NCBI GenBank assembly: GCA_964519955.1 | Contig: CAZFLM010000021.1 | Location: 16,276-80,275 of the forward strand | DNA: 64,000 bases | Direction: 5' to 3' | From: an uncultured Chthonomonadaceae bacterium | Lineage (GTDB): Bacteria; Armatimonadota; Chthonomonadetes; Chthonomonadales; CAJBBX01 | Part shown: one piece after another, positions 1-64,000 of the stretch | Layout: every line of letters starts with the position of its first letter | Position numbering within the stretch: the first letter of the stretch is position 1 | Made by a program: the position numbers and the translations under genes | Notes under the pieces: generated by a model | The model's database searches: none | What the model saw: only the letters and a program-made list of their open reading frames with translations | What the model was told of the DNA's origin: nothing

Positions 1-306
1 CAGAAGCTGGCCTACCTGCGCACCGCCGTCTGGTCGGACGCGGAGCGCGACCTGGTGCTCGAGTCCGGCAGCGACGACGGCACCAAGGCATGGTGGAACG
101 GCGACATCGTCATCAACGTGAACGTGCAGCGCGCCGTGGCCCCCGCCCAGGAGAAGACGAAGCTCCACCTGAAGGCCGGCTGGAACCAGCTCATGCTGAA
201 GATCCCGCAGAACGTCATGGGCTGGGGCGCGGTGGCCCGGTTCACGAACCCGGACGGCACGCCGGCCACGGGTCTGCGCTTCGCGGTTCCCTCGGCGGCG
301 AGGTAG
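1..306 (+). CDS. 3' end of a gene entering the window; C-terminal beta-sandwich domain of a probable secreted/periplasmic protein
   Basis: Frame 1 is open from base 1 (QKLAYLRTAVWSDAERDLVLESGSDDGTKAWWNG...LKAGWNQLMLK) to TAG at 304-306. The GSDDG..W.NG / L..GWN.L.LK pattern is typical of accessory jelly-roll domains. Confidence 0.7.
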   Translation, partial: QKLAYLRTAVWSDAERDLVLESGSDDGTKAWWNGDIVINVNVQRAVAPAQEKTKLHLKAGWNQLMLKIPQNVMGWGAVARFTNPDGTPATGLRFAVPSAAR

Positions 307-321
307 AACGCCGTAAGAACG

Positions 322-350
322 TTGCAGGAACTACGTGCATATGGCATACT
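322..350 (+). promoter_or_regulatory. sigma70-type promoter of the TA operon
   Basis: TTGCAG (322-327), 17-nt spacer, CATACT (345-350), with TGn extended -10 (342-344). Confidence 0.55.
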
Positions 351-385
351 ACCGATCAGGGGGCGCGCAGCCCCCTGATCGGTAG
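349..385. promoter_or_regulatory. Perfect 16-bp inverted repeat, probable antitoxin operator
   Basis: ctaccgatcagggggc (349-364), 5-nt loop gcgca, gccccctgatcggtag (370-385). Overlaps the -10/TSS and abuts the RBS of the antitoxin. Confidence 0.7.
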
Positions 386-395
386 AGGTGACGCG

Positions 396-635
396 ATGAC
401 CAGAACGCTTCAGAAGATCGGCAACAGCAAGGGCCTGGTGCTCACCAAGACGATGCTCGACCACCTCGGCGTGACGGACACCGTCGAGGTGCAGCTCATC
501 GACAAGCAGATCGTCCTGACGGCGCCGGCTGCTCCCGAGGATGAAGACCGGGCAGTCTACGAGAAAGCTAAGCGAGACACCGTCGAGCAGTACGCCGAGG
601 CCATCCGCAGGCTGGGGGATGCGTCTGAGCTGTAA
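396..635 (+). CDS. AbrB/MazE/SpoVT-family antitoxin
   Basis: MTRTLQKIGNSKGLVLTKTMLDHLGVTDTVEVQLIDKQIVLT is the AbrB swapped-hairpin signature. GAGG RBS; lies directly upstream of a Doc toxin. Confidence 0.9.
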   Translation: MTRTLQKIGNSKGLVLTKTMLDHLGVTDTVEVQLIDKQIVLTAPAAPEDEDRAVYEKAKRDTVEQYAEAIRRLGDASEL

Positions 636-644
636 CCAAGCGCC

Positions 645-1106
645 ATGGCACAGCAACCAAGGCAGGCGAGGATCAGGTTCCTGACCTACGATCTCGTGAA
701 TGACCTTCACGAGACGGTCGTACGCTTCGTGTCGGCCACAGAGTCGCTCGCCATCCGCGACGACGGACTGCTGCGGTCAGCCCTGGCAACCCCACAGCAG
801 ACCTGGGAAGGTGCGTACGTGTACGGCTCGCTGGCCGAGATGGCCGCCGCGTACCTGATCGGCCTCTGTCAGAACCACCCGTACGAGAACGGCAACAAGC
901 GGATCGGCTTCACCGCCTGTTCCACGTTCCTGCGGATGAATGGGTACCAGCTAGTCCTGTCGCAAGACGAGGCCGTGCAACTGACCCTCGACGTAGTCAC
1001 GCACTCGCGCAGCCGCGAGGATGTGGTATCCCTGATCGAGCGGGCGATGCGCCCGCTTCAGGATTCCCCAGCGCCACCGATCGACGCGTCACAACCCGAG
1101 ACCTAA
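645..1106 (+). CDS. doc: Fic/Doc (death-on-curing) family toxin
   Basis: IRDDGLLRSALATP and Doc motif variant HPYENGNKR followed by FLRMNG. Confidence 0.9.
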   Translation: MAQQPRQARIRFLTYDLVNDLHETVVRFVSATESLAIRDDGLLRSALATPQQTWEGAYVYGSLAEMAAAYLIGLCQNHPYENGNKRIGFTACSTFLRMNGYQLVLSQDEAVQLTLDVVTHSRSREDVVSLIERAMRPLQDSPAPPIDASQPET

Positions 1107-1119
1107 GGAGGTAACCCCC

Positions 1120-1617
1120 ATGAGCACGACCGAGAGCAATCTGGCCCACGCGTTCGCCGGCGAGAGCCAGGCCAACCGCAAGTACCTCGCCTTCGCCAAG
1201 AAGGCCGAGCAGGAAGGCTTCACCACGATCGCCCGCCTCTTCCGCGCCGCGGCGGAGGCCGAGACCATCCACGCGCACGGGCACCTGGCCGCGATGGACG
1301 GCGTCGGTTCCACGCTGGACAACCTGAAGGCGGCATTCGGCGGCGAGACTGAGGAGTACACCTCGATGTACCCGCCCATGCTCGCCCAGGCCGAGGCGGA
1401 TGGCCACAAGGCGAAGCGCATGTTCGGCTACGCGCTGAAGGCCGAGGAGGTCCACGCGAAGCTCTACCAGATGGCCATCGACGCGGCCGCCGAGGGCAAG
1501 GACCTGACGGGCGTCGACTTCTACCTCTGCCCGATCTGCGGCAACATCGAGCTTGGCCAGGCGCCCGAGACCTGCTCCATCTGCGGCGCCAAGGGCGAGA
1601 AGTTCATCAAGATGTAG
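1120..1617 (+). CDS. rbr: Rubrerythrin
   Basis: AFAGESQANRKY, AEAETIHA, E..Y..MYP di-iron helices; C-terminal rubredoxin CPICG...CSICG. Confidence 0.95.
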   Translation: MSTTESNLAHAFAGESQANRKYLAFAKKAEQEGFTTIARLFRAAAEAETIHAHGHLAAMDGVGSTLDNLKAAFGGETEEYTSMYPPMLAQAEADGHKAKRMFGYALKAEEVHAKLYQMAIDAAAEGKDLTGVDFYLCPICGNIELGQAPETCSICGAKGEKFIKM

Positions 1618-1868
1618 GCGGCCGCGGCCGGCCCGAGACGGCCGGCTCCCGCGCCTCGAAGGGCTAGCTGGTCGAGTGGCGGCAGTGTGTGGTTGCACGG
1701 CCGCTGCACCGCAAGCATCTGTCCCCCTGGTTCCTGAGGCTGCCGGCACGGCGCGCGCAGTTGTGGGCCCGTAGCTATCGGGGCATGGCCGCCGTCGGCA
1801 TCGGCGCAGGCTTGATCGGGAGCGGGCTAGCCTTGACCCGCGTGTCGGGCGGAGGTGATGGATGCCCG

Positions 1869-2360
1869 CTACGGCTTCGGCTTTACGGGGCGTTGCTGCC
1901 AGCGGCGATCGCGCTCCTTGCCCCGGCTGAGCAACGCGGCGCCGTATCCGCCGCCCAGGATGCTGCCCAAGACGCCCACGATGGTGGCCGCATAGATGCC
2001 CTGGGAGCGCCAAGCACAGACGATCGCCGCGCCAAAGCCCAGAGTAGCGATCCATGCGGTTACCAAGAGGCCGCGTGAGGATTGCCGTACGTCGTTCGCT
2101 ATCACCCTGGTCTCGAGGTCGATCCGGTGGGACGCCTGTGCTTCCATCATTGTCAGGAATCGATCGGCGGAGCCAGGCAGGACTCGCTCGTACTCCGCAA
2201 GCATCTCTGGAGGGATCGGTCCTTCATAGGAGGATGAAGCTGAGAACGAGACGACGTGCGTTCCTGGCGCGGTCAGTTGTGTGGGATGCGCGTCGGACTG
2301 GATGTCACGCTGTCGCCGCGACATCGCCGGGCTCCGGAGCGGTGCTGGTTCTTGAGCCAT
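1869..2360 (-). CDS. DUF2335 family predicted membrane protein (start uncertain, 2360 or 2324)
   Basis: YEGPIPPEMLAEYERVLPGSADRFLTMMEAQASHR followed by two TM helices. Confidence 0.8.
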   Translation of the reverse strand: MAQEPAPLRSPAMSRRQRDIQSDAHPTQLTAPGTHVVSFSASSSYEGPIPPEMLAEYERVLPGSADRFLTMMEAQASHRIDLETRVIANDVRQSSRGLLVTAWIATLGFGAAIVCAWRSQGIYAATIVGVLGSILGGGYGAALLSRGKERDRRWQQRPVKPKP

Positions 2361-2559
2361 CCTGCAACTGAAGCCGGTTCCATGCAGCCCGCATGTCTCC
2401 AATCAGGGCTGCGTAGTCGGTCGCCATGGCGAGGGCATCCGCCTCCTCAGGTGATCGGCACGAGTTGTACTCGTTCAGTCCGCCGGCTAGGTCCATCGCG
2501 CGGGCAACGCCCTCGACGAACGATGGTCGGGCGAAAAGTACAAAGCTGTTGGTGCCCAT
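2305..2559 (-). CDS. Small conserved hypothetical protein upstream of DUF2335
   Basis: GAGG-N5-ATG at 2559; LFARPSFVEGVARAMDLAGGLNEYN..S..EAD..A...D pattern recognised from genes that precede DUF2335. Confidence 0.7.
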   Translation of the reverse strand: MGTNSFVLFARPSFVEGVARAMDLAGGLNEYNSCRSPEEADALAMATDYAALIGDMRAAWNRLQLQDGSRTSTAPEPGDVAATA

Positions 2560-2702
2560 AGGTACCTCGCTGGTGCGCTGGTCACGACGCATCGTGTTTC
2601 CATTATACGTCGATCTGTCAAGGATCTGCACCCGCCCGTCCCGCGATAGCGCATTGCCGGACGGGACGGGCGTTGGATGCACCATAGGGACATCGGTTCA
2701 CC

Positions 2703-3554
2703 ATGACCCTCCTCGACCTGATCTCCCGCGACCCGAGCCCCGAGCCGTGGGCGGCCGGCGACAACATCCCCTGGCACGAGCCTGGCTTCAGCGCGCGCAT
2801 GCTGGCCGAGCATCTTTCGCAGGAACACGACGCCGCAAGCCGCCGCTCCGCCAAGATCGAGGCGCAGGTGGCCTGGATCCACCGGCACGTGCTCGTCGAG
2901 GCTGCGTCGCGCGTCCTCGACCTGGGGTGCGGCCCCGGCTTCTACTGCAGCCGCCTCGCCCGCCTCGGCCACACGTGCATCGGCGTCGACTACTCGCCTG
3001 CGTCCATCGAGTACGCCAGGGCCGAGGCCGAGCGCGAAGGGCTCGACTGCGCCTACGTGCTGGAGGATGTCCGCTCGTACGACCCGCATGGCCTGGGCGA
3101 CCTGGCGATGATGCTCTATGGCGAGCCGAACGTGTTCCGCCGCGAAGACCTGCGGGCCATCCTGGGCCGCGCTCGCGGCGTGCTGAGCCCCGGCGGGCGC
3201 GTCCTGCTGGAGCCACACACCTTCGAGGCTGTCGAAGCCATCGGTCGCTCCGGGACGAGTTGGTACACCGCCCCGGCCGGCCTCTTCTCCGACGCGCCGC
3301 ACCTCGTCCTGCAGGAGAACCAGTGGGACGACGCGACGCGTACCGCGACGACACGGTTCCACGTGATCGATGCCGCGACCGGCCAGGTCGCCACCCACGG
3401 CCGCACGATGCAGGCCTACACGCCGGAGGACTACGCCGCGCTTCTGCACGAGTGCGGGTTCGGCGGCGTGATCTTCCACCCGTCGCTCACCGGCGAGCCG
3501 GACGAGACGCAGGCCGCGCTGATCGTGGTGGTCGCGCAGGTGCACGCCGGCTGA
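2703..3554 (+). CDS. Class I SAM-dependent methyltransferase
   Basis: VLDLGCGPG motif I, GVDYS motif II, LEDVR, GGRVLLE. Confidence 0.9.
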   Translation: MTLLDLISRDPSPEPWAAGDNIPWHEPGFSARMLAEHLSQEHDAASRRSAKIEAQVAWIHRHVLVEAASRVLDLGCGPGFYCSRLARLGHTCIGVDYSPASIEYARAEAEREGLDCAYVLEDVRSYDPHGLGDLAMMLYGEPNVFRREDLRAILGRARGVLSPGGRVLLEPHTFEAVEAIGRSGTSWYTAPAGLFSDAPHLVLQENQWDDATRTATTRFHVIDAATGQVATHGRTMQAYTPEDYAALLHECGFGGVIFHPSLTGEPDETQAALIVVVAQVHAG

Positions 3555-3576
3555 TCGACAAACACGGAGGTAGGCG

Positions 3577-4794
3577 ATGAGAGTGCACGCAGCTCCGGCA
3601 TTGGCGTTCTCGGTCTTCCTGGTATGCGTGTGCCGGATCGCGTCGGCCCAGCCCGCTCCCAAGATGGACGCGGCCCTAGCGAAGGACTGGCTCCAGCGTT
3701 GGGAGGCCAACATCGTCGCCGACTCGCGCAACCGCTACTGTGACAAGGAGATGGGCGAGGAGATCGGCTGGCTCATCAGCCCCTTCTCGGAGGGCTTCTG
3801 CTGGGGCTACGAGGCCACCGGCGACACGAAGTGGATCGACCGGCTGATCGAGTGGACCGACGCGTGGGTGAAGCGCGGCGTCAAGGAGCCCGACGGGTAC
3901 ACAGGCTGGCCCAAGGACGACGGCGCCAGCACACAGGTCGTGCCCGGCCTCTACACGGACAACATCCTGGGCGAGGCGATGGGCCTGAAGCCTGCTGTGC
4001 ACATCGCCGGGCTCATTCTGCGCACGCCCGCGCTCAAGGCGACGTACGGCGACAAGGCGCGCGAGTACCTGGCCCTGGCCGAGCGCACGTTCGAGAAGTG
4101 GGACAAGCGCGGGTGCTGGCGCGAGGCGAAGACCGGCGGCGTCTGGGTGGTGCCGACCTTCGGCATCGACAAGGCGACTGGCAAGTGGACCGAGGAGTAC
4201 GCGCGCAAGGGCGTCGACGGCTTCTCGCTGCCCGCCAACAAGCAGAACCTGGTCGCCATGTGGATGCTGGAGCTGTACGACGCCACGAAGAAGCCGGTCT
4301 ACCGCGAGCGCGCCGAGAAGTGGTTCCAGCAGATGAAGTCGCGCATTCGCATGGTCGATGGCGGCAAGCGCTGCGAGTGGAACTACTGGGACCCCGCTGG
4401 CCCGTGGGACTACAAGCCCGACGGCTCGACGAAACACTGGGTCGGCGTGCATCCCAACGGCGGCTACTACTTCGTCGACACCGAAGGCATCGCGGCAGCG
4501 TACGAGCACGGCCTCGTGTTCACGAAGCAGGACATCGACCGGCTCATCGCCACGAACCGCGACTTCATGTGGAACCAGCGGGTTAAGGGCGCCAAGTTCC
4601 AGTCCATCAACGGCGGCCCGCCCGACGACCGATGGAAGGACAGCCCCGGCACGCTCTGGCTCGGCATGGCGCCGTACGACGCGAAGCTGCGCGAGGTCTT
4701 CGAGGCCAACCACAACCCCGCAAGCTGGGGCGGCCTCTCCGCGACGCCCTGGTACGTGGCGCGCATGACGGGGAAGGTGGCGGCGGGGAGGTAG
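3577..4794 (+). CDS. Secreted hypothetical protein, probable (alpha/alpha) toroid glycosidase/lyase-like fold
   Basis: GGAGG RBS; signal peptide (ASA|Q); repeated helical W/Y motifs such as YEATGDTKWID and LYDATKKPVYRERAEKWF. Confidence 0.6.
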   Translation: MRVHAAPALAFSVFLVCVCRIASAQPAPKMDAALAKDWLQRWEANIVADSRNRYCDKEMGEEIGWLISPFSEGFCWGYEATGDTKWIDRLIEWTDAWVKRGVKEPDGYTGWPKDDGASTQVVPGLYTDNILGEAMGLKPAVHIAGLILRTPALKATYGDKAREYLALAERTFEKWDKRGCWREAKTGGVWVVPTFGIDKATGKWTEEYARKGVDGFSLPANKQNLVAMWMLELYDATKKPVYRERAEKWFQQMKSRIRMVDGGKRCEWNYWDPAGPWDYKPDGSTKHWVGVHPNGGYYFVDTEGIAAAYEHGLVFTKQDIDRLIATNRDFMWNQRVKGAKFQSINGGPPDDRWKDSPGTLWLGMAPYDAKLREVFEANHNPASWGGLSATPWYVARMTGKVAAGR

Positions 4795-4940
4795 TCGGGC
4801 GTCAGCCGGACTGGACGGCACGGGCCTGATCTGCCTCCTGTACACCAGCATCAAGGTATGGTACATTCAGAGTACAGACCGGCCGCGCGCCCTCGCCATG
4901 GGCTGGCGGACGGCATCATCACCGTGGGAGGACAGCCTGG

Positions 4941-5150
4941 ATGGCGATCGTGCATACAGAGACAGCCGCCGACGTGGCTGCCCCGCTCGCGCGCAACGGC
5001 CCGTCATCAGAGGACAAGATGGCCAAGCTGATCGCGCTTGTTGACGAGTGGATGAAGGACGAGACTGGATATGATGAGATGGCGTGGCCAATCCTGGCGA
5101 AGGCCTTGAACGAGAACCGCCTCTCTGCGCGAGATCGCGTGGTTGAGTAA
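4941..5150 (+). CDS. Putative antitoxin of unnamed family
   Basis: 69 aa, GGAGG RBS, acidic DEWMKDETGYDEMAWP segment; stop overlaps the TTG start of the PIN toxin. Confidence 0.7.
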   Translation: MAIVHTETAADVAAPLARNGPSSEDKMAKLIALVDEWMKDETGYDEMAWPILAKALNENRLSARDRVVE

Positions 5151-5574
5151 GCTCCTGCTTCTCGATTCGGGCCCGCTTGGCAGGCTTGCCCACCCGAAGC
5201 GAACGCTCGTTGTCTCGCAGTGGATCGCTGCGGTGCACGACAGCGGCGACCTGCTCGTCATACCCGAGATCGCCGACTACGAGGTCAGGCGCAGCCTGCT
5301 TCTCGCCGGGCTCGGCGCCTCGATCGTGCGCCTGAACTGCCTTCGGGAGACCCTCGACTTCGTCGCGATAGACAGCCAGACGATGCTCCTTGCTGCAGAG
5401 CTGTGGGCCGATGCTAGGCGCCGTGGTCGGCCGACAGCCGCCCCATCCGAATTGGATGGCGACGTGATCCTGGCCGCCCAGGCCATCCTTGTTGGAGCGG
5501 TCGTCGTTACCGATAACTCAGCACACGTAGCTCAGTTCGTCGACACGCTCGACTGGCAGACGCTGGCGCCCTGA
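5143..5574 (+). CDS. PIN-domain (VapC-like) ribonuclease toxin
   Basis: LLLDSGPLG, PEIADYEVRR, DGDVILAAQA, VVTDN carry the conserved PIN acidic residues. Confidence 0.88.
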   Translation: MSKLLLLDSGPLGRLAHPKRTLVVSQWIAAVHDSGDLLVIPEIADYEVRRSLLLAGLGASIVRLNCLRETLDFVAIDSQTMLLAAELWADARRRGRPTAAPSELDGDVILAAQAILVGAVVVTDNSAHVAQFVDTLDWQTLAP

Positions 5575-5636
5575 CTACGACAGCATCGGCGTCCCGGTAG
5601 CCCTGCTGGCGACTGCGGTGGCCTCCCTCAACCCAC

Positions 5637-6749
5637 ATGATCCCGCTCCTACTCGGCATCCTCGTCCTGCTCATCTGGCTCGGCATGGCGCTCGGGCACG
5701 CCTGGTTCTGGCGCGTCGACGACGAGCCCGTGCCGGAGCCGCCTGCCGCCTGGCCCACGGTTGCCGCCGTCATCCCCGCGCGGAACGAGGAGGCGGTGCT
5801 GGGCGAGGCGCTGCGGTCGCTGGCGGCGCAGGACTACGCCGGGGAGCTGCGCGTCGTGGTGGTGAACGACCACAGCGATGACCGCACCGCACAGATCGCG
5901 CGGGAGGCCGGCGTCGGGGTGCTGAGCGCCGAGCCGCTGCCCGCGGGTTGGGCGGGCAAGGTATGGGCGATGGAGCAGGGGCTCCGGCACGTTCTGGCGC
6001 AGCCCGAACCGCCCGCCTACGTGCTCTTCTGCGACGCCGACATCGGGCACGGGCCGGGCACGGTGCGCGAGCTGGTCTGCAGGGCCGAGGCGACGGGCAG
6101 CGACCTCACCTCGCTCATGGTGCGCCTCGAGTGCCGCACGCTGCCCGAGCGGCTGATGATCCCGGCGTTCGTGTTCTTCTTCCGCATGCTCTACCCGTTC
6201 CGGCGCGTCAACGACCCCGCCGACAAGGTGGCTGGCGCGGCAGGCGGCACGATGCTCCTGCGGCGCAGGGCGTTGGAGCGCATCGGCGGGCTGGAGCGCA
6301 TCCGCGGCGCCGTCATCGACGACTGCTCGCTGGCGCGGGCGGTGAAGGCGGGCGGGCATCGCATCTGGCTGGGCATGGCGCGCGGTTCGGCAAGCCTGCG
6401 CGGCTACGGCGGCCTCGGCGGCATCCTGCACATGGTCGCGCGCTCGGCCTACACGCAGCTCGGACACTCGCCGCTCGCGCTGCTCGGCTGCGTCGTGGGC
6501 CTGGCGCTCACGTTCCTGGCGCCGGTGGCGCTCCTCGGCTGCGGCGGGTGGCCCGCGGCGCTCGGGGCGCTGGCGTGGCTGACGATGGCGCTCGTCTACC
6601 TGCCGATGGTCCGCTTCTACCGCCTGAGCCCCTGCTGGGCCGCCGCCCTTCCGCTAGCCGCGACGCTCTACCTCTACGCGACGCTCCTCTCGGCGTGGCG
6701 GCACCACCGCGGGCGCGGGGCGCAGTGGAAAGGGCGATCCCAGTCGTAG
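5637..6749 (+). CDS. GT2 glycosyltransferase, hopanoid-associated HpnB-like
   Basis: IPARNE, VNDHSDDRT, LPAGWAGKVWA, DADI, IDDCSLA, MVARSAYTQL, C-terminal TM helices. Confidence 0.85.
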   Translation: MIPLLLGILVLLIWLGMALGHAWFWRVDDEPVPEPPAAWPTVAAVIPARNEEAVLGEALRSLAAQDYAGELRVVVVNDHSDDRTAQIAREAGVGVLSAEPLPAGWAGKVWAMEQGLRHVLAQPEPPAYVLFCDADIGHGPGTVRELVCRAEATGSDLTSLMVRLECRTLPERLMIPAFVFFFRMLYPFRRVNDPADKVAGAAGGTMLLRRRALERIGGLERIRGAVIDDCSLARAVKAGGHRIWLGMARGSASLRGYGGLGGILHMVARSAYTQLGHSPLALLGCVVGLALTFLAPVALLGCGGWPAALGALAWLTMALVYLPMVRFYRLSPCWAAALPLAATLYLYATLLSAWRHHRGRGAQWKGRSQS

Positions 6750-6844
6750 GCGCGGCGCCAACAGGATTCCGACCTCCCGCCAGGGAACGACAAGCATGTG
6801 GCCCGCCGACTGAGCGGCGAAAGGCCACGCGAAGGAGCAGAGCA

Positions 6845-8266
6845 TTGGATCCCGTATCGCGCAGAACGTTCCTGGAGGGCTCGCTGGCCGCACTGGCGGC
6901 GTCGGCGGTGCCGGCTTCGGCAGACACCGAGGCATTCGTCGCCGCCCCCTACGTGCAGCTTGGCGACGCGCCGGTAGTCGGCTCGCATACCAGTCTGGCG
7001 GTGCTGTGGCTCGCCGCGGACGCCGAAGCGCAGTGGGCCGTCGAGTACCGATCCGCCAATGGCGACTGGCGCAAGGCGACGCGCCCGCGCTACCGGCTCG
7101 TAGCAGCGTCCGGCGTGCAGCGGCACCGTGTCTATCGGACCACCCTATCCGGCCTTGCGCCCGGCGAGACCGTCGAGTACCGCGTGGCGAAGGGCGGCGC
7201 GGTCGTGTTCGAGACGAAGGCGCTGGCACGCAAGCCAACGGCCGCGCCATCGCGGTTCGTCATCTTCGGCGACTGCGGCGACGGCTCGGCCTCGCAGCGC
7301 CGCATCGCCTACCACACCTATCAGCAGAAGCCGGACTACGTCGTCATCCCTGGCGATATCGTGTACGGGTCGGGCCTCATCAGCCAGTACCTGACGCGCT
7401 ACTTCCCGGTCTACAACTCAGACCATGCGTCACCCGAGACCGGTGGCCCGCTCTCGCGATCGACCATCTTCGTCGGCAACCTGGGCAACCACGACACGTA
7501 CGGCCGCGACTTCTACAACACGCCCGACGGGCTGGCCTACTACCTCTACTTCGACCAGCCGCTCAATGGCCCCTCGCTGGTGGCGGATGAGGCGAGCGCG
7601 ACCCCGATCGAGGCGCCCGAGGCCGAGCGGGAGGCGTTCCTGGAAGGATCTGGGCCTGCCTACGCCCGGATGGCCAACTTCTCCTTCGACTACGCCAACG
7701 TGCACTGGACCGTCCTGGACGCGAACGAGTATGTGAGCTGGGACGATCGGTACCTGCGCGACTGGCTCATCGCCGACCTGAAGCACGCCCAGGACGCGAC
7801 CTGGCGCTTCGTCGCATTCCATCATCCCGGGTTCAGCAGCTCCAAGGCCCACTACAGCGAGCAGCACATGCGCCGCCTGTCGCCCATCTTCGAGCGCTAC
7901 GGCGTCGACGTGGTGTGGGCCGGCCACGTGCACAACTACCAGCGCAGCAAGCCGCTCCACTTCCAACCAGCCAGGAACCCAAAGCCCACGGGCCCCCTGG
8001 ACGGCAAGTTCACATTCGACGAGGCCTACGATGGCGAGAAGGTGACCAAGGCGAATGGCATCATCTACATCGTGACCGGCGGCGGCGGCGCCACGCTCTA
8101 CAACGGCGAGCAGGAGAACAACCCGAAGACCTGGCAGCCCTTCACGAGCGTCTTCATCTCGAAGCTGCACTCGCTCACCGTGGCGGACATCGACGACAAG
8201 CGCCTCACCGTCCGCCAGATCGACGAGACCGGCGCCGAGCGCGACCGCTGGGTGCTGACGAAGTAG
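6845..8266 (+). CDS. Tat-exported metallophosphoesterase (purple acid phosphatase-like)
   Basis: AAGGAG RBS, TTG start; twin-arginine SRRTFL; FN3-like N-domain; GDCG, GDIVY, GNHD, HHP and GHVH metal motifs. Confidence 0.88.
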   Translation: MDPVSRRTFLEGSLAALAASAVPASADTEAFVAAPYVQLGDAPVVGSHTSLAVLWLAADAEAQWAVEYRSANGDWRKATRPRYRLVAASGVQRHRVYRTTLSGLAPGETVEYRVAKGGAVVFETKALARKPTAAPSRFVIFGDCGDGSASQRRIAYHTYQQKPDYVVIPGDIVYGSGLISQYLTRYFPVYNSDHASPETGGPLSRSTIFVGNLGNHDTYGRDFYNTPDGLAYYLYFDQPLNGPSLVADEASATPIEAPEAEREAFLEGSGPAYARMANFSFDYANVHWTVLDANEYVSWDDRYLRDWLIADLKHAQDATWRFVAFHHPGFSSSKAHYSEQHMRRLSPIFERYGVDVVWAGHVHNYQRSKPLHFQPARNPKPTGPLDGKFTFDEAYDGEKVTKANGIIYIVTGGGGATLYNGEQENNPKTWQPFTSVFISKLHSLTVADIDDKRLTVRQIDETGAERDRWVLTK

Positions 8267-8295
8267 GGCTGCCGGCAATGGTGCATGAGCGCTGT

Positions 8296-8323
8296 GGTGG
8301 GACGGGCGTCCCTGCCCGTCCAG
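8296..8323. repeat. REP-like hairpin, family A copy 1
   Basis: ggtgggacgggcgtccctgcccgtccag; 26/28 identical to 47815-47842. Confidence 0.65.
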
Positions 8324-8350
8324 TACGACCCATCGGTAGGTCGGGCTAAC

Positions 8351-9268
8351 GTGACCCCGGTCCTCATCTCCGACTCGCTCCGCGCCAAGGCCTCCAGCTT
8401 CCAGGGCGGCCTTGGCGCGGAGTGGCTGGAGCGCCTGCCGGGCATCATCGAGCGATGCCGCGAGCGGTGGGGCCTGACGCTGGGCGAGGGCTACAGCTAC
8501 CCGGCGCTCAGCTTCCTCGCCCGCTGCGACACGCGCGACGGCGCCCCGGCCGTACTCAAGGTCGGCTTCCTGCTCGACGAGCTGGCGTGCGAGATCGAGG
8601 CGCTGCGGCTCTGCGGCGGGCGCGGGATGGTTCGCTTGCTGGACGCGATGCCCGAACAGGGGGCACTGCTGCTGGAGCGCGCCGAGCCGGGCCGCGACCT
8701 CGCCGAGCTGCGCGACGACGAGCGCGCCACCCGGATCGCCGCCGCCGTGATGGCGCGCATCCACGCGCCCGCGCCCGCCGAGCACTCGTTCCCCACCGTT
8801 GCCCGCTGGTGCCGCGGCTTCGAGCGTTTGCGCGAGCACTTCCGCGGCGGCTCAGGCCCCTTTCCCCCGGAGCGCGTCGCCTGGGCCGAACGCCGCGCCG
8901 CGGAGCTGCTGGTCGACGCCCCCGCGCCCGTGCTCCTCCACGGCGACCTGCACCACTTCAACGTCGTCGGCGCGGAGCGGGAGCCCTGGCTCGCCATCGA
9001 CCCGAAGGGCGCGGTCGGCGACCCGGCTTACGAGCCCGCCGCGTTCCTCTGCAACGAGTGGGCGAACGCCGCCGACCCCGTCGCCCTTCAGACCCGGCGC
9101 ATACGCCAGTTCGCCGCCGAGACCGGCCTCGACGCCGCCCGAATCCTCGACTGGGCGCGAGTGCACTCCGTCCTCTCTGCCTGGTGGTGCATCGAGGACG
9201 GCGGCGAGCCCATCGAGGACGAGGTGCTGCGCCACATCGAGGTGCTGGCGGAGGTGCGCATTCCCTGA
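8351..9268 (+). CDS. Aminoglycoside/hydroxyurea-resistance kinase, APH(6)/StrB-like
   Basis: WLERLP N-terminus, AVLKV, LLLERA, HGDLHHFNV (Brenner motif), AIDPKG..GDPAYE. GTG start chosen. Confidence 0.85.
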   Translation: MTPVLISDSLRAKASSFQGGLGAEWLERLPGIIERCRERWGLTLGEGYSYPALSFLARCDTRDGAPAVLKVGFLLDELACEIEALRLCGGRGMVRLLDAMPEQGALLLERAEPGRDLAELRDDERATRIAAAVMARIHAPAPAEHSFPTVARWCRGFERLREHFRGGSGPFPPERVAWAERRAAELLVDAPAPVLLHGDLHHFNVVGAEREPWLAIDPKGAVGDPAYEPAAFLCNEWANAADPVALQTRRIRQFAAETGLDAARILDWARVHSVLSAWWCIEDGGEPIEDEVLRHIEVLAEVRIP

Positions 9269-9327
9269 CACCGCCGGCGCCCTGTCCTCCGTCTATCCTC
9301 TGACGCACCAGCGCCGGCCGTGAGGAG
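9263..9327 (+). promoter_or_regulatory. Duplicated upstream block, copy 1 (candidate ECF-sigma promoter)
   Basis: TGACAC-N18-CGTCTA; 31 bp (9280-9310) identical to 10822-10852; then gccggccgtgaggag containing the RBS. Confidence 0.6.
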
Positions 9328-9335
9328 GACTGCAG

Positions 9336-10796
9336 GTGACACCCCCCCATAGTCGCCCTGACAGCGTCGATCCTCAGGACCTGCGGGCTGCCGCATCGTC
9401 AGGCGACGCGCTGTGGGTGCTCAGGCTGCTCGCGGCCGGTGCAGCGCCAGACGACGACGCCCGCTGCGGCTTCACACCCCTGCGCGACTGCGTGCTTATG
9501 GCGTCGGTGTGGGAGCCGGAGGACGCGCCTGATACGCCGCCCGCTCTGGTGGACGACTGGGCATCGCCGGAGGAGCGCAAGACCGCGCGGCGGGAGTCGA
9601 GGGCACGGTACCGCGCGCAGTGCGATGCCCATCGCCGCCGTGTAGACGCAGGCGCGTTCTGCCTTCCCGACGACACTCGCCACTACGAGACCGCCCGCTT
9701 GCTGATCGATGCCGGAGCGGACGTGAACGCCGTGGACGGCGAAGGCGACCCTGTGCTCGCGATCGCGGCTAGCGGATCGGCTCGCATGGTGGGCCTGCTG
9801 CTCGATCGCGGCGCCTGCATCGACGCACCGGGCCAGGTCGGCTGGAGCCCACTGATGAACGCGGCGCTGGCCTGCAACACACCGGTCGTGCGGCTCCTCC
9901 TCGACCGCGGCGCCGACCCTCACTGGCGAAGTGCTGACGGCGAGCGCCCCATCATGGCTGCGGCCTACGGAGGAAGCCGGCGCGTCGTCTCCATGCTTCT
10001 GGAATGCGGGGTGGACGTGAACGCGGCGGCGGAGACAGGTACTACCGCGCTCCTGGCGGCGCTGATGCAGGGCTATGAGGACATCGCGCAGCAACTGGAG
10101 GCTGTCGGGGCCGTTCGGGGCTACCTGGAGTCCCTCGTCGCTGGCGACACGCAGCGCGCGGATGAGCTTGCCCCGTCCTTGCCTGCGGGCCGGCACTCGA
10201 CGTGGGGCGCGGACGCGATGGAGTGGGCCATCCGCAGCAGTCGGGTCGACGTCGTCCGACGTCTTCTCTCGGCAGGCGCGGACCCGAACTCCGGCCTGCC
10301 ATTCGGCTGGAAGTACCTGACCTCGGCAGTCAATGACGGCGAAGTCGCGATCGTCGAGGCGCTGCTGGACGCGGGAGCCGATCCGAACTTGGACCGGGGC
10401 ACGGCGTCCTACCCCTTGGGTGAAGCCGTCGGGTCTGGGGACGCGACGTTGCTCGCACTGCTGCTCACGCGCGGTGCGGACCCGGAGAGCGTGGACGATG
10501 CCGCGCGCACGCCTCTCATGCAGGCCGCAATGTGGGGCGCCACCGCCGCCGCTGCCGTTCTCCTCGACGCGGGTGCGGCCCTGAACCACTGCACGGATAG
10601 GGGATCGCCGCTCTACGAGGCCGTGATGGCGAGGCAGTACGATATGGTGGGTTGGCTCCTTGCCCACGGCGCTCTACCCCGCATCGGCCTGGCCGGCTGG
10701 CCAATCACCGGGCTGCCCGAGGTGCAGGAGGACGCGCGGATGTTCTCCACCATTCGTGAGGCGATGGCGACGCGCCGTAGCTCCGAGCCTGACTAG
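9336..10796 (+). CDS. Ankyrin-repeat protein (paralog 1)
   Basis: Many G.TPL..AA / LL..GAD.N repeats; no signal peptide. Confidence 0.92.
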   Translation: MTPPHSRPDSVDPQDLRAAASSGDALWVLRLLAAGAAPDDDARCGFTPLRDCVLMASVWEPEDAPDTPPALVDDWASPEERKTARRESRARYRAQCDAHRRRVDAGAFCLPDDTRHYETARLLIDAGADVNAVDGEGDPVLAIAASGSARMVGLLLDRGACIDAPGQVGWSPLMNAALACNTPVVRLLLDRGADPHWRSADGERPIMAAAYGGSRRVVSMLLECGVDVNAAAETGTTALLAALMQGYEDIAQQLEAVGAVRGYLESLVAGDTQRADELAPSLPAGRHSTWGADAMEWAIRSSRVDVVRRLLSAGADPNSGLPFGWKYLTSAVNDGEVAIVEALLDAGADPNLDRGTASYPLGEAVGSGDATLLALLLTRGADPESVDDAARTPLMQAAMWGATAAAAVLLDAGAALNHCTDRGSPLYEAVMARQYDMVGWLLAHGALPRIGLAGWPITGLPEVQEDARMFSTIREAMATRRSSEPD

Positions 10797-10804
10797 CCCA
10801 CACT

Positions 10805-10869
10805 CCCTGACGCCGGCGACTCCCTGTCCTCCGTCTATCCTCTGACGCACCACAGCCGGCCGTGAGGAG
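10805..10869 (+). promoter_or_regulatory. Duplicated upstream block, copy 2 (candidate ECF-sigma promoter)
   Basis: TGACGC-N18-CGTCTA; same 31-bp core and RBS segment as copy 1. Confidence 0.6.
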
Positions 10870-10877
10870 TGCATCCC

Positions 10878-13460
10878 ATGCCTGAGATCGATCCCCCGAT
10901 GGACGAGCTGCCGGACCTGCCGGGAGGTCTCTTCGGCGAGCCGGCGAGTGACGACGAGCGCCTGGCCGAGGCGGTGATCGAAGGCAAGCTGGACGAGGTC
11001 CGCAGGCTCCTCGACGCGGGCGCTGACCCGAACGCCAACCGCAAGTTCCTCGGGCCGCCTCTCTCGATCTGCGCAAGCGGGCCGGCGCATGCGCCGATTG
11101 ATCGCATGCTGCGCAGGCCCGGCCGCATCCCGGGCTTCCCGCCGCCTGGTAGTTCGCCGGAAGAGGGCCTGAAGGCGATGAGCAAGCTCCTCCAGTCGCA
11201 CACGCCGCAGCAGATGCAGGGGAACCGCCGCAGGGCGCGCGACAAGGCGAGGCGCAGCGCGGACCTCGGGCGCAAGAGGCCGCCGGACGAGACGCGCCAT
11301 CTGGAGGTCGCGAAGCTCCTGCTGGAACGCGGCGCGAACGTGGCCGCACGCGGCGAGATCGAGGGACAGACGGCCCTGCACGATGCGGCCCGGAGCGGGT
11401 GTGCGCGCATGACGGCGCTGCTCCTCGACCATGGCGCCGACATCGAGGCGGAGGACAAGAGCGGCAAGACGCCGCTGATGCTCGCCACCGAGGAGTGCAA
11501 GATCCACGTCGTGCGAGTGCTGCTGGAGCGAGGCGCGGACGCGATCAGACGCGGAACAGACGGCCACGCCCCCATGCACTCGGCCGCATTGGGAGGCAGC
11601 AAGCGCATCCTGGCCATGCTCATCGAGCGCGGCGCCGACGTGAACGCTGCCACGGATGCCGGCACGACACCGCTGCTGATCGCCCAGATGCGGCAGTATC
11701 CCGACATTGTGAAGCTTCTGGAGCGTGCCGGGGCGCGCGTGGGCTATCTGGAGGCGGTGGTGCGTGACGACAGCGCACTGGCCGACGAGTTGGAGCGCGG
11801 GTTGCCCACGGACCGACATCCGAGTTGGGGCTCACCCGTCCTGGAGTGGGGCATCCGCCAGGGCCGCGTGGACATCCTGAAACGTGTGCTCGGCGTCGGC
11901 GTGTCGGCGAACGGGCTGACCTCGAACAAGAACAGCACCCCGCTCATGCTGGCCGCGATGCATGGGTCGCCGGACGTGGTGCGGGCGCTGCTCGAGGCCG
12001 GCGCCGACCCAAACGCGACGAGGGCCCGCGGGTTCATGCCGCTGACGTGGGCGGCCCGACGAGGCGACTCGGACACGGCCCAGCTCCTGCTGCAGCATGG
12101 CGCGGATCCGAACACCCCCGGATGCAACGTGGGTGGCGCCTTGCAGGGAGCCGCGTCGTCCGGCAGCATCGAGATCGTGCGGATGCTGCTCGACGCCGGC
12201 GCCAGTCCGGTTAGGGAGCACGACGGGTTGTCACCGGCCGTGTCGACGCTGATGATGGGCCACCACGAGATTCTGAAGCTCCTCTTCGAGCACGGCGCCG
12301 ACCCGCGCACTGCGTGCCACGGAAAGGTACCCATCGACGTGCTGCCGCGAGCCCTCGGTGATGCGCGCATGAAGGCCATCATCCAGGAAGCAGCGGGCAC
12401 CGACCTGCACGAGGCGGCGGCCGCCGGAGACGTCGAGCGCCTCCGATCCTTGCTCGCGGCCGGCCGCACCCCGGAGGCGCGCGACACGAAGGGACGGACT
12501 GCGCTCATTGCCGCGGTCGAGGCCGAGCAGAGGAGCGCGGCCGAGTTCCTTCTGGACCATGGCGCGGATGTGAATGGCCGGAGCGAGCACGGCCGAACTC
12601 CGCTGTCGGTGGCGGTCCGGGGCAACCAGATCGCGATCGCTAAGCTGCTGCTCGACCGCGGCGCCGACCCGGACCTGCCCGACCAGACATGCCAGACTCC
12701 GCTCGTAACCGCCGCGCTGTCGATGGTCGATGGGCGCCGCGAGTTCGTGGATCTACTGCGTTCACGGGGCGGCGTGGTTGGGATCGTGGAAGCGGCGGCG
12801 CTCGGTGACACCGACGAGGTGCTGCGCATGATCGACGCGGGCACACCCGCCGATACTCGCGTGCCCACGGGGCCGAGCGCCCTCTGCGCCGCCGCAGCCA
12901 CCGGCAACGACGCCCTCGTGGCGGCGCTTCTGGACCGCGGCGCGGACATCAACCTGCAGATCTGGTGGGGCCAGTGTGCGCTGAGTCAGGCGTCCGGACG
13001 CGGGCACCTGTCTACGGTCGCACTGCTGCTCGATCGCGGCGCCAACCCGAACGTCGAGGCGAAGTCCTGCAGCATGACGCCGCTCGGCTCCGCCGTCGTG
13101 ACCGGGCAGGCGGACATTGTGCGGTTGCTTGTGCAGCGCGGCGCTCGGATCGACATGGCGGACACCATGGGCCACACGATCGCGCACGAGGCGGCGATGA
13201 GCAAAGAGGGGGTCGCGATGGTGGGCCTCCTTGCGGAACTGGGGGCCAAGATGAGCGGCCACACTAAGGCCGGACTGACGCCCCTCATGATGGCCGCGAT
13301 GCTCAACCGCGTCGACGTGGTGAGAGCCTTCGTGGAGCACGGAGCCGATCCGAACGTGCGCGACCGCACGGGCAGCACGGCCCTCACCCACGCAGAGCGC
13401 ATGGCCAGAGGCCCTGAGGCGGCGGCTTACCTCAGGAAGGTCACCAAGAAGTCGAAGTAG
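10878..13460 (+). CDS. Ankyrin-repeat protein (paralog 2, 860 aa)
   Basis: GAGGAG RBS 8 nt before the ATG; long array of ANK repeats (GQTALHDAA, GKTPLMLA, GRTPLSVA, GLTPLMMAA). Confidence 0.93.
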   Translation: MPEIDPPMDELPDLPGGLFGEPASDDERLAEAVIEGKLDEVRRLLDAGADPNANRKFLGPPLSICASGPAHAPIDRMLRRPGRIPGFPPPGSSPEEGLKAMSKLLQSHTPQQMQGNRRRARDKARRSADLGRKRPPDETRHLEVAKLLLERGANVAARGEIEGQTALHDAARSGCARMTALLLDHGADIEAEDKSGKTPLMLATEECKIHVVRVLLERGADAIRRGTDGHAPMHSAALGGSKRILAMLIERGADVNAATDAGTTPLLIAQMRQYPDIVKLLERAGARVGYLEAVVRDDSALADELERGLPTDRHPSWGSPVLEWGIRQGRVDILKRVLGVGVSANGLTSNKNSTPLMLAAMHGSPDVVRALLEAGADPNATRARGFMPLTWAARRGDSDTAQLLLQHGADPNTPGCNVGGALQGAASSGSIEIVRMLLDAGASPVREHDGLSPAVSTLMMGHHEILKLLFEHGADPRTACHGKVPIDVLPRALGDARMKAIIQEAAGTDLHEAAAAGDVERLRSLLAAGRTPEARDTKGRTALIAAVEAEQRSAAEFLLDHGADVNGRSEHGRTPLSVAVRGNQIAIAKLLLDRGADPDLPDQTCQTPLVTAALSMVDGRREFVDLLRSRGGVVGIVEAAALGDTDEVLRMIDAGTPADTRVPTGPSALCAAAATGNDALVAALLDRGADINLQIWWGQCALSQASGRGHLSTVALLLDRGANPNVEAKSCSMTPLGSAVVTGQADIVRLLVQRGARIDMADTMGHTIAHEAAMSKEGVAMVGLLAELGAKMSGHTKAGLTPLMMAAMLNRVDVVRAFVEHGADPNVRDRTGSTALTHAERMARGPEAAAYLRKVTKKSK

Positions 13461-13468
13461 GAGGCCCC

Positions 13469-14191
13469 ATGCACAACCTCACCCAGACCTCGCGCGAGCG
13501 GGTCGACAGCTACCTCAGCATGCTGCGCGCTAACCTGGAGGACGCGCCCGCCGATACGCGGGATGCCTTCCTGGCGCGCGTCCGGGCTGAGATCGAGATC
13601 GATGTCGAGCTGGACCGGACTGGGGCGCACGAGGCCGATGTCGTGGAGGCAGCCATCCGCCGCCACGGCGACCCGGCCACCTGCGCCGCGCGGCTGCACG
13701 CCCAGGTCGCGCCGGCGAAGGAGGAGCAGGCTGCGCCGGTGGTTGCCGAGACCGTGGATGCCGCGCTGAAGCCCTGCCGCGCGTGCAAGAACCCCGTGTC
13801 CCACGATGCGCGCATGTGCCCGAAGTGCGGCGCCCCGTTCCCCGCCCGCAACGTGGCCAACATGTACGGCTACGAGTGGAAGTCGAAGGCGACGTGGCGC
13901 GGCTGGCCGCTGGTCCACGTGGCGTTCGGGCGCGACAAGGACGGCAAGCTGCGCGTCGCCAAGGGGGTGATCGCGATCGGCCAGTTCGGCATCGGCGGCA
14001 TCACGATCGCGCAGTTCGGCATCGGGGCGGTGTTCGGCCTGGGGCAGTTCGTGCTGGCGCCCATCGCCATCGGCCAGTTCGCGGGCGGCCTCGTCGCCAT
14101 CGGCCAGTTCGGCTTCGGCGTGCTGCACGGCGTCGGCATGCTCGCCACGGACATCTTCCGGGGGATCCACTGGATCGGGAAGCCGAGGTAG
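13469..14191 (+). CDS. Membrane protein: HAAS-like N-terminal helical domain, zinc ribbon, Gly-rich membrane domain
   Basis: YLSMLRANL...RRHGDP...A (HAAS/DUF1700-like); CRAC..CPKC; YEWKSK..W.GWPLVHV...AKGVIAIGQFGIG repeats. Confidence 0.7.
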   Translation: MHNLTQTSRERVDSYLSMLRANLEDAPADTRDAFLARVRAEIEIDVELDRTGAHEADVVEAAIRRHGDPATCAARLHAQVAPAKEEQAAPVVAETVDAALKPCRACKNPVSHDARMCPKCGAPFPARNVANMYGYEWKSKATWRGWPLVHVAFGRDKDGKLRVAKGVIAIGQFGIGGITIAQFGIGAVFGLGQFVLAPIAIGQFAGGLVAIGQFGFGVLHGVGMLATDIFRGIHWIGKPR

Positions 14192-14227
14192 GGGCAGGAA
14201 GGTGGGCACATGTCCGCCGGGAGGGTA

Positions 14228-14440
14228 CTACGCCGACGGGGCGGCATAGGCCAGCGCCGCCCGCACGGCCTGCTCGGTGAGGCGTGGGTGGGCCGCAAGC
14301 AACTGCTCGACCGTCTCGCCAGCGCCGAGCCGCTCCAGTATCCCCTCGACAGTGATCCGGGTGCCCGCCACGACCGGCTTGCCGAGCATCACGTCCGGGT
14401 CTGATGTGATCAGGCCTTGCTCCACCTCGCACCTCGTCAT
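14228..14440 (-). CDS. DUF433 family protein (orphan antitoxin-like); alternative GTG start at 14425
   Basis: ITSDPDVMLGKPVVAGTRITVEGILERLGAGET...HPRLT...VRAALAYAA. Confidence 0.88.
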   Translation of the reverse strand: MTRCEVEQGLITSDPDVMLGKPVVAGTRITVEGILERLGAGETVEQLLAAHPRLTEQAVRAALAYAAPSA

Positions 14441-14574
14441 GTGACCGTCTGCAGCCATTGTACAGCGACCGCGCGCCATCACGCTACGGCCGTGCTACGC
14501 CCACCCCCGAGGAATAGCGGCCCGCCGCGGTGAAGCACACTCCCGACTCTCACTGCCCGCCGGAGGACCCTGCC

Positions 14575-16758
14575 ATGCCCGCCATTGCCGCGTTCCTGCT
14601 CGCGCTCGCCTGCCTGTTCGCACTGCCCAGCCCGCCCGCGCACGCCCAGGCCCAGGGCCAAGTGCGCATCCGCCGGTTCGACGCCGACGTGCCACTGCCC
14701 CGCGTGGGCCAGAAGGTCACGTTCCGTGCCGACGTGGAGAACACCGGCAAGACGCCGGTTCGCGTCGCCGCGAAGCTGAGCGTGCCCAGTGGTGCGCGGA
14801 TCGGGAAGAGCCCGTCCGGCCCGGCGCAGGTGGCCGGCGGCGAGGAGGCGGCCATCGAGTGGGTGGTGGTGGCGGACGAGGCGCTGGAGGGCGACTTCGC
14901 CGTGGAGGTGAGCGCGGACGCTGGCCAACCCCAGCGCGCGGGCTTCAAGATGACCGTGCTGCCGAAGCGCGCTCCCGAGAAGCCGGCGTACATCCCCGAG
15001 CCGAAGCCCGCCAAGACGACCATGCTCGTCGGCGCGCACAACTGCCCGCTGTGGGTCGCCGACCGGCCGGAGATGTGGACCAACATCCTGAAGCACCCGG
15101 AGCGCCTACCCGCTCTCGGCTACTACGACCAGGCGAACCCGGAGGTGGCGGACTGGGAGACGAAGTGGTGCGCGGAGCACGGCGTCAACTTCTTCATCTA
15201 CTGCTGGTACCGCACGAGCCAGGGCGAGCCGGTGAAGCAGATGTTCGGCTCCGCCATCGACTCGCTGCTGAAGTCGAAGTATCGCGACAAGATGAAGTTC
15301 ACCATCATGTGGGAGAACCAGGTGCGGGGCAAGGCCGGCGTCGCGGACGAGCATGACCTGATGGCGAACCTGCTGCCCTTCTGGATGGAGAACTACTTCA
15401 AGAAGCCGAGCTACCTGAAGGTCGACAACAAGCCGGTGCTCTTCATCTACCGCCCCGAGTTTCTGGTGGACGACCTGGGCGGCGTCGAGAAGGTGCGCCA
15501 GGCGTTCGACAAGATGCGCCAGGCCGCGAAGGACGCCGGGTTCGACGGGCTGTATCTTCTCGGCGAGTATCGCGGGCTCGATCCGAACCAGTTCAAGCTG
15601 ATGAAGCAGCTCGGCCTCGACTACACCTTCGCCTACTGCTGGTACGTGCCGAACAACCCGACGCCCGCGCAGTCCATCGAGGCGCAGATGGGCTACATCA
15701 AGAAGACGCAGGAGATCGCGGGCATCCCGCAGGTGGTGACGGTATCGCAGGCCTGGAGCGGGTGGGCGGACGAGGGGACCATCTGGAAGATCCCGCCGCG
15801 CGACTTCGAGACGCTGCTGACCCAGGCGCGCGACTTCGCCACCACGCTCCCGAAGGACCAGCTCGGCAGCCGAATGCTGCTCCTCGACAACTGGAACGAG
15901 TGGGGCGAGGGCCACTACCTGGCACCCTACCGCGAGTACGGCTTCGGCTACCTCGACGCGGTGCGCAAGGTGTTCGCGCCGAACTCGCCGGAGCCGGTCG
16001 ACCTGCTGCCCGCGGACATCGGCATGGGCCCGTACGACACCGCGTTCCATCAGCACCAGGCGCGCGAGGAGCGACTGCGGACGATCGGCAGCCAGAAGGT
16101 GACGAAGCCCGGCGCCAACGAGCCCGGCCTCATCGCCTGGTGGGCGTTCGACGAGCCGGCGGACAGCCCGGTGGCGCTGGACTACTCCGGCAACCGCATC
16201 GGCGCGGAGGTGCGCAAGGCGACGCGCGCGGCGGGCATCGACGGTAGGGCGCTGGTGTGCGACGGAGGCTGCGCCGTGGTGGCCAGCCGCTCGCAGCTCT
16301 CGCCGACCGACGGCGTCAGCATCGAGTGCTGGGTGAAGACGAACGAGGCAGGCCAGGGCAACACGTGGATGGTGAACCGCGTCTACTCCGGCGGCACCGA
16401 CACGGGCTACCGCCTCGGCATCGTGGGCGGCAAGCCCTGCTTCGAGGTGCCTCTGACCGAGTTCAGCCACCACCTGATGGCGGACATCGACCTGGCGACG
16501 GGCCGGTGGGTCCACATCGTGGGCACGTTCGATGGCAAGAGGGAGCGTATCTACGTCGACGGGGAACCGCACGGTGCGATGGATCGTCCTGGCCCCGTGA
16601 AGCCCAGCACGTTCAAGGTGACGCTGGGCAACTACGAAGAGAACCACGCCGCCTACTTCCGCGGCCTGCTGGACGAGGTGAAGCTCTACGATCGCGCCCT
16701 CACGCCGGATGAGGTCAAGGCGCACTACAAGGCGCTGGCGGGGCGGGCGGGGAAGTAG
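14575..16758 (+). CDS. Secreted GH99-like/WbsX-type glycoside hydrolase with C-terminal LamG domain
   Basis: Signal peptide; PALGYYD, GVNFFIYCWY, YLKVDNKPV, DNWNEWGEGHY.P; LamG HIVGTFDG..YVDG..LDEVKLYDRALT. Confidence 0.85.
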   Translation: MPAIAAFLLALACLFALPSPPAHAQAQGQVRIRRFDADVPLPRVGQKVTFRADVENTGKTPVRVAAKLSVPSGARIGKSPSGPAQVAGGEEAAIEWVVVADEALEGDFAVEVSADAGQPQRAGFKMTVLPKRAPEKPAYIPEPKPAKTTMLVGAHNCPLWVADRPEMWTNILKHPERLPALGYYDQANPEVADWETKWCAEHGVNFFIYCWYRTSQGEPVKQMFGSAIDSLLKSKYRDKMKFTIMWENQVRGKAGVADEHDLMANLLPFWMENYFKKPSYLKVDNKPVLFIYRPEFLVDDLGGVEKVRQAFDKMRQAAKDAGFDGLYLLGEYRGLDPNQFKLMKQLGLDYTFAYCWYVPNNPTPAQSIEAQMGYIKKTQEIAGIPQVVTVSQAWSGWADEGTIWKIPPRDFETLLTQARDFATTLPKDQLGSRMLLLDNWNEWGEGHYLAPYREYGFGYLDAVRKVFAPNSPEPVDLLPADIGMGPYDTAFHQHQAREERLRTIGSQKVTKPGANEPGLIAWWAFDEPADSPVALDYSGNRIGAEVRKATRAAGIDGRALVCDGGCAVVASRSQLSPTDGVSIECWVKTNEAGQGNTWMVNRVYSGGTDTGYRLGIVGGKPCFEVPLTEFSHHLMADIDLATGRWVHIVGTFDGKRERIYVDGEPHGAMDRPGPVKPSTFKVTLGNYEENHAAYFRGLLDEVKLYDRALTPDEVKAHYKALAGRAGK

Positions 16759-16793
16759 GCTCCAAAGCGAGCCAACCAGGAGAGATCAACACG

Positions 16794-18635
16794 ATGCACG
16801 GTCTAGCCGCACTCGTCGCCTTCACTGCCCTCTTTGCCGCAGCCACACCAACGGCTCGCGCGGCTGAAGAAGGTGTGCTCATCCTTGTCCGAGACGCTCT
16901 GCTCACCAATCAGGTTGGTGGGCTGGACCGCACGAAGGCGACCGCGCAGGTCGTCGCGGTCGATGGGCAGGCATTCCCCAAGGCCCTGCGCGTGACGGTC
17001 GGCACGGCCAGCGCCGAAACTAACGCGACGCAGCTCACGATGCAGAACGCGGCGCCCGTGAAGCGCGGCGACGCCCTGATCGCCACGTTCTGGGTTCGCG
17101 GTGCATCGGCAGACGGGAAGCGGCCGGGACAGATCGAGTTCCTGTTCGAGCGCTGCACGGACCCCTGGACCAAGTCGATCTGGCACGATGCCATCGCGCC
17201 GCGGCCAACCGGCAAGTGGAAGCGCTTCGTCCTGGCGTTCCTGGCCGCGGAGGACTACAGACCCGGCGAGGCGATGGCGTCGGTGCGCTTCGCGTTCGGT
17301 CCTCAGACGGTCGAGGTCGGTGGGCTGGAGGTGCGGGACATGGGCCCGGGCCTGAAGCCGGACGACATCGCCGAGGTCGCCGCCCGCGAGAACCCGCTCG
17401 GCCGGGCCACCGTCACGCTGCGGCTGGCCGACACGAGACAGACGATGGTCGGCCTCGGCGGCGACTTCTGCCAGCCCCGCTACGGGTCGAGCGAGGCGAT
17501 GGATGCGGTCGGCCAGTACAACCTCGACCACCTGCGCGTCGCGCACGCTCGCATCGGCATTCCGCTCAACTCGTGGGCGCCCGAGCGCGGCGTCTACAAG
17601 GACGAGGGGCCGGCGCATGCTTCGTTCCTCGCGATGCAGGAGATGGCGAAGCGCAAGATCCCCTTCGCCGGCTCCATCTGGGAGGGGCCGCAGTGGATGC
17701 TCGGAGGGCGCCGCGAGCAGTCGGGGCGCGAGCTGCCTCCGGACCGCGTGGCCGACTGCATCGAGGCCATCGCGCAGTACCTGGTGACGGCCCGCGACAA
17801 GTACCAGGTCACGCTCGACAACCTGTCCTTCAACGAGCCGGACTATGGCGTGAACTTCAAGTTCACCGCCCCGCAGATGGCGGCGTTCATCGCGAAGGCG
17901 GGCCCGCGGTTCCGCCAACTCGGCCTCAAGACGCGCTTCCTGATCGGCGACACGGGCGGCGGGGTGCCCTCGGCGGAGTACTGCGAGACGCTCCTGAAGG
18001 ACGCTGCCATCGCCTCGTATCTGGGTCCGATCTCCTTCCACTGCTGGGACGCGCTCGGAGCGCCGGACGCGGCGTACGAGGCTATCGCGCAGGTGGGCCG
18101 CAAGTACCACAAGTCGATCTGGTGCCTGGAGGCGGGGCACGACGCAGGCCTGTGGGAGCGCCCCGATCCGTGGGAGTCGTGGGAGAACGCGCTGCGCACC
18201 GCTCTCGCGTACGAGAGGACGCTGCGACTGACAGGCGCCGAGGTGATGGACTACTGGACGTACCAGGACAACTACCCGATCGTGAGCAAGGACGGCACAC
18301 GCCCATTCCGCGTGCACCACGTCATCCGCCAGATGGCCGACGTCTTCACGGCCGGGGCCAAGGTGGCGACGGCAACCGTATCGGGCGACGACCTGTGCGC
18401 GCTGCCTACTGTCGGGCCGAAGCCCGGCCAGTTCGCGCTGCTCCTCGTCAACCCGGTCGGTGCGGGGTCCGTGCGGCTGACCGGCCTGCCTGCCGGCGCC
18501 TCGGTGCGTGTGGTTACCAGCACGCGCGCTGCGCAGAACGAGGTCGCGAAGCCCGCGCGCGCCGATGCGAAGGGGGCACTCACCGTGGCGCTGCCCGCTC
18601 GCTCGGTGGTCTCGGTGCTGAGCGAGGCGAGGTAG
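16794..18635 (+). CDS. Secreted clan GH-A hydrolase (GH30-like) with N-terminal CBM-like domain
   Basis: Signal peptide; acid/base motif FNEPD, nucleophile-like WCLEAG; C-terminal beta domain LPARSVVSV. Confidence 0.7.
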   Translation: MHGLAALVAFTALFAAATPTARAAEEGVLILVRDALLTNQVGGLDRTKATAQVVAVDGQAFPKALRVTVGTASAETNATQLTMQNAAPVKRGDALIATFWVRGASADGKRPGQIEFLFERCTDPWTKSIWHDAIAPRPTGKWKRFVLAFLAAEDYRPGEAMASVRFAFGPQTVEVGGLEVRDMGPGLKPDDIAEVAARENPLGRATVTLRLADTRQTMVGLGGDFCQPRYGSSEAMDAVGQYNLDHLRVAHARIGIPLNSWAPERGVYKDEGPAHASFLAMQEMAKRKIPFAGSIWEGPQWMLGGRREQSGRELPPDRVADCIEAIAQYLVTARDKYQVTLDNLSFNEPDYGVNFKFTAPQMAAFIAKAGPRFRQLGLKTRFLIGDTGGGVPSAEYCETLLKDAAIASYLGPISFHCWDALGAPDAAYEAIAQVGRKYHKSIWCLEAGHDAGLWERPDPWESWENALRTALAYERTLRLTGAEVMDYWTYQDNYPIVSKDGTRPFRVHHVIRQMADVFTAGAKVATATVSGDDLCALPTVGPKPGQFALLLVNPVGAGSVRLTGLPAGASVRVVTSTRAAQNEVAKPARADAKGALTVALPARSVVSVLSEAR

Positions 18636-18759
18636 GAGCGGCAGCCCCCCTGCGTGCTGGATGTCACTGAGAGCTCCGTCGCGCCCGCGGCGCCATGCGC
18701 TCGTGCGAGCGAATGCAGCCGCGCACTGCCGCCCGGCAGAGGAGAGGAGTGGACCCCGA

Positions 18760-19692
18760 ATGACAGTGCGACTGGTCGCCGTTGCCGCTTTGCTGATACT
18801 CTCCGGCCGCGCGTCAGCCGGTGACGACTTGGCCACCGTGAGGCGCGACCTGCAGGCCCTCGCGTCCCGAGTGGCGCAGCTTGAGGCGGAGAACCGGGCG
18901 CTGCGGGAGCGGATCGAGGTGGACCGGCTGGTTGTCCGCAAGGAACTGGTCGTCTCCGACACAGGCGTGCCGTGGGAGAAGGGCTACGAAGCGCAGCAGA
19001 TTCCCCGCGGCCTCTACGCTCGGTCGCTGTGGGACGGCGCTGGCGGGCTCTGGGTACGCAGCCGGCTCATCAAGTGCGAGATCGATGACCCGTTCGACGA
19101 CCGCTTCCATGCTGTCGAGCGTGGCGGGAGCCTGCGGCTCACGCCGGGTCACATTTCGTGGTGTGTCTGGCTGGATGGCGCCTGGCGCCAGATGGCCATC
19201 GTCCAGGGTGAGGGGCTCGACCCTTCGGAGGTGTCGCTGTCACGGTGGGATGGCGGAACGCACCCGGGCCGTGTGCGCATCCAGACCTACAGGCCTGGCC
19301 ATGACGAGCCGTTGACCGACGCGTTCATCGGCCAGGGCATGATGTCGATCGGCGGCGGTGGCTATGGCGGCGGCGGTCTGCCGTTCCCGAAGGACGTGCT
19401 GCAGGTATGGGGTGGAGGCGTCAGCGCGTCGAGCGTGCCGATGCCAGCGGCGCCTTCGGTGGTGCGAGACGACAGATCCGGAGTGCATCGGTACGCGCTG
19501 ATATCTGTGGGGCCGCAAGGCCGGCGCTCGGCGCCCTCTCCTGCCGTCGCCGCATCCGGGCTAGCTACGCTGAGATGGGACAGCAACGCTGGCGTCGACG
19601 CCTATGTCGTTCTGCGGGACGGCAAGGAGATCGCGGGCCCGTTGCGGATCGAGGGCTCGCGGAAGGAATGGACAGATCGGCGCCCGCAGTGA
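18760..19692 (+). CDS. Secreted hypothetical protein (coiled coil, beta-rich domain, FN3-like tail)
   Basis: GAGGAG RBS; signal peptide (ASA|G); heptad LQALASRVAQLEAENRALRE. Confidence 0.65.
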   Translation: MTVRLVAVAALLILSGRASAGDDLATVRRDLQALASRVAQLEAENRALRERIEVDRLVVRKELVVSDTGVPWEKGYEAQQIPRGLYARSLWDGAGGLWVRSRLIKCEIDDPFDDRFHAVERGGSLRLTPGHISWCVWLDGAWRQMAIVQGEGLDPSEVSLSRWDGGTHPGRVRIQTYRPGHDEPLTDAFIGQGMMSIGGGGYGGGGLPFPKDVLQVWGGGVSASSVPMPAAPSVVRDDRSGVHRYALISVGPQGRRSAPSPAVAASGLATLRWDSNAGVDAYVVLRDGKEIAGPLRIEGSRKEWTDRRPQ

Positions 19693-19740
19693 CGTCTTTG
19701 TGCGGCCCGTCTGGCGCCACCGCTGCTCCGCCGTTCCCTC

Positions 19741-20742
19741 CTACTCCCCCTTCAGCGGCTTGCCCAGCGTGATCGAGCCGTCTCGGCTATACGTGACAGG
19801 GTAGGGGAGCGATAGGCTGCTCGCGCCGATGCAGGCGAGGAACACGTCGCGCCCGTCCGGGGCAGCGATCACCTTGGCGATGTAGTAGCCCTGGCCATCG
19901 GGCAGGTCGATGTTGCCGGGCGCCGGCTCGAACGGGCCCTGCATCGAGGTGGCGGTGTAGAGGCAGTTCGCGCGGAAGATCGGGTTCTCGCGCGCCGCGC
20001 CGAAGTAGAGGTACCACCGGTTGCCATGCCGCCAGAGCTGCTGCGTCTCCAGGCGGTCGAACTGGCGGGGCGCCGCCAGGATGCCACATCCCTGCCACTC
20101 GCGCCCATCGCGGCTCCGCAGCAGCGCGCAGCACCCGCGCTTGTCCGGCGGCTCCTGGTCGAATACCGCGTTGGCGACCATGTAGTACCAGCCGCCCATC
20201 GCCTCCGGCAGCACGTAGCAGTCGGCCAGCACCGTGTACGTGAGGCGCGTGCCCGCGGCGAAGCCCTTGGCCTGCCAGTAGTCGCCGCGCGGCACCTCGA
20301 ACGCCAGGTCGCGGAAGCGAACCGGGCCGACCTTCTCCCACTTCAGCAGGTCGCGGCTGCGCGCCAAGCCGATGCCCCCGTCCTTGCCGACGGCGGTGAA
20401 GACCATGAGCCAATCGCCGCCGTGCTTCCACACGCTGCCCGTCGCGATCCACCCGTTGTTCCACTCCCCCTTCGGGTTCGCGCGCAGCACTTCGCCCTTC
20501 TCCGTCCAGTGGATCAGGTCTCGCGAGGTGGCCAGTCCGACGGTCGAGGCGCCCGTCTTCGCCCGCGTCTCGGGCGTTGCCTGCAGGTAGAAGGCGTACG
20601 TGGTGCCGCGGTCCTGAGCGAACCAGTAGTCCCACGACGACTGGCCCTTCGGCTGGTAGAGGGGCTGCTGGGCGTTGGCGGCGCACGCGGCTGCGGCCAG
20701 CACCATCGAGACTGCAACGGACAACCAGGCATGTTCGGGCAA
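19741..20742 (-). CDS. Secreted five-bladed beta-propeller glycosidase (GH32/clan GH-J-like)
   Basis: GGAGG RBS with TTG start; SWDYWF..YAFYLQ, GLATSRDLIHW, ATGSV, ADCYV, RLETQQL. Confidence 0.75.
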   Translation of the reverse strand: MPEHAWLSVAVSMVLAAAACAANAQQPLYQPKGQSSWDYWFAQDRGTTYAFYLQATPETRAKTGASTVGLATSRDLIHWTEKGEVLRANPKGEWNNGWIATGSVWKHGGDWLMVFTAVGKDGGIGLARSRDLLKWEKVGPVRFRDLAFEVPRGDYWQAKGFAAGTRLTYTVLADCYVLPEAMGGWYYMVANAVFDQEPPDKRGCCALLRSRDGREWQGCGILAAPRQFDRLETQQLWRHGNRWYLYFGAARENPIFRANCLYTATSMQGPFEPAPGNIDLPDGQGYYIAKVIAAPDGRDVFLACIGASSLSLPYPVTYSRDGSITLGKPLKGE

Positions 20743-20758
20743 CGCGTATCCTCCGGAG

Positions 20759-21775
20759 CTACTTGCCGGCCAGCATGTCGTCGAGCAGCGCGTCGAGCGG
20801 GCACGTCGCCACTCCGACGTACTTGTCCGCCCCGCCGTAGTACACGAAAAGCGTCCCGTTCAGGACCACGCTGCCGCACGGGAAGCAGACGCCCGGGTAG
20901 AACCCCTGCAGCTCGTAGTCCTCCTCGGGCTGCAGGATCCAGTCGCGCGTGCGGGCGAGCACGATGGACGGGTCCTCGAGATCGAGCAGCAGCGCGCCGA
21001 GGCGGTAGTGCCCCTCCGTGCCGACCGCGTGGTAGATGGTCAGCCAGCCGCGGTCGGTCTTGATCGGGGGCGTGTTGCCGCCGATCTTGCCGTTCTCCCA
21101 GGGCAGCTCGGCCGTGGCCAGCAGCTTGCTCTCGCGCCAGCACAGCAGGTCGTCCGAGGTGGATATCCAGATGGCCGGGTGCTCCGTGCCGTACTTCGGG
21201 CCCACCCAGTTCATCGGTCGGTGCATCAGCACGAATTGGCCACCCACCTTCTCCGGGAAGAGGATCACGTCGCGGTCGTCGACGTCGGGGCTCGTCATGC
21301 GGCCCGCGCGGATCCACGTGCGGAAGTCCTTCGTGAGCGCGAGGCCGGTCGCGGTGGCGTTCTCCCGCAGCGCCCAGGGGAACTCCGCCGGGCAGGTGGG
21401 CGGCGCATAGGCGCGCTCGTGGGCGGGCAGCCAGTATCTGCCGGGCGGGAAGGGGCGGGACGCGTAGGTAACGTAGTACCACTCGCCGAACTTGACGATG
21501 CGCGGGTCCTCCACGCAGCCGGCGTCGAAGCCGTCCTGGCTCGGCGAGAAGACCGGCGCGTCGGCGCTGCGCTCGAAGTCGTAGCCGTCGTCGCTCGCGG
21601 CCAGGCCGAAGTAGATGCGGTGCTCCGGGTCCTTGCCGGCCGCGCGGTACAGGAGCAGCACCTGGCCGCTGGCCTCGTCATACCAGGCGCCCGGGTTCGT
21701 CGTGACCAGGTTCTCCCAGGGGTGTGCGGGTTCGGGTGAGAGCACGGGATTGCCGGCGTATCGCTCGAGTTCCAT
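20759..21775 (-). CDS. GH130 family (beta-mannoside phosphorylase/mannosidase-like)
   Basis: RYAGNPVL, TTNPGA, GCVEDPRIV, DRDVILFP, HRP, KIGGNTPP, VCFPCG, VYYGGAD. Confidence 0.9.
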   Translation of the reverse strand: MELERYAGNPVLSPEPAHPWENLVTTNPGAWYDEASGQVLLLYRAAGKDPEHRIYFGLAASDDGYDFERSADAPVFSPSQDGFDAGCVEDPRIVKFGEWYYVTYASRPFPPGRYWLPAHERAYAPPTCPAEFPWALRENATATGLALTKDFRTWIRAGRMTSPDVDDRDVILFPEKVGGQFVLMHRPMNWVGPKYGTEHPAIWISTSDDLLCWRESKLLATAELPWENGKIGGNTPPIKTDRGWLTIYHAVGTEGHYRLGALLLDLEDPSIVLARTRDWILQPEEDYELQGFYPGVCFPCGSVVLNGTLFVYYGGADKYVGVATCPLDALLDDMLAGK

Positions 21776-21900
21776 CGAAGCACCCTCCATCGGCGGTGTT
21801 GGAGCCGTTCGGTGTTGCACCTCAGAAGGCGTGTTCCAGGAAGGACGCCCCGATTCCTACCGGCTACGTGGACCTGCCATCTCATCCAAAGGGACCCGAC

Positions 21901-22971
21901 ATGCCATCGCCCTGCCCGCTGGAGTACAAGCCCGGCCTCGCCGAGGCCGCCCGCCGATGGGACGCCTTCTACGCCGGCGACCTGATCGACCGCCCCATCG
22001 TCTGCGTGACCGCGCCTAAGCCGGGCGCGAAGTTCGTGCGGGGCAGCACCTACCGCGAGCGGACGTTCGGCGACCTGGACGACATCCTCGACCGCCAGCT
22101 CGCGAACGCGGAGGCCACGTACTGGGGTGGCGAGGCGGTGCCCGCGGCCTGGCTCAGCTTCGGGCCGGACGAGGTGGCCGTGTTCTGTGGCGCAGAGTTC
22201 GGCTGGAGCGAGCGTTCCGGTGACACGAACTGGTCGAAGCCGTTCGTGGCGGACTGGGAGCGCGACCTGCCGCTGCTCCTGCAGGACGACAACCCGCTCT
22301 GGCAGCGAATGCTGGGCTTCTACCGCCTCGCCGCCGACAAGTGCGCGGGCAAGATGGCGGTGATGCCGCTGGACTTGCACACCAACATGGACCTGCTCGC
22401 CGCCGTGCGCGGACCGCAGCAGCTCTGCCTCGACCTGCTGGACTGCCCCGAGCTGGTCGACCGGGCGATGGACGACGCGCGGGCGGTCTTCCGCAAGCTG
22501 TGGGATGAGGTACGCCTCGCGGGGAAGATGGACGAGAACGGCTACTGCCATTGCTTCTACTCGATGGAGGGCGCGGCCACGCTGCAATGCGACTTCTCGT
22601 GCATGATGAGCCCGGCCATGTTCCGGCGGTGGGTGCTGCCCGCGCTGGAGGAGGAGGCCGAGATCGTGAAGCACGCGCTCTATCACTGGGACGGTCCCGG
22701 CGCGGTGGTGCACACGGACGACCTCGTCGCGAGCAAGGGGCTGCACACGCTGTCCTACGTCCCCGGCGATGGCCACGGCAGCCACATCGACCACCTGCCG
22801 CTGCTGCAGCGCGTGCAGGCGGGCGGCAAGGCGGTGCAGGTGTGGGGCAGCCCGGACCAGTGCAAGGCCATGCACAAGGAGCTGCGCCCGGAGAAGACGC
22901 TCTACTGCACGAGCGCGCCGAGCGTCGACGAGGCTGACGCGCTGCAGGACTGGTTCGTCCGGAATACGTAG
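21901..22971 (+). CDS. Uroporphyrinogen decarboxylase/MtaA-CmuA methylcobamide methyltransferase-like TIM barrel
   Basis: DLLAAVRGPQQLCLDLLDCPELV, LQCDFSCMMSP.MFRRWVLP, YHWDG, IDHLPLLQRVQA.GK. Confidence 0.75.
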   Translation: MPSPCPLEYKPGLAEAARRWDAFYAGDLIDRPIVCVTAPKPGAKFVRGSTYRERTFGDLDDILDRQLANAEATYWGGEAVPAAWLSFGPDEVAVFCGAEFGWSERSGDTNWSKPFVADWERDLPLLLQDDNPLWQRMLGFYRLAADKCAGKMAVMPLDLHTNMDLLAAVRGPQQLCLDLLDCPELVDRAMDDARAVFRKLWDEVRLAGKMDENGYCHCFYSMEGAATLQCDFSCMMSPAMFRRWVLPALEEEAEIVKHALYHWDGPGAVVHTDDLVASKGLHTLSYVPGDGHGSHIDHLPLLQRVQAGGKAVQVWGSPDQCKAMHKELRPEKTLYCTSAPSVDEADALQDWFVRNT

Positions 22972-22989
22972 GCACGGGAGATAGAGGCG

Positions 22990-24480
22990 ATGGTGGAGCA
23001 CATGGCGTTTGCGTCGGTCGCGCTGCTGCTGGTCCTGGCCGCGCGCCCCATCCAGCAGGCCGGCCCGAAGCCCATCGACATCGGGTCGCGGCGCGAACTG
23101 CTGGTGGATGACTACCTGTTGGCGTCGCGGACGGGAGCGGAGCTGCGCCTGCACCCGCCGGTGCCTCGCGAGGCGGTGCTGCTGCACGATGCGCCGTGGG
23201 AGGGCAGCGGCTGCGGCTACCATACGGTTATGCGCGAGGGCGGCAAGTACCGCATGTGGTACATCGCGGCCAACCTGACGAACGAGGACGGCAGCAAGCT
23301 CGATGCGCATCCCATCTTCGCCTGCTACGCCGAGAGCAACGACGGCATCCGGTGGACGAAGCCGGACCTCGGCCTGGTCGAGTTCCAGGGCTCCAAGCAC
23401 AACAACATCGTGTGGACCGCGCCGGGCGCCGACAACTTCACCCCGTTCCGCGACACGAATCCGGGCTGCCACAGGGGCGAGGAGTACAAGGCGCTCGCGG
23501 CCGGACCGGGCGGGCTGCACGCCTATGTGTCGGCGGACGGCCTGCGCTGGCGCCCGCTGCAGGACGCCCCGATCATCACGAAGGGTGCGTTCGACACGCA
23601 GAACACGGCGTTCTGGGATGCGCTCACCGGGCAGTATCGCGCGTACGTCCGCGACTTCCACAACGGGGTGCGCGACATTCGCACCGCCACGTCGCCGGAC
23701 TTCGTCCACTGGTCCGAGCCCGCGTCGCTGCGCTACGGCGATGCGCCGGACACGCCTCTCTACACGAACCAGGTGCAGCCCTACTACCGCGCGCCGCACC
23801 TGTACCTCGGCTTCCCCACGCGCTACATCGAGCGCCCTTGGTCGCCCTCCTACGACGCGCTGCCCGATCCGGCACACCGGCGCAACCGCATGAAGATCAG
23901 CCCGCGCTATGGCACGGCCATCACGGACGGCCTGTTCATGTCGAGCCGCGACGGGGTGGAGTTCCACCGGTGGGACGAGGCGTTCATCCGCCCCGGCCCG
24001 GAGCGTAAGCACAACTGGCTCTACGGGGACGGCTACCAGGATTGGGGGCTGGTGGAGACGGTGGCGGACGACCCGCTCGCGCCGCCGGAGATCTCGGTCT
24101 GCGCGGGCGAGAACGAGTGGAAGGGCCCGACGCGCTTGCGCCGCTTCACGCTGCGGGTTGACGGCTTCGTCTCCCTCAACGCCCCGCTGAAGGGCGGCGA
24201 GGCGGTCACGAAGCCGGTCGTCTTCGCGGGCAAGGCGCTCACGCTGAACTTCGCTACTTCGGCGGCCGGCAGCATCCGCGTCGAGCTGCAGGACGCGGAC
24301 GGCAAGCCGCTCCCCGGCCACGCGCTCGCCGATTGCGACGAGGTCTTCGGCGACTCGCTCGACCGCACGGTAACGTGGAAGGGCTCACCCGACTTGGGCG
24401 ATCTGGCCGGGAAGCCGATCCGCGTGCGGTTCGTGCTTCGGGACGCGGACCTGTACTCGTTCCGGTTCCCCGCTACTTGA
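22990..24480 (+). CDS. Secreted beta-propeller glycosidase-like protein with C-terminal beta-sandwich
   Basis: IGSRRELLVDDYL, CYAESNDGIRWTKP, FDTQN, LR.DGFVSL, IRVELQD; family common in Planctomycetota and Armatimonadota. Confidence 0.75.
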   Translation: MVEHMAFASVALLLVLAARPIQQAGPKPIDIGSRRELLVDDYLLASRTGAELRLHPPVPREAVLLHDAPWEGSGCGYHTVMREGGKYRMWYIAANLTNEDGSKLDAHPIFACYAESNDGIRWTKPDLGLVEFQGSKHNNIVWTAPGADNFTPFRDTNPGCHRGEEYKALAAGPGGLHAYVSADGLRWRPLQDAPIITKGAFDTQNTAFWDALTGQYRAYVRDFHNGVRDIRTATSPDFVHWSEPASLRYGDAPDTPLYTNQVQPYYRAPHLYLGFPTRYIERPWSPSYDALPDPAHRRNRMKISPRYGTAITDGLFMSSRDGVEFHRWDEAFIRPGPERKHNWLYGDGYQDWGLVETVADDPLAPPEISVCAGENEWKGPTRLRRFTLRVDGFVSLNAPLKGGEAVTKPVVFAGKALTLNFATSAAGSIRVELQDADGKPLPGHALADCDEVFGDSLDRTVTWKGSPDLGDLAGKPIRVRFVLRDADLYSFRFPAT

Positions 24481-24505
24481 CGCTGGCGGCACGCGCCGGT
24501 ATAAT
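24477..24505 (+). promoter_or_regulatory. Near-consensus sigma70 promoter for tRNA-Val
   Basis: TTGACG (24477-24482), N17, TATAAT (24500-24505); the -35 overlaps the upstream stop codon. Confidence 0.9.
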
Positions 24506-24517
24506 GTGTGGTGTCTT

Positions 24518-24589
24518 GGGCGGTTGGCTCAGTGGTAGAGCGCCTCGTTCACACCGAGGAGGTCACTGGTTCAAATCCAGTACTGCCCA
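24518..24589 (+). tRNA. tRNA-Val (anticodon CAC); CCA not encoded
   Basis: Acceptor GGGCGGT/ACTGCCC, D arm GCTC/GAGC, anticodon arm CCTCG-TTCACAC-CGAGG, T arm ACTGG-TTCAAAT-CCAGT. Confidence 0.97.
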
Positions 24590-24603
24590 CACACCCTTCC
24601 TCT

Positions 24604-27459
24604 TCACCCCACGAACGCCGAGCCCGACGCGGTCGCTACCACCCTCCGCTCCAGGAAGATCGAGCCACCCGACGACGTGAGGCCGTTCGAGTCGCGGCGC
24701 GTGACCGTCACCTCCGGCGACTGCGCTCCCGCGGCGATGGCGCGATCCCGGGCACGCTGCCGGGCGATGGCGACCGCCGTCTCCGTCGCGTGCTGCAGCT
24801 CCGAGAACTCCATCCGCTCGTCGATGCCGTGGAGCACGTAGTTCGAGAACAGCCCCGGCTGGATGAGCACCTCGTCGGTCACCGAGACCTCCGTCGCGAT
24901 GGCGCCGATCGCGTTGGCCACGTCGGCGTCCTCCGGCACGATCACCTCCGCATCCAGGTGCTCGCGCACCGGGCCCGCCAGGACGCCGGCTGGAGCGCCG
25001 ATGGCGATGAGGGGCCGATCCAGCGAGAAGCGCACCTTCAGGCCGCGCTCGGCGGGTTCGAACGCGCGGTCCAGCAGGAAGCGCCAGTCGTCGGGCAGAT
25101 CGTGCAGGCGCCGGTCGTCGTGCGAGACCTCGCGGCGCACCACCTCCTCGAACATCCGGCGGGTCACAGCCTTCCGCGCCGCCGACATCACCTCGGCGAC
25201 GGGCCTACCGAACATCTCCGCCCACAGCTCCAGGGCCAGGCGCGACGCCTCGGCATCCCAGCGCTCGAACTCGCCGCTCACGTGCAGCAGGTCGGTGGGA
25301 GTGAGCGCGCATCGCTTCACCATGCCCGCCTGCTCCAGCCTGGCGAGCGGGAGGAACTTGTGGTTGGGCGTGCCGAGCCGTGCCGCGGCTTCGATGGCGG
25401 GGATCGGCCCCTGCGCGACGAGCGCCATCAGCGCGGCCTCGGGAGCGGTGAGGCCCAGGTTGCCCGCGCCGCCGGCGATGAGCACGTCGAGGGCCGATGC
25501 GTCCGTCGCCTTCAGGCAGTGGCGGCGGTCGAAGCGCTCCAGGAACCGCCGGACCGACGGGTGCTCGCTTGCCACGTAGGCCAGCGGCAGGTTGCGCGTC
25601 GGGCCGATCACGATGTCGCGCTCGCGGGTGAAGTCGATGCGGCTGTCGCCGCCCAGGCCCACGGTGCTCATCTCGACCACGTCCACCGACATGACCCACT
25701 GCCCGACCCGCGCGCCCTCCGGCGCCACCGCGACGCGGCCGTTCTGCAGGATCGCGCAGTCCGTCGTGGTGCCGCCGACATCCATCACGAGGGCGTCGTC
25801 GAGGCCGGTGAGGATGCGCGCACCGCTGACACTGGCCGCGGGGCCGGAGAGGATCGTCTCGATCGGGCGGGCGCGCGCGATGCTCTCGTCGACCGGGGTG
25901 CCGTCGCCCTTGACCACCGTCAGCTTCCCGGGCACCGAGAAATCGCCGAGCGCGCGGTGGACGGAGTCGAGCAGGTGCTCGATAACCGGCAGGAGGCGAG
26001 CGTTCGTGACCGCGGTCTGGGCGCACTGGATGCCGTTCAGGCGGCGGCTGACCTCATGCGCGCAGATCACCGGCACCTTCGCGCGCTCGCGGATGATCTC
26101 GCGGACGCGGTTGGCCTGGGCGGGATTGCGGATGGTGCAGTAGCCTGCCACCACGAGCGCCGCGCAGTGCTCCTGCTCGATGAGGCGGTCGACCGCCTTG
26201 CGGCAGGCGTCCTCGTCCAGCTCCTCCAGCACCTCGCCCATGATGTCGACGCTGGCGGGCAGGTACTCGTACGGCGCGTGGCCGATGTCGGTGGCGAACC
26301 ACTCCCAGGGCGCCAGCACGATCAGTCCAACGCGATGCCCGCGCCCCTCGACGATCGAGTTGGTCGCCAGCGTGGTTGAGAGCGAGGTGATCTCGACGCG
26401 CTGCAGCAGGTCGGCCGGAAGCTGGCCCAGGGCGCCGCGGATGCCCTCAACCAGGTCGTGGTAGGTGGTGAGCGACTTCGCCTTGGCGAGCAGCCTGGCC
26501 GCGCGGAGGTCCCAGAGCACCGCGTCGGTGTACGTGCCGCCCGCGTCGATGCCGAGGCCGATGGCGGTGGCCCCAGCCTGGGCCGGGTCGTTCGCGCACC
26601 ACGAGGTCGGGTGCTTGCCGGGCTCGCGGGCGGGGGATGTCGTCGCGTCGGGCTCCGGGGCGGCGTCGGACGAGTCGGGCTCGGGCGCGGCGGCCCGCTC
26701 GTCGACCGTGGCGGCGGCGAGGACGCGGTCGTCGCCCGTCGAGGCGGACCGGTGGCCGGGCGGAAGCACGAACACGCGGCGCTCGTCCCAGTTGCCGTCG
26801 AGGATGGCGCGCATCAGCTCCAGGTCGCCGCGGATGGCCTCGTAGTTCCACCCGTTGACCTCGGCCATCTGGCGGGTGAGCGCGGCGTACTCCTCCTCGC
26901 CAGGCAGGCCGAGATCGATGTAGGCCGCGCGGGTGTAGTGCTGGCGCCATCGGTCGAGGAAGGCCAGCACGTGCTTGGCGTTATCCGCGCCGTACTGCTC
27001 CGCCATGTCGCCGAAGGCCGGGTGGTGCTCGTAGCCGTCGCGGAAGTAGTTTCGGTAGAGGTCGCCCGCCTCGCGGTTCTTGGGGTGCGTCTTCTTGTCG
27101 ACCCAGCCCAGCGTGCTGTAGAAGGTGCCCGGCGTGCGGTGGAACTGGCGCAGGTACGCCTCCGGCGAGCCGAGGAAGAGGGTGATGCAGTCGTGGGCGC
27201 GGGGGATGACGATCGGCACGTCGCGCGCGATGAGCCCTGCCGCGCCCTGGCCGCACAGGCCGTAGAAGAGCACGACGGCGTCGAAGCCGCCCTCCCGCGC
27301 GGCGGCGTCGATGGCGCCCTGTGCCTGGAGCCGCAGGTCGTGAGGGCGCGCGTGCAGGCCGGCGTCCAGGATGAGCGTATCGATCTGACTGGCACACTGG
27401 GGAGCGAGGAATTCGATGTACGGCTCGAACACGCCACAGGCGACGACCTTCAACCTCAT
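24604..27459 (-). CDS. DUF1638 domain fused to hydantoinase/oxoprolinase-A (ASKHA ATPase) domain, 951 aa
   Basis: N-terminus: DAGLH..P, YGLCG, PRAHDCITLFLGS. C-terminus: GIDAGGTYTDAV, LSTTLATN, SGPAAS, DVGGTTTD, GLGGDS, TPTD, VANAIGA. Confidence 0.85.
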   Translation of the reverse strand: MRLKVVACGVFEPYIEFLAPQCASQIDTLILDAGLHARPHDLRLQAQGAIDAAAREGGFDAVVLFYGLCGQGAAGLIARDVPIVIPRAHDCITLFLGSPEAYLRQFHRTPGTFYSTLGWVDKKTHPKNREAGDLYRNYFRDGYEHHPAFGDMAEQYGADNAKHVLAFLDRWRQHYTRAAYIDLGLPGEEEYAALTRQMAEVNGWNYEAIRGDLELMRAILDGNWDERRVFVLPPGHRSASTGDDRVLAAATVDERAAAPEPDSSDAAPEPDATTSPAREPGKHPTSWCANDPAQAGATAIGLGIDAGGTYTDAVLWDLRAARLLAKAKSLTTYHDLVEGIRGALGQLPADLLQRVEITSLSTTLATNSIVEGRGHRVGLIVLAPWEWFATDIGHAPYEYLPASVDIMGEVLEELDEDACRKAVDRLIEQEHCAALVVAGYCTIRNPAQANRVREIIRERAKVPVICAHEVSRRLNGIQCAQTAVTNARLLPVIEHLLDSVHRALGDFSVPGKLTVVKGDGTPVDESIARARPIETILSGPAASVSGARILTGLDDALVMDVGGTTTDCAILQNGRVAVAPEGARVGQWVMSVDVVEMSTVGLGGDSRIDFTRERDIVIGPTRNLPLAYVASEHPSVRRFLERFDRRHCLKATDASALDVLIAGGAGNLGLTAPEAALMALVAQGPIPAIEAAARLGTPNHKFLPLARLEQAGMVKRCALTPTDLLHVSGEFERWDAEASRLALELWAEMFGRPVAEVMSAARKAVTRRMFEEVVRREVSHDDRRLHDLPDDWRFLLDRAFEPAERGLKVRFSLDRPLIAIGAPAGVLAGPVREHLDAEVIVPEDADVANAIGAIATEVSVTDEVLIQPGLFSNYVLHGIDERMEFSELQHATETAVAIARQRARDRAIAAGAQSPEVTVTRRDSNGLTSSGGSIFLERRVVATASGSAFVG

Positions 27460-27791
27460 GCCGAGGAATCCTCCGGAGGGGCTACGACGAGGACTCCCGG
27501 CCCCGCCTGGTTCCATTATCACACACGGCGGCGCGGAGTCGGACGGGCGGCGTTCCGGCCTGGTCACCCCGAACCGGTGGTGCCGGCGAATGAATTCGCG
27601 CCTGAGAACGGCACGAAGTCCGCCGTCGCGGGCTCGAATGACCACGGCAACGTAGGTGCAGTGCCATGCACATGGCGCCGGGCCGGGCGCGCTCAATTCG
27701 GTGGGAGACATGCATGGCCCGTGCACGTCCGACAGGGAAGCGCGGCGTGGTGGTCGAACCAGTGCGCATCACTTCTCGGAAGGTGGCGCCC

Positions 27792-28487
27792 GTGACCGCT
27801 CAGCCTGGCTCCGATCCGCGACTGCCGGACTCCTCGTTCCTGCGAGACTGCGCGTTCGTGTGCGTCGACATCCAGCCGGCCGGCGGCGAGCCGGCGGGCG
27901 ACATCCCCGACGAGTGGAAGCGGGCCGGCATCACGCTGGAGGACGCGCGCGCCGCGGGCAGGTACGCCCTCGCGGTGGCGCTCCCGAACGCGCGGCGGGT
28001 TGCGGATGCCTGCCGCGGCCTCGGCCTGCCGATGATCTTCATCCACTGGGGCTTCCGCCTCAGGGACGGCATGGACCTCGCGCCCGCGATCCGCCAGTCG
28101 TTCCTGGAGCAGTTCGGCGAGGACGCCGCCAGGTGGCCGCACCACATCGAGGCGCCCGACTCCCGCCCGGCAGACGAGCTGGGCGTGCGCGAGGGCGAGT
28201 ACGTCATCGCCAAGTCGGACCAGGACGCCTTCACCTCGTCCAACATCGGATTCGTGCTGCAGAACCTGGGCGTGCGCAACCTGGTGTTCGTGGGCGGCCA
28301 CACCGGCGCCTGCCTGGGCAAGACCGCGGCGTCGGCGAAGCGCCTTGGCTACCGCATCCTGTGCGTCGAGGACGCAACCAACGACGCGGCCGAGCCGCGG
28401 CGCCTCCCGAACCTGCGCGCGACGGGCTACGACTTCGTCGTCACGACCGACGAGTTCGTGGCGCTGGCGCAGGCGGCCGGCGGGTAG
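27792..28487 (+). CDS. Isochorismatase-family cysteine hydrolase
   Basis: Asp-Lys-Cys triad in VDIQ, AKSDQDAF and GGHTGACL; then VEDAT. Confidence 0.88.
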   Translation: MTAQPGSDPRLPDSSFLRDCAFVCVDIQPAGGEPAGDIPDEWKRAGITLEDARAAGRYALAVALPNARRVADACRGLGLPMIFIHWGFRLRDGMDLAPAIRQSFLEQFGEDAARWPHHIEAPDSRPADELGVREGEYVIAKSDQDAFTSSNIGFVLQNLGVRNLVFVGGHTGACLGKTAASAKRLGYRILCVEDATNDAAEPRRLPNLRATGYDFVVTTDEFVALAQAAGG

Positions 28488-28552
28488 AAGGCATCGCTCG
28501 GCAGGAAGCGGGCGCGCGGATGGCGTACCAGTTGCGTGGAGGGCCACCCACG

Positions 28553-31144
28553 ATGGCGGAGACGCCGGTCGTCTTCATCAGCTACAGCCACCAAGACCCG
28601 CAGTGGCGCGACTGCGTCACGGACCTGCTCGCGTCGATGCGGCGCTCCGCCGTGTGGAACGACCGCGCCCTCGAAGCCGGGGAAGAGTGGCGGCAGCAGA
28701 TCATGGACGCCATCGGAGTCGCCCGCGCCGCCGTGCTGCTGGTCTCCAAGCCGTTCCTCGCGTCCGCGTTCATCCGCGATGTCGAGTTGCCCGCGCTGCT
28801 CGCCCGCCACATCCCCATCCTCGCGGTGTTCGTCGGCCCGACGACCGCCGCGACGCGCGGATCGCTGGGCGCCCTTCAGGGCGTCAACGACCCGGCGCGC
28901 CCGCTCTGCGAGGCCGATGCCGAGGAAGGGGTGCGCGTTGCCGCGCGCCTACAGGAGGCCATCCTCAAGGCCCTGGGGATGCCCGATGCGCCCACCATCG
29001 GCAACCTGCCCTACGGCACCATCGGCACGCTGTTCAAGGGGCGCGAGGGCGTGTTGGGGGAGATGGAGCGGCGCTTGCAGCCCGACGCGCGCGTGCTGAT
29101 CCGGCCCACCACGCTCTATGGGGCGGGCGGCATCGGCAAGACGCGGCTCGCCGTCGAGTACGCGCTGCGGCACGCAGGCGAGTTCACCGCGCTGCTCTTC
29201 GTGGGCGCGGACAGCCCGGCGAATCTGCGCCGCAATCTGGCCGACCTCTGCGGGCCGGGCGTGCTGGACCTGCCGGAGCAGGAGACGCCCGAGGAGGCCG
29301 CGCGCGTCGAGGCGGTCCTGCGGTGGCTGGCTGGGCACCCCGGGTGGCTCCTCATCCTGGACAACGCGGACACGCCGGACGCCGCCGCCGAGGTGGAGCA
29401 GCTCTTCCCGCGGCTGACGGGCGGGCGGACCATCGTGACGTCGCGGCTGGCGAACTGGAGCGCGGGCACGGAGCCGCTGGAGCTGGACGTGCTGGACCCG
29501 GACGCCGCCGCCGCGTTCCTGCTGGAGCGCACCGCCCGCCGCCGCCGCACGCCCACCGACGACGCGGACGCGCGGGCGCTGGCCCATGACCTCGACGGCC
29601 TCGCGCTGGCCCTGGAGCAAGCAGGGGCGTACATCGACACGAAGCGGCTGGCTCTGCCTGCGTACCGGGAGCTGTGGGCGCGGCACGACCGGAAGGTGCG
29701 CGAGTGGCGCGACCCGCGCCTGACGAACTACCCGCGCAGCGTCGCCACGACGTGGCTCACCACGATGGCCCAGCTCAGCCGCGGCGCCCTGTCCCTCCTG
29801 CGCCTGCTGAGTTGGCTCGCGCCGGACCCGATCCCGCTCTCACTCATCGCCGAGCAGGAGCAGGACGCCCTCGCCGAGTTGGCGGGCTACTCCCTCGTGA
29901 AGCTCGAAGGCGACACCCTCCGCGTCCACCGCCTTGTGCAGGAGGTCACGCGTGACCGGCCGTCGGCCCGGCAGCAAGCCAGGTCGCTGCGCGCGGCGCT
30001 GGAGCGGGTGAACGGGGCCTTCGTGGGCAAGCCGGACGACGTCCGCAACTGGCCGGCGCTTGAGCCCTTGCAGCCTCACGGCGCCGCGGTTGTCCGGGCG
30101 GCCGACGCTCAGCGGATGGGAGAGCCGACGGCGCGGCTGATGAACCAACTATCTCTGCTCCTTCAGGCCAAGGCGCTGTACTCCGAGGCGGAGCCGCTGA
30201 TGCGGCGGGCGCTGGCGATCCGTGAGCAGAGCGGCGGGCCTAACCACCCTAGTGTGGCGGTATACCTGAACAACCTCGCAATGCTCCTTCGGGGCACGTA
30301 CCGCCTGGCAGAGGCGGAGCCGCTGATGCGCCGGGCGCTGGCGGTCAACGAGGGGAGGTGCGGACCGGACCACCCTAACGTCGCCATCCGCCTGAGCAAC
30401 CTGGCGATCCTGCTCTACGCCACGAACCGCCTGGCGGAGGCGGAGCCACTGATGCGCCGGGCGCTGGCCATAGACGAGGCGAGCTACGGGCCGGAGCACC
30501 CCAACGTCGGCACAGGCCTCAGCAACCTCGCGATGCTCCTTCGGGGCACGAACCGGCTGGCGGAGGCGGAGCCGCTGATGCGTCGGGCGCTGAAGATCGA
30601 CGAGGCGAGCTACGGGCCTGACCACCCGATGGTAGCCATCCGCCTGAACAACCTGGCGGACCTCCTCTACGCCACGAACCGCCTGGCGGGGGCGGAGCCG
30701 CTGATGCGCCGGGCGCTGGCCATCGACGAGACGAGTTACGGGCGGGAGCACCCCGGCGTGGCAGTAGACCTGAGCAACCTGGCGCAGCTCCTCACGGCCA
30801 CGAGCCGGCTGGCGGAGGCAGAGCCGCTGATGCGCCGGGCGCTGGCCATCGACGAGGCGAGCCACGGGCCGGAGCACCCCGACATAGCAGTACGCCTCAA
30901 CAACCTCGCTCGCCTCCTCCAGGGCACGGACCGCCTGGCGGAGGCGGAGCCGCTGATGCGAAGGCACGTCGTGATCTTCGCGGTGTTCCGCGCGCGGAAT
31001 GGCCACGAGCACCCACACTGGTCGGGGGCGTGCCAGAATTACCTCCTGCTGCTCCTCGACATGGGCCTGAGCGAGGCGGAGGCGGCGCGCAAGGTGGCGG
31101 AGGCGGAGGCGGAGGGGTCGGCGCTCGGGGGCGGATCGGGCTGA
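28553..31144 (+). CDS. TIR - NB-ARC/STAND NTPase - TPR protein (bacterial NLR-like), 863 aa
   Basis: TIR: VFISYSHQD, WND..L.AGEEW, LVSK.FL.S.FI.DVELP. Walker A GAGGIGKT; Walker B LLILDN; GLALALEQAGAYI; MH(R)LVQ-like VHRLVQ; TPR_10/12-type repeats. Confidence 0.92.
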   Translation: MAETPVVFISYSHQDPQWRDCVTDLLASMRRSAVWNDRALEAGEEWRQQIMDAIGVARAAVLLVSKPFLASAFIRDVELPALLARHIPILAVFVGPTTAATRGSLGALQGVNDPARPLCEADAEEGVRVAARLQEAILKALGMPDAPTIGNLPYGTIGTLFKGREGVLGEMERRLQPDARVLIRPTTLYGAGGIGKTRLAVEYALRHAGEFTALLFVGADSPANLRRNLADLCGPGVLDLPEQETPEEAARVEAVLRWLAGHPGWLLILDNADTPDAAAEVEQLFPRLTGGRTIVTSRLANWSAGTEPLELDVLDPDAAAAFLLERTARRRRTPTDDADARALAHDLDGLALALEQAGAYIDTKRLALPAYRELWARHDRKVREWRDPRLTNYPRSVATTWLTTMAQLSRGALSLLRLLSWLAPDPIPLSLIAEQEQDALAELAGYSLVKLEGDTLRVHRLVQEVTRDRPSARQQARSLRAALERVNGAFVGKPDDVRNWPALEPLQPHGAAVVRAADAQRMGEPTARLMNQLSLLLQAKALYSEAEPLMRRALAIREQSGGPNHPSVAVYLNNLAMLLRGTYRLAEAEPLMRRALAVNEGRCGPDHPNVAIRLSNLAILLYATNRLAEAEPLMRRALAIDEASYGPEHPNVGTGLSNLAMLLRGTNRLAEAEPLMRRALKIDEASYGPDHPMVAIRLNNLADLLYATNRLAGAEPLMRRALAIDETSYGREHPGVAVDLSNLAQLLTATSRLAEAEPLMRRALAIDEASHGPEHPDIAVRLNNLARLLQGTDRLAEAEPLMRRHVVIFAVFRARNGHEHPHWSGACQNYLLLLLDMGLSEAEAARKVAEAEAEGSALGGGSG
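30185..30960 (+). repeat. Coding tandem repeat, 126-bp period (42-aa TPR)
   Basis: gaggcggagccgctgatg-like anchors at 30185, 30311, 30437, 30563, 30689, 30815 and 30941. Confidence 0.95.
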
Positions 31145-31225
31145 CGCGTTCGGGGAACCGGCCCGCCGCGGAGGACATACCCCGCCTCGCCACGAACCTG
31201 GCGGCGTCACGCCAAGGAGGACGCC

Positions 31226-34159
31226 ATGCGCTTTGCCTGCCGCCGGATCCTGCTCGCCGCCGCCCTGCTGTTCCTCGCCGCACCGCTTGCCCGGCCTCAG
31301 CCCGCGCCTTCCGGCATCGCCCAGAGCACGCTGGCCGAGGTGGCCGCGCCCGCGAAGCTGCCGCCCGGCGTCTACACGCAGGCTGCGCGGTGGAGCGCCA
31401 CGCAGTTCGGGCACATGACCGGCACGCGGCTGGAGGACCCGGACGCGCAGGGCGGGGTGGCCTGGACCGGCGAGGCGTCGCTCACGGCCACCTCGGGGCC
31501 GCTGCTGTATGGCCCGTACGCCGAGCTGCCCGCCGCCGACTACGTTGCGTTCTTCCGCGTCAAGCTCGCGGGCGACATCGGCGACGAGAGCATCGCCACG
31601 CTCGACGCGTGCGTCGGGAACGGGGCGAGCACGCTGGCCCAGCGCGACGTCTCGCCGGCCGACCTGGCGCGCGGGCGCTACGTGCAGGTGGCGCTCGCGT
31701 TCCGCTCGCCGGGCGGCCGCCTCGAGTGCCGGCTCCACTGGCAGGCCACGACCTCGCTCACGGTGGACGGCGTCACTCTCTATCGCCGCGAGGGGCCGCC
31801 CGTGGACAGCAGCGTGCCGATGGTCGAGCAGCCGTCGTCGACCGGGGCGCTGAAGGGCCTGAAGTACGCCCCGCCGCGCCCGCCGTTCGAGGGCATCTTC
31901 CCGCGCTCCAGCAAGCCGTCCGCCAACCTCACCGTCTGCGACGTGCGCGGCAAGCCCGCCGACGTGCAGTTCCTGGCCGTCTCGCTGCAGGGCCTCGTCA
32001 ACCGTTCCACGCCTCGCGTCTACTGCCTGCTCAACGGCGAGGACCCGTTCTGGCTCGACTGGCTCAAGAAGTCGAACCGCGTCGCCGAGACGGACACCGC
32101 CGCCGATGCGCTCGCGCTGCTGGAGAAGTACCGCGGCGCGGCCAAGGGGATGATCGTCACCGACCCGGCGCTGCCCGCCACGCGCAACGTCGCGACGATG
32201 ATGGCGGGGGTGATGGACGGCGCCATCGTCTCGCCGCGCCTGGCGGCTGTCGTCAAGCTGCCGGTCCTCGCCGACCTGCGCGGGCGGTGGAAGCAGAACG
32301 CCGACGCCTACCAGTGGGCCCACGACACGCTCTGGCCCAAGCTCAACCACTTCGCGGCCGCGTGCCTCTGGCCGTCCGACGCGGGCCTGCGCGACTACCT
32401 GATCCAGCACCGCATCCCCGTCTTCTGGCTGCCCGGCCGCATCGACGCCGCGAAGCCCTACGCCAACGCCGCCGCCGAGCTGAAGGTCGCGGAGGAGATG
32501 TTCGCGCGCATGCCGGCCAACGTGCCGATGATGGGCTACTCCTGGGCGGGCGAGAACATCGGCATGGGCGAGGGGCCCGGCGTCGGGCTGATGGCGGAGT
32601 TCGGCAAGTACCTGGTCGGCTCGCCAGGCCTGAGCAACGTGAGCGTCCACTCCGGCTACCCGAACCCGATCCGCCGCCAGCCCGCCGCGAAGGCGCCGCC
32701 GATGCAGCAGGACAAGGTTTACTACTCGTTCCTCATCTCCGACGGCGACAACCTGCCGGTCATCGAGATCAGCAACTGGCCGCAGCTCTGGCGCGACCCG
32801 ACGCGCGGGAAGCTGCCGCTGGCGTGGACCATCTCGCCCTCCTCGTCCATCCTGCTGCCGGACATCGTGGATTACTACTACTCGACCGCGAGCCCCAACG
32901 ACACGTTCATGTGCGCGGTCTCCGGCGTCGGCTACACGTACCTGCAGCTCTACGGCAAGCGCTACACCCAGCCGAGCGCGGTCTACGACGGGTTCCTCGA
33001 TCAGACCGCGCGCTACATGAAGGCGATGGACCTGCGCACCATCAACCCGTCCGGCGTGAGCGCGAAGGAGATCGCCCGCTACGCCGAGCGCATCCCCGGC
33101 CTCGGCGGCATCTTCGCCGACTACGGGAAGAACGTCGGCACCTACCAGGAGGCGACGACCGTCACGTCCGGCAACGTGCCGGTGTTCCACGCGGTGACGG
33201 GGTGGGAGCCGAAGGGCAACCGCGAGGAGCAGATCGCCAACATCGTCGCGCAGGTGAAGGCCATCACCCCGGCCACGCGGCCCGCGTTCCTGCACGTGTT
33301 CATCTGCAACTGGTTCTTCGACCTGCCCATGCTGAAGGAGATCCAGGACCGGCTGGGGCCGGACTACGTGGCGGTTTCCCCGGACAACCTGGCCGCGCTG
33401 TGCAAGCACGACATGCGGCGGCTGGCGCTCCACGTGCAGGCGCCGGTCACCGTCGGCGGCATCGAGGGGCGTCCGGTGCGCTACGCGGTGACGCTGCGCA
33501 ACCTGACCGCGAAGCCGATGCCGCTCCGCCTCGCTCTGCATGGCGCCGGCTCGCTCCTCGTCAGCCCGGCGCAGATGACCCTCGCGCCCGCGCAGGTGCT
33601 GCAGGCGGTCGTGAGCGGCAAGGCGTCGACGCGCACCGTGACGCTGAGCGTGAAGGGGCCGTTCGGAGCGCGCCAGTACGTCACGGGGGTGATGCTCGCC
33701 GGGCTCCGCGAGATGATCGGGACGCCGCCGCCTGCCTCCGCGCACTACGAGGCGACGTTCGAGGCGGAGGCGCTGCCGCACATCGTCGGCGACGAGGTGG
33801 AGGAACCAACCGCCAGCGGTGGGAAGGCGCGCGCGGCCGTGCAGGGGCAGACCAAGCCGGGGCACATCTCCTACGGCCCGTACCGCGCCTACCCGGCCGG
33901 CAAGTACGTCGCCCTCTTCCGCGTGAAGCGCACGGGCGAGGGCGGCGGCGTGGCGTGCGTCCTCGACGCGACGGTGGCCGGCGCCGCGAAGTCGCTGATC
34001 GAGCGGCCCGTGCCCGCATCGCAGCTCCCGCTCGGCGAGTGGAAGACGGTGGTGCTCCCGTTCACCCACCCCGGCGGCTCGCTGGAGACCCGCGCGGTCT
34101 GGCCCGGCAGCGTGTCGCTCATGATCGACCGGATCGACCTGTACACCGTGGGGAAGTGA
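31226..34159 (+). CDS. Secreted GxGYxYP-family putative glycoside hydrolase with related CBM-like domains at both ends
   Basis: Signal peptide; SLQGLVNR..PRVY, FLISDGDN, P.AWTISP, SGVGYTY; YGPY..PA..YVA.FRVK occurs at both termini. Confidence 0.8.
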   Translation: MRFACRRILLAAALLFLAAPLARPQPAPSGIAQSTLAEVAAPAKLPPGVYTQAARWSATQFGHMTGTRLEDPDAQGGVAWTGEASLTATSGPLLYGPYAELPAADYVAFFRVKLAGDIGDESIATLDACVGNGASTLAQRDVSPADLARGRYVQVALAFRSPGGRLECRLHWQATTSLTVDGVTLYRREGPPVDSSVPMVEQPSSTGALKGLKYAPPRPPFEGIFPRSSKPSANLTVCDVRGKPADVQFLAVSLQGLVNRSTPRVYCLLNGEDPFWLDWLKKSNRVAETDTAADALALLEKYRGAAKGMIVTDPALPATRNVATMMAGVMDGAIVSPRLAAVVKLPVLADLRGRWKQNADAYQWAHDTLWPKLNHFAAACLWPSDAGLRDYLIQHRIPVFWLPGRIDAAKPYANAAAELKVAEEMFARMPANVPMMGYSWAGENIGMGEGPGVGLMAEFGKYLVGSPGLSNVSVHSGYPNPIRRQPAAKAPPMQQDKVYYSFLISDGDNLPVIEISNWPQLWRDPTRGKLPLAWTISPSSSILLPDIVDYYYSTASPNDTFMCAVSGVGYTYLQLYGKRYTQPSAVYDGFLDQTARYMKAMDLRTINPSGVSAKEIARYAERIPGLGGIFADYGKNVGTYQEATTVTSGNVPVFHAVTGWEPKGNREEQIANIVAQVKAITPATRPAFLHVFICNWFFDLPMLKEIQDRLGPDYVAVSPDNLAALCKHDMRRLALHVQAPVTVGGIEGRPVRYAVTLRNLTAKPMPLRLALHGAGSLLVSPAQMTLAPAQVLQAVVSGKASTRTVTLSVKGPFGARQYVTGVMLAGLREMIGTPPPASAHYEATFEAEALPHIVGDEVEEPTASGGKARAAVQGQTKPGHISYGPYRAYPAGKYVALFRVKRTGEGGGVACVLDATVAGAAKSLIERPVPASQLPLGEWKTVVLPFTHPGGSLETRAVWPGSVSLMIDRIDLYTVGK

Positions 34160-34175
34160 GGCGCGGGTGTGACCT

Positions 34176-35624
34176 CTACTGGCGCGGGCCCAGGCTGAGC
34201 GGATAGAGCACGAGGCTCACGATGCGCCCCTCGCCCGGTCCGACCAGCGCGCCGGCCCGGCAGGGCCCGGTGAGCCGCATGGCTCGCCCGGCGATGGCGA
34301 AGCGATCGTTGAGGAACGCCTCGACGATCTCCCCGTCGACGATCACCCGAAGCCTGAGCGGCGCCGGCGCCCTGATCTCAATGGGCGCGGCCGCCAGGCT
34401 TCGATCGGGTTGGTCCTCCCGAAAGAGCCGCATCTGCTGGCGCGCGACGTCGACGACGAGGTCGTAGCGTGTGCCAGCCCGTTCGAGGATCACACGCGCG
34501 CCTGTGCTGCCCTTCGCCAGGCTGAAGGCCGCCGCCGCCTCGAACGTGCGACGCGAGCCCGGTAGCCACACGATCGTGCCATCACCCCATGCGCGAGCGA
34601 CCCCGGGGGCAGGACGCACAGGCCGGCCCCGCAGCTTGAGGAACTCATCGGGTAACCTCAGCGCGAGTTCGCCGCCCGGGAGTGACCGGATCTCGCGCGG
34701 GAATGCGAGGTGTCCTCCCCACTCGAATGGGGTGCCGTCTTCCTGTCCGCGGTAGGTCGGTATCCAGCCCACCAGAAGCCGCCGCTTGCCATCGGAGCCC
34801 GAGTTCGGCGCCATCAGCTCCGAGCCGTCGAGCGTGTCGTGCGCGGGCAGACGCCAGGGGCCTGTCGGCCGATCCGCGATCCGGTATCGCCCCTGACCGA
34901 CGCGGCCGACCCCCCAACTGCCCACCAGGTACCAGCGTGGGCCCATCCTGAACAGCTCGGGGCACTCCGGGATCCCGATGTCGCCGGGGTCGTACAGCAC
35001 GCGCAGCGGCGTCCAGCTCAGCAGGTCCTTCGAGGTGGCGTACAGGAACAGCCCCGCGCGCGAGGCGGGACTCTGCCCGCGTCTGAGGCCCGCAGCCACC
35101 ATGAAGTAGGTCCCGCTGCCGTCATCGCGACAGACATACGGGTCACGGACCTCCATACTGGCATCTGCCGGGTACGGAACGACCGGGTTCGCGGGGTGCG
35201 GCCGCCAGCTAGACCCATCGTCCGAGATGGCAAGGTCGAAACCTCGGGCGCCGTTGCTGATGCTGTAGATGCGCTGCCCGACGCGGTAGTTGGCGATCGC
35301 CCACCATGGGCGGTCAGGATGAGCGATCCGTGGAACCGACTCAGACCACCGCAGCAGGTCAGCGCTTGTGACGTCGAGCGACCGAAGACCAGCGAGCCCA
35401 TCGCGGGCGGGTTCCGATGGAATGGCCAGACCGTACAGGTGCCATACTCCCCCCCAACACAGCGGGTGCACATCGCCGATCCAGCCGTCGGGCGGCCTGT
35501 AGTGCAGCGTCGGCGCAGGGGACTCCGGGCTATGCCGGTGGCCTAGCCCGGTTGCGGGGAGGAGCGCCGCCACCATCAGTGTGGCCGCGACCGATCGGGC
35601 GAGGGCGCTACTGAGCGCCATCAT
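34176..35624 (-). CDS. Secreted GH32 family glycosidase (fructosidase/levanase-like)
   Basis: WIGDVHP (nucleophile), VRDPYV, PECPELF, GGHLAFPRE; C-terminal IVEAFLND. Confidence 0.85.
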   Translation of the reverse strand: MMALSSALARSVAATLMVAALLPATGLGHRHSPESPAPTLHYRPPDGWIGDVHPLCWGGVWHLYGLAIPSEPARDGLAGLRSLDVTSADLLRWSESVPRIAHPDRPWWAIANYRVGQRIYSISNGARGFDLAISDDGSSWRPHPANPVVPYPADASMEVRDPYVCRDDGSGTYFMVAAGLRRGQSPASRAGLFLYATSKDLLSWTPLRVLYDPGDIGIPECPELFRMGPRWYLVGSWGVGRVGQGRYRIADRPTGPWRLPAHDTLDGSELMAPNSGSDGKRRLLVGWIPTYRGQEDGTPFEWGGHLAFPREIRSLPGGELALRLPDEFLKLRGRPVRPAPGVARAWGDGTIVWLPGSRRTFEAAAAFSLAKGSTGARVILERAGTRYDLVVDVARQQMRLFREDQPDRSLAAAPIEIRAPAPLRLRVIVDGEIVEAFLNDRFAIAGRAMRLTGPCRAGALVGPGEGRIVSLVLYPLSLGPRQ

Positions 35625-35760
35625 CGGCGCGCTACCTCCCAGCCACCAGGATGCAGTCGCTCCGCGTGTGGCACGCTGTGTCGAGCATGAGTGAAAGGGT
35701 GATCGCATCCGGAGCAGCGGCGAAGGCGGCAGCGCGGCAGGTGGCGACGCGGCGCCGCCC

Positions 35761-36339
35761 TCAAGCCAGCCACCGCACCACCTTGGCCGCCGCCCCGCCG
35801 CATGCCCCGGTCGCCGCGACCAGGAACAGGATGCCGGTCGTCAGGTCGGGCTCTCCTGCGCCGGTCGCGCCCATGCCGGCAGCGGGGTAGCCCAGATGGA
35901 CTGCCAGTGCGAGCAGCCCGCCGAAGGCCCCCGACGCCAGTCCGGCGGCGATGCACGGCTCGAACTCGAAGTCCGGCAGCGAGAAGCCGAAGAGGAAGCC
36001 ACCCTCACCGCCCTTCGGGTAGCCGGATGCGGCGCCGACGCACGCCATCAGGAGGACGACAGCGCTCTCGTTGCCGCGGGCGCGGGCGGCAAGGTGGGCT
36101 GCTGCCACCCAGCCATGCAGCAGGCCGTACACCGCGACGAACGCTGCGCCGGCGACAACGCCGACGAGCATCGCCGGAACCAGCCACCTGAGCGGGCCGA
36201 GGTCGCGTGGCCGCTCGACACGCGCCGGTACGGCTCCGGCCACAACGCGCCGGCACCGCGGGCACCGCTCCTCCTCGTCGAGCAACTGGATGTCGCAGGC
36301 GGGGCATCTGCGGTGCTTCGCCTGGATGACTTGCGGCAT
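35761..36339 (-). CDS. Zinc-ribbon membrane protein
   Basis: GGAGG RBS; CPAC..CPRC followed by four hydrophobic segments. Confidence 0.7.
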   Translation of the reverse strand: MPQVIQAKHRRCPACDIQLLDEEERCPRCRRVVAGAVPARVERPRDLGPLRWLVPAMLVGVVAGAAFVAVYGLLHGWVAAAHLAARARGNESAVVLLMACVGAASGYPKGGEGGFLFGFSLPDFEFEPCIAAGLASGAFGGLLALAVHLGYPAAGMGATGAGEPDLTTGILFLVAATGACGGAAAKVVRWLA

Positions 36340-36381
36340 CTTGGCCTCCGAGCCGTGATCACATACTGCGGCGCTGCCCTG

Positions 36382-37128
36382 TCACCGCGCGATCAGCGCG
36401 AACACGCCCCAGCCCAGGTACTCACGCGTGTAGGCGGCGTACCGCACGGGCTCCGACGATAGCTGGGCTCGGACCTCCGTCCCGAACCCGTCGTCCGGGT
36501 TGTCCTCGAGCCATCGGCGCATCGTGAGCCACTTGGCCGCCTCGTACCTGTCCCAACTGTCCTGATCTGCCAGGACCATCTCCACGACGTCGTAGCCGAG
36601 CCGGCCGAATGACGCCAGAAGCTCCGGCAGCAGGACGAAGTCGGCGATGGAGCCGGCATGGCACTCTCTGGCGGCATCCTCTGTCGGCGGTATCTGCCGC
36701 CAGTAGGGCTCGCCGACGAGGATGATCCCTCCGGGGCGGAGGCTCTGGGCCAGAAGCTCGATGGTGCCGCGGACCCCTCCGCCGATCCAGGTGGCGCCGA
36801 TGCAGGCTGCCACATCGACCTTCTGCTCGGAAACGTAGCCGGCCGCATCGCCGTGGATGAAGCCGACCCGATCGGCGACGCCGAGTTCCTCCGCGCGTGC
36901 TTTGGCCTGCTCCGTGAACAGCGCGCTCAAGTCGACGCCGGCGCCGGTGACCCCGTAATCGCGGGCCCAGGTGCACAACATCTCCCCGGAGCCGCTGCCG
37001 AGGTCGAGCACTCTGGTACCCGTTTCCAGACGCAGCGCCGCGCCGAGAGTGGCCAGCTTCTCGGGTGTGAACGGGTTGTGGATGCGGTGAGCGCTCTCGG
37101 CTACGTTGAAGATCCGTGGTATGTCCAT
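36382..37128 (-). CDS. SAM-dependent methyltransferase, YjhP-like (248 aa)
   Basis: MDIPRIFNVAESAHRIHNPFTPEKLATLG, VLDLGSGSGE, GVDLS, GEPYW, YLGWGVF; resembles E. coli YjhP as recalled. Confidence 0.88.
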   Translation of the reverse strand: MDIPRIFNVAESAHRIHNPFTPEKLATLGAALRLETGTRVLDLGSGSGEMLCTWARDYGVTGAGVDLSALFTEQAKARAEELGVADRVGFIHGDAAGYVSEQKVDVAACIGATWIGGGVRGTIELLAQSLRPGGIILVGEPYWRQIPPTEDAARECHAGSIADFVLLPELLASFGRLGYDVVEMVLADQDSWDRYEAAKWLTMRRWLEDNPDDGFGTEVRAQLSSEPVRYAAYTREYLGWGVFALIAR

Positions 37129-37403
37129 TGCAGAAGACCTCCTGAAAGTGGCGAGCAGATCCCGTGTGGCAGAACCGGCGAACCCTCGCACGGCGCGTCC
37201 TCCACTGGAGGGGTCCAAGGAGCGCTGGTCGTCCATAGCGACCGCACAAGCCGATCTTGTGGCGTCGCCTTAGCCTGTCCTATTCATGAGTCGCACCGGA
37301 CGGGCACGGAGGCCCATCCCACCACTGCACTCGTGCATGATCCAGGTTAGCGGCCCGCGGGCCTTCTACAGGCGGGATGTCACCGTGATGCGGGCGTGAG
37401 GGG

Positions 37404-38711
37404 CTACTCACCGTCACCTTTCGTCGCCGCCCCCTTACCCAGGACCTTTGAGACGATGGGAAACAGGGCTTGGGCCTGCCGCTGCATCCCGATGTCGGTG
37501 TAATGGACACCGTCCACTGTCCCTTCGCCGTCATCGCCAATGAAGTTGTTCGGCGGGACGACCACCAGCCCCTGCACGCCGTCCTTCAGCAGCTTCTGGA
37601 CGGCGAACTCCTGATCGACGGTTATGTCGGTCGGATGAGCGTTGGGGCGAAACATCGATTGGCCCATGAAGAAGATCGGCGCGGCGGGGTGCACTTTGCG
37701 AATGGCCTGCACCAGCTTCGTCACGTGATCCAGGAACATATCCTTGCCCGTTCCCATGTTCCACGTGCAGTCGATAACATATGCCGCCGCGTCGATCTCG
37801 GCGAGCACCTCGCCCACGGGCGGGGCCATGTCGCCCGAGCCGGAGAAACCCAGGTTGACAACGGGTCGATCGAGCATGCGGCCCAGAATCGACGTCCAGA
37901 TCATCCCAGGCCGCGATGCGCATCCGCCTTGAGTGATCGACGTTCCATAGATGACGACAGGCTTGCGCAAACCTTCGGGACGCGCTGCTGCCTTCTCGAC
38001 CTGACTGCCGGCAGGGACGCCGATCTCCAGTGACTTCGTGCCGTTGTAGGCGGGCAGGTACAGCAGGCATTCGCGTTTGGCCTTGGCGCCGTCGGGGAAC
38101 TCAATCGTGGATTGGTTGGCGTCTTGTTTGTATGGCCTGCAGTTGCCGACGAATCGCCAGCCGCCATTTGCGGCGCGGGCGTAGAGGTCCAAGCCGCTGC
38201 ATCCCGTAGCCGGCATGTGCGGCATGGCGAGAGATGCGTTTGTGAGCGACCATCGCACGCTCACGGCCGCAGCGTCCGTGGTGAACCGAATGCCAATGCC
38301 GGCGCTTTCCTTGCTCTGGTTCCACGCCGTGGAGTTGACCTTCGCGTTGGCGGAAGCCGGAAGCCGGTCGAAGGGATCTGCGGTCTGGGCCCACCCCTTG
38401 CCCTCGATGTCGAACGACGCGGCGTCGCGCCACTGCACCTCCGGTGCCGCAGCGTTGCCCGAATAGGCTGCGAGCACGGCAGACAGGGAAAGCACAAGCC
38501 CGCGGGACAGACCGGCAGGGGTTTGGTTGGTGGGCGCGCCGCCGCCGGTCAGGGTGGCTATCTGCTCGGCCTTCTCGCCGACCGAGTGCAGCGCCTCCGG
38601 GCGATCCGTGACAACAGCCAGCTTGCATGCGCTGGCCGGCTGCCCCTGCTCCGCCATAGCGGGTTGCGCGAACAGAAGCAGGGCGATGAGCATCGCGAGT
38701 TGCAGTCTCAT
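37404..38711 (-). CDS. SGNH/GDSL hydrolase (SsfX3-like N-domain plus GDSL-3), possibly chimeric N-terminus
   Basis: YGTSITQG, NLGFSGSG, DGVHYTD; N-domain FDRLP...SAGI..RF.TD, LYLP.YN. Confidence 0.85.
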   Translation of the reverse strand: MRLQLAMLIALLLFAQPAMAEQGQPASACKLAVVTDRPEALHSVGEKAEQIATLTGGGAPTNQTPAGLSRGLVLSLSAVLAAYSGNAAAPEVQWRDAASFDIEGKGWAQTADPFDRLPASANAKVNSTAWNQSKESAGIGIRFTTDAAAVSVRWSLTNASLAMPHMPATGCSGLDLYARAANGGWRFVGNCRPYKQDANQSTIEFPDGAKAKRECLLYLPAYNGTKSLEIGVPAGSQVEKAAARPEGLRKPVVIYGTSITQGGCASRPGMIWTSILGRMLDRPVVNLGFSGSGDMAPPVGEVLAEIDAAAYVIDCTWNMGTGKDMFLDHVTKLVQAIRKVHPAAPIFFMGQSMFRPNAHPTDITVDQEFAVQKLLKDGVQGLVVVPPNNFIGDDGEGTVDGVHYTDIGMQRQAQALFPIVSKVLGKGAATKGDGE

Positions 38712-39199
38712 CCAAGTGCTCCCATGCTAAAGATATCATCCCCATCGTGTGCCCCTGCGGGCATTGTCATGCCGCACGGCCATCTCCGCCAGCGCGCGGC
38801 ATGCACCCGACGCCATGTTCCACGCGACGAACCGGATACCTACGGTCTCCACCACCGCCCGTCGCCCGCTGTTACCGTTGACTGCTTGGCAGGGCCAGGA
38901 AAACGGCTGTTATCCACTACAGACGCATTGGAGTAACACTCCGGAGCGACGTGTTCCAGCGACGTGTGGGCCCATACGCCCGGTTGAGTCCTGCTGCAAC
39001 TGACGCAGGCCAACGGCAAGGTTCCGCACCGATACCGATTTCGCCTCGGGTGCACGACGGGTCGGTCCCAGGATTCGGGTTGTCGTCCCAACGAACAAGT
39101 GGAGCGGAACCCACTTGCGCCCATGTCTGCCCAGCGAAGGTCACAACCAGGATTGCCAGCAATCCCGGTGTGTTCACTGTTCCTGCCCTCGGCGGAGAG

Positions 39200-41128
39200 T
39201 CACGGTTCGATGTACATCGTGTAGAGATCGGCGCTGCGCATCGCGACCCGGAGGCGGAAGTTGCCCTCGGGCATCGCGAACACCGGGGCCTTGATGCTGT
39301 CGCCGCGGACATCGGCGGTTCTGAGCGCGCGGCCCTTCGCGTCCAGCAGCTCGATGCGGAGCAGGCCGTCTTTGGCGACACAGGCGTTGACGGAGAGCGC
39401 GCCGCCTCCCTTGATGGGGCGAGTGACGAAGACTCCCTTGCGGCTGCCGGCACGGACGCCGAACCAGCCGTCGGCACGGTAGGACATCACCCCCACGGCG
39501 ACGTGGCCCTTCCGGGCGTGCTCGGCCAAGCCTTCCCAGCCGCCCATCGACTTGAAGTACGGAAGGCCCTCGGCGAAGCGGCGCTTGGCGAAGATGGACC
39601 TGAAGTCGTCGGCCGTGATCTCGCTCTGCGCGTTGTGGCGGAACAGGGGCTCGGCGTAGTAGTGCGGCAGCGAGGTGCCCGTGACGAGCTGGTAGTAGCG
39701 GTTGCCGACCTGGACAATTCCCTGTTCGGGGGACAACTCGCCGAAGTACCAGTCGAAGGGATTAGCCGTCTTGGCAAACGGATGGGGGTCGGTGAAGTCG
39801 TAGAAATTGATGCCATCGCGGCTGTATTTGAGGTCGAGAAAGACCTGCTGGTTTTCGCTGTCGTAGGCGTTGATGAAAGCGAGATGGAGCCCGGCGTCAG
39901 GCATGAACCGGATGTCGGCGCCGTACTGCTGCGAGAACGGGTTGTCGAGAGGACCGCACGAAGAGATGGAATGGCAGTAATGCCAGTCGACGCCGTCAAC
40001 GGTGCTGTATATGGTGAGTATGCGGCTGCTGTTGGGCAGCAGATCGTAGGGCACGTTGTAGGGAGCGAAACGGCGGACGGTCTGGCCGCGGGCCAGGAAG
40101 AGCGTTTTGCCATCCTCGGAGAGCCACGAGTTGCCGAAATTGTCGTTGGTGGAGAAACCGTCGTCGAAGTCGTCACTGGTGTAGAGGGGGACGTCGCGGA
40201 AGAGAGGCTTGTCGCGGAGGAAGACGATCTCGCCCGACGATGTGCGGGCAACGACCCAGTAGGTACGGTAGCCGGCCTTTACGCAGCCGAAGTCGTAGGG
40301 GTCCACATTCTGGATGATACCGATGTCGCGCAAGGTGTAGGTGCCGTTACGGGCGCGGTCGTACATCTCGTACTTACGCCTCCCAGGCGCCGAACCGAGG
40401 ATATTGAAACTCTTGAAGAAATCCTTCTGAGGTTCGGTCTCGGGCGCCGTGGCGACGGGCACATAGGGGCCCTCGGGGGTCGGGCTCTGCACCGTGAAGC
40501 GACCGGGGTCGTTGGAATACAGATAACCGCGGCGGTAGGTGTTTTCGAGTCCCTGAATCACATAGGTGCCGTCGACGGCGCGGCGAAGGGAGGAGCCGTC
40601 GATGCGCACCACGCCGGGACGGGACGAGTGGTAGGTCTCGGTGAGCTTGGGCTTGGAATAGCGGATCTCAAGGTTGCGGAACGACTCGAAGAGCCAGTCG
40701 TCGGGCGTGAAGAAGATCTTGCGGAAGCGGATGGGGCCGTCGGGCCGCGGCATCGCGGGGATGCGCTCGATGCGGAGCATCCGTTTCATCGAGGTCTTCC
40801 CAACCGTGACGGTGGCCATGTATCGTCCCGCGGGAAGGGAGCCGATGTTCGTCAGGACACACGCGTTGCTGCCGGGAGTGAGCCGGAAGCGCCCGTTCCA
40901 CACCTGCTTCCCCTCGGGAGAGACGACGGAGACCGAAGCGGCGCGTACGTCGGCCATCGCCTGCGGCACGACCACCGTCAGCTCGGCCTGCTTGGGGTTG
41001 CGGTAGACGGGCATTGTTAACTCAGCCTGCACTTCGGCGGCGGCAGGGGTATGGCCACCGGTCTGTCCGAGGGAAGCACAAGCAGCCGCCACGAGGCCGA
41101 GGCAGAGGAACTGAACCAGCTTCTTCAT
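39200..41128 (-). CDS. Secreted hypothetical protein with a propeller/beta-sandwich C-terminus related to 22990-24480
   Basis: Signal peptide; YSTVDGVDW, YSRDGINF, YRADGWFGV..VTRP..LSVNA..LRIELLD; visibly more AT-rich codons than its neighbours. Confidence 0.75.
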   Translation of the reverse strand: MKKLVQFLCLGLVAAACASLGQTGGHTPAAAEVQAELTMPVYRNPKQAELTVVVPQAMADVRAASVSVVSPEGKQVWNGRFRLTPGSNACVLTNIGSLPAGRYMATVTVGKTSMKRMLRIERIPAMPRPDGPIRFRKIFFTPDDWLFESFRNLEIRYSKPKLTETYHSSRPGVVRIDGSSLRRAVDGTYVIQGLENTYRRGYLYSNDPGRFTVQSPTPEGPYVPVATAPETEPQKDFFKSFNILGSAPGRRKYEMYDRARNGTYTLRDIGIIQNVDPYDFGCVKAGYRTYWVVARTSSGEIVFLRDKPLFRDVPLYTSDDFDDGFSTNDNFGNSWLSEDGKTLFLARGQTVRRFAPYNVPYDLLPNSSRILTIYSTVDGVDWHYCHSISSCGPLDNPFSQQYGADIRFMPDAGLHLAFINAYDSENQQVFLDLKYSRDGINFYDFTDPHPFAKTANPFDWYFGELSPEQGIVQVGNRYYQLVTGTSLPHYYAEPLFRHNAQSEITADDFRSIFAKRRFAEGLPYFKSMGGWEGLAEHARKGHVAVGVMSYRADGWFGVRAGSRKGVFVTRPIKGGGALSVNACVAKDGLLRIELLDAKGRALRTADVRGDSIKAPVFAMPEGNFRLRVAMRSADLYTMYIEP

Positions 41129-41280
41129 AGGACTACGCTTCTTTCATGACGGAGACGCGAGGGACTGAGACCGGAGGTGAGCCGAAGTCTGAGGCAGTTC
41201 CTACTCGTCGCCACCCAAGATCGTACCTCGGGTCCACTTCCGGTGGTCACGCGGCCTCGGCTGTCGCGTCTACGTCAGGC

Positions 41281-41426
41281 CAGCCACCTGAGCGGGCCGA
41301 GGTCGCGCGGCCGCTCGACACGCGCCGGCACCGCGGGCAGCGCTCCTCCTCGTCGAGCAACTGGATGTCGCAGGCGGAGCACCTGCGGTGCTTTGCCTGG
41401 ATGACTTGCGGCATCTTGGACTCCGA
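41281..41426 (-). pseudogene. Truncated, frameshifted duplicate of the 5' end of the zinc-ribbon membrane gene
   Basis: Near-identical to 36181-36351 apart from a 25-bp deletion between acgcgccgg direct repeats; ATG at 41414; similarity stops at 41281. Confidence 0.85.
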
Positions 41427-41449
41427 ACGGTGAGGGCACACTCGCGGCG

Positions 41450-44239
41450 CTACCGCGAGACGCGGATCGGCCCCCACCGCGTCGCGGCTGTGCTGCCCTC
41501 CGGCTCGATGTCGGTGAACACGAGGCGCGTCGAGGGTACCTGGTCCATGGGCACCGCGCCCGTGTCCCACCACGGCATGTCCCACGGGCCGTCCGCGTCG
41601 CGCCGCATCACCACGCGCCAGGTCGTCCGAGTGATCTCCGCGCGCACGTGGTAGGTGTCGCCGGGCTTGATCTCGGGGCTCACGGCGCGCTGCTTCCAGC
41701 CCTTCGCGCCGTCGGTCCACGTGCCCGCCAGGTCGGCGGAGGACTGCGTGTGCACCGCGAAGTGGTCGTGCGAGGCCGCCAGCGCGAACTTAAACGAGAT
41801 GTCGGTCGGCTTATCCGCCGCGGCGACGAGCTGGCTGTCGACGCCGAGCTTCACGGGCGTGAGTTCGAACTCCAGGACGAGCGGCTTCGCGGCGTCGAGC
41901 CGGAACGCCTCGCGGCTGAGGACGCCGCAGAGCTTGCCCCATCCGCCGGGCGCCTGCGTCTCCAGGTGGCCGTCCGCGACGCGCGGGTGCCCCAGCACCT
42001 CCCAGCGCGCGGTGTCGAGCGAGGCGAAGGGCTCGTCCAGTACGACGCGGCCGGCTGTCGCGCCGGGGCTCGCCGGGCCGTGCTCGGCCAGGCGCTGGAA
42101 GTGGTCGGCGATGGCGGTCACGTCCTGCAGCACGGAGCGGAAGCCGGTCGGGTCGCCCTGCGAGTAGAGCGGCGACACCTGGCGCAGGATGTCGGCGACC
42201 TCCTTCTCGTGCCGGCGCCAGTGGTCCGCCTGCGCCTTCACGAGCCGGCGCGAGTTCGCCAGGGCCATGCCCGGCGCCTTCGCCAGCAGCGACTGCCCGT
42301 CGATCATCAGCATCTGCCGCTCGGCGTGGTGGCCGATCTTCCGCGCGGCCAGCTCCAGGTCAGCGAGTTCCGCCCTCCGGCCCACGGCGCTCCGCATCGC
42401 GTTTAGTTCGGCCTCGATGGCTGTGGCTTCCTCGTCGATCTCCTCCGCCTTCGACCGAATTGCGGCTAGCTCCTTGCCCGGCCTCCCCTCGCGGTCCATC
42501 AGCTCGCGGCAGCGCTGCCAGGCGCCGAGCACCGTGTTGCCGATGTAGCCGGCCTCCTGCGTGTCGACGACGCCGACCACGTCGTGCAGCGTCTGGTTCG
42601 CCAGCTCCAGCGCGGACTTGCACCGGTCGAGGCGCTCGTAGGCGGTGGCCAGGCGCTCGGTCGCCTCGTCGGTGCGCGCGTCGTAGTAGTGGCGCACGAA
42701 TGCGCGGGTGAACGCGGGCTGGTACTCGTCGAGAGTCTCATCCGGCAGGCGCCACGTGCACAGCGCGTTCTGCGCGAAGCCGTACCACAGGGAGTCGAAC
42801 GCCCGCACGCGGTGCTTGGAGAAGGAGGCTGTCGCGATGCCCAGGAACTCGCGCGATGGGTGCTTCTTCTGGGCGGCCGCCGCGTCGCGCGCCATCCCGT
42901 CGATGTTGAGGATGCCCGTCTGCTCCATGGAGGGCCACGACTTCTTCGGGTCCTCCGGCGAGAGGTCGGCGAGGTAGAAGCAGTGGTTGTAGATGGCCGA
43001 GATGCCGAAGATGTCGTAGCCCCGGTCCATCAGCCCACCGATGCCGGCGTAGTCGGGCCAGTACTTCCAGAAGCCCATCACCGTGTTCTTGGCGATGCGC
43101 TCCAGACCGACCCAGTCCCGCCCCGGTCCGTACATGTAGAACTCGTCGCCCCAGATCATCGGCCGCACGGGGCGGTGCATCTCCTGCGCCAGCTCCTCGA
43201 CCGCCCGGATGCACTTCTCCGCGTGTCCGAGCAGGAGGTCGCGCACCGTCTCGCCCTTCTCGACGCGCGCCTTGCACGCCGGGCAGTAGCGCCCCTGCCA
43301 CTGCATGTCGATCTCGCTGCAGCCGACGCCGATGACCGGTGCGTCGGGGAACCAGGTCAGCAGATCGCGATAGAGCGCCTTGATGAAGGGGTAGACGTCC
43401 GGGTTCGAGGGGCAGATGAGCCCGGGCGCGCTGGCCTCGCGGTACTTCGCGCCGGCCTCGTTCGCCCAGACCAGCTCGTACGCCTGCGCCAGCGTCTGCA
43501 GCGAGGGCACCATCGTCACATGCCAGCGCTTGGCCTCGGCGAAGACGGCCTGGCAGTCCTCGCGCGAGAGCGTGCCGGCGTCCGCACAGCCCGCGAACGA
43601 GGCGTAGGGGAACAGGTTGTAGCACTCGACGACGAGCGTGTTCATCTTGAACTGCGCCAGCCGCCGGATCTGCTCGCAGAGATAGTCGCGCGAGACGATA
43701 CGCCCGTATCGCTCCTGGCCGCCCTCGATGTAGATGCCGCGCATCCGCATGTCCGGCGAGTCGCGCACGACCACGCACGGCAGCGCGCCGCCCTCCGCCG
43801 ACATCCGCGCGATCTGCCGCAGCGTCTCCGCAGCGTAGAGCAGGCCCCGCGCCGTTCGCGCCAGCGCCGCCGCGCCCTCCGGCCCGATCGCCAGGACGTA
43901 GCCCTCCTCTGCGATGCCCGCGTCCGGCAGCCCCGGCAGATCGGCGCCCTTGCCGATGGTGAACGCAATGCCTGGCGCCGCCGACGCGCGGGCCTTGGCG
44001 CCCATCGCCGTCAGCGCGCCGCGCAGCACCTCGCGGCAGGCGTCGTGCTCCGCCCCCGCGGGTGTCGCGAACGTGACCGCGCGGCCGGACAGCGGCAGTG
44101 AGCCCGCCTCGACCCGCAGCTCGCGCGGCCTCGGGATGAGGCCTCTTGTCAACGTATCGGCATCCATCGTCTGCGCTCCCGCACCAACGGTCATAGCCCA
44201 GGCCAGCGCCGCCGCCCAGACCACACTCATCCGCGGCAT
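41450..44239 (-). CDS. Secreted GH20-like protein (domain 2, TIM barrel, C-terminal lectin-like domain), 929 aa
   Basis: GAGGGA RBS; LIPRP, EGYVL, GLLYAAETLRQ, DSPDMRMRG, KMNTL, MIWGDE; catalytic motif reads GCSE. Confidence 0.8.
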   Translation of the reverse strand: MPRMSVVWAAALAWAMTVGAGAQTMDADTLTRGLIPRPRELRVEAGSLPLSGRAVTFATPAGAEHDACREVLRGALTAMGAKARASAAPGIAFTIGKGADLPGLPDAGIAEEGYVLAIGPEGAAALARTARGLLYAAETLRQIARMSAEGGALPCVVVRDSPDMRMRGIYIEGGQERYGRIVSRDYLCEQIRRLAQFKMNTLVVECYNLFPYASFAGCADAGTLSREDCQAVFAEAKRWHVTMVPSLQTLAQAYELVWANEAGAKYREASAPGLICPSNPDVYPFIKALYRDLLTWFPDAPVIGVGCSEIDMQWQGRYCPACKARVEKGETVRDLLLGHAEKCIRAVEELAQEMHRPVRPMIWGDEFYMYGPGRDWVGLERIAKNTVMGFWKYWPDYAGIGGLMDRGYDIFGISAIYNHCFYLADLSPEDPKKSWPSMEQTGILNIDGMARDAAAAQKKHPSREFLGIATASFSKHRVRAFDSLWYGFAQNALCTWRLPDETLDEYQPAFTRAFVRHYYDARTDEATERLATAYERLDRCKSALELANQTLHDVVGVVDTQEAGYIGNTVLGAWQRCRELMDREGRPGKELAAIRSKAEEIDEEATAIEAELNAMRSAVGRRAELADLELAARKIGHHAERQMLMIDGQSLLAKAPGMALANSRRLVKAQADHWRRHEKEVADILRQVSPLYSQGDPTGFRSVLQDVTAIADHFQRLAEHGPASPGATAGRVVLDEPFASLDTARWEVLGHPRVADGHLETQAPGGWGKLCGVLSREAFRLDAAKPLVLEFELTPVKLGVDSQLVAAADKPTDISFKFALAASHDHFAVHTQSSADLAGTWTDGAKGWKQRAVSPEIKPGDTYHVRAEITRTTWRVVMRRDADGPWDMPWWDTGAVPMDQVPSTRLVFTDIEPEGSTAATRWGPIRVSR

Positions 44240-44266
44240 CCGCGTCCCTCCACATTGCCCGGCACC

Positions 44267-44638
44267 CGGTGGCGACGGAGCGACACCCTCCAGCCCAGCC
44301 CGGCGTGCGTTGCGCACCAACCTGTGGGGCGCGCCCTCCGCGGCGCGCCGGGTCCTTGCATGCGCCCGCACGACCCAGTCCGGAGGACGATCGGCCGTAG
44401 GCCAGCCTGCCGGGGGTCTTGTACCCCCGGAACCGAGCGGTGGCGACGGAGCGCCACCCTCCAGCCCAGCCCGGCGTGCGTTGCGCACCAACCTGTGGGG
44501 CGCGCCCTCCGCGGCGCGCCGGGTCCTTGCATGCGCCCGCACGACCCAGTCCGGAGGACGATCGGCCGTAGGCCAGCCTGCCGGGGGTCTTGTACCCCCG
44601 GAACCGAGCGGTGGCGACGGAGCGCCACCCTCCAGCCC
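44267..44638. repeat. 171-bp intergenic tandem repeat (2 units plus 30 bp) built of hairpins; REPIN/BIME-like
   Basis: Unit starts at 44267, 44438 and 44609; contains ggtggcg-acggag-cgccacc, ggcgcgcc-ctccgc-ggcgcgcc and ccgggggt-cttgt-acccccgg. Confidence 0.93.
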
Positions 44639-44645
44639 GTCGCCG

Positions 44646-46082
44646 CTACTTCACCTCCACCACCACGCACTTCCCCGGCGAGGGCGGTACCTTCACTGCC
44701 TTGCCGCCGACCCTTACCTCCACGTCGCCGGGCGTCTCGACGAAGTCGGTGCGGCGCAGCAGCACGCGGTTGCCCAGCCGCAGGCCGGAGACAACGGTGC
44801 CGGCATTCGCGGGTACATCGAACGAGATGGGCTTGCCCTTGTCCAGGAACTCGCCGTACTCCTGCGCGGCCGCCCAGACGGAGTGCAGCAGCTTCACCTC
44901 GGCGGCGTTCTCCTCGCTCGGGCACCAGAGGAAGAACGTGGCGTGGCCCCGCAGGAGCATGTGCCACAGCAGCTCCTGGTAGGCCCACTCCGTCATCTGC
45001 GGTGCGGCGGGCGCGCGGGATGCCTCGGTCGTGTGCCAGTGGACGAACGTGACGATGGGCGTCCTGGCGGGTGTGTGCTGGGCGGCGTTCGTGGCGACCT
45101 TGAGCATGTTGTAGAACCAGCGGTAGTCGCCCGGCTCGAAGTCGTACCACCCGTACGTCCACGCCCACGTGTAGACGACCGGCATCGCGAACGTGTAGCC
45201 CGCCCGCTCGAACTCCTTCGCCCACGGGCGGTAGGGCGCGCCGTGATCGCTCAGGGCAGGGCCAGGCTGCCCGCGCGGCTCGAAGTAGTCGTACCAGTAG
45301 CGATAGCCGTCGTGCGGGTAGACGGCGTAGTTGCCGACCAGGCACTTCGGGAAGCGCTGGAGGAGGGGAGCCGCGTACACCTCGCGCTCCAGATCGCCGC
45401 GCAGGTCGCGCATCGCCTTCTGGAACGCGGCGAAGTCGTCGAGGTGCGGGAGGTGCTCGCGGCAGCGGGCGCACCGCTTGCTGCTCTCCCACGCCCCGTT
45501 CCACTCGATGGGGCCGTCGATCTCCCAGTCCGCGAAGCAGAAGCCGACCTCGACCCCGGCCTTGCGGTAGGCGTCCGCGAACCACTCGATGCGCTCGCGG
45601 ATGGCCGGCTTGCGGTGCTCGATGGCGAATGGGCAGCCCATGTCCGGCTTCCCGCCGAACGAGGTGTCCCAGAAGGACTTGCCCGCCGCGTCGACGTGCG
45701 CCGTCTCGGGGGTGCCGTCGTAGAACGAGTAGAGACAGCCGGACGCATCGACGCCCACCGGCACGCCGAGCTTCTTCTGCGCCCGCGCGATCGGCAGGGC
45801 CTGCTCCAAGCTGGCCTCGCGGTGGGCGGCATCCCAGCGGCACACGATGCCCACGCCGCGGCGGTCCAGCTCGCGCACCAGCTCCTCGGCCTGCTCGTCC
45901 GTCAGCTTGCCGGGGTCCATGGCGGGCCAGAGGTAGAGGGGCAGGCGCTTCCCGCGCGGGTGCTTCAGCGGCTCGGTGTTCTCCAGCACGGTGCGGATGT
46001 GCTCGGGCCAGGGCATGGACTTGGTCTCCTTCGCGGGTGTCTGCGCCATCGCTGCGACGGCGGCCATCAGGGCGAGGATCAC
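44646..46082 (-). CDS. Secreted hypothetical protein, possible glycosidase-like TIM barrel
   Basis: Short signal peptide; start overlaps the upstream stop (ATGA-type); DWEIDGP motif; coding-like codon use. Confidence 0.7.
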   Translation of the reverse strand: MILALMAAVAAMAQTPAKETKSMPWPEHIRTVLENTEPLKHPRGKRLPLYLWPAMDPGKLTDEQAEELVRELDRRGVGIVCRWDAAHREASLEQALPIARAQKKLGVPVGVDASGCLYSFYDGTPETAHVDAAGKSFWDTSFGGKPDMGCPFAIEHRKPAIRERIEWFADAYRKAGVEVGFCFADWEIDGPIEWNGAWESSKRCARCREHLPHLDDFAAFQKAMRDLRGDLEREVYAAPLLQRFPKCLVGNYAVYPHDGYRYWYDYFEPRGQPGPALSDHGAPYRPWAKEFERAGYTFAMPVVYTWAWTYGWYDFEPGDYRWFYNMLKVATNAAQHTPARTPIVTFVHWHTTEASRAPAAPQMTEWAYQELLWHMLLRGHATFFLWCPSEENAAEVKLLHSVWAAAQEYGEFLDKGKPISFDVPANAGTVVSGLRLGNRVLLRRTDFVETPGDVEVRVGGKAVKVPPSPGKCVVVEVK

Positions 46083-47539
46083 TTGCCGCCCTCCGGCGCC
46101 TCGAACCGGCGCGACGTGGCGTACACGTGCACGTCGAAGCCGCGGAGGCCGTCGCGCAGGGCCCCGCCCTGGACCGTCAGCTCCTCGTCCGCGCCGAGGC
46201 GATAGAGCGTGCGCCCCTCCAGCGCGACCGGCAGCCCGGTCAGCCGGAAGGCACGCCCCATGATCCGCTCGTTCGCCACGATCAGCACCCAGTCGTCGCC
46301 CACCTGGCGCAGCGTGGCCACGTAGCCGCCCTGGTCCGCGGACGACGGGTTGTCCTCGACGACCAGCTTCGGCGCCGGCTTCACCTCGGGCGCGACGAAG
46401 GCGGGCTCCAGGGCGCGCAGCTCCCTGGCGATGCGCAGGAGGTCGCGCCAGAGCGGCGTGTCGAGCGTCTTCGCGCCGCCGTCCGGCTCGTCGAACGCGT
46501 ACGGCGTGCCCCAGTAGAGGATGCCGGCCGCGCCATGGAGCAGCGCGTCATACGCCATGAAGCGCGTCTCCTGCCAGTTCGGCCGCCGCCCGACGCGCTC
46601 GTCCTTGTCGCGGTCGGCCTTCTCGGCGAGATCGCGCCAGGCGAAGCCCTGCAGCACCATGAGGCACGGCTTGCCAGGGGCCGAGGCGCGCATGCGGTCC
46701 GTGTACGCGCCGACAGAGGCCGGGGTCATGTCCAGCAGGTCGCTGTGCCCGGTGCCCATGTTCGCGGGGATCGGGTAGATGTCGCAGCCGACCGCGTCCG
46801 CGGCCTTGCCGTAGAGGGTGAGCGAGGGCATCGAGTTGCGCGGCGCGTGGTTCAGCCAGACCAGGTGCTTCGGGTCGGCCTTGTGCACGGCGTGGATGCC
46901 CTCGTTCAGGCCCTCGCCGACCTTCGCGGAGCGCTCAGCCGCGCCGCCGATGACGACGCCGGGCTTCGGGTCCGTGCCGCCGACCGCCTGCCAGAACGCC
47001 TTGCGCTCCGTCTCGAACCGGTCGGTCAGGCCGCGGTTGAGCATCTCCCAGGCGTGCGCGATCCTGCGGTTCGCTGCCTCGGGATTGGCCGATGCTGCGG
47101 CGGCCTTGCGCATCGCTGGGAACACCTCGCTCTCGATGACGCCGCCCGGGCCCCACGTGCAGTTCCAGAGCGCCTCGTCCGGGCCTTCCCAGAGCAGCAG
47201 CGCCGGGTGGTCCTTCAGCGAGCGCACGCGGTTGAGCAGCTTCTGCTCGCGGGCGGGGCGATCGGCGCTCAGGTCGAGGTCCTCCCCGAGGTTGACCCAC
47301 GCCCTCGCGCCCGCGCCGGCGACCCGGTCCACCGCCGCCTTGTCGGCCGCGCACTGAATGAGGTTGAAGCCCGCCGCGACCGCGTCCTTCAAGCGCGCGT
47401 CGTCGCTCGGGTCCTCATACAGCCCTAGAATCAGCCCCGGCTTGCCATCGATGTTCAGCATGGACACTCTCCCAATCCGCGTCGCCGGCGTCGTCTGCGC
47501 GAGCACCGCACCGGCAGCCAGGCACATGAATGCGAGCAT
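46079..47539 (-). CDS. Secreted hypothetical protein, glycosidase-like TIM barrel
   Basis: Signal peptide; GFNL, LLLWEGPDE, WLNHAP, GCDIYP, MVLQGF, LLHGAAGILYW. Confidence 0.7.
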   Translation of the reverse strand: MLAFMCLAAGAVLAQTTPATRIGRVSMLNIDGKPGLILGLYEDPSDDARLKDAVAAGFNLIQCAADKAAVDRVAGAGARAWVNLGEDLDLSADRPAREQKLLNRVRSLKDHPALLLWEGPDEALWNCTWGPGGVIESEVFPAMRKAAAASANPEAANRRIAHAWEMLNRGLTDRFETERKAFWQAVGGTDPKPGVVIGGAAERSAKVGEGLNEGIHAVHKADPKHLVWLNHAPRNSMPSLTLYGKAADAVGCDIYPIPANMGTGHSDLLDMTPASVGAYTDRMRASAPGKPCLMVLQGFAWRDLAEKADRDKDERVGRRPNWQETRFMAYDALLHGAAGILYWGTPYAFDEPDGGAKTLDTPLWRDLLRIARELRALEPAFVAPEVKPAPKLVVEDNPSSADQGGYVATLRQVGDDWVLIVANERIMGRAFRLTGLPVALEGRTLYRLGADEELTVQGGALRDGLRGFDVHVYATSRRFEAPEGGK

Positions 47540-47609
47540 GTCAGGTCCTCCTCGTCACAGCCCGTGCACCGACCGAGGCGCTTGTACGCGACGGTCGTTG
47601 GTGGGACAC

Positions 47610-47774
47610 CCAACGTCAAGTGCAGATCCCTGACGGGATGACGTCAAGGGCGCGCGGCTCGATGGCGATCGGGCATGGTGCCCGCACCCCGCCGCGTGCT
47701 GTGCTAGGTCGGTACGCCCGACGCCGTCTGCCGTTCTGGCCGTCATCCCGTTAGGGATCTGTTCTTGACGTTGG
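47610..47774. repeat. 165-bp element with 34-bp imperfect terminal inverted repeats (REPIN/MITE-like)
   Basis: 47610-47643 vs reverse complement of 47741-47774: 31/34 match. Confidence 0.8.
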
Positions 47775-47814
47775 CCGTTTGCCTTCCGCGAGCGCGCAAT
47801 CGGCACCGGGCCGA

Positions 47815-47842
47815 GGTGGGGCGGGCGTCCCTGCCCGCCCAG
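47815..47842. repeat. REP-like hairpin, family A copy 2
   Basis: ggtggggcgggcgtccctgcccgcccag; the two differences from 8296-8323 are a compensatory pair. Confidence 0.65.
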
Positions 47843-47889
47843 GCGCACACCCCAACCGAGGCGCGACAGTGATGGAGCGCGTGCCGAGC

Positions 47890-48483
47890 CTACAGCCTCG
47901 CCAGGTCCACTGCCAGCACGTGGTACACGCGATGCTGCGGCGGGTCGCGATCGATCTCGACGCGCTCCGACACGACCGTCAGCGGGACGCCGGCCTCCTC
48001 GCAGAGCGTGTGGAACGGAGCGAGCCAGCCGCCCAGGGCCCACGCCCGGCCATCGATGGTGACTACGCCGTCGCTGGGCTCCGCGGCGGCCTCCGCCACG
48101 AACGCGTTCGCCAGCACCGCCGCGTCCAGTCCCCGCGCGGCCGCCTGCCGGATCAGCTCGGGCAGCGACCGCAGCACGCGCCGCGCGAGGAGGCGGTCGC
48201 GTTCCAGCTCGACGTTGCGGCGCTCTTCCTGCTTCGCGGCGGCCTCCGCCGCACGCTGCTGCTCCTGGGCCAGGCGCTCGGCCCGCTCGCGGAGTCCGGC
48301 CAGCTTCTGTGCGCGCAGCTCGCCGACGACGCCCGACGCCGGCTCAGTCGCCTCGGCCTCCTGAATCGCGTCGAGATCGACGTGCGGCAGCTCCCCGAGT
48401 TCGCGGATCGGCGGCTCGGGTGGCGGGGCTTGCTCCGGCGGCTTCGGCGGATCGGTCCGCTTGCGGCGGAACACGCGGAACAC
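47890..48483 (-). CDS. Hypothetical protein with coiled-coil segment
   Basis: GGAGG RBS, GTG start just after the alpha-galactosidase stop; LRERAERLAQEQQRAAEAAAKQEERR. Confidence 0.7.
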   Translation of the reverse strand: MFRVFRRKRTDPPKPPEQAPPPEPPIRELGELPHVDLDAIQEAEATEPASGVVGELRAQKLAGLRERAERLAQEQQRAAEAAAKQEERRNVELERDRLLARRVLRSLPELIRQAAARGLDAAVLANAFVAEAAAEPSDGVVTIDGRAWALGGWLAPFHTLCEEAGVPLTVVSERVEIDRDPPQHRVYHVLAVDLARL

Positions 48484-48494
48484 GGGCGCGCCTC

Positions 48495-50501
48495 CTACTT
48501 CGCTGCGGCCTTGCGGTAGATCACGATGGCGGCGCCGGGCGCCTCGGGCACCTCGACCCGGAGCGCGGCCAGCTCCTTGCCGGTCATCACCTTCGCGCCG
48601 GGCGTGCCCTCGAACTCGACCTCGTAGCGCGCGCTGGGGCGGACGCCGGCGACCGTCAGTATGGTGCTGGGGCCGCACTTGGCGCGGCGGTAGACGAACA
48701 GGCAGCCCGCGTCGAGGTCCTGGCGGTGGAGCTGGTAGGCGAACCAGTGGTCGGTCTCGACGCGGTGGGGGAGCGTGGGATAGAAGTCGCCGAGCGCGTA
48801 GGGGCGCAGCTTCTTCTGCAGCGCCACGGTGCGGCGGACGCCCTCCGCGTTCTTGGGATCGTGTGCGGCCAGGCAGATGATGTTCCCGGTCGTGGCGTTG
48901 CTGCGGCACTCGTATGACGGCTCCAGCCCGAAGAGGCCGCTCGCATGCAGCGGCAGCCACCGGTAGAGGCCTGCGTTCTGCAGTTGGTCGGCTTCCGGGT
49001 GCGCGCCCTCGCACTGCAGGTCGCTGTGCCAGAGCGGGAGGCCGCGCGAGAGCATCTCGATGTCCAGCCGCCGCCCGCCGCTCGCGCAGATGTCGAGGAG
49101 CAGGCCGGGATGCCGCCGCTCCAGCTCATCCCACATCGCGTAGAGCCCCTCGATGTAGCGGATCTCCGTCATCCCTTGGCGATCGGGGGCGTCGCAGTGG
49201 CGCCAGTGGGCGAGGGGCTGGATGTTGAAGTCCCAGCGCACCCACGCGAGCTGCGCGAGCGAGACCTGCACGTCGACCTTCTCGGTGATCCACTTCCACG
49301 CCTCGGGCAGGTCGAGCCGGTAGAGGCCGCCGTTCGCGCCGCCTTCGACCCACTCCGGGTGCTCGCGCGCGATCTGCGACCCCTTGGCCACGCGCTCCGG
49401 CTCGAACCACAGCAGGTAGCCGAGGCCGGCCGCCCGCGCCGCGTCGCCGACGGGCTTCAGGCCGCGCGGGTACTTCGTCAGGTCCGGCTCCCACGTGCCG
49501 GTGCCGTTCGGGAAGCCGCCCGGGTACCACTGCTGCGGGTCCATGTCGGACCAGAAGATCTCGACGCCCAGATCGGCCAGCGGCTTCATCACGCGCACGT
49601 GCGGGCCCTCGTACGTGCCGTCGGGATCGGTCTCGAACACGGAGCCGCAGATGGGAGTGAAGACGATCTGCCCGTTGCGGCGCGGGGTGTAGTGGGCGGA
49701 GAGCGTCTGGCGCAGCAGTTGGTTGCCGCGCAGGTCTTCGCCGCCTCGCCAGAACGCCAGCAGCATCCGCGGCGTGCGGATCTCCTCGCCTGGGTGCAGC
49801 GTGAGGTGTGTCAGCTCCAGGCCGGCACGCATTCGCACGCCGCCGTCCTCGCGCCGGAAGCTGGCGGCCCACTGCCCGGTCCAGCCGATGGCCAGCGCGA
49901 TGCCGCCATCCGGCCCCGCCACGTTGAAGAACGGCATGGGGCCTTCGGAGGACCGCCCGGCCGCCGGCGCGTAGGTCAGCCCCGGCCCCGGGGCGATGGC
50001 GTCGCTGAGGGGGCGGAAGCTGTCGGCCGAGTTGCTGTCGCCGAGCGAGTGGTGCAGCGTGAAGCCGTCGGCCGCCTTGCTGGGCAGGAGCGTGTCGAGC
50101 GCCTGGATGCCCTCGATGATCGGCGTGTCCGCGCTGCCGGTGTTCTTGAAGTGCAGCACCCACTCTACCGCCGGCACGTCCGCGAACTCCAGGACGTCGA
50201 GCCGCACCTCCAGGCCCGTCGCCGGGTCCGTCCACGTGACCGTGCGTGTGGTGCGGGCTGCGTCGATTTTTGCTGCCCTTGCGGCGCGCTTCCAGGTCGC
50301 GAGCAGCTCGCGGCTGGACTGCCCGCCATAGGTGAACGAGAACGGCACGGCGGCCGCGTCGCCCAGAATGTGCGTGTTCACCCACTTGTGAGCGTCGGCG
50401 CGCTCGGCCTTAGTCGGCGTCGCGCTGGTCGCAGCGGGGCAGGCCGCGGCCAGGAATGCGCAGGCAAGGAGGCAGGCAGCCAGTTCGGCAGTCAAGGGCA
50501 T
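48495..50501 (-). CDS. Secreted alpha-galactosidase (GH36-like)
   Basis: MPFFN, IGWTGQW, LLWFEPERV, VRWDFN (nucleophile), DICASGGRRLD, WHSD, GDFYP. Confidence 0.88.
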   Translation of the reverse strand: MPLTAELAACLLACAFLAAACPAATSATPTKAERADAHKWVNTHILGDAAAVPFSFTYGGQSSRELLATWKRAARAAKIDAARTTRTVTWTDPATGLEVRLDVLEFADVPAVEWVLHFKNTGSADTPIIEGIQALDTLLPSKAADGFTLHHSLGDSNSADSFRPLSDAIAPGPGLTYAPAAGRSSEGPMPFFNVAGPDGGIALAIGWTGQWAASFRREDGGVRMRAGLELTHLTLHPGEEIRTPRMLLAFWRGGEDLRGNQLLRQTLSAHYTPRRNGQIVFTPICGSVFETDPDGTYEGPHVRVMKPLADLGVEIFWSDMDPQQWYPGGFPNGTGTWEPDLTKYPRGLKPVGDAARAAGLGYLLWFEPERVAKGSQIAREHPEWVEGGANGGLYRLDLPEAWKWITEKVDVQVSLAQLAWVRWDFNIQPLAHWRHCDAPDRQGMTEIRYIEGLYAMWDELERRHPGLLLDICASGGRRLDIEMLSRGLPLWHSDLQCEGAHPEADQLQNAGLYRWLPLHASGLFGLEPSYECRSNATTGNIICLAAHDPKNAEGVRRTVALQKKLRPYALGDFYPTLPHRVETDHWFAYQLHRQDLDAGCLFVYRRAKCGPSTILTVAGVRPSARYEVEFEGTPGAKVMTGKELAALRVEVPEAPGAAIVIYRKAAAK

Positions 50502-50526
50502 CGTGGGTTCTCCGGGCGCCGCGGGG

Positions 50527-51648
50527 CTACTTGGCCGCCTGGGCGCGCAGGTCAGTGAGTTGCAGCACGTTGTCGGTCTCGCTCGATCCGCCCATCGCGC
50601 CGGTGATGTCCAGCACGACGAGCTGCGTCACGAGTTCGGGCTTCACCTTCCGGTCCCTTACCTTTGAATCGTCACCGGCGTTCAGCTCGGCCAGCTCGAT
50701 GGTGTGCGTGCTCCAGGCGCCACCCTCGGGGACCGTCACGGTGGTGTTGAACTTGCCGCCGCCGGCCTCCTCGAGCTGGACGATGAGCGTGGTCGCCTGC
50801 GTGGACGATGCCTTGAGGCTCAGCCGGGCCATCCCCTGGAGCTTGCCGCGGGGCATCATCTTCATCATGGCGACTATCCGCCCGGTCGTCGGCCGATAGA
50901 TTGCCTGCAATCCGCGCTGATCCGGCGCAGCGCCCTCGAAGCGCGTCAGCGATACGCCGCCGATACCGACCCACGAGACCTGCGGGCGCGCGAACGTGTC
51001 GATGCGCACCTCTCCGTTGGCTGTCGTCATCCCGGGCGGCAGCTTCTCCGCGGTGACCAGGAAGTCGTCGAGACGAAGGGTGCGCGGGCCGAGCTCGGCG
51101 CCGAGCAGCTTCACGATGTCGGGGTTGTCCGCCACTCCGAACATCTGGACCACATCGATGAGCGCGACGTTGCCGACAAGGTCGAGGTCGAGCTTCCCGT
51201 CGGGGTCCTTGGGATCGTTCGGCCCATCGGCGAGCGCGAAGTCGGCGACGGAGAGCGCGACTTCCTGCCAGCGGTTCCTGGGGGCGGCGAAGGTGGCCGT
51301 GTACCGGCCGCCGTCCTTCTCTTGCAGCAGGAGCGCGAGTGCGGTGGCGCGGTCCGAGTTCACCCACAGGCGCAGCGTCTTCCCTTCAAGGGGCAGGCCG
51401 TTGGGCGTGTTCAGCGCGAGCAGGCTGCGTACGCCCGGCTTGATGTCGTATTCGAACTTTAGTGAGCCCTTCCCGTTGAACGAGGTCTGCTGGGTGATCG
51501 TGGCGCGCGCGTTGGTGCCCGTGGCCATCCAGCCGCATTCGTCCTCGTCGAAGGAGTGTCGGAGCAGGGGCGTGGCCCCTTGTCCCGCGGCGCCGCCGGC
51601 CGCGAGCGCCAGCGCGGCGCCCAGCAGCCACGCGTTGGTAGTCTTCAT
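50527..51648 (-). CDS. Secreted protein with two CIA30/CBM-like beta-sandwich domains
   Basis: Signal peptide MKTTNAWLL...AAG|Q; two related halves (LLLQEKDGGRY...WQEV.L vs VQLEEAGGGKF...WSTH.I). Confidence 0.7.
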   Translation of the reverse strand: MKTTNAWLLGAALALAAGGAAGQGATPLLRHSFDEDECGWMATGTNARATITQQTSFNGKGSLKFEYDIKPGVRSLLALNTPNGLPLEGKTLRLWVNSDRATALALLLQEKDGGRYTATFAAPRNRWQEVALSVADFALADGPNDPKDPDGKLDLDLVGNVALIDVVQMFGVADNPDIVKLLGAELGPRTLRLDDFLVTAEKLPPGMTTANGEVRIDTFARPQVSWVGIGGVSLTRFEGAAPDQRGLQAIYRPTTGRIVAMMKMMPRGKLQGMARLSLKASSTQATTLIVQLEEAGGGKFNTTVTVPEGGAWSTHTIELAELNAGDDSKVRDRKVKPELVTQLVVLDITGAMGGSSETDNVLQLTDLRAQAAK

Positions 51649-51870
51649 CGTCCCGTCTCCCGGGTGAACGCCGCCGCCCAGGCGTGACGCAGCGATGCGG
51701 CGCGGTTCACTGCCTCCCAGGTTCCGGCTCGCTCGCGCGATGTCCTGCAGGATGGCCGCACGGGTCTCCATGGCGGCGAGCGAGCGGCCCTAACGCGGCA
51801 GAGGGAATCCACCGAGCTGTATCGAAGGAAGTGCTAACCAACCGAACGAGCCACGGAACGGAGAAGCACG

Positions 51871-53094
51871 ATGCGATCTCTGATGGTGTGTTTGGCGGTG
51901 CTGGCGGCAGCATTCATCATGCCAAGCCGTCTGTCGGCTCAGGAGCTGAGCCAGGCCGATCACGCGGCCCTGAAGAGCTTCGCCGTCGAGGCGATGGCCA
52001 ACGCCGAAGAAGCCACGAGGAACGGCACCGACCTGCAGAAGGCCCGCTATCTGATGACGAAGCTCTGCAACCGGCTGGCGATGCATGTTCAGTCGGTCAA
52101 CTCGACGCGCAGCAGCCGCGTTGGGAGCCTCATCGCGAACTTCGATCGCAGCCGGCTGAGCTGCAGCCATCTCACGAACATGATGCTGGCCGTCTTCCAT
52201 GGCGCCGGCATCAAGAGCGAGCGGACGTTCGAGCTGGTGGCCGACAAGAACTCATGGAAGGCGACCCTCACCGCCGATCCGAACCGCAACCACGCGGTCC
52301 CGTGCCTCATCTTCGAAGGGAAGGTCTATACGTTCGACGCCTGGGCCTACGCGGTCGACAACACCAGGGTGCCGCTGTCGTTCAGCGGAGGCGGCTACAG
52401 CAAGTGGAACGGCATGCCGCTCGACAAGTGGGCGGCGGACATGGCCAAGCGGGACTACGTGCGGTTCAGTGGCAACGCCCGCGAGGAGTCGTCCGAGGGG
52501 GACCGCACCCGCTGGCACAAGACCGCGCAAGAGGCCGCCGCGGAGGCGATGAAGGCTCAGGAGCCGAAGCACGCCGGGGGGAATCCGGGCGCCGGCAAGG
52601 CACGCCCATCGGCGCCTGCCGTGAAGACCGTGGGCACCAGCAGGGGGCAGTGGGCCCTGGTCACGATCGCGGGGAAGGACGAGAACCAGGCGCCACAGAC
52701 CTGTACGGCGACCTTCTCCGATACCGGCCTCGAGGCAGACGTGGCGTACGCGGCGAGCAACCGCGAGATGCGCAAGTACCACGCTTCGGTCCACTGGAAT
52801 CCGCCGCCCACGACGCTGACCCCGGGTGAGACCCTCCGCTTCACCGGCACGGCTGCCAACGGCACGCTGGAGCTGTACGGCAATCAGCCGGTACGCTCGC
52901 TGGAGAGCACGTTCGTCGTTCCGGACGGGGCCCCGGGACGGACGATTGACCTGGACTTCGACGCCCAGACGAGAGGGTCGGCGACGGGGCTCTGCTGGAA
53001 CTACCGCGTGTACCGCTACCGGTGGATACCCAAGGGCGAGGGGCTGCCCGATCCCAAGGCGGCGACGCGCGAGGTGAAGACGCCAGGTAGGTAA
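51871..53094 (+). CDS. Secreted hypothetical protein with a putative papain/transglutaminase-like Cys-His-Asp domain
   Basis: Signal peptide (LSA|Q); LSCSHL...NHAV...FDAW; separate C-terminal beta domain after a Pro/Ala linker. Confidence 0.65.
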   Translation: MRSLMVCLAVLAAAFIMPSRLSAQELSQADHAALKSFAVEAMANAEEATRNGTDLQKARYLMTKLCNRLAMHVQSVNSTRSSRVGSLIANFDRSRLSCSHLTNMMLAVFHGAGIKSERTFELVADKNSWKATLTADPNRNHAVPCLIFEGKVYTFDAWAYAVDNTRVPLSFSGGGYSKWNGMPLDKWAADMAKRDYVRFSGNAREESSEGDRTRWHKTAQEAAAEAMKAQEPKHAGGNPGAGKARPSAPAVKTVGTSRGQWALVTIAGKDENQAPQTCTATFSDTGLEADVAYAASNREMRKYHASVHWNPPPTTLTPGETLRFTGTAANGTLELYGNQPVRSLESTFVVPDGAPGRTIDLDFDAQTRGSATGLCWNYRVYRYRWIPKGEGLPDPKAATREVKTPGR

Positions 53095-53248
53095 CGCCGG
53101 TCCGGGATGCGCCAGGCGGGCTCGCACTGGCGCATTCCCCTCGGATCCCCTCGCGCATCGTGCGCCCAGTACATCGACCTCAGCAGGTATTCGCCCCGCC
53201 GCGCCGAACCTCATCTCATTACGGATACGCTCTGGCGGGAGGGACGCG

Positions 53249-54967
53249 ATGAGACGTGGCGTGCGAGGTGGGCTGGTTCTGGCGGTGGCTCTGGCGGTCC
53301 TGATGCCCCGGGGTTCGATGGCGCAGGCGACAGGCATGGCTGTGCCGGATGACACGAGGCGGATCGAGGCGGTGCTGCCCGAGACGGCGCCTGCCAAGCC
53401 GCTGAAGCCTCGACGCCTGCTGATCTTCGGCCTGAACGTGATCTACGGCGGGCACGGCTCCATCGCCACAGCGAACACGGCACTCACGCTCATGGGCGAG
53501 AAGACCGGCGCGTTCCAGGCGGTGCTCAGCAACGACCCGGCCATGTTCTCCGCCGAGAGCCTCAAGACGTTCGACGCGGTCTTCTTCAACAACACCGTCG
53601 GCAACCAGTTCACCGACCCCGTCCTGCGCAAGAACCTGCTGGAGTTCGTGTTGGGCGGCGGCGGGCTGATGGGGGTGCACGGCACCACGGTGGGATTCAC
53701 CCGCTGGAACGAGGGCGCCGCCGACGACTGGCCGGAGTTCGGCTGGATGATCGGGGCGCGCGGGGCGAACCACACGACGCAGGACGAGAAGATCGCGGTC
53801 CGCGTCGAGGAGCCCGGCAATCCGATCACGGCCACATTCGGGCAGGGGTTCGAGCACGCAGACGAGTACTTCCGCTACGGCGAGCCCTACTCTCGTAACC
53901 GGGTGCGCGTGCTGCTGAGCATCGACAACGAGAAGTCGGCCAAGCTGCAGGGCGTCGACAAGCTGCCCAAGATGCGCGACGACGAGGACTACGCCGTTGC
54001 GTGGGTGCGCAGCTACGGGCGCGGGCGCGTGTTCTACTGCTCCCTCGCGCACAACCCCAGCACGTTCTGGGACCCCGTGATGCTCCGCTTCTACCTCGCC
54101 GCCACGCAGTTCGTCCTGGGCGACCTGCCCGTGCCCACCGTGCCCAGCGCCAAGCTGACCCCGGCGATACGGGCGCAGGAGAAGCTCGGGTGGCGGCTCG
54201 GCGTGGAGGCCTATACGTTCCACAAGTACACGCTGTTCGAGGCCATCGACAAGGCGTCGCAGCTCGGACTGGCCTATATGGGCGGCCTGAGCTTCCAGAA
54301 GGTGAGCGACAAGATCGACAAGTTCCTCGACCCGTCGCTGACCGACGACGAGATCCAGCAGGTGCGGCAGAAGCTCGACGCCGCCGGCATCCGCATGCTG
54401 CTCTACTACTACCAGGACATCCCCGGCGACGAGGCGGGCTGCCGCAAGGTGTTCGACTTCGGCCGCAAGCTGGGCATCGAGACCTTCATCGCCGAGCCCG
54501 CTCCCTCTGCGCTGCCGACCATCGACCGGTTCTGCAACGAGTACGGCATCAAGGTGGCGCTGCACAACCACGACCAGAAGGCGTCGCCCAACACGTGGTG
54601 CCCCGAGGCGCTGCTGAAGACGGTCCAGGGCCGCAGCAAGATGATCGGCGCATGCCCCGACCTCGGCTACTGGATTCGTTCCGGCCTCGACCCGGTGGCC
54701 GGCGTGCGCAAGCTGAAGGACCGCATCATCACGATGCACCTGCACGACCTGGACGCGCGGACCCCCGAGGGGCACGACGTACCGTGGGGTTCCGGGGTAG
54801 GGCAGGCGGAGAAGGTGATCCTCGAGCTGCAGCGCATGGGCGTCAAGCCGACGATGTTCGGCATCGAGCACGCCTACAACTGGACATCCTCCATGCCCGA
54901 GGTCGCGCAGACCGTCAAGTTCTTCAACGACCTCAGCCTGAAGCTGGCGGGACGGCAGGCGAAATGA
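53249..54967 (+). CDS. ThuA-like domain fused to xylose-isomerase-like TIM barrel (sugar-phosphate isomerase/lyase)
   Basis: LKTFDAVFFNNT, GGGLMGVHG, DEYF, WVRSYGRGRVFYCSLAH; then YTFHKYTLFEA, ALHNH, CPDLGYW, HLHD, IEH. Confidence 0.9.
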   Translation: MRRGVRGGLVLAVALAVLMPRGSMAQATGMAVPDDTRRIEAVLPETAPAKPLKPRRLLIFGLNVIYGGHGSIATANTALTLMGEKTGAFQAVLSNDPAMFSAESLKTFDAVFFNNTVGNQFTDPVLRKNLLEFVLGGGGLMGVHGTTVGFTRWNEGAADDWPEFGWMIGARGANHTTQDEKIAVRVEEPGNPITATFGQGFEHADEYFRYGEPYSRNRVRVLLSIDNEKSAKLQGVDKLPKMRDDEDYAVAWVRSYGRGRVFYCSLAHNPSTFWDPVMLRFYLAATQFVLGDLPVPTVPSAKLTPAIRAQEKLGWRLGVEAYTFHKYTLFEAIDKASQLGLAYMGGLSFQKVSDKIDKFLDPSLTDDEIQQVRQKLDAAGIRMLLYYYQDIPGDEAGCRKVFDFGRKLGIETFIAEPAPSALPTIDRFCNEYGIKVALHNHDQKASPNTWCPEALLKTVQGRSKMIGACPDLGYWIRSGLDPVAGVRKLKDRIITMHLHDLDARTPEGHDVPWGSGVGQAEKVILELQRMGVKPTMFGIEHAYNWTSSMPEVAQTVKFFNDLSLKLAGRQAK

Positions 54968-56331
54968 CACCCACCGAGAAGTCCCTGACGCGCCGGGCGC
55001 TGCTTGGCCGGGCTGCGCTCGCCGGATGTGCTGCCGCCGGTCCCCTCATCCTGCCCACGCGCGCTCGCGGTTTGGCGGCCGCCAACGAGCGGCTGAACGT
55101 CGCGGTGATCGGCATCGGCGCGATGGGCTCTGGGCACCTCTCCTACGCCCTTGGCGACCCGGCGCTGCAGGTGATCGCCGTCTGCGACGTGGACAAGGTG
55201 CGGCGCGATGCCGCGCTGCAGCGGGCCGAAGCGCAGTATGCCAACGCGTCGGCCTCCGGCACGTTCAAGGGCGTGAAGGCCTACAACGACTACCGCGAGG
55301 CGCTGGCGCGGCCCGAGCTGGACGCCGTGCTCATCGCCACGCCCGACCACTGGCACACGCCCATCTCCATCGACGCGGCGAAGGCGGGCAAGGACGTCTA
55401 CTGCGAGAAGCCGGTCACGCTCACCATCGCGGAAGGCCGCCGGCTCGTCGACGTGATGCGGCAGTACGGGCGCGTCTTCCAAACCGGCACGCAGTACCGC
55501 TCGATCACGACGGTACGGCGGGCGGTGGAGTTCGTGCGCGCGGGCGGCATCGGCAAGGTGAAGCATGCGTTCACGCTCTGGTCGCGGGTGGAGGGGGGCT
55601 ACACGCCGGTGAGCTACCCGCTGCCAGCCGATCCGGTGCCGGATGGGCTGGACTGGGACCTGTGGGTCGGCCCGGCGCCGTGGCGCCCGTACAACCGGCG
55701 GTTCCACAGCAACCCGATCCCCGGCGTCGTGCCATGGGCGTTCTGCGATGACTACGGCGCGGCGTCGATCACGTGGCACCATTCGCATGCCGCCGATGTG
55801 GTGCAGTACGCGCTGGGCGTGGAGCGCACAGGGCCCGTCGAGGTGATTCACCCATCGGCCAACCGCTATCCCACGCTCACGTTTCGCTACGCCAACGGCA
55901 CGCTGCTCCACCTCGTCGATGACTGGGGCCACGTGAAGGTGACCTATAGCGCCGTGCCGGAGAACGCCCGGTTGGAGGGCAACTTCGGCGGGGTGTTCGT
56001 GGGCGAGCGCGGGTGGCTGACCTCGACGTACGGAAGCGGGCGCATCGAGGGGGCGCCGGAGGCCCTCTTCGAGGAGATGGGCATGCCGCGCCACGAGATG
56101 GGCTGGGGCAACAACCACCACGCGAACTGGATCGAGTGCATCCGCTCGCGGGGGCGCACGAGCACCGACGCCGAACTCGGGCATCGGGCCGCGTCCATCG
56201 GGCACCTGGCGCACATCGCGTTCAAGCTCGATCGCAGCCTGAAGTGGGACCCGGTGAAGGAGGAGTTCATCGGCGACGCCGAGGCGAACAGGCTCCGCTC
56301 GCGCGCGCTGCGCGAGCCGTGGCGGGTGTAG
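54964..56331 (+). CDS. Tat-exported Gfo/Idh/MocA oxidoreductase
   Basis: TRRALL twin-arginine; VIGIGAMG, DAVLIATPDHWH, DVYCEKP, QTGTQYRS, LDWDLWVGPAP; ATGA overlap with the upstream gene. Confidence 0.93.
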   Translation: MTPTEKSLTRRALLGRAALAGCAAAGPLILPTRARGLAAANERLNVAVIGIGAMGSGHLSYALGDPALQVIAVCDVDKVRRDAALQRAEAQYANASASGTFKGVKAYNDYREALARPELDAVLIATPDHWHTPISIDAAKAGKDVYCEKPVTLTIAEGRRLVDVMRQYGRVFQTGTQYRSITTVRRAVEFVRAGGIGKVKHAFTLWSRVEGGYTPVSYPLPADPVPDGLDWDLWVGPAPWRPYNRRFHSNPIPGVVPWAFCDDYGAASITWHHSHAADVVQYALGVERTGPVEVIHPSANRYPTLTFRYANGTLLHLVDDWGHVKVTYSAVPENARLEGNFGGVFVGERGWLTSTYGSGRIEGAPEALFEEMGMPRHEMGWGNNHHANWIECIRSRGRTSTDAELGHRAASIGHLAHIAFKLDRSLKWDPVKEEFIGDAEANRLRSRALREPWRV

Positions 56332-56342
56332 CGAGGAAACCG

Positions 56343-58688
56343 ATGCGAACACGATGCCTTGCCGCTCTCCTTATCGTCTGCGCCGCCGCTGTGTCGCGTG
56401 ACGGCATGGCGCAGGAGAGAGCCGTCCCACTGAACGACTATGCCCGGCTCGGCCAGCGCTTCACCACCCTGCAGCGCGCGTCGGCGATCTGGGTCTGCAT
56501 GCCCAGTTGGTCCGACAACGAGGGTGGGCTGACCCTCACGCTATGGGACTCACCTCAGCGCACCAAGGTGATCGCGCGCCGTGTCCTGACGGGTGTGCGC
56601 GACAACGAGCGCGTCGAGTTGCGGCCGTCGAAGGGGCTGCCTCCGGGGACCTACTACTGGGAGATCAGCGACCGGACGGGCCAGACGCGGATCGGCCTCT
56701 ACTGCGACCCCCTGGTCGCTGGGAGCGACGACTGCGCCTACTTCGACGGTGTCGCCAACCGCGCCCGCTGCTTCCTGTCGGACATCATCGCCTCGGGGAT
56801 GCCCCGCACGGCCGCCGCCCAACTCGTCGCCGCGCTTGGCCCCGGCGGCACGGTTCAGCAGAAGCTCGACGCGTGCCGGCAGTTGGCTGTAGTTGGCCCG
56901 CCGGCCGCGGTACCCGCGCTGGCGAAGCTGCTGCCGGACCCGGCGCTCTCGCACATGGCCCGGTACGCGCTGGAGAGCATGCCCGGGAAGGAGGCCGGCG
57001 CGGCGCTGCGGGCGGCGCTCGGCACTGCGAAGGGCAAGCAGCTCATCGGCGTGATCAACTCGCTGGCGGTGCGCCGGGACGCAGACGCCGTTCCCAAGCT
57101 CGCCGCGCTGATGAAGAGCGCAGATCCCACGGCGGCCGATGCGGCTGTGGTCGCGCTGGGGCGGATAGGGACGCCTTCCGCCGCGAACGTGCTGCTGCCC
57201 GCACTGCGCCAGGCGCCTACGCGGCTGTGGCCGGCGCTCTGCGAGGCGGGGCTGCAGTGCGCGGACCTGCTTGCGAGGCCGGCTTCCGGGCGGGCAGGGA
57301 CGCCAGCCCCACCCTCGCAGGCGCTCTCTCTGTACGACCGGCTGCGCGGCGCGGGCGTGCCTCGGGCGGTGCGGATCGGCGCGGCGCGTGGAGCGATCGT
57401 GGCGCGCGGCGCGGCCGGGACGTCGCTGCTCCGCCAGTTCGTGCGTGGCGCCGACGCCGACCTGCGCGGCGTGGCGCTCTTCGTCGCGCAGCACGATCTG
57501 CCCGGCAAGACGGTGACGCTGGCGCTTGCCGCGGAACTGCCGTCCGCGCCAGCCGATACCCAGGCGCTCCTGATCGCAGCGTTGGCGGGCCGGCGAGACC
57601 CGGCGGCGCTTCGCGCTCTCCGCGCCGCCGCGGCCTCGGGGCCGAAGTCCACGCGCCTCGCAGCCGTGGCCGCGCTTCCGGCGATGGGCGGGGCCTCCGC
57701 GCCGGCGCTGCTGGCCCTGCTGGGCGATACCGACGGCGACGTTCACCAGGCTGCCCAGAACGGGCTCGCGTCACTGCCCTTGAAGGAGGTCGCCGCAGTC
57801 ACCGCGGGCCTCCTCGGGAAGGCCGACCCGTCGAGCCGCATGGCGGGGATCGCGCTGGCGCAGCTCTGCCGGTACCCGGGCGGACCGTCCGGCGTGGCGG
57901 CCACGCTGCGCGACCCATCCGCCGACGTGCGCATCGCAGCCGCGAAGGCGCTCGAGGCGATCGGCGGCGCGGCTGAAGTGAAGGCGCTGCGCGACGCCCT
58001 CCTCGCAACCGTGGTGCAGCACGAGGCCGAGGCGCTGGAGCAAGCGCTCGCCGCCATCTGCGGCCGCGCGGAGAACGGCGACGAACTCGCCGGACTGCTG
58101 GCAGACGCCGCGGGCACGGCGCCTGCTGCGCGGCGCCCGGCGTTCTATCGCCTGCTCGGCGGGCTTGGCGGCGCGCGGGCGCTGGCGGTCGTCCGGTCGG
58201 CCGCGAACGGGGTGAGTGGTGAGGCGCGCTCGGCGGCGTTCGAGATGCTGTGCGCCTGGGGGAGCGATGCCGCCGCGTTGGACCTGCTGCGCTTCGCACG
58301 AGAGGCCGCTGACCCGGCTGACCGGCTGAAGGCGCTGCGGGGAGTGCTGCGCATGGCGGCCGGCGCCGACGTACCCGCCGACCACCGGCTCCAGCTCTGC
58401 CGCGACGCCGCGGGCCTCGTGCAGCGCGATGAGGAGAAGCGGATGCTGCTGGGCGCGCTCGCCGGTATCCCGTCCGCGGACGCGCTGAGCCTGGCCGTGC
58501 CCTACCTGGCGGGCGCGGCGACGAAGGACGAAGCCTGCGCGGCGATCGTCGGCATCGCGACGAAGTTGGTGGACGGGCCGGGGCGTGCGCGCCTGGTTGA
58601 GCCGCTGGGCCAGGTTGCCGGCGTGGCGACGAACGCGGAGGTCGCCCAGCAGGCGCGGGCGCTCCTGGAGCGGGCGAAGCGCCCGTAG
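56343..58688 (+). CDS. Secreted HEAT-repeat protein with an unrecognised N-terminal beta domain
   Basis: Signal peptide; ACRQLAVVG...AVPALAKLL...ARYALE, VINSLAVRRD, repeated HEAT helices. Confidence 0.85.
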   Translation: MRTRCLAALLIVCAAAVSRDGMAQERAVPLNDYARLGQRFTTLQRASAIWVCMPSWSDNEGGLTLTLWDSPQRTKVIARRVLTGVRDNERVELRPSKGLPPGTYYWEISDRTGQTRIGLYCDPLVAGSDDCAYFDGVANRARCFLSDIIASGMPRTAAAQLVAALGPGGTVQQKLDACRQLAVVGPPAAVPALAKLLPDPALSHMARYALESMPGKEAGAALRAALGTAKGKQLIGVINSLAVRRDADAVPKLAALMKSADPTAADAAVVALGRIGTPSAANVLLPALRQAPTRLWPALCEAGLQCADLLARPASGRAGTPAPPSQALSLYDRLRGAGVPRAVRIGAARGAIVARGAAGTSLLRQFVRGADADLRGVALFVAQHDLPGKTVTLALAAELPSAPADTQALLIAALAGRRDPAALRALRAAAASGPKSTRLAAVAALPAMGGASAPALLALLGDTDGDVHQAAQNGLASLPLKEVAAVTAGLLGKADPSSRMAGIALAQLCRYPGGPSGVAATLRDPSADVRIAAAKALEAIGGAAEVKALRDALLATVVQHEAEALEQALAAICGRAENGDELAGLLADAAGTAPAARRPAFYRLLGGLGGARALAVVRSAANGVSGEARSAAFEMLCAWGSDAAALDLLRFAREAADPADRLKALRGVLRMAAGADVPADHRLQLCRDAAGLVQRDEEKRMLLGALAGIPSADALSLAVPYLAGAATKDEACAAIVGIATKLVDGPGRARLVEPLGQVAGVATNAEVAQQARALLERAKRP

Positions 58689-58700
58689 CGGGCCGGCGTC

Positions 58701-58814
58701 CGGAGGCTCGGCCTCCGTGCCGACCGGGCGTTGGGCGGAACGCGGTGGCGACGGAGCGCCACCCTCCAGCGTGGAGCGTCTCTGGAGGGTCGGCCTTCGT
58801 GCCGACCGGGCGTT
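58701..58814. repeat. Cluster of three REP-like hairpins (family B), alternating orientation
   Basis: 58701-58732 and 58782-58814 read GGAGG-stem-CT(C/T)CGT-stem-ccgggcgtt; 58743-58770 is identical to 44438-44465 and inverted relative to them. Confidence 0.85.
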
Positions 58815-58837
58815 CCGGCGTCGCAACGAGGTGGGAC

Positions 58838-59269
58838 ATGCACGACTCAGAACGCCCGTGCGAGCCCTGGCGCGAGAAGGCGTCGGAGATGCTGCCTGAG
58901 TTGGGCGAGTACCTCGGCGACGCGGACGGGCCGATGGCCTTCTGGATCGAGGTCGGGATGGCCTTCGAGCATGCGTACGAGGAGCCGCGCAACAACGAGC
59001 TGATCGCGCGCATCTACGCGTACGCCTTCTGGTGCATGGAGCATGGCGAGAGGCACAACAGTCCGGGGCGCGACTTGCCGACCTGCGTTGCGGTCTGCTT
59101 CCTGGAGCACATCCCGACCATCTCGGCGGCGCGAGCGGAGATGCCTCGCTGGTTCAGCCGCGAAGAGGTGGTTGCGTCGCGGGAGGTCTTCAGCTACCTG
59201 CTCGACAAGGGGGAGTTCGAGCAGGTGCTGGCGCCCTACGGGCCGGTGGGCCAGAGCGGGAAGCAGTAA
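58838..59269 (+). CDS. Hypothetical all-alpha protein, DUF7674/immunity-protein-like
   Basis: GAGG RBS; WREKASEMLPEL, IARIYAYAFWC, VAVCFLEHIP, MPRWF. Confidence 0.7.
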   Translation: MHDSERPCEPWREKASEMLPELGEYLGDADGPMAFWIEVGMAFEHAYEEPRNNELIARIYAYAFWCMEHGERHNSPGRDLPTCVAVCFLEHIPTISAARAEMPRWFSREEVVASREVFSYLLDKGEFEQVLAPYGPVGQSGKQ

Positions 59270-59335
59270 CGCGAGGCTTGGAAGGCGGGCGGTCAGGCCT
59301 GGCTTGACCTGTTGATCAGCGGCGCTGCACGGGCA

Positions 59336-59364
59336 CCCTTCGGCAGGCTCAGGGCAGGCTCAGG
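59336..59364. repeat. REP-like fragment of the cccttcg-caggctcagggcagg type, with a short duplication
   Basis: cccttcggcaggctcagggcaggctcaggg; resembles a widespread intergenic repeat as recalled. Confidence 0.5.
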
Positions 59365-59664
59365 GCCATCCCACCACAGCGTTCGTGCGCGATCCGCGCT
59401 AGAGAGCGATGCCAGACGTAGGCCTGCCTGTGGGTAGGCTGCCGGACGCCGCATCAAACCGCTCGCCCGTGCGAGCCACGCCGGCGATGGCCGGGCGCGG
59501 ATTGGCCGGATGTGCAGACAAGGGGCGCTTCTGCCGATACAGGAATAGACTGCGAGACCGGCATTCCGCTGGCCGGAGCCAATACGCAGTTCGCGCAGAC
59601 GGCTCAAATGTGGAACTACCTGCTAGGGATACGAGTATCCCTAGGTCGCGCGCGGAGGCGCTGT

Positions 59665-60324
59665 GTGCACAGGCGAGGTTTCACACTCATCGAACTGATC
59701 ATCGACATTGCGATCATTGCGGCATTGGTCGCGGTCTTGGCGCCTGTCTATGCCCACGCCCGAGAGCGCGCGCGGCGCACGGTCTGCTTGTCGAATGTCA
59801 AGCAGATCTCAGCGGCTGCGCTGCTCTACTCGCAGGACTATGATCAGGTGCTGCCGGCGGCCTGTGCGTGGGAGGTAGCCCCGTTCGGGCCGAACAGCGT
59901 GATGTGGCCGTGTGCGCCGACCCTCCGCAAGGCCCTGGAGCCATACGCCAAGGACGAGGGGGTCTACCGGTGCCCGGACCACTATGCCGTCGCCAAGGAT
60001 CAGTGGCGTCAGATGCAGACGAGCTACTGGTTCGTCGCCGGGCATCCGGGGTACGTCGTCCCGTCGAGCGACACGGCCGGGTGCGAGTGGTTCCGCAAGA
60101 GGAACCTGGCCGGCGAGTCGCTGGTGAACGTCTCGCAGTCGGCGGTGCTCGTTTCCGACTCGGGTCCGCTGATCCACGAGGGCAAGGGCGCGGGGCCGTG
60201 GTGGTCCGGGGTTGGCGGCGCGGGCACGCGGTACCTGAACCTCGGGTTCGTCGACGGCCATGCGAAGGGCGAGAGCTTCCTCGCCTCGCACGTGGGAGAG
60301 GTGTTTCCGCCGGCTCGGCCTTGA
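59665..60324 (+). CDS. Prepilin-type N-terminal cleavage/methylation protein (DUF1559-like, H-X9-DG-type C-terminus)
   Basis: GGAGG RBS, GTG start; RRG|[37 protein letters not shown]. Confidence 0.9.
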
Positions 60325-60522
60325 TCGCCAGGCCAGAACCTGGCAACATTACCTGGTCGCGACGCCAAATCGGATGTAGAATGGAACGGTCGGCGAGCGA
60401 GTAGGGGCAGCCTGGAAGCGCCCGGGCACACACACATCGGCACGGATGCCGTTGGCCCCGTGGTGCAATGTGGGAGGGACGGTGGCGAACGGCTTCATTA
60501 GCCCGCGGCCTGGGAGGCGGCT

Positions 60523-63054
<2,532 letters not shown>

Positions 63055-63058
63055 AGGC

Positions 63059-63107
63059 GGTCGACGGTCGGAGGTCGAACGTCGGAGGTCGAACGGCGGA
63101 CGGCGAG
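63059..63107. repeat. Degenerate heptamer tandem repeat (gtcgaac/gtcggag/ggcggac)
   Basis: ggtcgac ggtcgga ggtcgaa cgtcgga ggtcgaa cggcgga cggcga, immediately after the glgP stop. Confidence 0.8.
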
Positions 63108-63204
63108 AGGGTGGGGCCGGTTCCTTCTTGGGGGCCGGCCTCTTGCTCTGGGTGGGTCCGTGCCAGTTCTGGCGTGGATGGGACCAGCATCGGCCTCAGA
63201 TGTG

Positions 63205-63233
63205 TTGACAAGCTCGTTCGCTCGCTGTATGAT
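63205..63233 (+). promoter_or_regulatory. Near-consensus sigma70 promoter
   Basis: TTGACA (63205-63210), N17, TATGAT (63228-63233). Confidence 0.8.
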
Positions 63234-63409
63234 GCCGGGTAAGTCGTGGTCCGGATGCCCGGCGACCGCCCCGCCGCTCCTCGTCCGCGAACCTGGCCAC
63301 ACGTCGCTGCGCGACGCTCCGACCGCTCATGCCGCACCGCGGAGGCGCGCGAGAGCGTCAATATCGCGTTCGTGAGTCGAAAACAGGGCCGATTCCTGAC
63401 GGTACATTG

Positions 63410-63423
63410 ACGGTAGCTACCGT
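63410..63423. promoter_or_regulatory. Perfect 14-bp palindrome, possible operator
   Basis: acggtagctaccgt, preceded by a direct repeat tgacggta at 11-bp period. Confidence 0.45.
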
Positions 63424-63623
63424 ATCATAGTTAGCGACAGGCGGATATACGGCGGCCGGTTCCCCGCGATGGCTCTCCCCCTTCGAGCCACCGCACCCGC
63501 GACGGTGCGTAGGGGTGCCGGCGCCCCATGACGCTTGGAAGGCCTCGCGCACGCGCCGAGACGCGCAGTGCGCGGGGGCTGTAGCTGACCGGCCATACCC
63601 ATTGCCACTGCGGAGGAAGGCCA

Positions 63624-64000
63624 GTGCCCACAACCAACTCGCGTACCTCGTCGTTGTCCGTTCTCGCCGTCTCGACGCTGCTGCTCGCCGCCGGATGCGC
63701 TCGCCAGGGCCGTCCGGCTGCTGCCGCGTCTCCCCCACCCGCTCGCTCGCCGAGGCAGGTCGCCTCCGCCGCCGGGCCGAACGCCGTGCAGCGCACCCCC
63801 GAGTACGCCGAGGCCGCACGCCTCTACCGCAAGGGCGACCGCGCGGGCGCGTCGGCGGCGCTCGGCCGCATCAAGCCGGGGGCGGACTGGACGGCGGAGG
63901 AGCGGGAGTATTTGGAGAGGCAGAAGGGGATCGTTGAGGGTCGAAGGGCCGACGGGCCGTCGAAGGTCGAACGTCGAAGGTCGAACGGCGAACGGCGAAC
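63624..64000 (+). CDS. 5' part of a lipoprotein gene running off the window
   Basis: GGAGGAAGG RBS, GTG start; MPTTNSRTSSLSVLAVSTLLLAAG|C lipobox; then PEYAEAARLYRKGD...EREYLERQK; open to the end (absent from the ORF track because it has no stop). Confidence 0.75.
   Translation, partial: MPTTNSRTSSLSVLAVSTLLLAAGCARQGRPAAAASPPPARSPRQVASAAGPNAVQRTPEYAEAARLYRKGDRAGASAALGRIKPGADWTAEEREYLERQKGIVEGRRADGPSKVERRRSNGERR
63938..64000. repeat. Heptamer repeat of the same family, inside the lipoprotein reading frame
   Basis: gtcgaag ... gtcgaag gtcgaac gtcgaag gtcgaac ggcgaac ggcgaac. Confidence 0.8.

Follow-up and report, generated by a model that had tools for sequence, protein, structure and literature searches.

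Described receptors of related design

Proteins in which a TIR domain, an NB-ARC ATPase and TPR repeats follow one another have already been described in bacteria (Kaur 2020, PMC7159879; Dyrka 2020 preprint), fungi and plants (the TNPs, PMC9806590). The design is presumed to serve as a suicide sensor against phages, and the gene reported here is a further example of it, not a system of a new type. In FxsT (NF040586; Kaur, Burroughs, Iyer & Aravind 2020, eLife, PMC7159879), the same three-part architecture is built on the same NOD-TPR chassis (our protein scores 307 against 300 bits), and the TIR is predicted, there and here, to be the NAD+-processing effector of a conflict system. However, the FxSxx precursor, the radical-SAM/SPASM enzyme, the HEXXH/zincin peptidase and the vWA-MoxR genes of that system are absent both from our window (the whole 64-kb stretch of DNA that was analysed) and from the homologue loci examined, and its hosts are Actinomycetota, whereas ours belongs to Armatimonadota. 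The Avs/AVAST proteins (Gao et al. 2022; Lee et al. 2026, PMC13581612) likewise carry an N-terminal effector, a STAND NTPase and a C-terminal TPR-like sensor on a single polypeptide. Swappable effectors, including TIR and DUF4062/NIR NADases, are common to both, and by analogy ligand-induced oligomerization leading to abortive infection would be the expected shared logic. The two differ in their NTPase and in their sensor. Our NTPase belongs to the NB-ARC/AP-ATPase type: plant NLRs and CED-4 match it best, and Avs5 scores far below them. The sensor here is a short regular array of kinesin-light-chain (KLC)-type TPRs, in contrast to the large irregular Avs sensors. PADLOC 2.0 returned no match of our protein to any full-length Avs, NLR or TIR-NLR model, nor to any other full-length defence model.

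The same TIR - NB-ARC - (TPR) order is seen in the plant TNPs (formerly XTNX; Johanndrees et al. 2022, PMC9806590) and in the TNLs RPP1 and ROQ1. P-loop, TTR/TSR, GLPL-like and MHD-like motifs are common to these proteins and ours, and RPP1 is the best structural match over TIR and NB-ARC together. The plant TNP ZmTNP-IIa causes cell death only with both its catalytic Glu and its P-loop, and it is through the NB domain that bacterial and plant TNPs resemble each other, rather than through TIR or TPR (PMC9806590). Our protein differs in being bacterial, with no LRRs and no EDS1-type downstream pathway. With the fungal and bacterial NB-ARC/TPR NLRs (Dyrka et al. 2014, 2020) it shares TPR_10/12 repeats, high identity between units, variable copy number and an "all-in-one" effector-NOD-repeat design; the focus of that work is on two-gene pairs of amyloid-motif (BASS) and Bell proteins in filamentous bacteria, whereas here the effector is fused and there is neither an amyloid motif nor a Bell partner. 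A TIR with a conserved catalytic-type Glu is also common to Thoeris ThsB, SPARTA TIR-APAZ and TIR-SAVED, and the PADLOC ThsB and TIR-SAVED models match our TIR region. That match is at domain level only, no ThsA, Argonaute, SAVED or CD-NTase partner accompanies the gene, and it would be the STAND switch, fused to the TIR, that activates it.

Taking these comparisons together with the evidence below, we consider it reasonably probable that the gene encodes a self-contained NLR-like receptor of the NB-ARC/AP-ATPase STAND type, whose output is NAD+ hydrolysis by the TIR domain and whose outcome is abortive infection.

Domains and motifs of the protein

The features discussed in this section are as follows.

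28553..31144, + strand: whole gene, TIR - NB-ARC (AP-ATPase STAND) - TPR, 863 aa (ORF; Pfam, NCBIfam and PADLOC scans)
28553..28987, + strand: TIR domain, aa 1-145, five-strand flavodoxin-like fold (Pfam, AF2, Foldseek)
28784..28786, + strand: codon GAG of Glu78, putative catalytic Glu in FIRDVELP (alignment)
29000..30112, + strand: NOD, aa 150-520, an NB-ARC-type P-loop NTPase with a helical domain and a winged helix (Pfam DUF7779) (conservation, AF2, Foldseek)
29033..29047, + strand: hhGRExE-type STAND N-terminal motif FKGRE, aa 161-165 (G163 and R164 invariant)
29120..29143, + strand: Walker A/P-loop GAGGIGKT, aa 190-197 (homologue conservation)
29348..29371, + strand: Walker B LLILDNAD, aa 266-273 (D270 and D273 invariant)
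29438..29446, + strand: sensor-1/RNBS-B-like TSR, aa 296-298, counterpart of the plant TTR (T296 and R298 invariant)
29591..29626, + strand: GLPL-equivalent motif LDGLALALEQAG, aa 347-358, with LALALEQAG at 350-358 (E355 invariant, adjoining residues at least 90% conserved)
29924..29941, + strand: MHD-equivalent VHRLVQ of the winged helix, aa 458-463, inside DUF7779 (H459 invariant)
30113..31057, + strand: TPR sensor, with a degenerate lead-in unit, six 42-aa KLC-type repeats (aa 541-792) and a C-terminal cap with GHEHPH (Pfam, PDB matches)
30185..30960, + strand: 126-bp tandem DNA repeat encoding the TPR units, 6.2 copies, 78% matches (Tandem Repeats Finder)

The ORF is intact on the + strand from the ATG at 28553 to the stop ending at 31144, with GGAGG 10 nt upstream of the ATG, and the protein database holds an identical 863-aa protein (P0001). 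The genome is 70% GC, and the 2.6-kb ORF runs through it uninterrupted. The ORF lies where the initial annotation had placed it, and the features named there are all present: TIR motifs (VVFISYSH, aa 6-13, and FIRDVELP, aa 73-80), the Walker A and Walker B motifs, the HRLVQ motif and a TPR array. The order TIR - NB-ARC - TPR is confirmed by profile, motif and fold evidence.

Pfam TIR_2 matches the TIR domain with an E-value of 4.7e-10 (40.5 bits against a cut-off of 28), and a TIR subfamily profile matches PdTIR, AbTIR and AtTIR at about 1e-7. In the AF2 model of the domain (pLDDT 84), the elements from beta-A to alpha-E are present, and the best Foldseek matches, with probability 1.00, are the SARM1 TIR (TM 0.66), TIR-1, Cat1, RUN1 and the SPARTA TIR, among which SARM1, TIR-1, Cat1 and SPARTA are enzymatically active TIRs. 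The PADLOC models for ThsB, TIR-SAVED, "Effector" and bSEFIR match at the level of this domain only. Glu78, which the initial annotation regarded as an intact catalytic Glu, is invariant across 26 aligned TIRs of the same subtype. It sits at the start of helix alpha-C, within helix 72-84 of the model, and in the profile alignment it falls on the Glu of PdTIR (...PQKEL), AbTIR (...W-TNYEL; W-x3-E) and AtTIR (...WCLD-EL). The aligned residue of AbTIR is presumably its catalytic E208, four residues past W204. NADase activity depends on a conserved Glu, but this residue does not by itself ensure it. The TIR domain is probably NAD+-cleaving.

In the NOD, the hhGRExE, Walker A, Walker B, sensor-1, GLPL-like and MHD-like motifs are all present and in order; the definition of the first reportedly goes back to Leipe et al. 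2004. Among 52 homologues, G163, R164, G190, G192, G193, G195, K196, D270, D273, T296, R298, E355 and H459 are invariant, and R460, V462 and Q463 of the winged helix are at least 90% conserved. The Pfam models DUF7779, for the winged-helix region of this STAND family, and AAA_22 are matched with 32.6 and 28.3 bits, respectively (cut-off 27 for both). Of the profiles expected from the initial annotation, TIR_2 and TPR_10/12 were matched, whereas NB-ARC (PF00931) scored 20.7 bits, just under its cut-off of 23.5. Since many homologues carry a precomputed PF00931 match, this shortfall reflects divergence, not a different fold. The AF2 model of aa 1-525 has a pLDDT of 89 overall and above 90 across the NOD. 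With this model, Foldseek retrieved RPP1 at 2e-13 over TIR and NB-ARC, CED-4 at 2e-11 and NRC2 at 9e-11 (resting state, rmsd 4.1 Å over 356 columns), with a TMt of 0.68 for the NRC1 NB-ARC; the NLRP3 NACHT (2e-6) and Avs5 (1e-4) gave far weaker matches. The NLR/Avs analogy drawn in the initial annotation is supported by the analysis. When the family profile was compared with the PDB, only plant NB-ARC NLRs matched the NOD region (the wheat G10-type NLR 9h2l, Roq1, NRC1/3 and Sr35), Roq1 across both TIR and NB-ARC. These PDB matches and the fold search secure the assignment of the NOD to the NB-ARC/AP-ATPase clade, not to NACHT, MalT/SWACOS or Avs, despite the sub-cut-off Pfam score.

The TPR array was confirmed by Pfam TPR_NPHP3 (2e-80), TPR_12 (7e-67) and TPR_10 (1e-61), and by sequence it matches the TPRs of kinesin light chain 1/2 in the PDB (4e-35). 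The 126-bp repeat family was also recovered by a separate repeat search. The units are 60-76% identical pairwise, with variation focused at repeat positions 1, 27, 31, 37, 40 and 41, and copy number varies from 4 to 14 among homologues. In these near-identical units, focused variation and variable copy number, the array resembles the sensors of fungal and bacterial NLRs (Dyrka 2020 preprint).

Locus, family and the possibility of a non-immune role

The gene is flanked by co-directional genes for an isochorismatase-family hydrolase and a GxGYxYP glycosidase, with gaps of 65 bp and 81 bp, and genes for GH43, GH130, GxGYxYP, GH32, GH20 and melibiase lie around it, in keeping with the "glycan-metabolism region" of the initial annotation. 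Its statement that the gene had been inserted there is unsupported: GC3 is 0.92, codon usage ranks 15th among the 31 window genes, and neither flanking repeats nor an att-like copy of the nearby tRNA-Val was found. The gene is compositionally native to its host, so that a recent acquisition cannot be demonstrated. No mobile element adjoins it, and no terminator is predicted between it and its co-directional neighbours.

The gene stands alone, as was first supposed. The 64-kb window contains no FxSxx peptide, vWA-MoxR, Thoeris effector or other PADLOC component, no FxsA/B/C or ThsA-like partner and no known defence system, and no neighbour gene is conserved across 47 homologous loci (4 + 43). 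A clear defence system adjoins only 1 of the 43 loci (SIR2-HerA; two genes per side), and a restriction-modification (RM) system and ParD lie near 1 of the 4 other loci; the defence-island association of the family appears weak.

The family defined by the NOD and TPR regions is very large, comprising about 2,500 clusters at 50% identity (E <= 1e-30), and diverse at its N-terminus. Among the top 120 homologues, 112 were long enough to classify; 89 of these carry DUF4062, and the other heads include three TIR subtypes, SEFIR, Mrr_cat, EAD1 and others. Twelve N-terminal types share one NOD-TPR chassis, with NODs 41-54% identical, and such swapping of N-termini is the signature of a conflict system. 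DUF4062 (= NIR) has been shown to be a NAD+-depleting Avs effector (bioRxiv 10.64898/2026.09.04.749371). The distribution is patchy, covering Planctomycetota, Acidobacteriota, Cyanobacteria, Verrucomicrobiota, Proteobacteria, Actinomycetota and Methanothrix, and the 80 top-scoring loci in GTDB species-representative genomes include a single Armatimonadota match (32% identity). The best homologue anywhere is 57% identical overall and 58% in the NOD. No orthologue was found in related Armatimonadota, in contrast to the neighbouring hydantoinase gene, which has orthologues at 85% and 61-63% identity in the phylum, and synteny at the locus is not kept even in the relative with the 85%-identical neighbouring gene. 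The family is scattered across phyla rather than vertically inherited. The immune sensor and executor suggested by the initial annotation is favoured by the swapped effectors and this cross-phylum scatter; the function itself we infer.

Some features of the locus speak for a different role, and the co-directional setting in a glycan cluster, the lack of anything mobile adjoining, the apparently weak defence-island link and the absence of a matching full-length PADLOC model count against the immune reading. The gene could encode a regulatory STAND switch for housekeeping, stress or development, like AfsR, MalT or NPHP3. Its function might be tied to that of the hydrolase and glycan genes on either side, and the TIR would then serve as a scaffold or as an NAD-linked regulator of metabolism. 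The short gaps to co-directional neighbours without a predicted terminator in a glycan-use cluster and the native composition would fit such a role, as would the similarity of the TPRs to the NPHP3/KLC type above all others. STAND clades switch between defence and non-defence, and the NB-ARC-TPR chassis also serves non-immune functions in AfsR and NPHP3 (PMC13581612). However, neither isochorismatase nor glycan genes recur beside the homologues in the loci examined, the protein has no DNA-binding domain, and across the family the N-terminal slot holds toxic-effector domains. The lack of orthologues in related Armatimonadota, the modest identity of the best match anywhere and the lack of conserved synteny also argue against it, and we regard a non-immune role as unlikely.

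Proposed mechanism of the receptor

We propose the following mechanism for the immune receptor, in which the ligand, oligomeric state, NADase activity and anti-phage role are inferred. At rest, the protein would be a closed, ADP-bound monomer; its NOD would be locked by His459 of the MHD-like winged-helix motif together with the TPR arm, and its TIRs would be held away from each other. The six KLC-type TPR units would bind their ligand on the concave face, which carries the hypervariable positions; this ligand would be a protein or peptide foreign to the cell and, most likely, part of a phage. Ligand binding would free the lock and allow exchange of ADP for ATP at the P-loop, and the protein may then oligomerize, probably forming a tetramer like those of RPP1, ROQ1 and Avs. 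Assembly would bring the TIRs together to form composite active sites around Glu78, where NAD+ could be hydrolysed. The infected cell would be depleted of NAD+ and would stop growing or die (abortive infection); since no cognate effector gene lies nearby, this outcome is likelier than second-messenger signalling. We found no experiments on any bacterial NB-ARC/KLC-TPR family member in the literature.

If this mechanism is true, the 863-aa protein would be a compact, tractable bacterial TIR-NLR whose switch is nearer to plant NLRs and CED-4 than are those of the Avs and bNACHT proteins studied to date. It could serve as a model for how a TIR NADase holoenzyme arises from NB-ARC oligomerization and for how the ligand is chosen by a TPR array that is short and regular. 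The swapping of TIR, NIR (DUF4062) and SEFIR on one chassis would support their functional equivalence as NAD+-depleting modules, and such receptors would be extended to Armatimonadota. A wider suggestion, which we make tentatively, is that the protein belongs to an uncharacterised, very large Avs-like family combining an NB-ARC NOD with short, regular KLC/NPHP3-type TPRs, in which NIR, TIR and SEFIR heads are interchangeable NAD+-degrading modules and a conserved phage peptide or protein is sensed via a few hypervariable repeat positions. Such a family could correspond, among prokaryotes, to the plant TNPs and to the NPHP3-type STAND/TPR chassis, both of which might have arisen from it, and this would be the first defence system characterised from Armatimonadota.

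The output of the TIR could also be a signal. TIRs with the same catalytic Glu make signals in Thoeris and in plants, and our TIR domain has its nearest relatives in small TIR proteins (~245 aa) and not in STAND fusions. An effector encoded elsewhere might be switched on by a cyclic isomer of ADPR or by some other messenger derived from it, in the style of Thoeris or plant TNLs, and bulk NAD+ would be left undepleted. Yet no ThsA-type (SLOG/SIR2/Macro), caspase-like or other known receiver was found in the window or beside homologues, and the chassis exchanges its TIR for the direct-acting NIR NADase, SEFIR and the Mrr nuclease. Workers in the field also regard a TIR that is part of an Avs or of a stand-alone protein as an effector that depletes NAD+ (bioRxiv 10.64898/2025.12.03.692087), and we think a signalling TIR quite unlikely here.

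Very unlikely, in our estimate, is an orphan FxsT, i.e., the TIR-AP-ATPase-TPR component of an FxSxx-COOH peptide system with its partners elsewhere in the genome, whose TPRs would sense a processed peptide and not a phage protein. In such a system the peptide is modified by a radical-SAM enzyme, and a vWA-MoxR ternary system may or may not take part. The NCBIfam equivalog NF040586 (FxSxx-COOH system TPR protein) does match with 307.1 bits, KLC-type TPRs are peptide binders, and the same architecture lies downstream of FxSxx-type systems in actinobacteria (Kaur et al. 2020, PMC7159879), but the score is barely over the cut-off of 300 and the model spans the NOD and TPR only. The 64-kb window contains no CxxxCxxC radical-SAM ORF, HEXXH peptidase, FxSxx-terminated ORF, vWA or MoxR, and Pfam scans of its 31 genes gave no radical-SAM/SPASM, metallopeptidase or vWA-MoxR domain of the FxSxx systems. 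Such genes are equally absent beside the homologues examined and at the one actinobacterial TIR-bearing locus inspected, and the systems are described as actinobacterial whereas our host is not.

It is scarcely credible that the gene is a relic, whether in decay or silent, that has lost its expression or function: it is a singleton without close relatives, and no sigma-70-like promoter was detected upstream in a scan that is weak for Armatimonadota, but its long reading frame is unbroken in a high-GC genome, the protein retains all catalytic and switch motifs as well as the conserved C-terminal cap, and in GC3 and codon usage the gene resembles host genes that are expressed.

The predicted receptor gene, its TIR domain and its switch module

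Features of the target gene, its product and its upstream neighbor
27666-28487, +, isochorismatase-family cysteine hydrolase gene
28553-31144, +, target gene, uninterrupted ORF of 863 codons (ORF call and translation)
aa 7-97, TIR_2 (Pfam E 4.7e-10, above cut-off)
aa 186-365, AAA_22 (Pfam, above cut-off) and NB-ARC (Pfam, below cut-off: 20.7 vs 23.5 bits)
aa 405-470, DUF7779 (Pfam), the winged-helix region of this STAND family
TPR_10/TPR_12/TPR_NPHP3 array (Pfam E 1e-61 to 2e-80)
aa 541-792, six 42-aa TPR units, consensus NRLAEAEPLMRRALAIDEASYGPEHPNVAVRLNNLAMLLRGT

The target gene starts at an ATG at 28553, with GGAGG upstream at a 10-nt spacer, and the N-terminus of its product (MAETPVVFISY...) aligns with the starts of homologues. 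A longer same-frame "ORF" from 27656 is a high-GC artefact, which overlaps the real isochorismatase-family gene in another frame. The motifs quoted in the initial annotation all lie where it had placed them. The TIR_2 and TPR_10/TPR_12 profiles that it had named for a check were also recovered, while the Pfam NB-ARC profile fell just under its cut-off.

Our alignment of the TIR subtype (n = 26: the query, 3 STAND-fused homologues and 22 small TIR proteins) shows that Glu78, the putative catalytic residue in FIRDVELP, is invariant (26/26) within a strongly conserved LLVS-x-F-x3-FI-x-DVELP block; in the BB-loop region, D37, W46 and G43 are invariant or nearly so. Searched against the PDB, the profile of this subtype matched PdTIR, AbTIR and AtTIR at ~1e-7, and Glu78 was aligned on the Glu of "...PQKEL", "...W-TNYEL" and "...WCLD-EL," respectively, with a one-residue insertion in the query subfamily. 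We take the AbTIR Glu matched by Glu78 to be the catalytic E208, four residues past W204. The AlphaFold2 model of aa 1-150 (pLDDT 84) shows every element of the TIR fold from beta-A to alpha-E and puts Glu78 within helix 72-84, and Foldseek placed the SARM1 TIR at the top (TM 0.66), followed by the TIRs of TIR-1, Cat1, RUN1 and SPARTA. Taking the conserved, aligned Glu78 together with the predicted fold and its structural matches, the TIR domain looks catalytically competent.

Residues of the switch module (NOD, aa 150-520) invariant in the 52-homologue alignment
G163, R164: hhGRExE-type motif, FKGRE
G190, G192, G193, G195, K196: Walker A
D270, D273: Walker B
T296, R298: sensor 1 (plant "TTR")
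E355: GLPL-equivalent, LALALEQAG
H459: MHD-equivalent, VHRLVQ

The invariant residues of the NOD are exactly the STAND/NB-ARC signature. In the AlphaFold2 model of aa 1-525 (pLDDT 89; >90 throughout the NOD), the top structural match is the plant TIR-NLR RPP1 (2e-13), the alignment spanning TIR and NB-ARC. CED-4, resting-state NRC2 (rmsd 4.1 A over 356 columns) and the NRC1 NB-ARC domain come next, and the scores of the NLRP3 NACHT and Avs5 are orders of magnitude poorer than those of RPP1, CED-4 and NRC2. When the family profile was compared with PDB sequences, the NOD region matched plant NB-ARC NLRs only (9h2l wheat G10, Roq1, NRC1/3 and Sr35), and the Roq1 match spans TIR and NB-ARC. Because these were the sole PDB profile matches in this region, we read the sub-threshold Pfam NB-ARC score, from sequence and model together, as divergence and not as another clade.

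On the sensor side, a degenerate unit comes before the TPR array and a conserved cap with GHEHPH after it; among solved structures, the TPR domains of kinesin light chain are the nearest to the array. The encoding DNA is a 126-bp tandem repeat (6.2 copies, 78% matches), and the units are 60-76% identical in protein, with variation focused at repeat positions 1, 27, 31, 37, 40 and 41; homologues have 4-14 units. In fungal and bacterial NB-ARC/TPR NLRs, the repeats are described as highly conserved within a protein except at a few positions (Dyrka et al. 2020 preprint), a repeat behavior that our protein shares.

A widespread family with exchangeable heads

More than 1,100 database sequences are related to the full-length protein; the closest shows 57% identity over 78% of the length. 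Our NOD search of 1.84 billion representatives returned 2,503 clusters (50% identity) at E <= 1e-30 and 11,883 at E <= 1e-10; the highest identity was 58%. The family spans Planctomycetota, Acidobacteriota, Cyanobacteria, Verrucomicrobiota, several Proteobacteria, Bacteroidota, Chloroflexota, Actinomycetota and Methanothrix. Armatimonadota contributed a single match (32% identical) to the best 80 loci of GTDB species-representative genomes. A housekeeping gene passed on vertically would show the reverse of this scatter over phyla, and the initial annotation had named such a housekeeping-like distribution as a sign against its reading.

NOD identity across the family is 41-54%, and the N-terminal position is modular. 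Among the top 120 relatives, 112 had N-termini long enough to classify, and these fall into 12 unrelated types. DUF4062 accounts for 89 of the 112; the other heads include three distinct TIR_2 subtypes, SEFIR, an Mrr_cat restriction-endonuclease domain, EAD1 (Effector-associated domain 1) and several types without a domain assignment. The query's TIR_2 subtype is present in only 4 of the 120, and a TIR was detectable by TIR profile in only 10 of 264 sampled family members. A recent preprint showed that DUF4062 depletes NAD+ as an effector in Avs proteins and gave it the name NIR (bioRxiv 10.64898/2026.09.04.749371). Therefore, the heads exchanged on the chassis (the NOD and TPR part common to the family) are NADases of equivalent function and, in some cases, a nuclease. 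Such head swapping is the hallmark by which a STAND clade is called defence-associated (Lee et al. 2026, PMC13581612).

The four homologue loci that we inspected closely are all stand-alone in unrelated contexts; one has an AccI-type restriction enzyme, an N6-methyltransferase and ParD nearby. In 43 further loci (149 immediate neighbors), no neighbor family recurs beyond occasional TPR_10/12 paralogues and ABC transporters. The single-gene status is therefore solid. An adjacent TPR_10/TPR_12/NPHP3-type gene, present in 4-5 of the 43 loci, is either a tandem paralogue or a split gene. Only 1 of the 43 is clearly defence-adjacent (SIR2-HerA), so that, on these raw counts, any defence-island enrichment appears weak, and this is what speaks most against assigning an immune role with confidence.

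Proposed mechanism and relation to known systems

The best-supported scheme for the target protein follows the logic of NLR and Avs proteins. At rest, it would be an ADP-locked monomer; the AlphaFold2 model resembles resting NRC2. A ligand would be bound by the TPR array, and nucleotide exchange and oligomerization would then follow. TIR-TIR contacts could complete active sites around Glu78, leading to NAD+ hydrolysis and an aborted infection. We infer the steps from ligand binding through abortive infection by homology with RPP1, ROQ1, Avs, TIR-SAVED, SPARTA and ZmTNP-IIa; cell death by the last, a plant TIR-NBARC-TPR protein (TNP), requires both the catalytic Glu and the P-loop (PMC9806590). 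The TIR domain might instead produce a messenger, but two points favor NAD+ depletion: the gene has no linked receiver effector, and direct-acting heads can take the place of the TIR. TIRs in Avs or stand-alone proteins are also set apart as NAD+ depleters in a recent Thoeris survey (bioRxiv 10.64898/2025.12.03.692087).

The closest described entity is the TIR-AP-ATPase-TPR protein found downstream of FxSxx-type peptide-processing systems in actinobacteria (Kaur et al. 2020, PMC7159879), modeled as NCBIfam FxsT. Since our protein passes the FxsT HMM only marginally (307 bits vs a cut-off of 300) and the context fails, both in the window and in the one actinobacterial TIR-bearing locus checked, we class it as an FxsT-like homologue rather than as part of an FxSxx system. 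Within the 64 kb, there was no match to a radical-SAM enzyme, HEXXH peptidase, FxSxx-terminated peptide, vWA or MoxR protein. The target would act like Avs proteins but lies outside every Avs family modeled in PADLOC 2.0, its NTPase being NB-ARC-type. With plant TNPs, it shares architecture and NB motifs. Both published work and annotation models already contain this architecture; the new elements are confined to a divergent singleton in an under-studied phylum and a clear view of a chassis exchanging TIR, NIR and SEFIR heads.

Genomic surroundings and other features of the window

Further features of the window
645-1106, +, 153-aa ORF with the Fic/Doc-type motif HPYENGNKR
9336-10796, +, second Ank-like ORF, upstream of the 860-aa ankyrin gene
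10878-13460, +, 860-aa ankyrin-repeat protein
24518-24590, tRNA-Val, 4 kb from the target
24604-27459, -, DUF1638-hydantoinase/oxoprolinase fusion, 951 aa
36180-36367 and 41280-41442, direct repeat of ~190 nt, 91-95% identical, 5.1 kb apart
36382-41128, segment bracketed by the ~190-nt repeats

The window is indeed a glycan-metabolism region, with GH43, GH130, WbsX-like, GxGYxYP, GH32, GH20, melibiase, ThuA and glycogen phosphorylase genes. The target and its two flanking genes share one orientation, with 65 bp between it and the isochorismatase-family hydrolase and 81 bp between it and a GxGYxYP glycosidase; a promoter and terminator scan, of low power in this phylum, found neither. PADLOC on ten neighbors matched only a generic methyltransferase and an ankyrin protein, in agreement with the initial claim that no known defence partners are nearby; within the 64 kb, there was no match to a ThsA-type effector, an integrase or a transposase, and no paralogue of the target. 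The upstream hydrolase was rejected as a partner acting as a nicotinamidase in NAD salvage: its NCBIfam matches are weak and of BiuH/RutB type, and the pairing is absent beside homologues.

The observation and interpretation of the initial annotation hold overall; its word "inserted" is unsupported. Composition gives no sign of recent horizontal transfer: GC, GC3 (0.92 vs 0.91-0.97 in neighbors) and codon usage (distance ranked 15th of 31 window genes) are all native. Integration at the tRNA-Val is likewise unsupported, with neither an att-like second copy of the tRNA 3' end nor repeats flanking the target. The DUF1638-hydantoinase fusion adjoining the target region has an 85% relative (Logan assembly) and many 61-63% relatives in Armatimonadota/Chthonomonadales MAGs, the sole match in a first genome scan being archaeal (33%). 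These orthologues place the host in Armatimonadota. The flanks of its orthologues (3 loci) had nothing in common with the window and are non-syntenic between relatives.

Elsewhere in the window, the segment between the direct repeats has the lowest GC (0.63 vs ~0.70) and holds most of the window's most codon-deviant genes, which encode a SAM methyltransferase, a GxDLY/GDSL esterase and a 642-aa secreted protein; it resembles an insert acquired recently, with duplication of a target segment. The motif of the 153-aa ORF suggests a Doc-like toxin. Large ankyrin proteins are unusual in free-living bacteria; the 860-aa protein matches Ank_2 (E 5e-103) and the PADLOC candidate family PDC-M72A (1e-101), the latter match being probably repeat-driven.

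Follow-up and report, generated by a model that had tools for sequence, protein, structure and literature searches.

Bacterial proteins that couple an NB-ARC or AP-ATPase NTPase to TPR units have been described as a class (Dyrka et al. 2020 preprint; Kaur et al. 2020, PMC7159879; Ament-Velásquez et al. 2026, PMC13449251), and internally conserved TPR units in bacterial NLR-like proteins have already been described in the literature. Among fungal NLRs, "high internal conservation" (HIC) has been defined by a unit protein identity of >85% across 100 or more residues (Dyrka et al. 2014, PMC4986451). The groove of 42PR domains is lined by their A helices (PMC5642895), and for kinesin light chain 1 (KLC1) the residues that contact the JIP1 peptide in the TPR groove have been reported (PMC6214655, PMC3314626). 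TPR/STAND proteins are not mentioned in the repeat-protein survey of Altae-Tran et al. 2020. Here, we describe a TIR–NB-ARC–TPR gene carried by a 64-kb stretch of DNA, the whole of which is called the window and which comes from a high-GC bacterium in a wastewater metagenome, and compare its TPR array with these systems.

Gene and domain architecture

The gene is complete and encodes a protein of 863 aa, whose parts are as follows:

28553..31144, + strand: complete TIR–NB-ARC(STAND)–TPR gene, 863 aa (ORF and translation)
28565..28840, + strand: N-terminal TIR domain, residues 5-96 (Pfam TIR_2, PADLOC, alignment, model)
29039..29962, + strand: STAND/NB-ARC NTPase with helical and winged-helix modules, residues 163-470 (motifs, Pfam, NCBIfam, Foldseek)
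30041..30184, + strand: linker helix and degenerate "unit 0" giving the first A-helix, ARLMNQLSLLLQAKALYS (model, translation of the preceding register)
30185..30940, + strand: six regular 126-bp/42-aa TPR units of the 42PR, KLC type (repeat finding, translation, model)
30941..31132, + strand: degenerate seventh unit and C-terminal capping helices, EAEPLMRRHVVIFAVF…HEHP…NYLLLLLDMG… (translation, homologues, model)

Two start codons are candidates, the ATG at 28553, which has a GGAGG located 9 nt 5' of it, and an alternative ATG at 28520; a database protein (P0001) begins with MAETPVV. The GC3 of the gene (0.92) is similar to that of the adjoining genes. An antisense ORF (30149-34069, − strand) was dismissed as a high-GC artefact, as was a 5' extension of the frame to 27656, which runs across the frame of the isochorismatase and translates into Arg-rich nonsense. 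An exact-protein look-up of encoding contigs returned none on record.

Pfam matches along the protein were TIR_2, NB-ARC/AAA_22, DUF7779 and TPR_10/TPR_12/TPR_NPHP3 and, together with an AlphaFold2 model (mean pLDDT of 88, rising to 93-98 in the TPR region), they give the order TIR, NTPase (residues about 163-470) and TPR region (497-860). The TIR_2 match (E=4.8e-10) spans residues 18-108, and this domain is modelled as a beta-alpha fold with a pLDDT of 71-84. Its putative catalytic residue is Glu78, in the motif RDVELP. In two weak alignments (E=0.03-0.2), Glu78 pairs with the second Glu in the REVE motif of TIR-SAVED 7QQK and is offset by one residue from the Glu in the DEL motif of AtTIR 3JRN; these two reference residues we take to be catalytic. 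In PADLOC-DB v2, only TIR models were matched (SAVED-TIR, ThsB-like and bSEFIR), with no match to Avs1-5, bNACHT or any other system-specific NTPase or sensor model.

The NTPase carries a Walker A (GAGGIGKT, 190-197), a Walker B (LLILDNAD, 266-273) and a TSR motif (296-298), followed by an MHD-like His459 within RVHRLV. Nine of these residues (G190, G192, G193, G195, K196, D270, D273, T296 and H459) are invariant across 45 homologues. The Pfam NB-ARC score of 20.7 bits is slightly below the gathering cut-off (23.5 bits), and NCBIfam NF040586 was matched over profile positions 8-370. The P-loop motifs, the helical, winged-helix and MHD-like His modules, and the tripartite order that characterize STAND/NLR-like proteins are all present. 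Structural neighbours of the model in Foldseek comprised 6MFV (STAND-TPR), RPP1 (TIR-NLR), CED-4, NRC4, KLC TPR domains and the Podospora 42PR 4Y6C. Within the TPR region, about eight hairpins of 42 residues are modelled, six of them regular; the linker and "unit 0" helices are placed at residues 497-519 and 526-539, and those of the capping region at 795-816, 823-836 and 841-860. The cap consensus EAEPLMRRALxIxxxFxxxTGxxHPxxxxxxxNYxxLL is kept across 45 homologues.

Homologues and genomic neighbourhood

No close orthologue was found, the best full-length match being 57% identical, and the NTPase is 48-58% identical to its best homologues. In all, 2,584 clusters at 50% identity match this NTPase at E<=1e-30. 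The homologues retain the NTPase-TPR chassis and exchange the N-terminal domain (DUF4062, TIR/SEFIR or Mrr_cat). The genes next to 28553..31144 are metabolic (isochorismatase, hydantoinase, glycoside hydrolases), and across 80 homologue loci no conserved neighbours were found, only unrelated housekeeping genes. Consequently, the context lends no defense-island support, here or at the homologue loci. A vWA-FHA gene neighbours one of the homologues (locus L006).

Structure of the TPR array

The original prediction of a repeat recurring every 126 bp was borne out by Tandem Repeats Finder, which returned a period of 126 bp, 6.2 copies, no indels and a score of 829 over exactly 30185-30960. The six units start at 30185, 30311, 30437, 30563, 30689 and 30815. 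The last 20 nt of the span (30941-30960), which had been counted in the array, are the start of the degenerate seventh capping unit, so that its end had been set slightly too far. A 32-nt anchor, GAGGCGGAGCCGCTGATGCGCCGGGCGCTGGC, was found in six copies at up to 3 mismatches (0 in 100 shuffles), and no copy of it exists elsewhere in the 64-kb window.

The varying strings lie in frame as originally quoted (SVAVY, NVAIR, NVGTG, MVAIR, GVAVD and DIAVR; M/I/M/D/Q/R), on a scaffold that is indeed near-invariant, 23 of the 42 positions being identical in all units and 7 more departing in a single unit. The repeat is real, but its description as one of high identity was too strong, given that the units share only 74-86% of their DNA and 67-79% of their protein sequence (mean pairwise protein identity, 72.5%). 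Hypervariability is concentrated at unit positions 13, 23, 26, 27, 33, 36 and 37; positions 15, 17, 20 and 39 also vary, and the Asn pair 29/30 is kept in the form S/N–N. The same positions vary in 119 homologues, with a correlation of r=0.79 between the profile of the array and their within-protein entropy profile. Several homologues exceed 85% unit identity, among them P0015, with a mean of 88%.

A further claim, that units 1-4 arose by a 252-bp duplication of two units, was not borne out in that form. The shared strings on which it was based do occur, units 1 and 3 having ATGCTCCTTCGGGGCACG and units 2 and 4 having CTCTACGCCACGAACCGCCTGGCG, but at the level of whole units the lag-2 excess had a p of 0.11 over all 720 unit orders. 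Units 2 and 4 are 86% identical, and the 76% identity of units 1 and 3 is not above that of unit 1 with any other unit. When the units were divided into halves, the lag-2 excess appeared in helix A (p=0.017) and not in helix B (p=0.71), whose halves group units 3, 5 and 6. A Sawyer-type runs test found no globally significant shared or conversion tract in the array (best global p, 0.28). Since the signal exists only in the helix-A halves, the helix-B halves group otherwise and no tract is significant, it corresponds to alternating states of the variable positions (RG/YA at 36-37) in units 1-4, and not to a clean duplication.

Placement of the variable residues

In the AlphaFold2 model (pLDDT of 93-98), helix A comprises unit positions 22-37 and helix B positions 41-42 plus 1-17. 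Six of the hypervariable positions (23, 26, 27, 33, 36 and 37) are in helix A, position 13 being the exception. Those in helix A face away from the hydrophobic core, with the invariant Asn30 central on that half; the helical-wheel moment is 0.41, with a permutation p of 0.03 for the family profile and 0.11 for the array in the window. The contacts of KLC1 were transferred to the unit through sequence alignment to KLC. K340 falls on position 26, V305 and L347 on 33, R266 on 36, K309 and N351 on 37, and R327 on 13, while N259/301/343 and N302/344/386 fall on the Asn pair 29/30. Hence, five hypervariable positions (13, 26, 33, 36 and 37) and the Asn pair coincide with peptide-contact sites of KLC1.

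Because five of the variable positions and the Asn pair match the KLC1 peptide-contact residues, the variable residues most likely line the concave binding groove, an assignment based on helix boundaries, the helical-wheel moment and homology to KLC1 complexes. The possibility raised originally, that they would be buried or on the convex face, is not what helix geometry and homology suggest, since those in helix A map to its half opposite the core and five of the seven coincide with KLC1 contacts. The idea of a variable recognition surface is thus supported by their family-wide hypervariability, the placement of six of them opposite the core and the overlap with KLC1 contacts.

Selection, recombination and population data

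The per-codon comparison of substitution rates agreed with the proposed diversification: the ratio of dN at hypervariable codons to dS of the scaffold was 2.5 (bootstrap interval, 1.35-4.9), an estimate that rests on 7 codons and 6 units, and was 2.2 after a codon-bias-aware correction for saturation. The scaffold itself had a dN/dS of 0.27, and in four other low-dS arrays the same hypervariable-to-scaffold ratio was 2.2-3.9. Where units carry the same residue, codon identity within the array is 0.72, compared with 0.56 expected from codon usage and with 0.46-0.55 between the array and seven other arrays. All arrays examined share synonymous codons more internally than with other arrays. Silent sites are therefore more alike within than between genes, which is the mark of concerted evolution, with a moderate effect. 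The within-array excess indicates that the shared ancestry of the units, or the exchange among them, postdates the split from the sampled homologues.

The attribution of this variation to recombination stands better for the family than for this array. Among the homologues, alleles at 96-100% identity are distinguished by exact indels of 42- or 84-aa units (which may in part represent repeat collapse in short-read assemblies), and codons are shared internally; the case in the array itself is weak, with synonymous divergence between units at ~65% of saturation, no significant tract and no variants in four runs. These runs, all from one wastewater study, were examined as Logan contigs at 7-10x depth, from which rare variants are dropped, and they gave no sign of the variation in repeat number or sequence that had been anticipated. 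Contig pieces covering 29600-30724, 30245-30724, 30701-30850 and 30827-31400 tile the array with zero mismatches, and one piece (30706-30861) has a single mismatch. Two "joints," taken from contigs some 155 nt long and anchored over 31 nt, were uninformative, and the same metagenomes hold other TPR genes with 30-45-nt stretches common to the array. The family probably diversifies its surface in two ways, whole units of 42 or 84 aa being gained or lost and residues at the variable positions being replaced rapidly. The array in the window would be an older product of that diversification, no longer homogenized.

Alternative explanations

A possible, if rather unlikely, alternative to a diversified sensor is that the array is an old and static TPR scaffold, in which each unit differs because it contacts its own part of a single, fixed partner, much as kinesin light chain does, and the "hypervariable" positions are ordinary exposed residues of the groove, subject either to relaxed constraint or to purifying selection particular to each unit, with no ongoing diversification or recombination. 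The DNA identity of 74-86% between units, the synonymous sites at ~65% of saturation, the lack of a globally significant conversion tract and the uniformity of the contigs from the four runs in repeat number and sequence are all compatible with such a scaffold. Additionally, the internal identity of the 863-aa protein ranks only 62nd among 120 homologues, and its units match those of other proteins (76-88%) as closely as one another. Against it, dN at the variable codons exceeds the synonymous rate even at the lower bootstrap bound of 1.35, codon identity within the array (0.72) is higher than codon usage predicts (0.56) and higher than between arrays, and whole units are gained and lost among close family alleles.

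It is improbable that the protein is instead part of an FxSxx-COOH/vWA-MoxR conflict system, or another non-immune STAND regulator, whose TPR groove would read a self-encoded modified peptide and not a foreign protein. A TIR–AP-ATPase–TPR gene of this kind is described 3' of FxSxx peptide-processing systems (Kaur et al. 2020, PMC7159879), the L006 homologue has its vWA-FHA neighbour, and NF040586, the "FxSxx-COOH system tetratricopeptide repeat protein," scored 307 bits; however, this barely passes the cut-off of 300, and neighbours are not conserved in the 80 homologue loci. Of the ORFs scanned in the 64-kb window, none was recognized as an FxSxx precursor, radical-SAM, peptide-maturation, vWA or MoxR gene; the scan could miss ORFs without a Pfam match and small peptide genes. 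Membership in the FxSxx-COOH system was not adopted, given the marginal score and the absence of partner genes from those ORFs. Least probable of all, and very much so, is that a targeted mutator (e.g., a diversity-generating retroelement) created the variation or that the array is a metagenome chimera of several TPR genes. A post hoc enrichment of A/T-ending codons at unit codons 24-26 (8/18, versus 17/234 elsewhere in the array) could recall a mutator, but it is absent from the homologue arrays, and the codon table shows no adenine-specific variation. Furthermore, no reverse transcriptase was found in the scanned ORFs of the 64-kb window, and the anchor has no copy outside the array that could act as a template repeat; the retroelement was rejected on these grounds. 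In favour of a chimera are the 30-45-nt stretches shared with other TPR genes of the same metagenomes, but independent Logan contigs of four runs tile the array with no mismatches save one in one piece.

Proposed function

The array probably serves as the C-terminal sensor of an NLR-like receptor that is encoded by one bacterial gene (TIR–NB-ARC–TPR). This reading builds on the architecture and motifs, the family-wide variable positions, the dN excess over dS, the codon sharing within the array and the unit indels of homologues, and from it we infer a ligand class, activation steps, NADase activity and a defense role. The TIR domain would be an effector that presumably cleaves NAD+, and the NB-ARC/AP-ATPase-type STAND NTPase would act as the switch and oligomerization module. 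In the sensor, the near-constant scaffold of each regular unit consists of helix B, the Asn pair 29/30 and the hydrophobic side of helix A. By homology to KLC, the ladder of Asn pairs along the concave groove may hydrogen-bond the backbone of an extended peptide while the variable residues offer side-chain pockets, and the six units would jointly form one asymmetric binding surface. Binding of a foreign protein or peptide in the groove, most likely from a phage, would relieve the TPR-mediated autoinhibition of the NTPase; the NTPase would then oligomerize, and the clustered TIR domains would become active, depleting or converting NAD+ and arresting or killing the infected cell.

A bolder extension, which we regard as doubtful taken as a whole, is that the Asn pair and the approximately six variable residues of each 42-residue unit constitute a modular peptide-reading code. 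Under such a code, a foreign peptide in extended form would be read at about two residues per unit, and bacteria of many phyla would reprogram specificity by insertion, deletion and exchange of units. The family would then be a horizontally shared library of programmable binders joined to a TIR death switch, with the array in the window as one fixed "word."

The locus opens no new kind of system; it adds what is probably one bacterial TIR–NB-ARC–TPR receptor, from a little-sampled lineage that may be related to Armatimonadota, to a family whose members number in the thousands. The pattern of a constant scaffold plus a hypervariable groove known from fungal NLRs also appears to be present in a diverged bacterial array. 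The overlap of the variable positions with KLC peptide-contact sites gives a testable prediction of the specificity residues in this receptor class, and suggests that peptide binders could be mined from these arrays or engineered on them.

Comparison with known systems

Among solved structures, the TPR domains of kinesin light chain 1/2 (42PR) are the best sequence match (E=3.6e-35, 33-38% identity), and the array has the HP…LNNLA…EAEPL unit in common with KLC 1/2 and nephrocystin-3. In KLC, the Asn pairs and positions 26, 33, 36 and 37 touch cargo peptides in the groove. Nevertheless, KLC serves as a motor adaptor in eukaryotes; its six repeats are fixed and conserved among orthologues, and it has neither an NTPase nor a TIR domain and shows no unit turnover. 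The archaeal STAND-TPR protein PH0952 (6MFV) is the top full-length Foldseek match (E=4e-12, TM of 0.61 on the target, 729 aligned columns), but it has only 14% sequence identity, lacks a TIR effector, and its TPRs do not form internally conserved units of 42 residues. The Avs/bNACHT proteins (e.g., Avs7, PMC13581612) follow the logic proposed here, in which the binding of a phage protein to a TPR sensor lifts autoinhibition and an oligomer then activates the N-terminal effector. Their sensors are large, irregular and bilobed and envelop folded proteins, in contrast to an array of near-identical 42-residue units.

The fungal NLR analogy raised in the original prediction is apt as a mechanism, with the reservations that the host is bacterial and that the array, at 67-79% protein identity between units, falls below the >85% of fungal HIC. 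As here, the NB-ARC–TPR genes of Podospora anserina place NB-ARC before 42-residue KLC-type TPRs (Dyrka et al. 2014, PMC4986451), and the 42PR structure from this fungus (4Y6C/4Y6W; Marold et al. 2015) is modestly similar in sequence (4Y6C, E=6e-10; 24% identity when the structures are aligned). A near-constant scaffold with few hypervariable positions, modelled on the concave helix-A surface, is common to fungal HIC NLRs and this array, as is dN>dS at those positions, which here comes from a small sample and a mapping by homology. Fungal polymorphism in repeat number has its counterpart in the homologue clusters, and none was seen at this locus, which, unlike fungal HIC NLRs, has no sign of current homogenization. 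The fungal effectors also differ, being HET, HeLo, patatin or similar instead of TIR. The FxSxx-associated TIR–AP-ATPase–TPR genes have peptide-processing and vWA-MoxR partners, whereas this gene stands alone in a metabolic neighbourhood. With the bacterial NB-ARC/AP-ATPase–TPR proteins, the protein has in common the domain order, the NTPase family and the swappable N-terminal effectors, and its array is an ordinary, fairly diverged member of this large and already described class.

The repeat array and its gene

Tandem Repeats Finder reported one array at 30185-30960, with a period of 126 bp, 6.2 copies, 78% matches, 0 indels and a score of 829, and also read it at 252 bp (82% matches) and 378 bp (80%). 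No other tandem repeat in the window is stronger, apart from one unrelated 171-bp duplication. A 32-nt anchor of the unit was found in six copies in the array and none elsewhere in the 64 kb, versus 0 in 100 shuffles. The units lie in frame with an ORF at 27656-31144 (+) and translate to EAEPLMRRALA(I)xExxxGPxHPxVAxxL(N/S)NLAxLLxxTxRLA, in exact agreement with the scaffold quoted in the original prediction. In the 42-residue unit, 23 positions are invariant, 7 more have one deviant unit, and 12 are more variable (13, 15, 17, 20, 23, 26, 27, 29, 33, 36, 37 and 39); any two units agree at 74-86% of DNA positions and 67-79% of protein positions. Unit 1 is preceded by a degenerate half-unit, and the final 20 nt of the reported span are the start of a seventh, degenerate unit, a C-terminal cap kept across the family. 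As a separate observation, A/T-ending codons (GTA, ATA, GCA, ACA) make up 8 of 18 at unit codons 24-26 (30185-30940) and 17 of 234 in the remaining array (Fisher p=7e-5, post hoc; genome GC3 0.92), an enrichment absent from eight homologue arrays.

The coding start was placed at 28553, with GGAGG 9 nt upstream and 28520 as a possible alternative. The portion of the ORF before this start was rejected; it overlaps an isochorismatase gene in a different frame. The GC3 of 0.92 matches that of the neighbor genes, so the composition is native. The features of the gene and its protein are as follows.

28553-31144, +, TIR–NB-ARC(STAND)–TPR gene, 863 aa
Residues 18-108, TIR_2 (Pfam)
AAA_22/NB-ARC and DUF7779 (Pfam)
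TPR_NPHP3, TPR_12 and TPR_10 (Pfam, very strong matches)

NCBIfam NF040586 ('FxSxx-COOH system TPR protein') matched with 307 bits against a cut-off of 300, chiefly over the NTPase, and the PADLOC defense models recognized the TIR domain and nothing beyond. The protein carries Walker A, Walker B, TSR and MHD-like His motifs, none of which varies among 45 homologues, and Glu78 pairs, in a weak alignment, with the Glu conserved in solved TIR proteins. The AlphaFold2 model, built from 45 homologues, reached a mean pLDDT of 88 (93-98 in the TPR region) and a pTM of 0.76. Its top structural neighbors were the archaeal STAND-TPR 6MFV, kinesin light chain (KLC) TPR domains, RPP1 (a plant TIR-NLR), CED-4 and 4Y6C (a Podospora 42-residue repeat), in agreement with a PDB sequence search (KLC1, E=3.6e-35; 4Y6C, E=6e-10). 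Taken together, domains, motifs, model and structural neighbors identify the protein as a bacterial NLR-like receptor composed of TIR, NB-ARC and TPR, for which a defense function and NADase activity are predicted.

A widespread family with one scaffold

A search of 5.8 billion proteins returned the window protein itself, then a next best match at 57% identity, and more than 1,700 homologues with the same NTPase-TPR chassis. The NTPase module without repeats gave 2,584 50%-identity clusters at E<=1e-30 and 11,979 at E<=1e-10. Genomic relatives with 45-56% identity belong to Deltaproteobacteria, Gammaproteobacteria, Acidobacteriota, Planctomycetota, Cyanobacteriota, Verrucomicrobiota and Bacteroidota, among others. 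The N-terminal domain of the homologues varies (DUF4062 in many, TIR_2/TIR/SEFIR in at least 11, Mrr_cat in 4), and such an interchangeable domain is typical of NLR-like conflict proteins.

Units were compared in 1,071 ungapped 42-residue copies from the best 120 homologues. The mean within-protein unit identity ranges from 44% to 88%, and the window protein ranks 62 of 120 with 72.5%. The family consensus unit, EAEPLMRRALAIDEASYGPDHPNVAIDLNNLAQLLQATNRLA, is almost identical to the window's own scaffold, and the window units match units from other proteins (76-88%) as closely as they match one another, a closeness that partly reflects selection bias, since the search prefers proteins sharing words with the query.

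The scaffold consensus of the homologous proteins P0002-P0120 and loci L001-L011 showed about 64% identity between proteins of at least seven phyla, helix B included, in a set biased towards query-like repeats. Synonymous sites between arrays are randomized, while the 42-residue scaffold is kept. By likeness to KLC, helix B would form the convex side of the units; this non-groove surface could be constrained by autoinhibitory docking, by oligomer contacts, or by horizontal transfer together with unit turnover. Two homologue loci deserve separate mention. The Planctomycetota homologue L007:7512-10683 has its gene broken into two ORFs, and twice the distance between units is 251 bp where 252 bp would be regular, which suggests frameshifts from long-read indel errors or a pseudogene. 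In L011:3274-5421, the matched gene is preceded on the same strand, at a distance of about 2 kb, by a second DUF4062–STAND–TPR paralogue.

Variable positions and the predicted groove

Averaged over the other proteins, within-protein entropy is highest at unit positions 23, 26, 27 and 33 (about 1.8 bits), followed by 36, 13 and 37; these seven are the hypervariable (HV) positions. The variability profile of the window array correlates with the family entropy profile (r=0.79), and thus the variable positions belong to the family and not to this gene alone. In the AlphaFold2 model, helix A spans unit positions 22-37 and helix B spans 41-42 plus 1-17. On the helix-A wheel, positions 23, 26, 27, 33, 36 and 37 all fall in one half, with the invariant Asn30 in the center, and the other half holds conserved hydrophobics (24, 25, 28, 31, 32 and 35). 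The helical variability moment was 0.41 (permutation p=0.03 with the family profile and 0.11 with the window profile).

In 42-residue TPR domains the concave groove is lined by the A helices (PMC5642895). KLC1 residues seen in crystal structures to touch JIP1 or TorsinA peptides (PMC6214655; PMC3314626) were transferred to unit positions through the KLC1 alignment; the 42-residue repeat length and the NN motif set the register, with an inferred offset.

Peptide-contacting KLC1 residues and the unit positions to which they map
K340: unit position 26
V305, L347: unit position 33
R266: unit position 36
K309, N351: unit position 37
R327: unit position 13
N259, N301, N343: unit position 29
N302, N344, N386: unit position 30

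By this analogy, the variable positions are predicted side-chain readers of the groove. In KLC1, the Asn pairs at 29/30 form hydrogen bonds with the backbone of the peptide (PMC6214655; PMC3314626), and the conserved Asn pair of the window array would likewise act as a backbone-reading ladder. Fungal NLR TPRs, modeled on KLC2, have the same arrangement as predicted here (Dyrka et al., PMC4986451). The proposed variable recognition surface is therefore supported: its positions are family-wide, concentrate in one half of helix A (all but 13), and five of the seven (13, 26, 33, 36 and 37) map to KLC1 contact sites. The most useful by-product is a residue-level prediction of the positions that set specificity.

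Selection at the variable codons

To avoid circularity, the seven HV codons were defined on the other 119 proteins. By the Nei-Gojobori method, dN at these codons was 0.97, with a scaffold dS of 0.39 and a scaffold dN/dS of 0.27. The resulting dN(HV)/dS(scaffold) was 2.5; bootstrapping over columns gave 1.35-4.9 as its interval, and 0.14% of replicates failed to exceed 1. Since strong codon bias caps synonymous divergence, saturation levels were simulated; synonymous sites had reached 65% of saturation and HV nonsynonymous sites 79%, giving a corrected ratio of 2.2. The ratio was 2.2-3.9 in four further low-dS arrays and below 1, as expected, in arrays with saturated dS. The data favor diversifying selection at the HV codons, in a small sample.

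Unit exchange and the two-unit signal

At same-residue sites, the window units use an identical codon in 72% of comparisons, versus 56% predicted from genome codon usage, and share 46-55% of codons with seven arrays of similar GC. All arrays have this within-array codon excess (0.61-0.91 within versus, apart from one related trio, 0.34-0.57 between), and the nearest DNA neighbor of each window unit is another window unit. Consequently, the units of an array are related by shared descent or by exchange more recent than the split of the sampled homologues. Furthermore, in ten 90%-identity homologue clusters, alleles otherwise 96-100% identical have in-array gaps of exactly 42 or 84 residues, and one case lacks 252 residues. 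These gaps match the repeat-number polymorphism of fungal genes with high internal conservation of repeats (HIC), with a possible contribution of repeat collapse, as the contigs are mostly short-read assemblies.

The window array itself is already diverged, with a dS between units of about 0.4-0.5. A Sawyer-type runs test found no globally significant tract in it; the best pairs, units 1/3 and 3/4, gave p=0.004, uncorrected for 15 pairs. No repeat-number variants were seen in the Logan contigs of four runs, which together cover the array without indels and at essentially 100% identity. Recombination as the driver of variation is thus plausible at the family level, from the 42/84-residue gaps and codon sharing, but unproven for this array.

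A 252-bp duplication had also been proposed from strings shared by units 1 and 3 and by units 2 and 4. The strings are present, but a clean two-unit duplication is not demonstrated. Over the whole unit, 1 and 3 are 76% identical and 2 and 4 are 86% identical, and the lag-2 excess is confined to the helix-A halves (p=0.017; whole units, p=0.11; helix-B halves, p=0.71). In the helix-B halves, units 3, 5 and 6 group at 90-94%, and this different grouping of the two halves indicates a mosaic history. The signal at two-unit spacing comes from variable-position states that alternate across units 1-4. Fungal NLRs prefer even TPR numbers (Dyrka et al., PMC4986451), and with the 84-aa indels of the homologues this makes two-unit events plausible in the family.

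Genomic surroundings

The locus was found in four runs of one wastewater-metagenome study at a depth of 7-10x. The nearest relatives of the window's glycogen phosphorylase, several labeled Armatimonadota, are only 60-65% identical, so the lineage is poorly sampled and its placement in Armatimonadota tentative. The neighbor genes are metabolic, and other features of the window are included below.

8267-9268, +, APH(6)-type aminoglycoside/hydroxyurea-resistance kinase-like gene (PF04655, E=1e-40), with glycosyltransferase and glycoside-hydrolase genes around it
10866-13460, +, 864-aa ankyrin-repeat protein
27666-28487, +, isochorismatase-family gene, directly upstream of the TIR-STAND-TPR gene
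41450-44650, −, GH20-like ORF
44267-44638, 171-bp tandem duplication (2.2 copies, 99% identity)
44646-46547, −, ORF
Neighbor genes: DUF1638–hydantoinase fusion; glycoside hydrolases GxGYxYP, GH32, GH130, GH20 and melibiase

The scanned ORFs of the window contained no reverse transcriptase, radical-SAM, vWA/MoxR or integrase domains. None of the flanking genes recurs beside 80 homologue loci, and the neighbors of six homologues bear no relation to one another; the TIR-STAND-TPR gene is a stand-alone module. The isochorismatase-family gene ends 33-66 bp before its start on the same strand, and the two may be co-transcribed. This family includes nicotinamidases, which would make an intriguing partner for an NAD-cleaving TIR domain, but an isochorismatase-type neighbor occurs in 0 of the 80 homologue loci, so the pairing is probably a coincidence.

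With the ankyrin-repeat protein, encoded 17 kb upstream of the TPR gene, the window has another large solenoid-repeat protein; its ANK matches are consensus-like and very strong (Ank_2, 338 bits; Ank, 304 bits). At the DNA level its repeats are not near-identical, as Tandem Repeats Finder reported nothing there at a score of at least 150. The 171-bp duplication sits at the junction of the two minus-strand ORFs and is apparently either of very recent origin or an artifact of assembly.

Comparison with known systems

In fungal NLRs with TPR, ANK and WD repeats, HIC, hypervariable concave positions, repeat-number polymorphism and positive selection are established (PMC4986451). Dyrka et al. (2020) stated HIC for bacterial NB-ARC/TPR proteins, and Ament-Velásquez et al. 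(2026; PMC13449251) extended it to every domain of life, with TIR-bearing bacterial proteins among the examples. TIR–AP-ATPase–TPR genes were described by Kaur et al. (2020; PMC7159879), and Avs families, STANDs with TPR sensors, detect phage proteins, as established by experiment (PMC13581612).

The array is real as originally observed, save for the clean 252-bp duplication. The likeness to fungal NLRs holds for the pattern of variation but is an analogy only, and the window units fall short of the >85% protein identity that defines HIC. In architecture and variation pattern the gene fits this class of receptors, and it is one more member of an already described receptor class.
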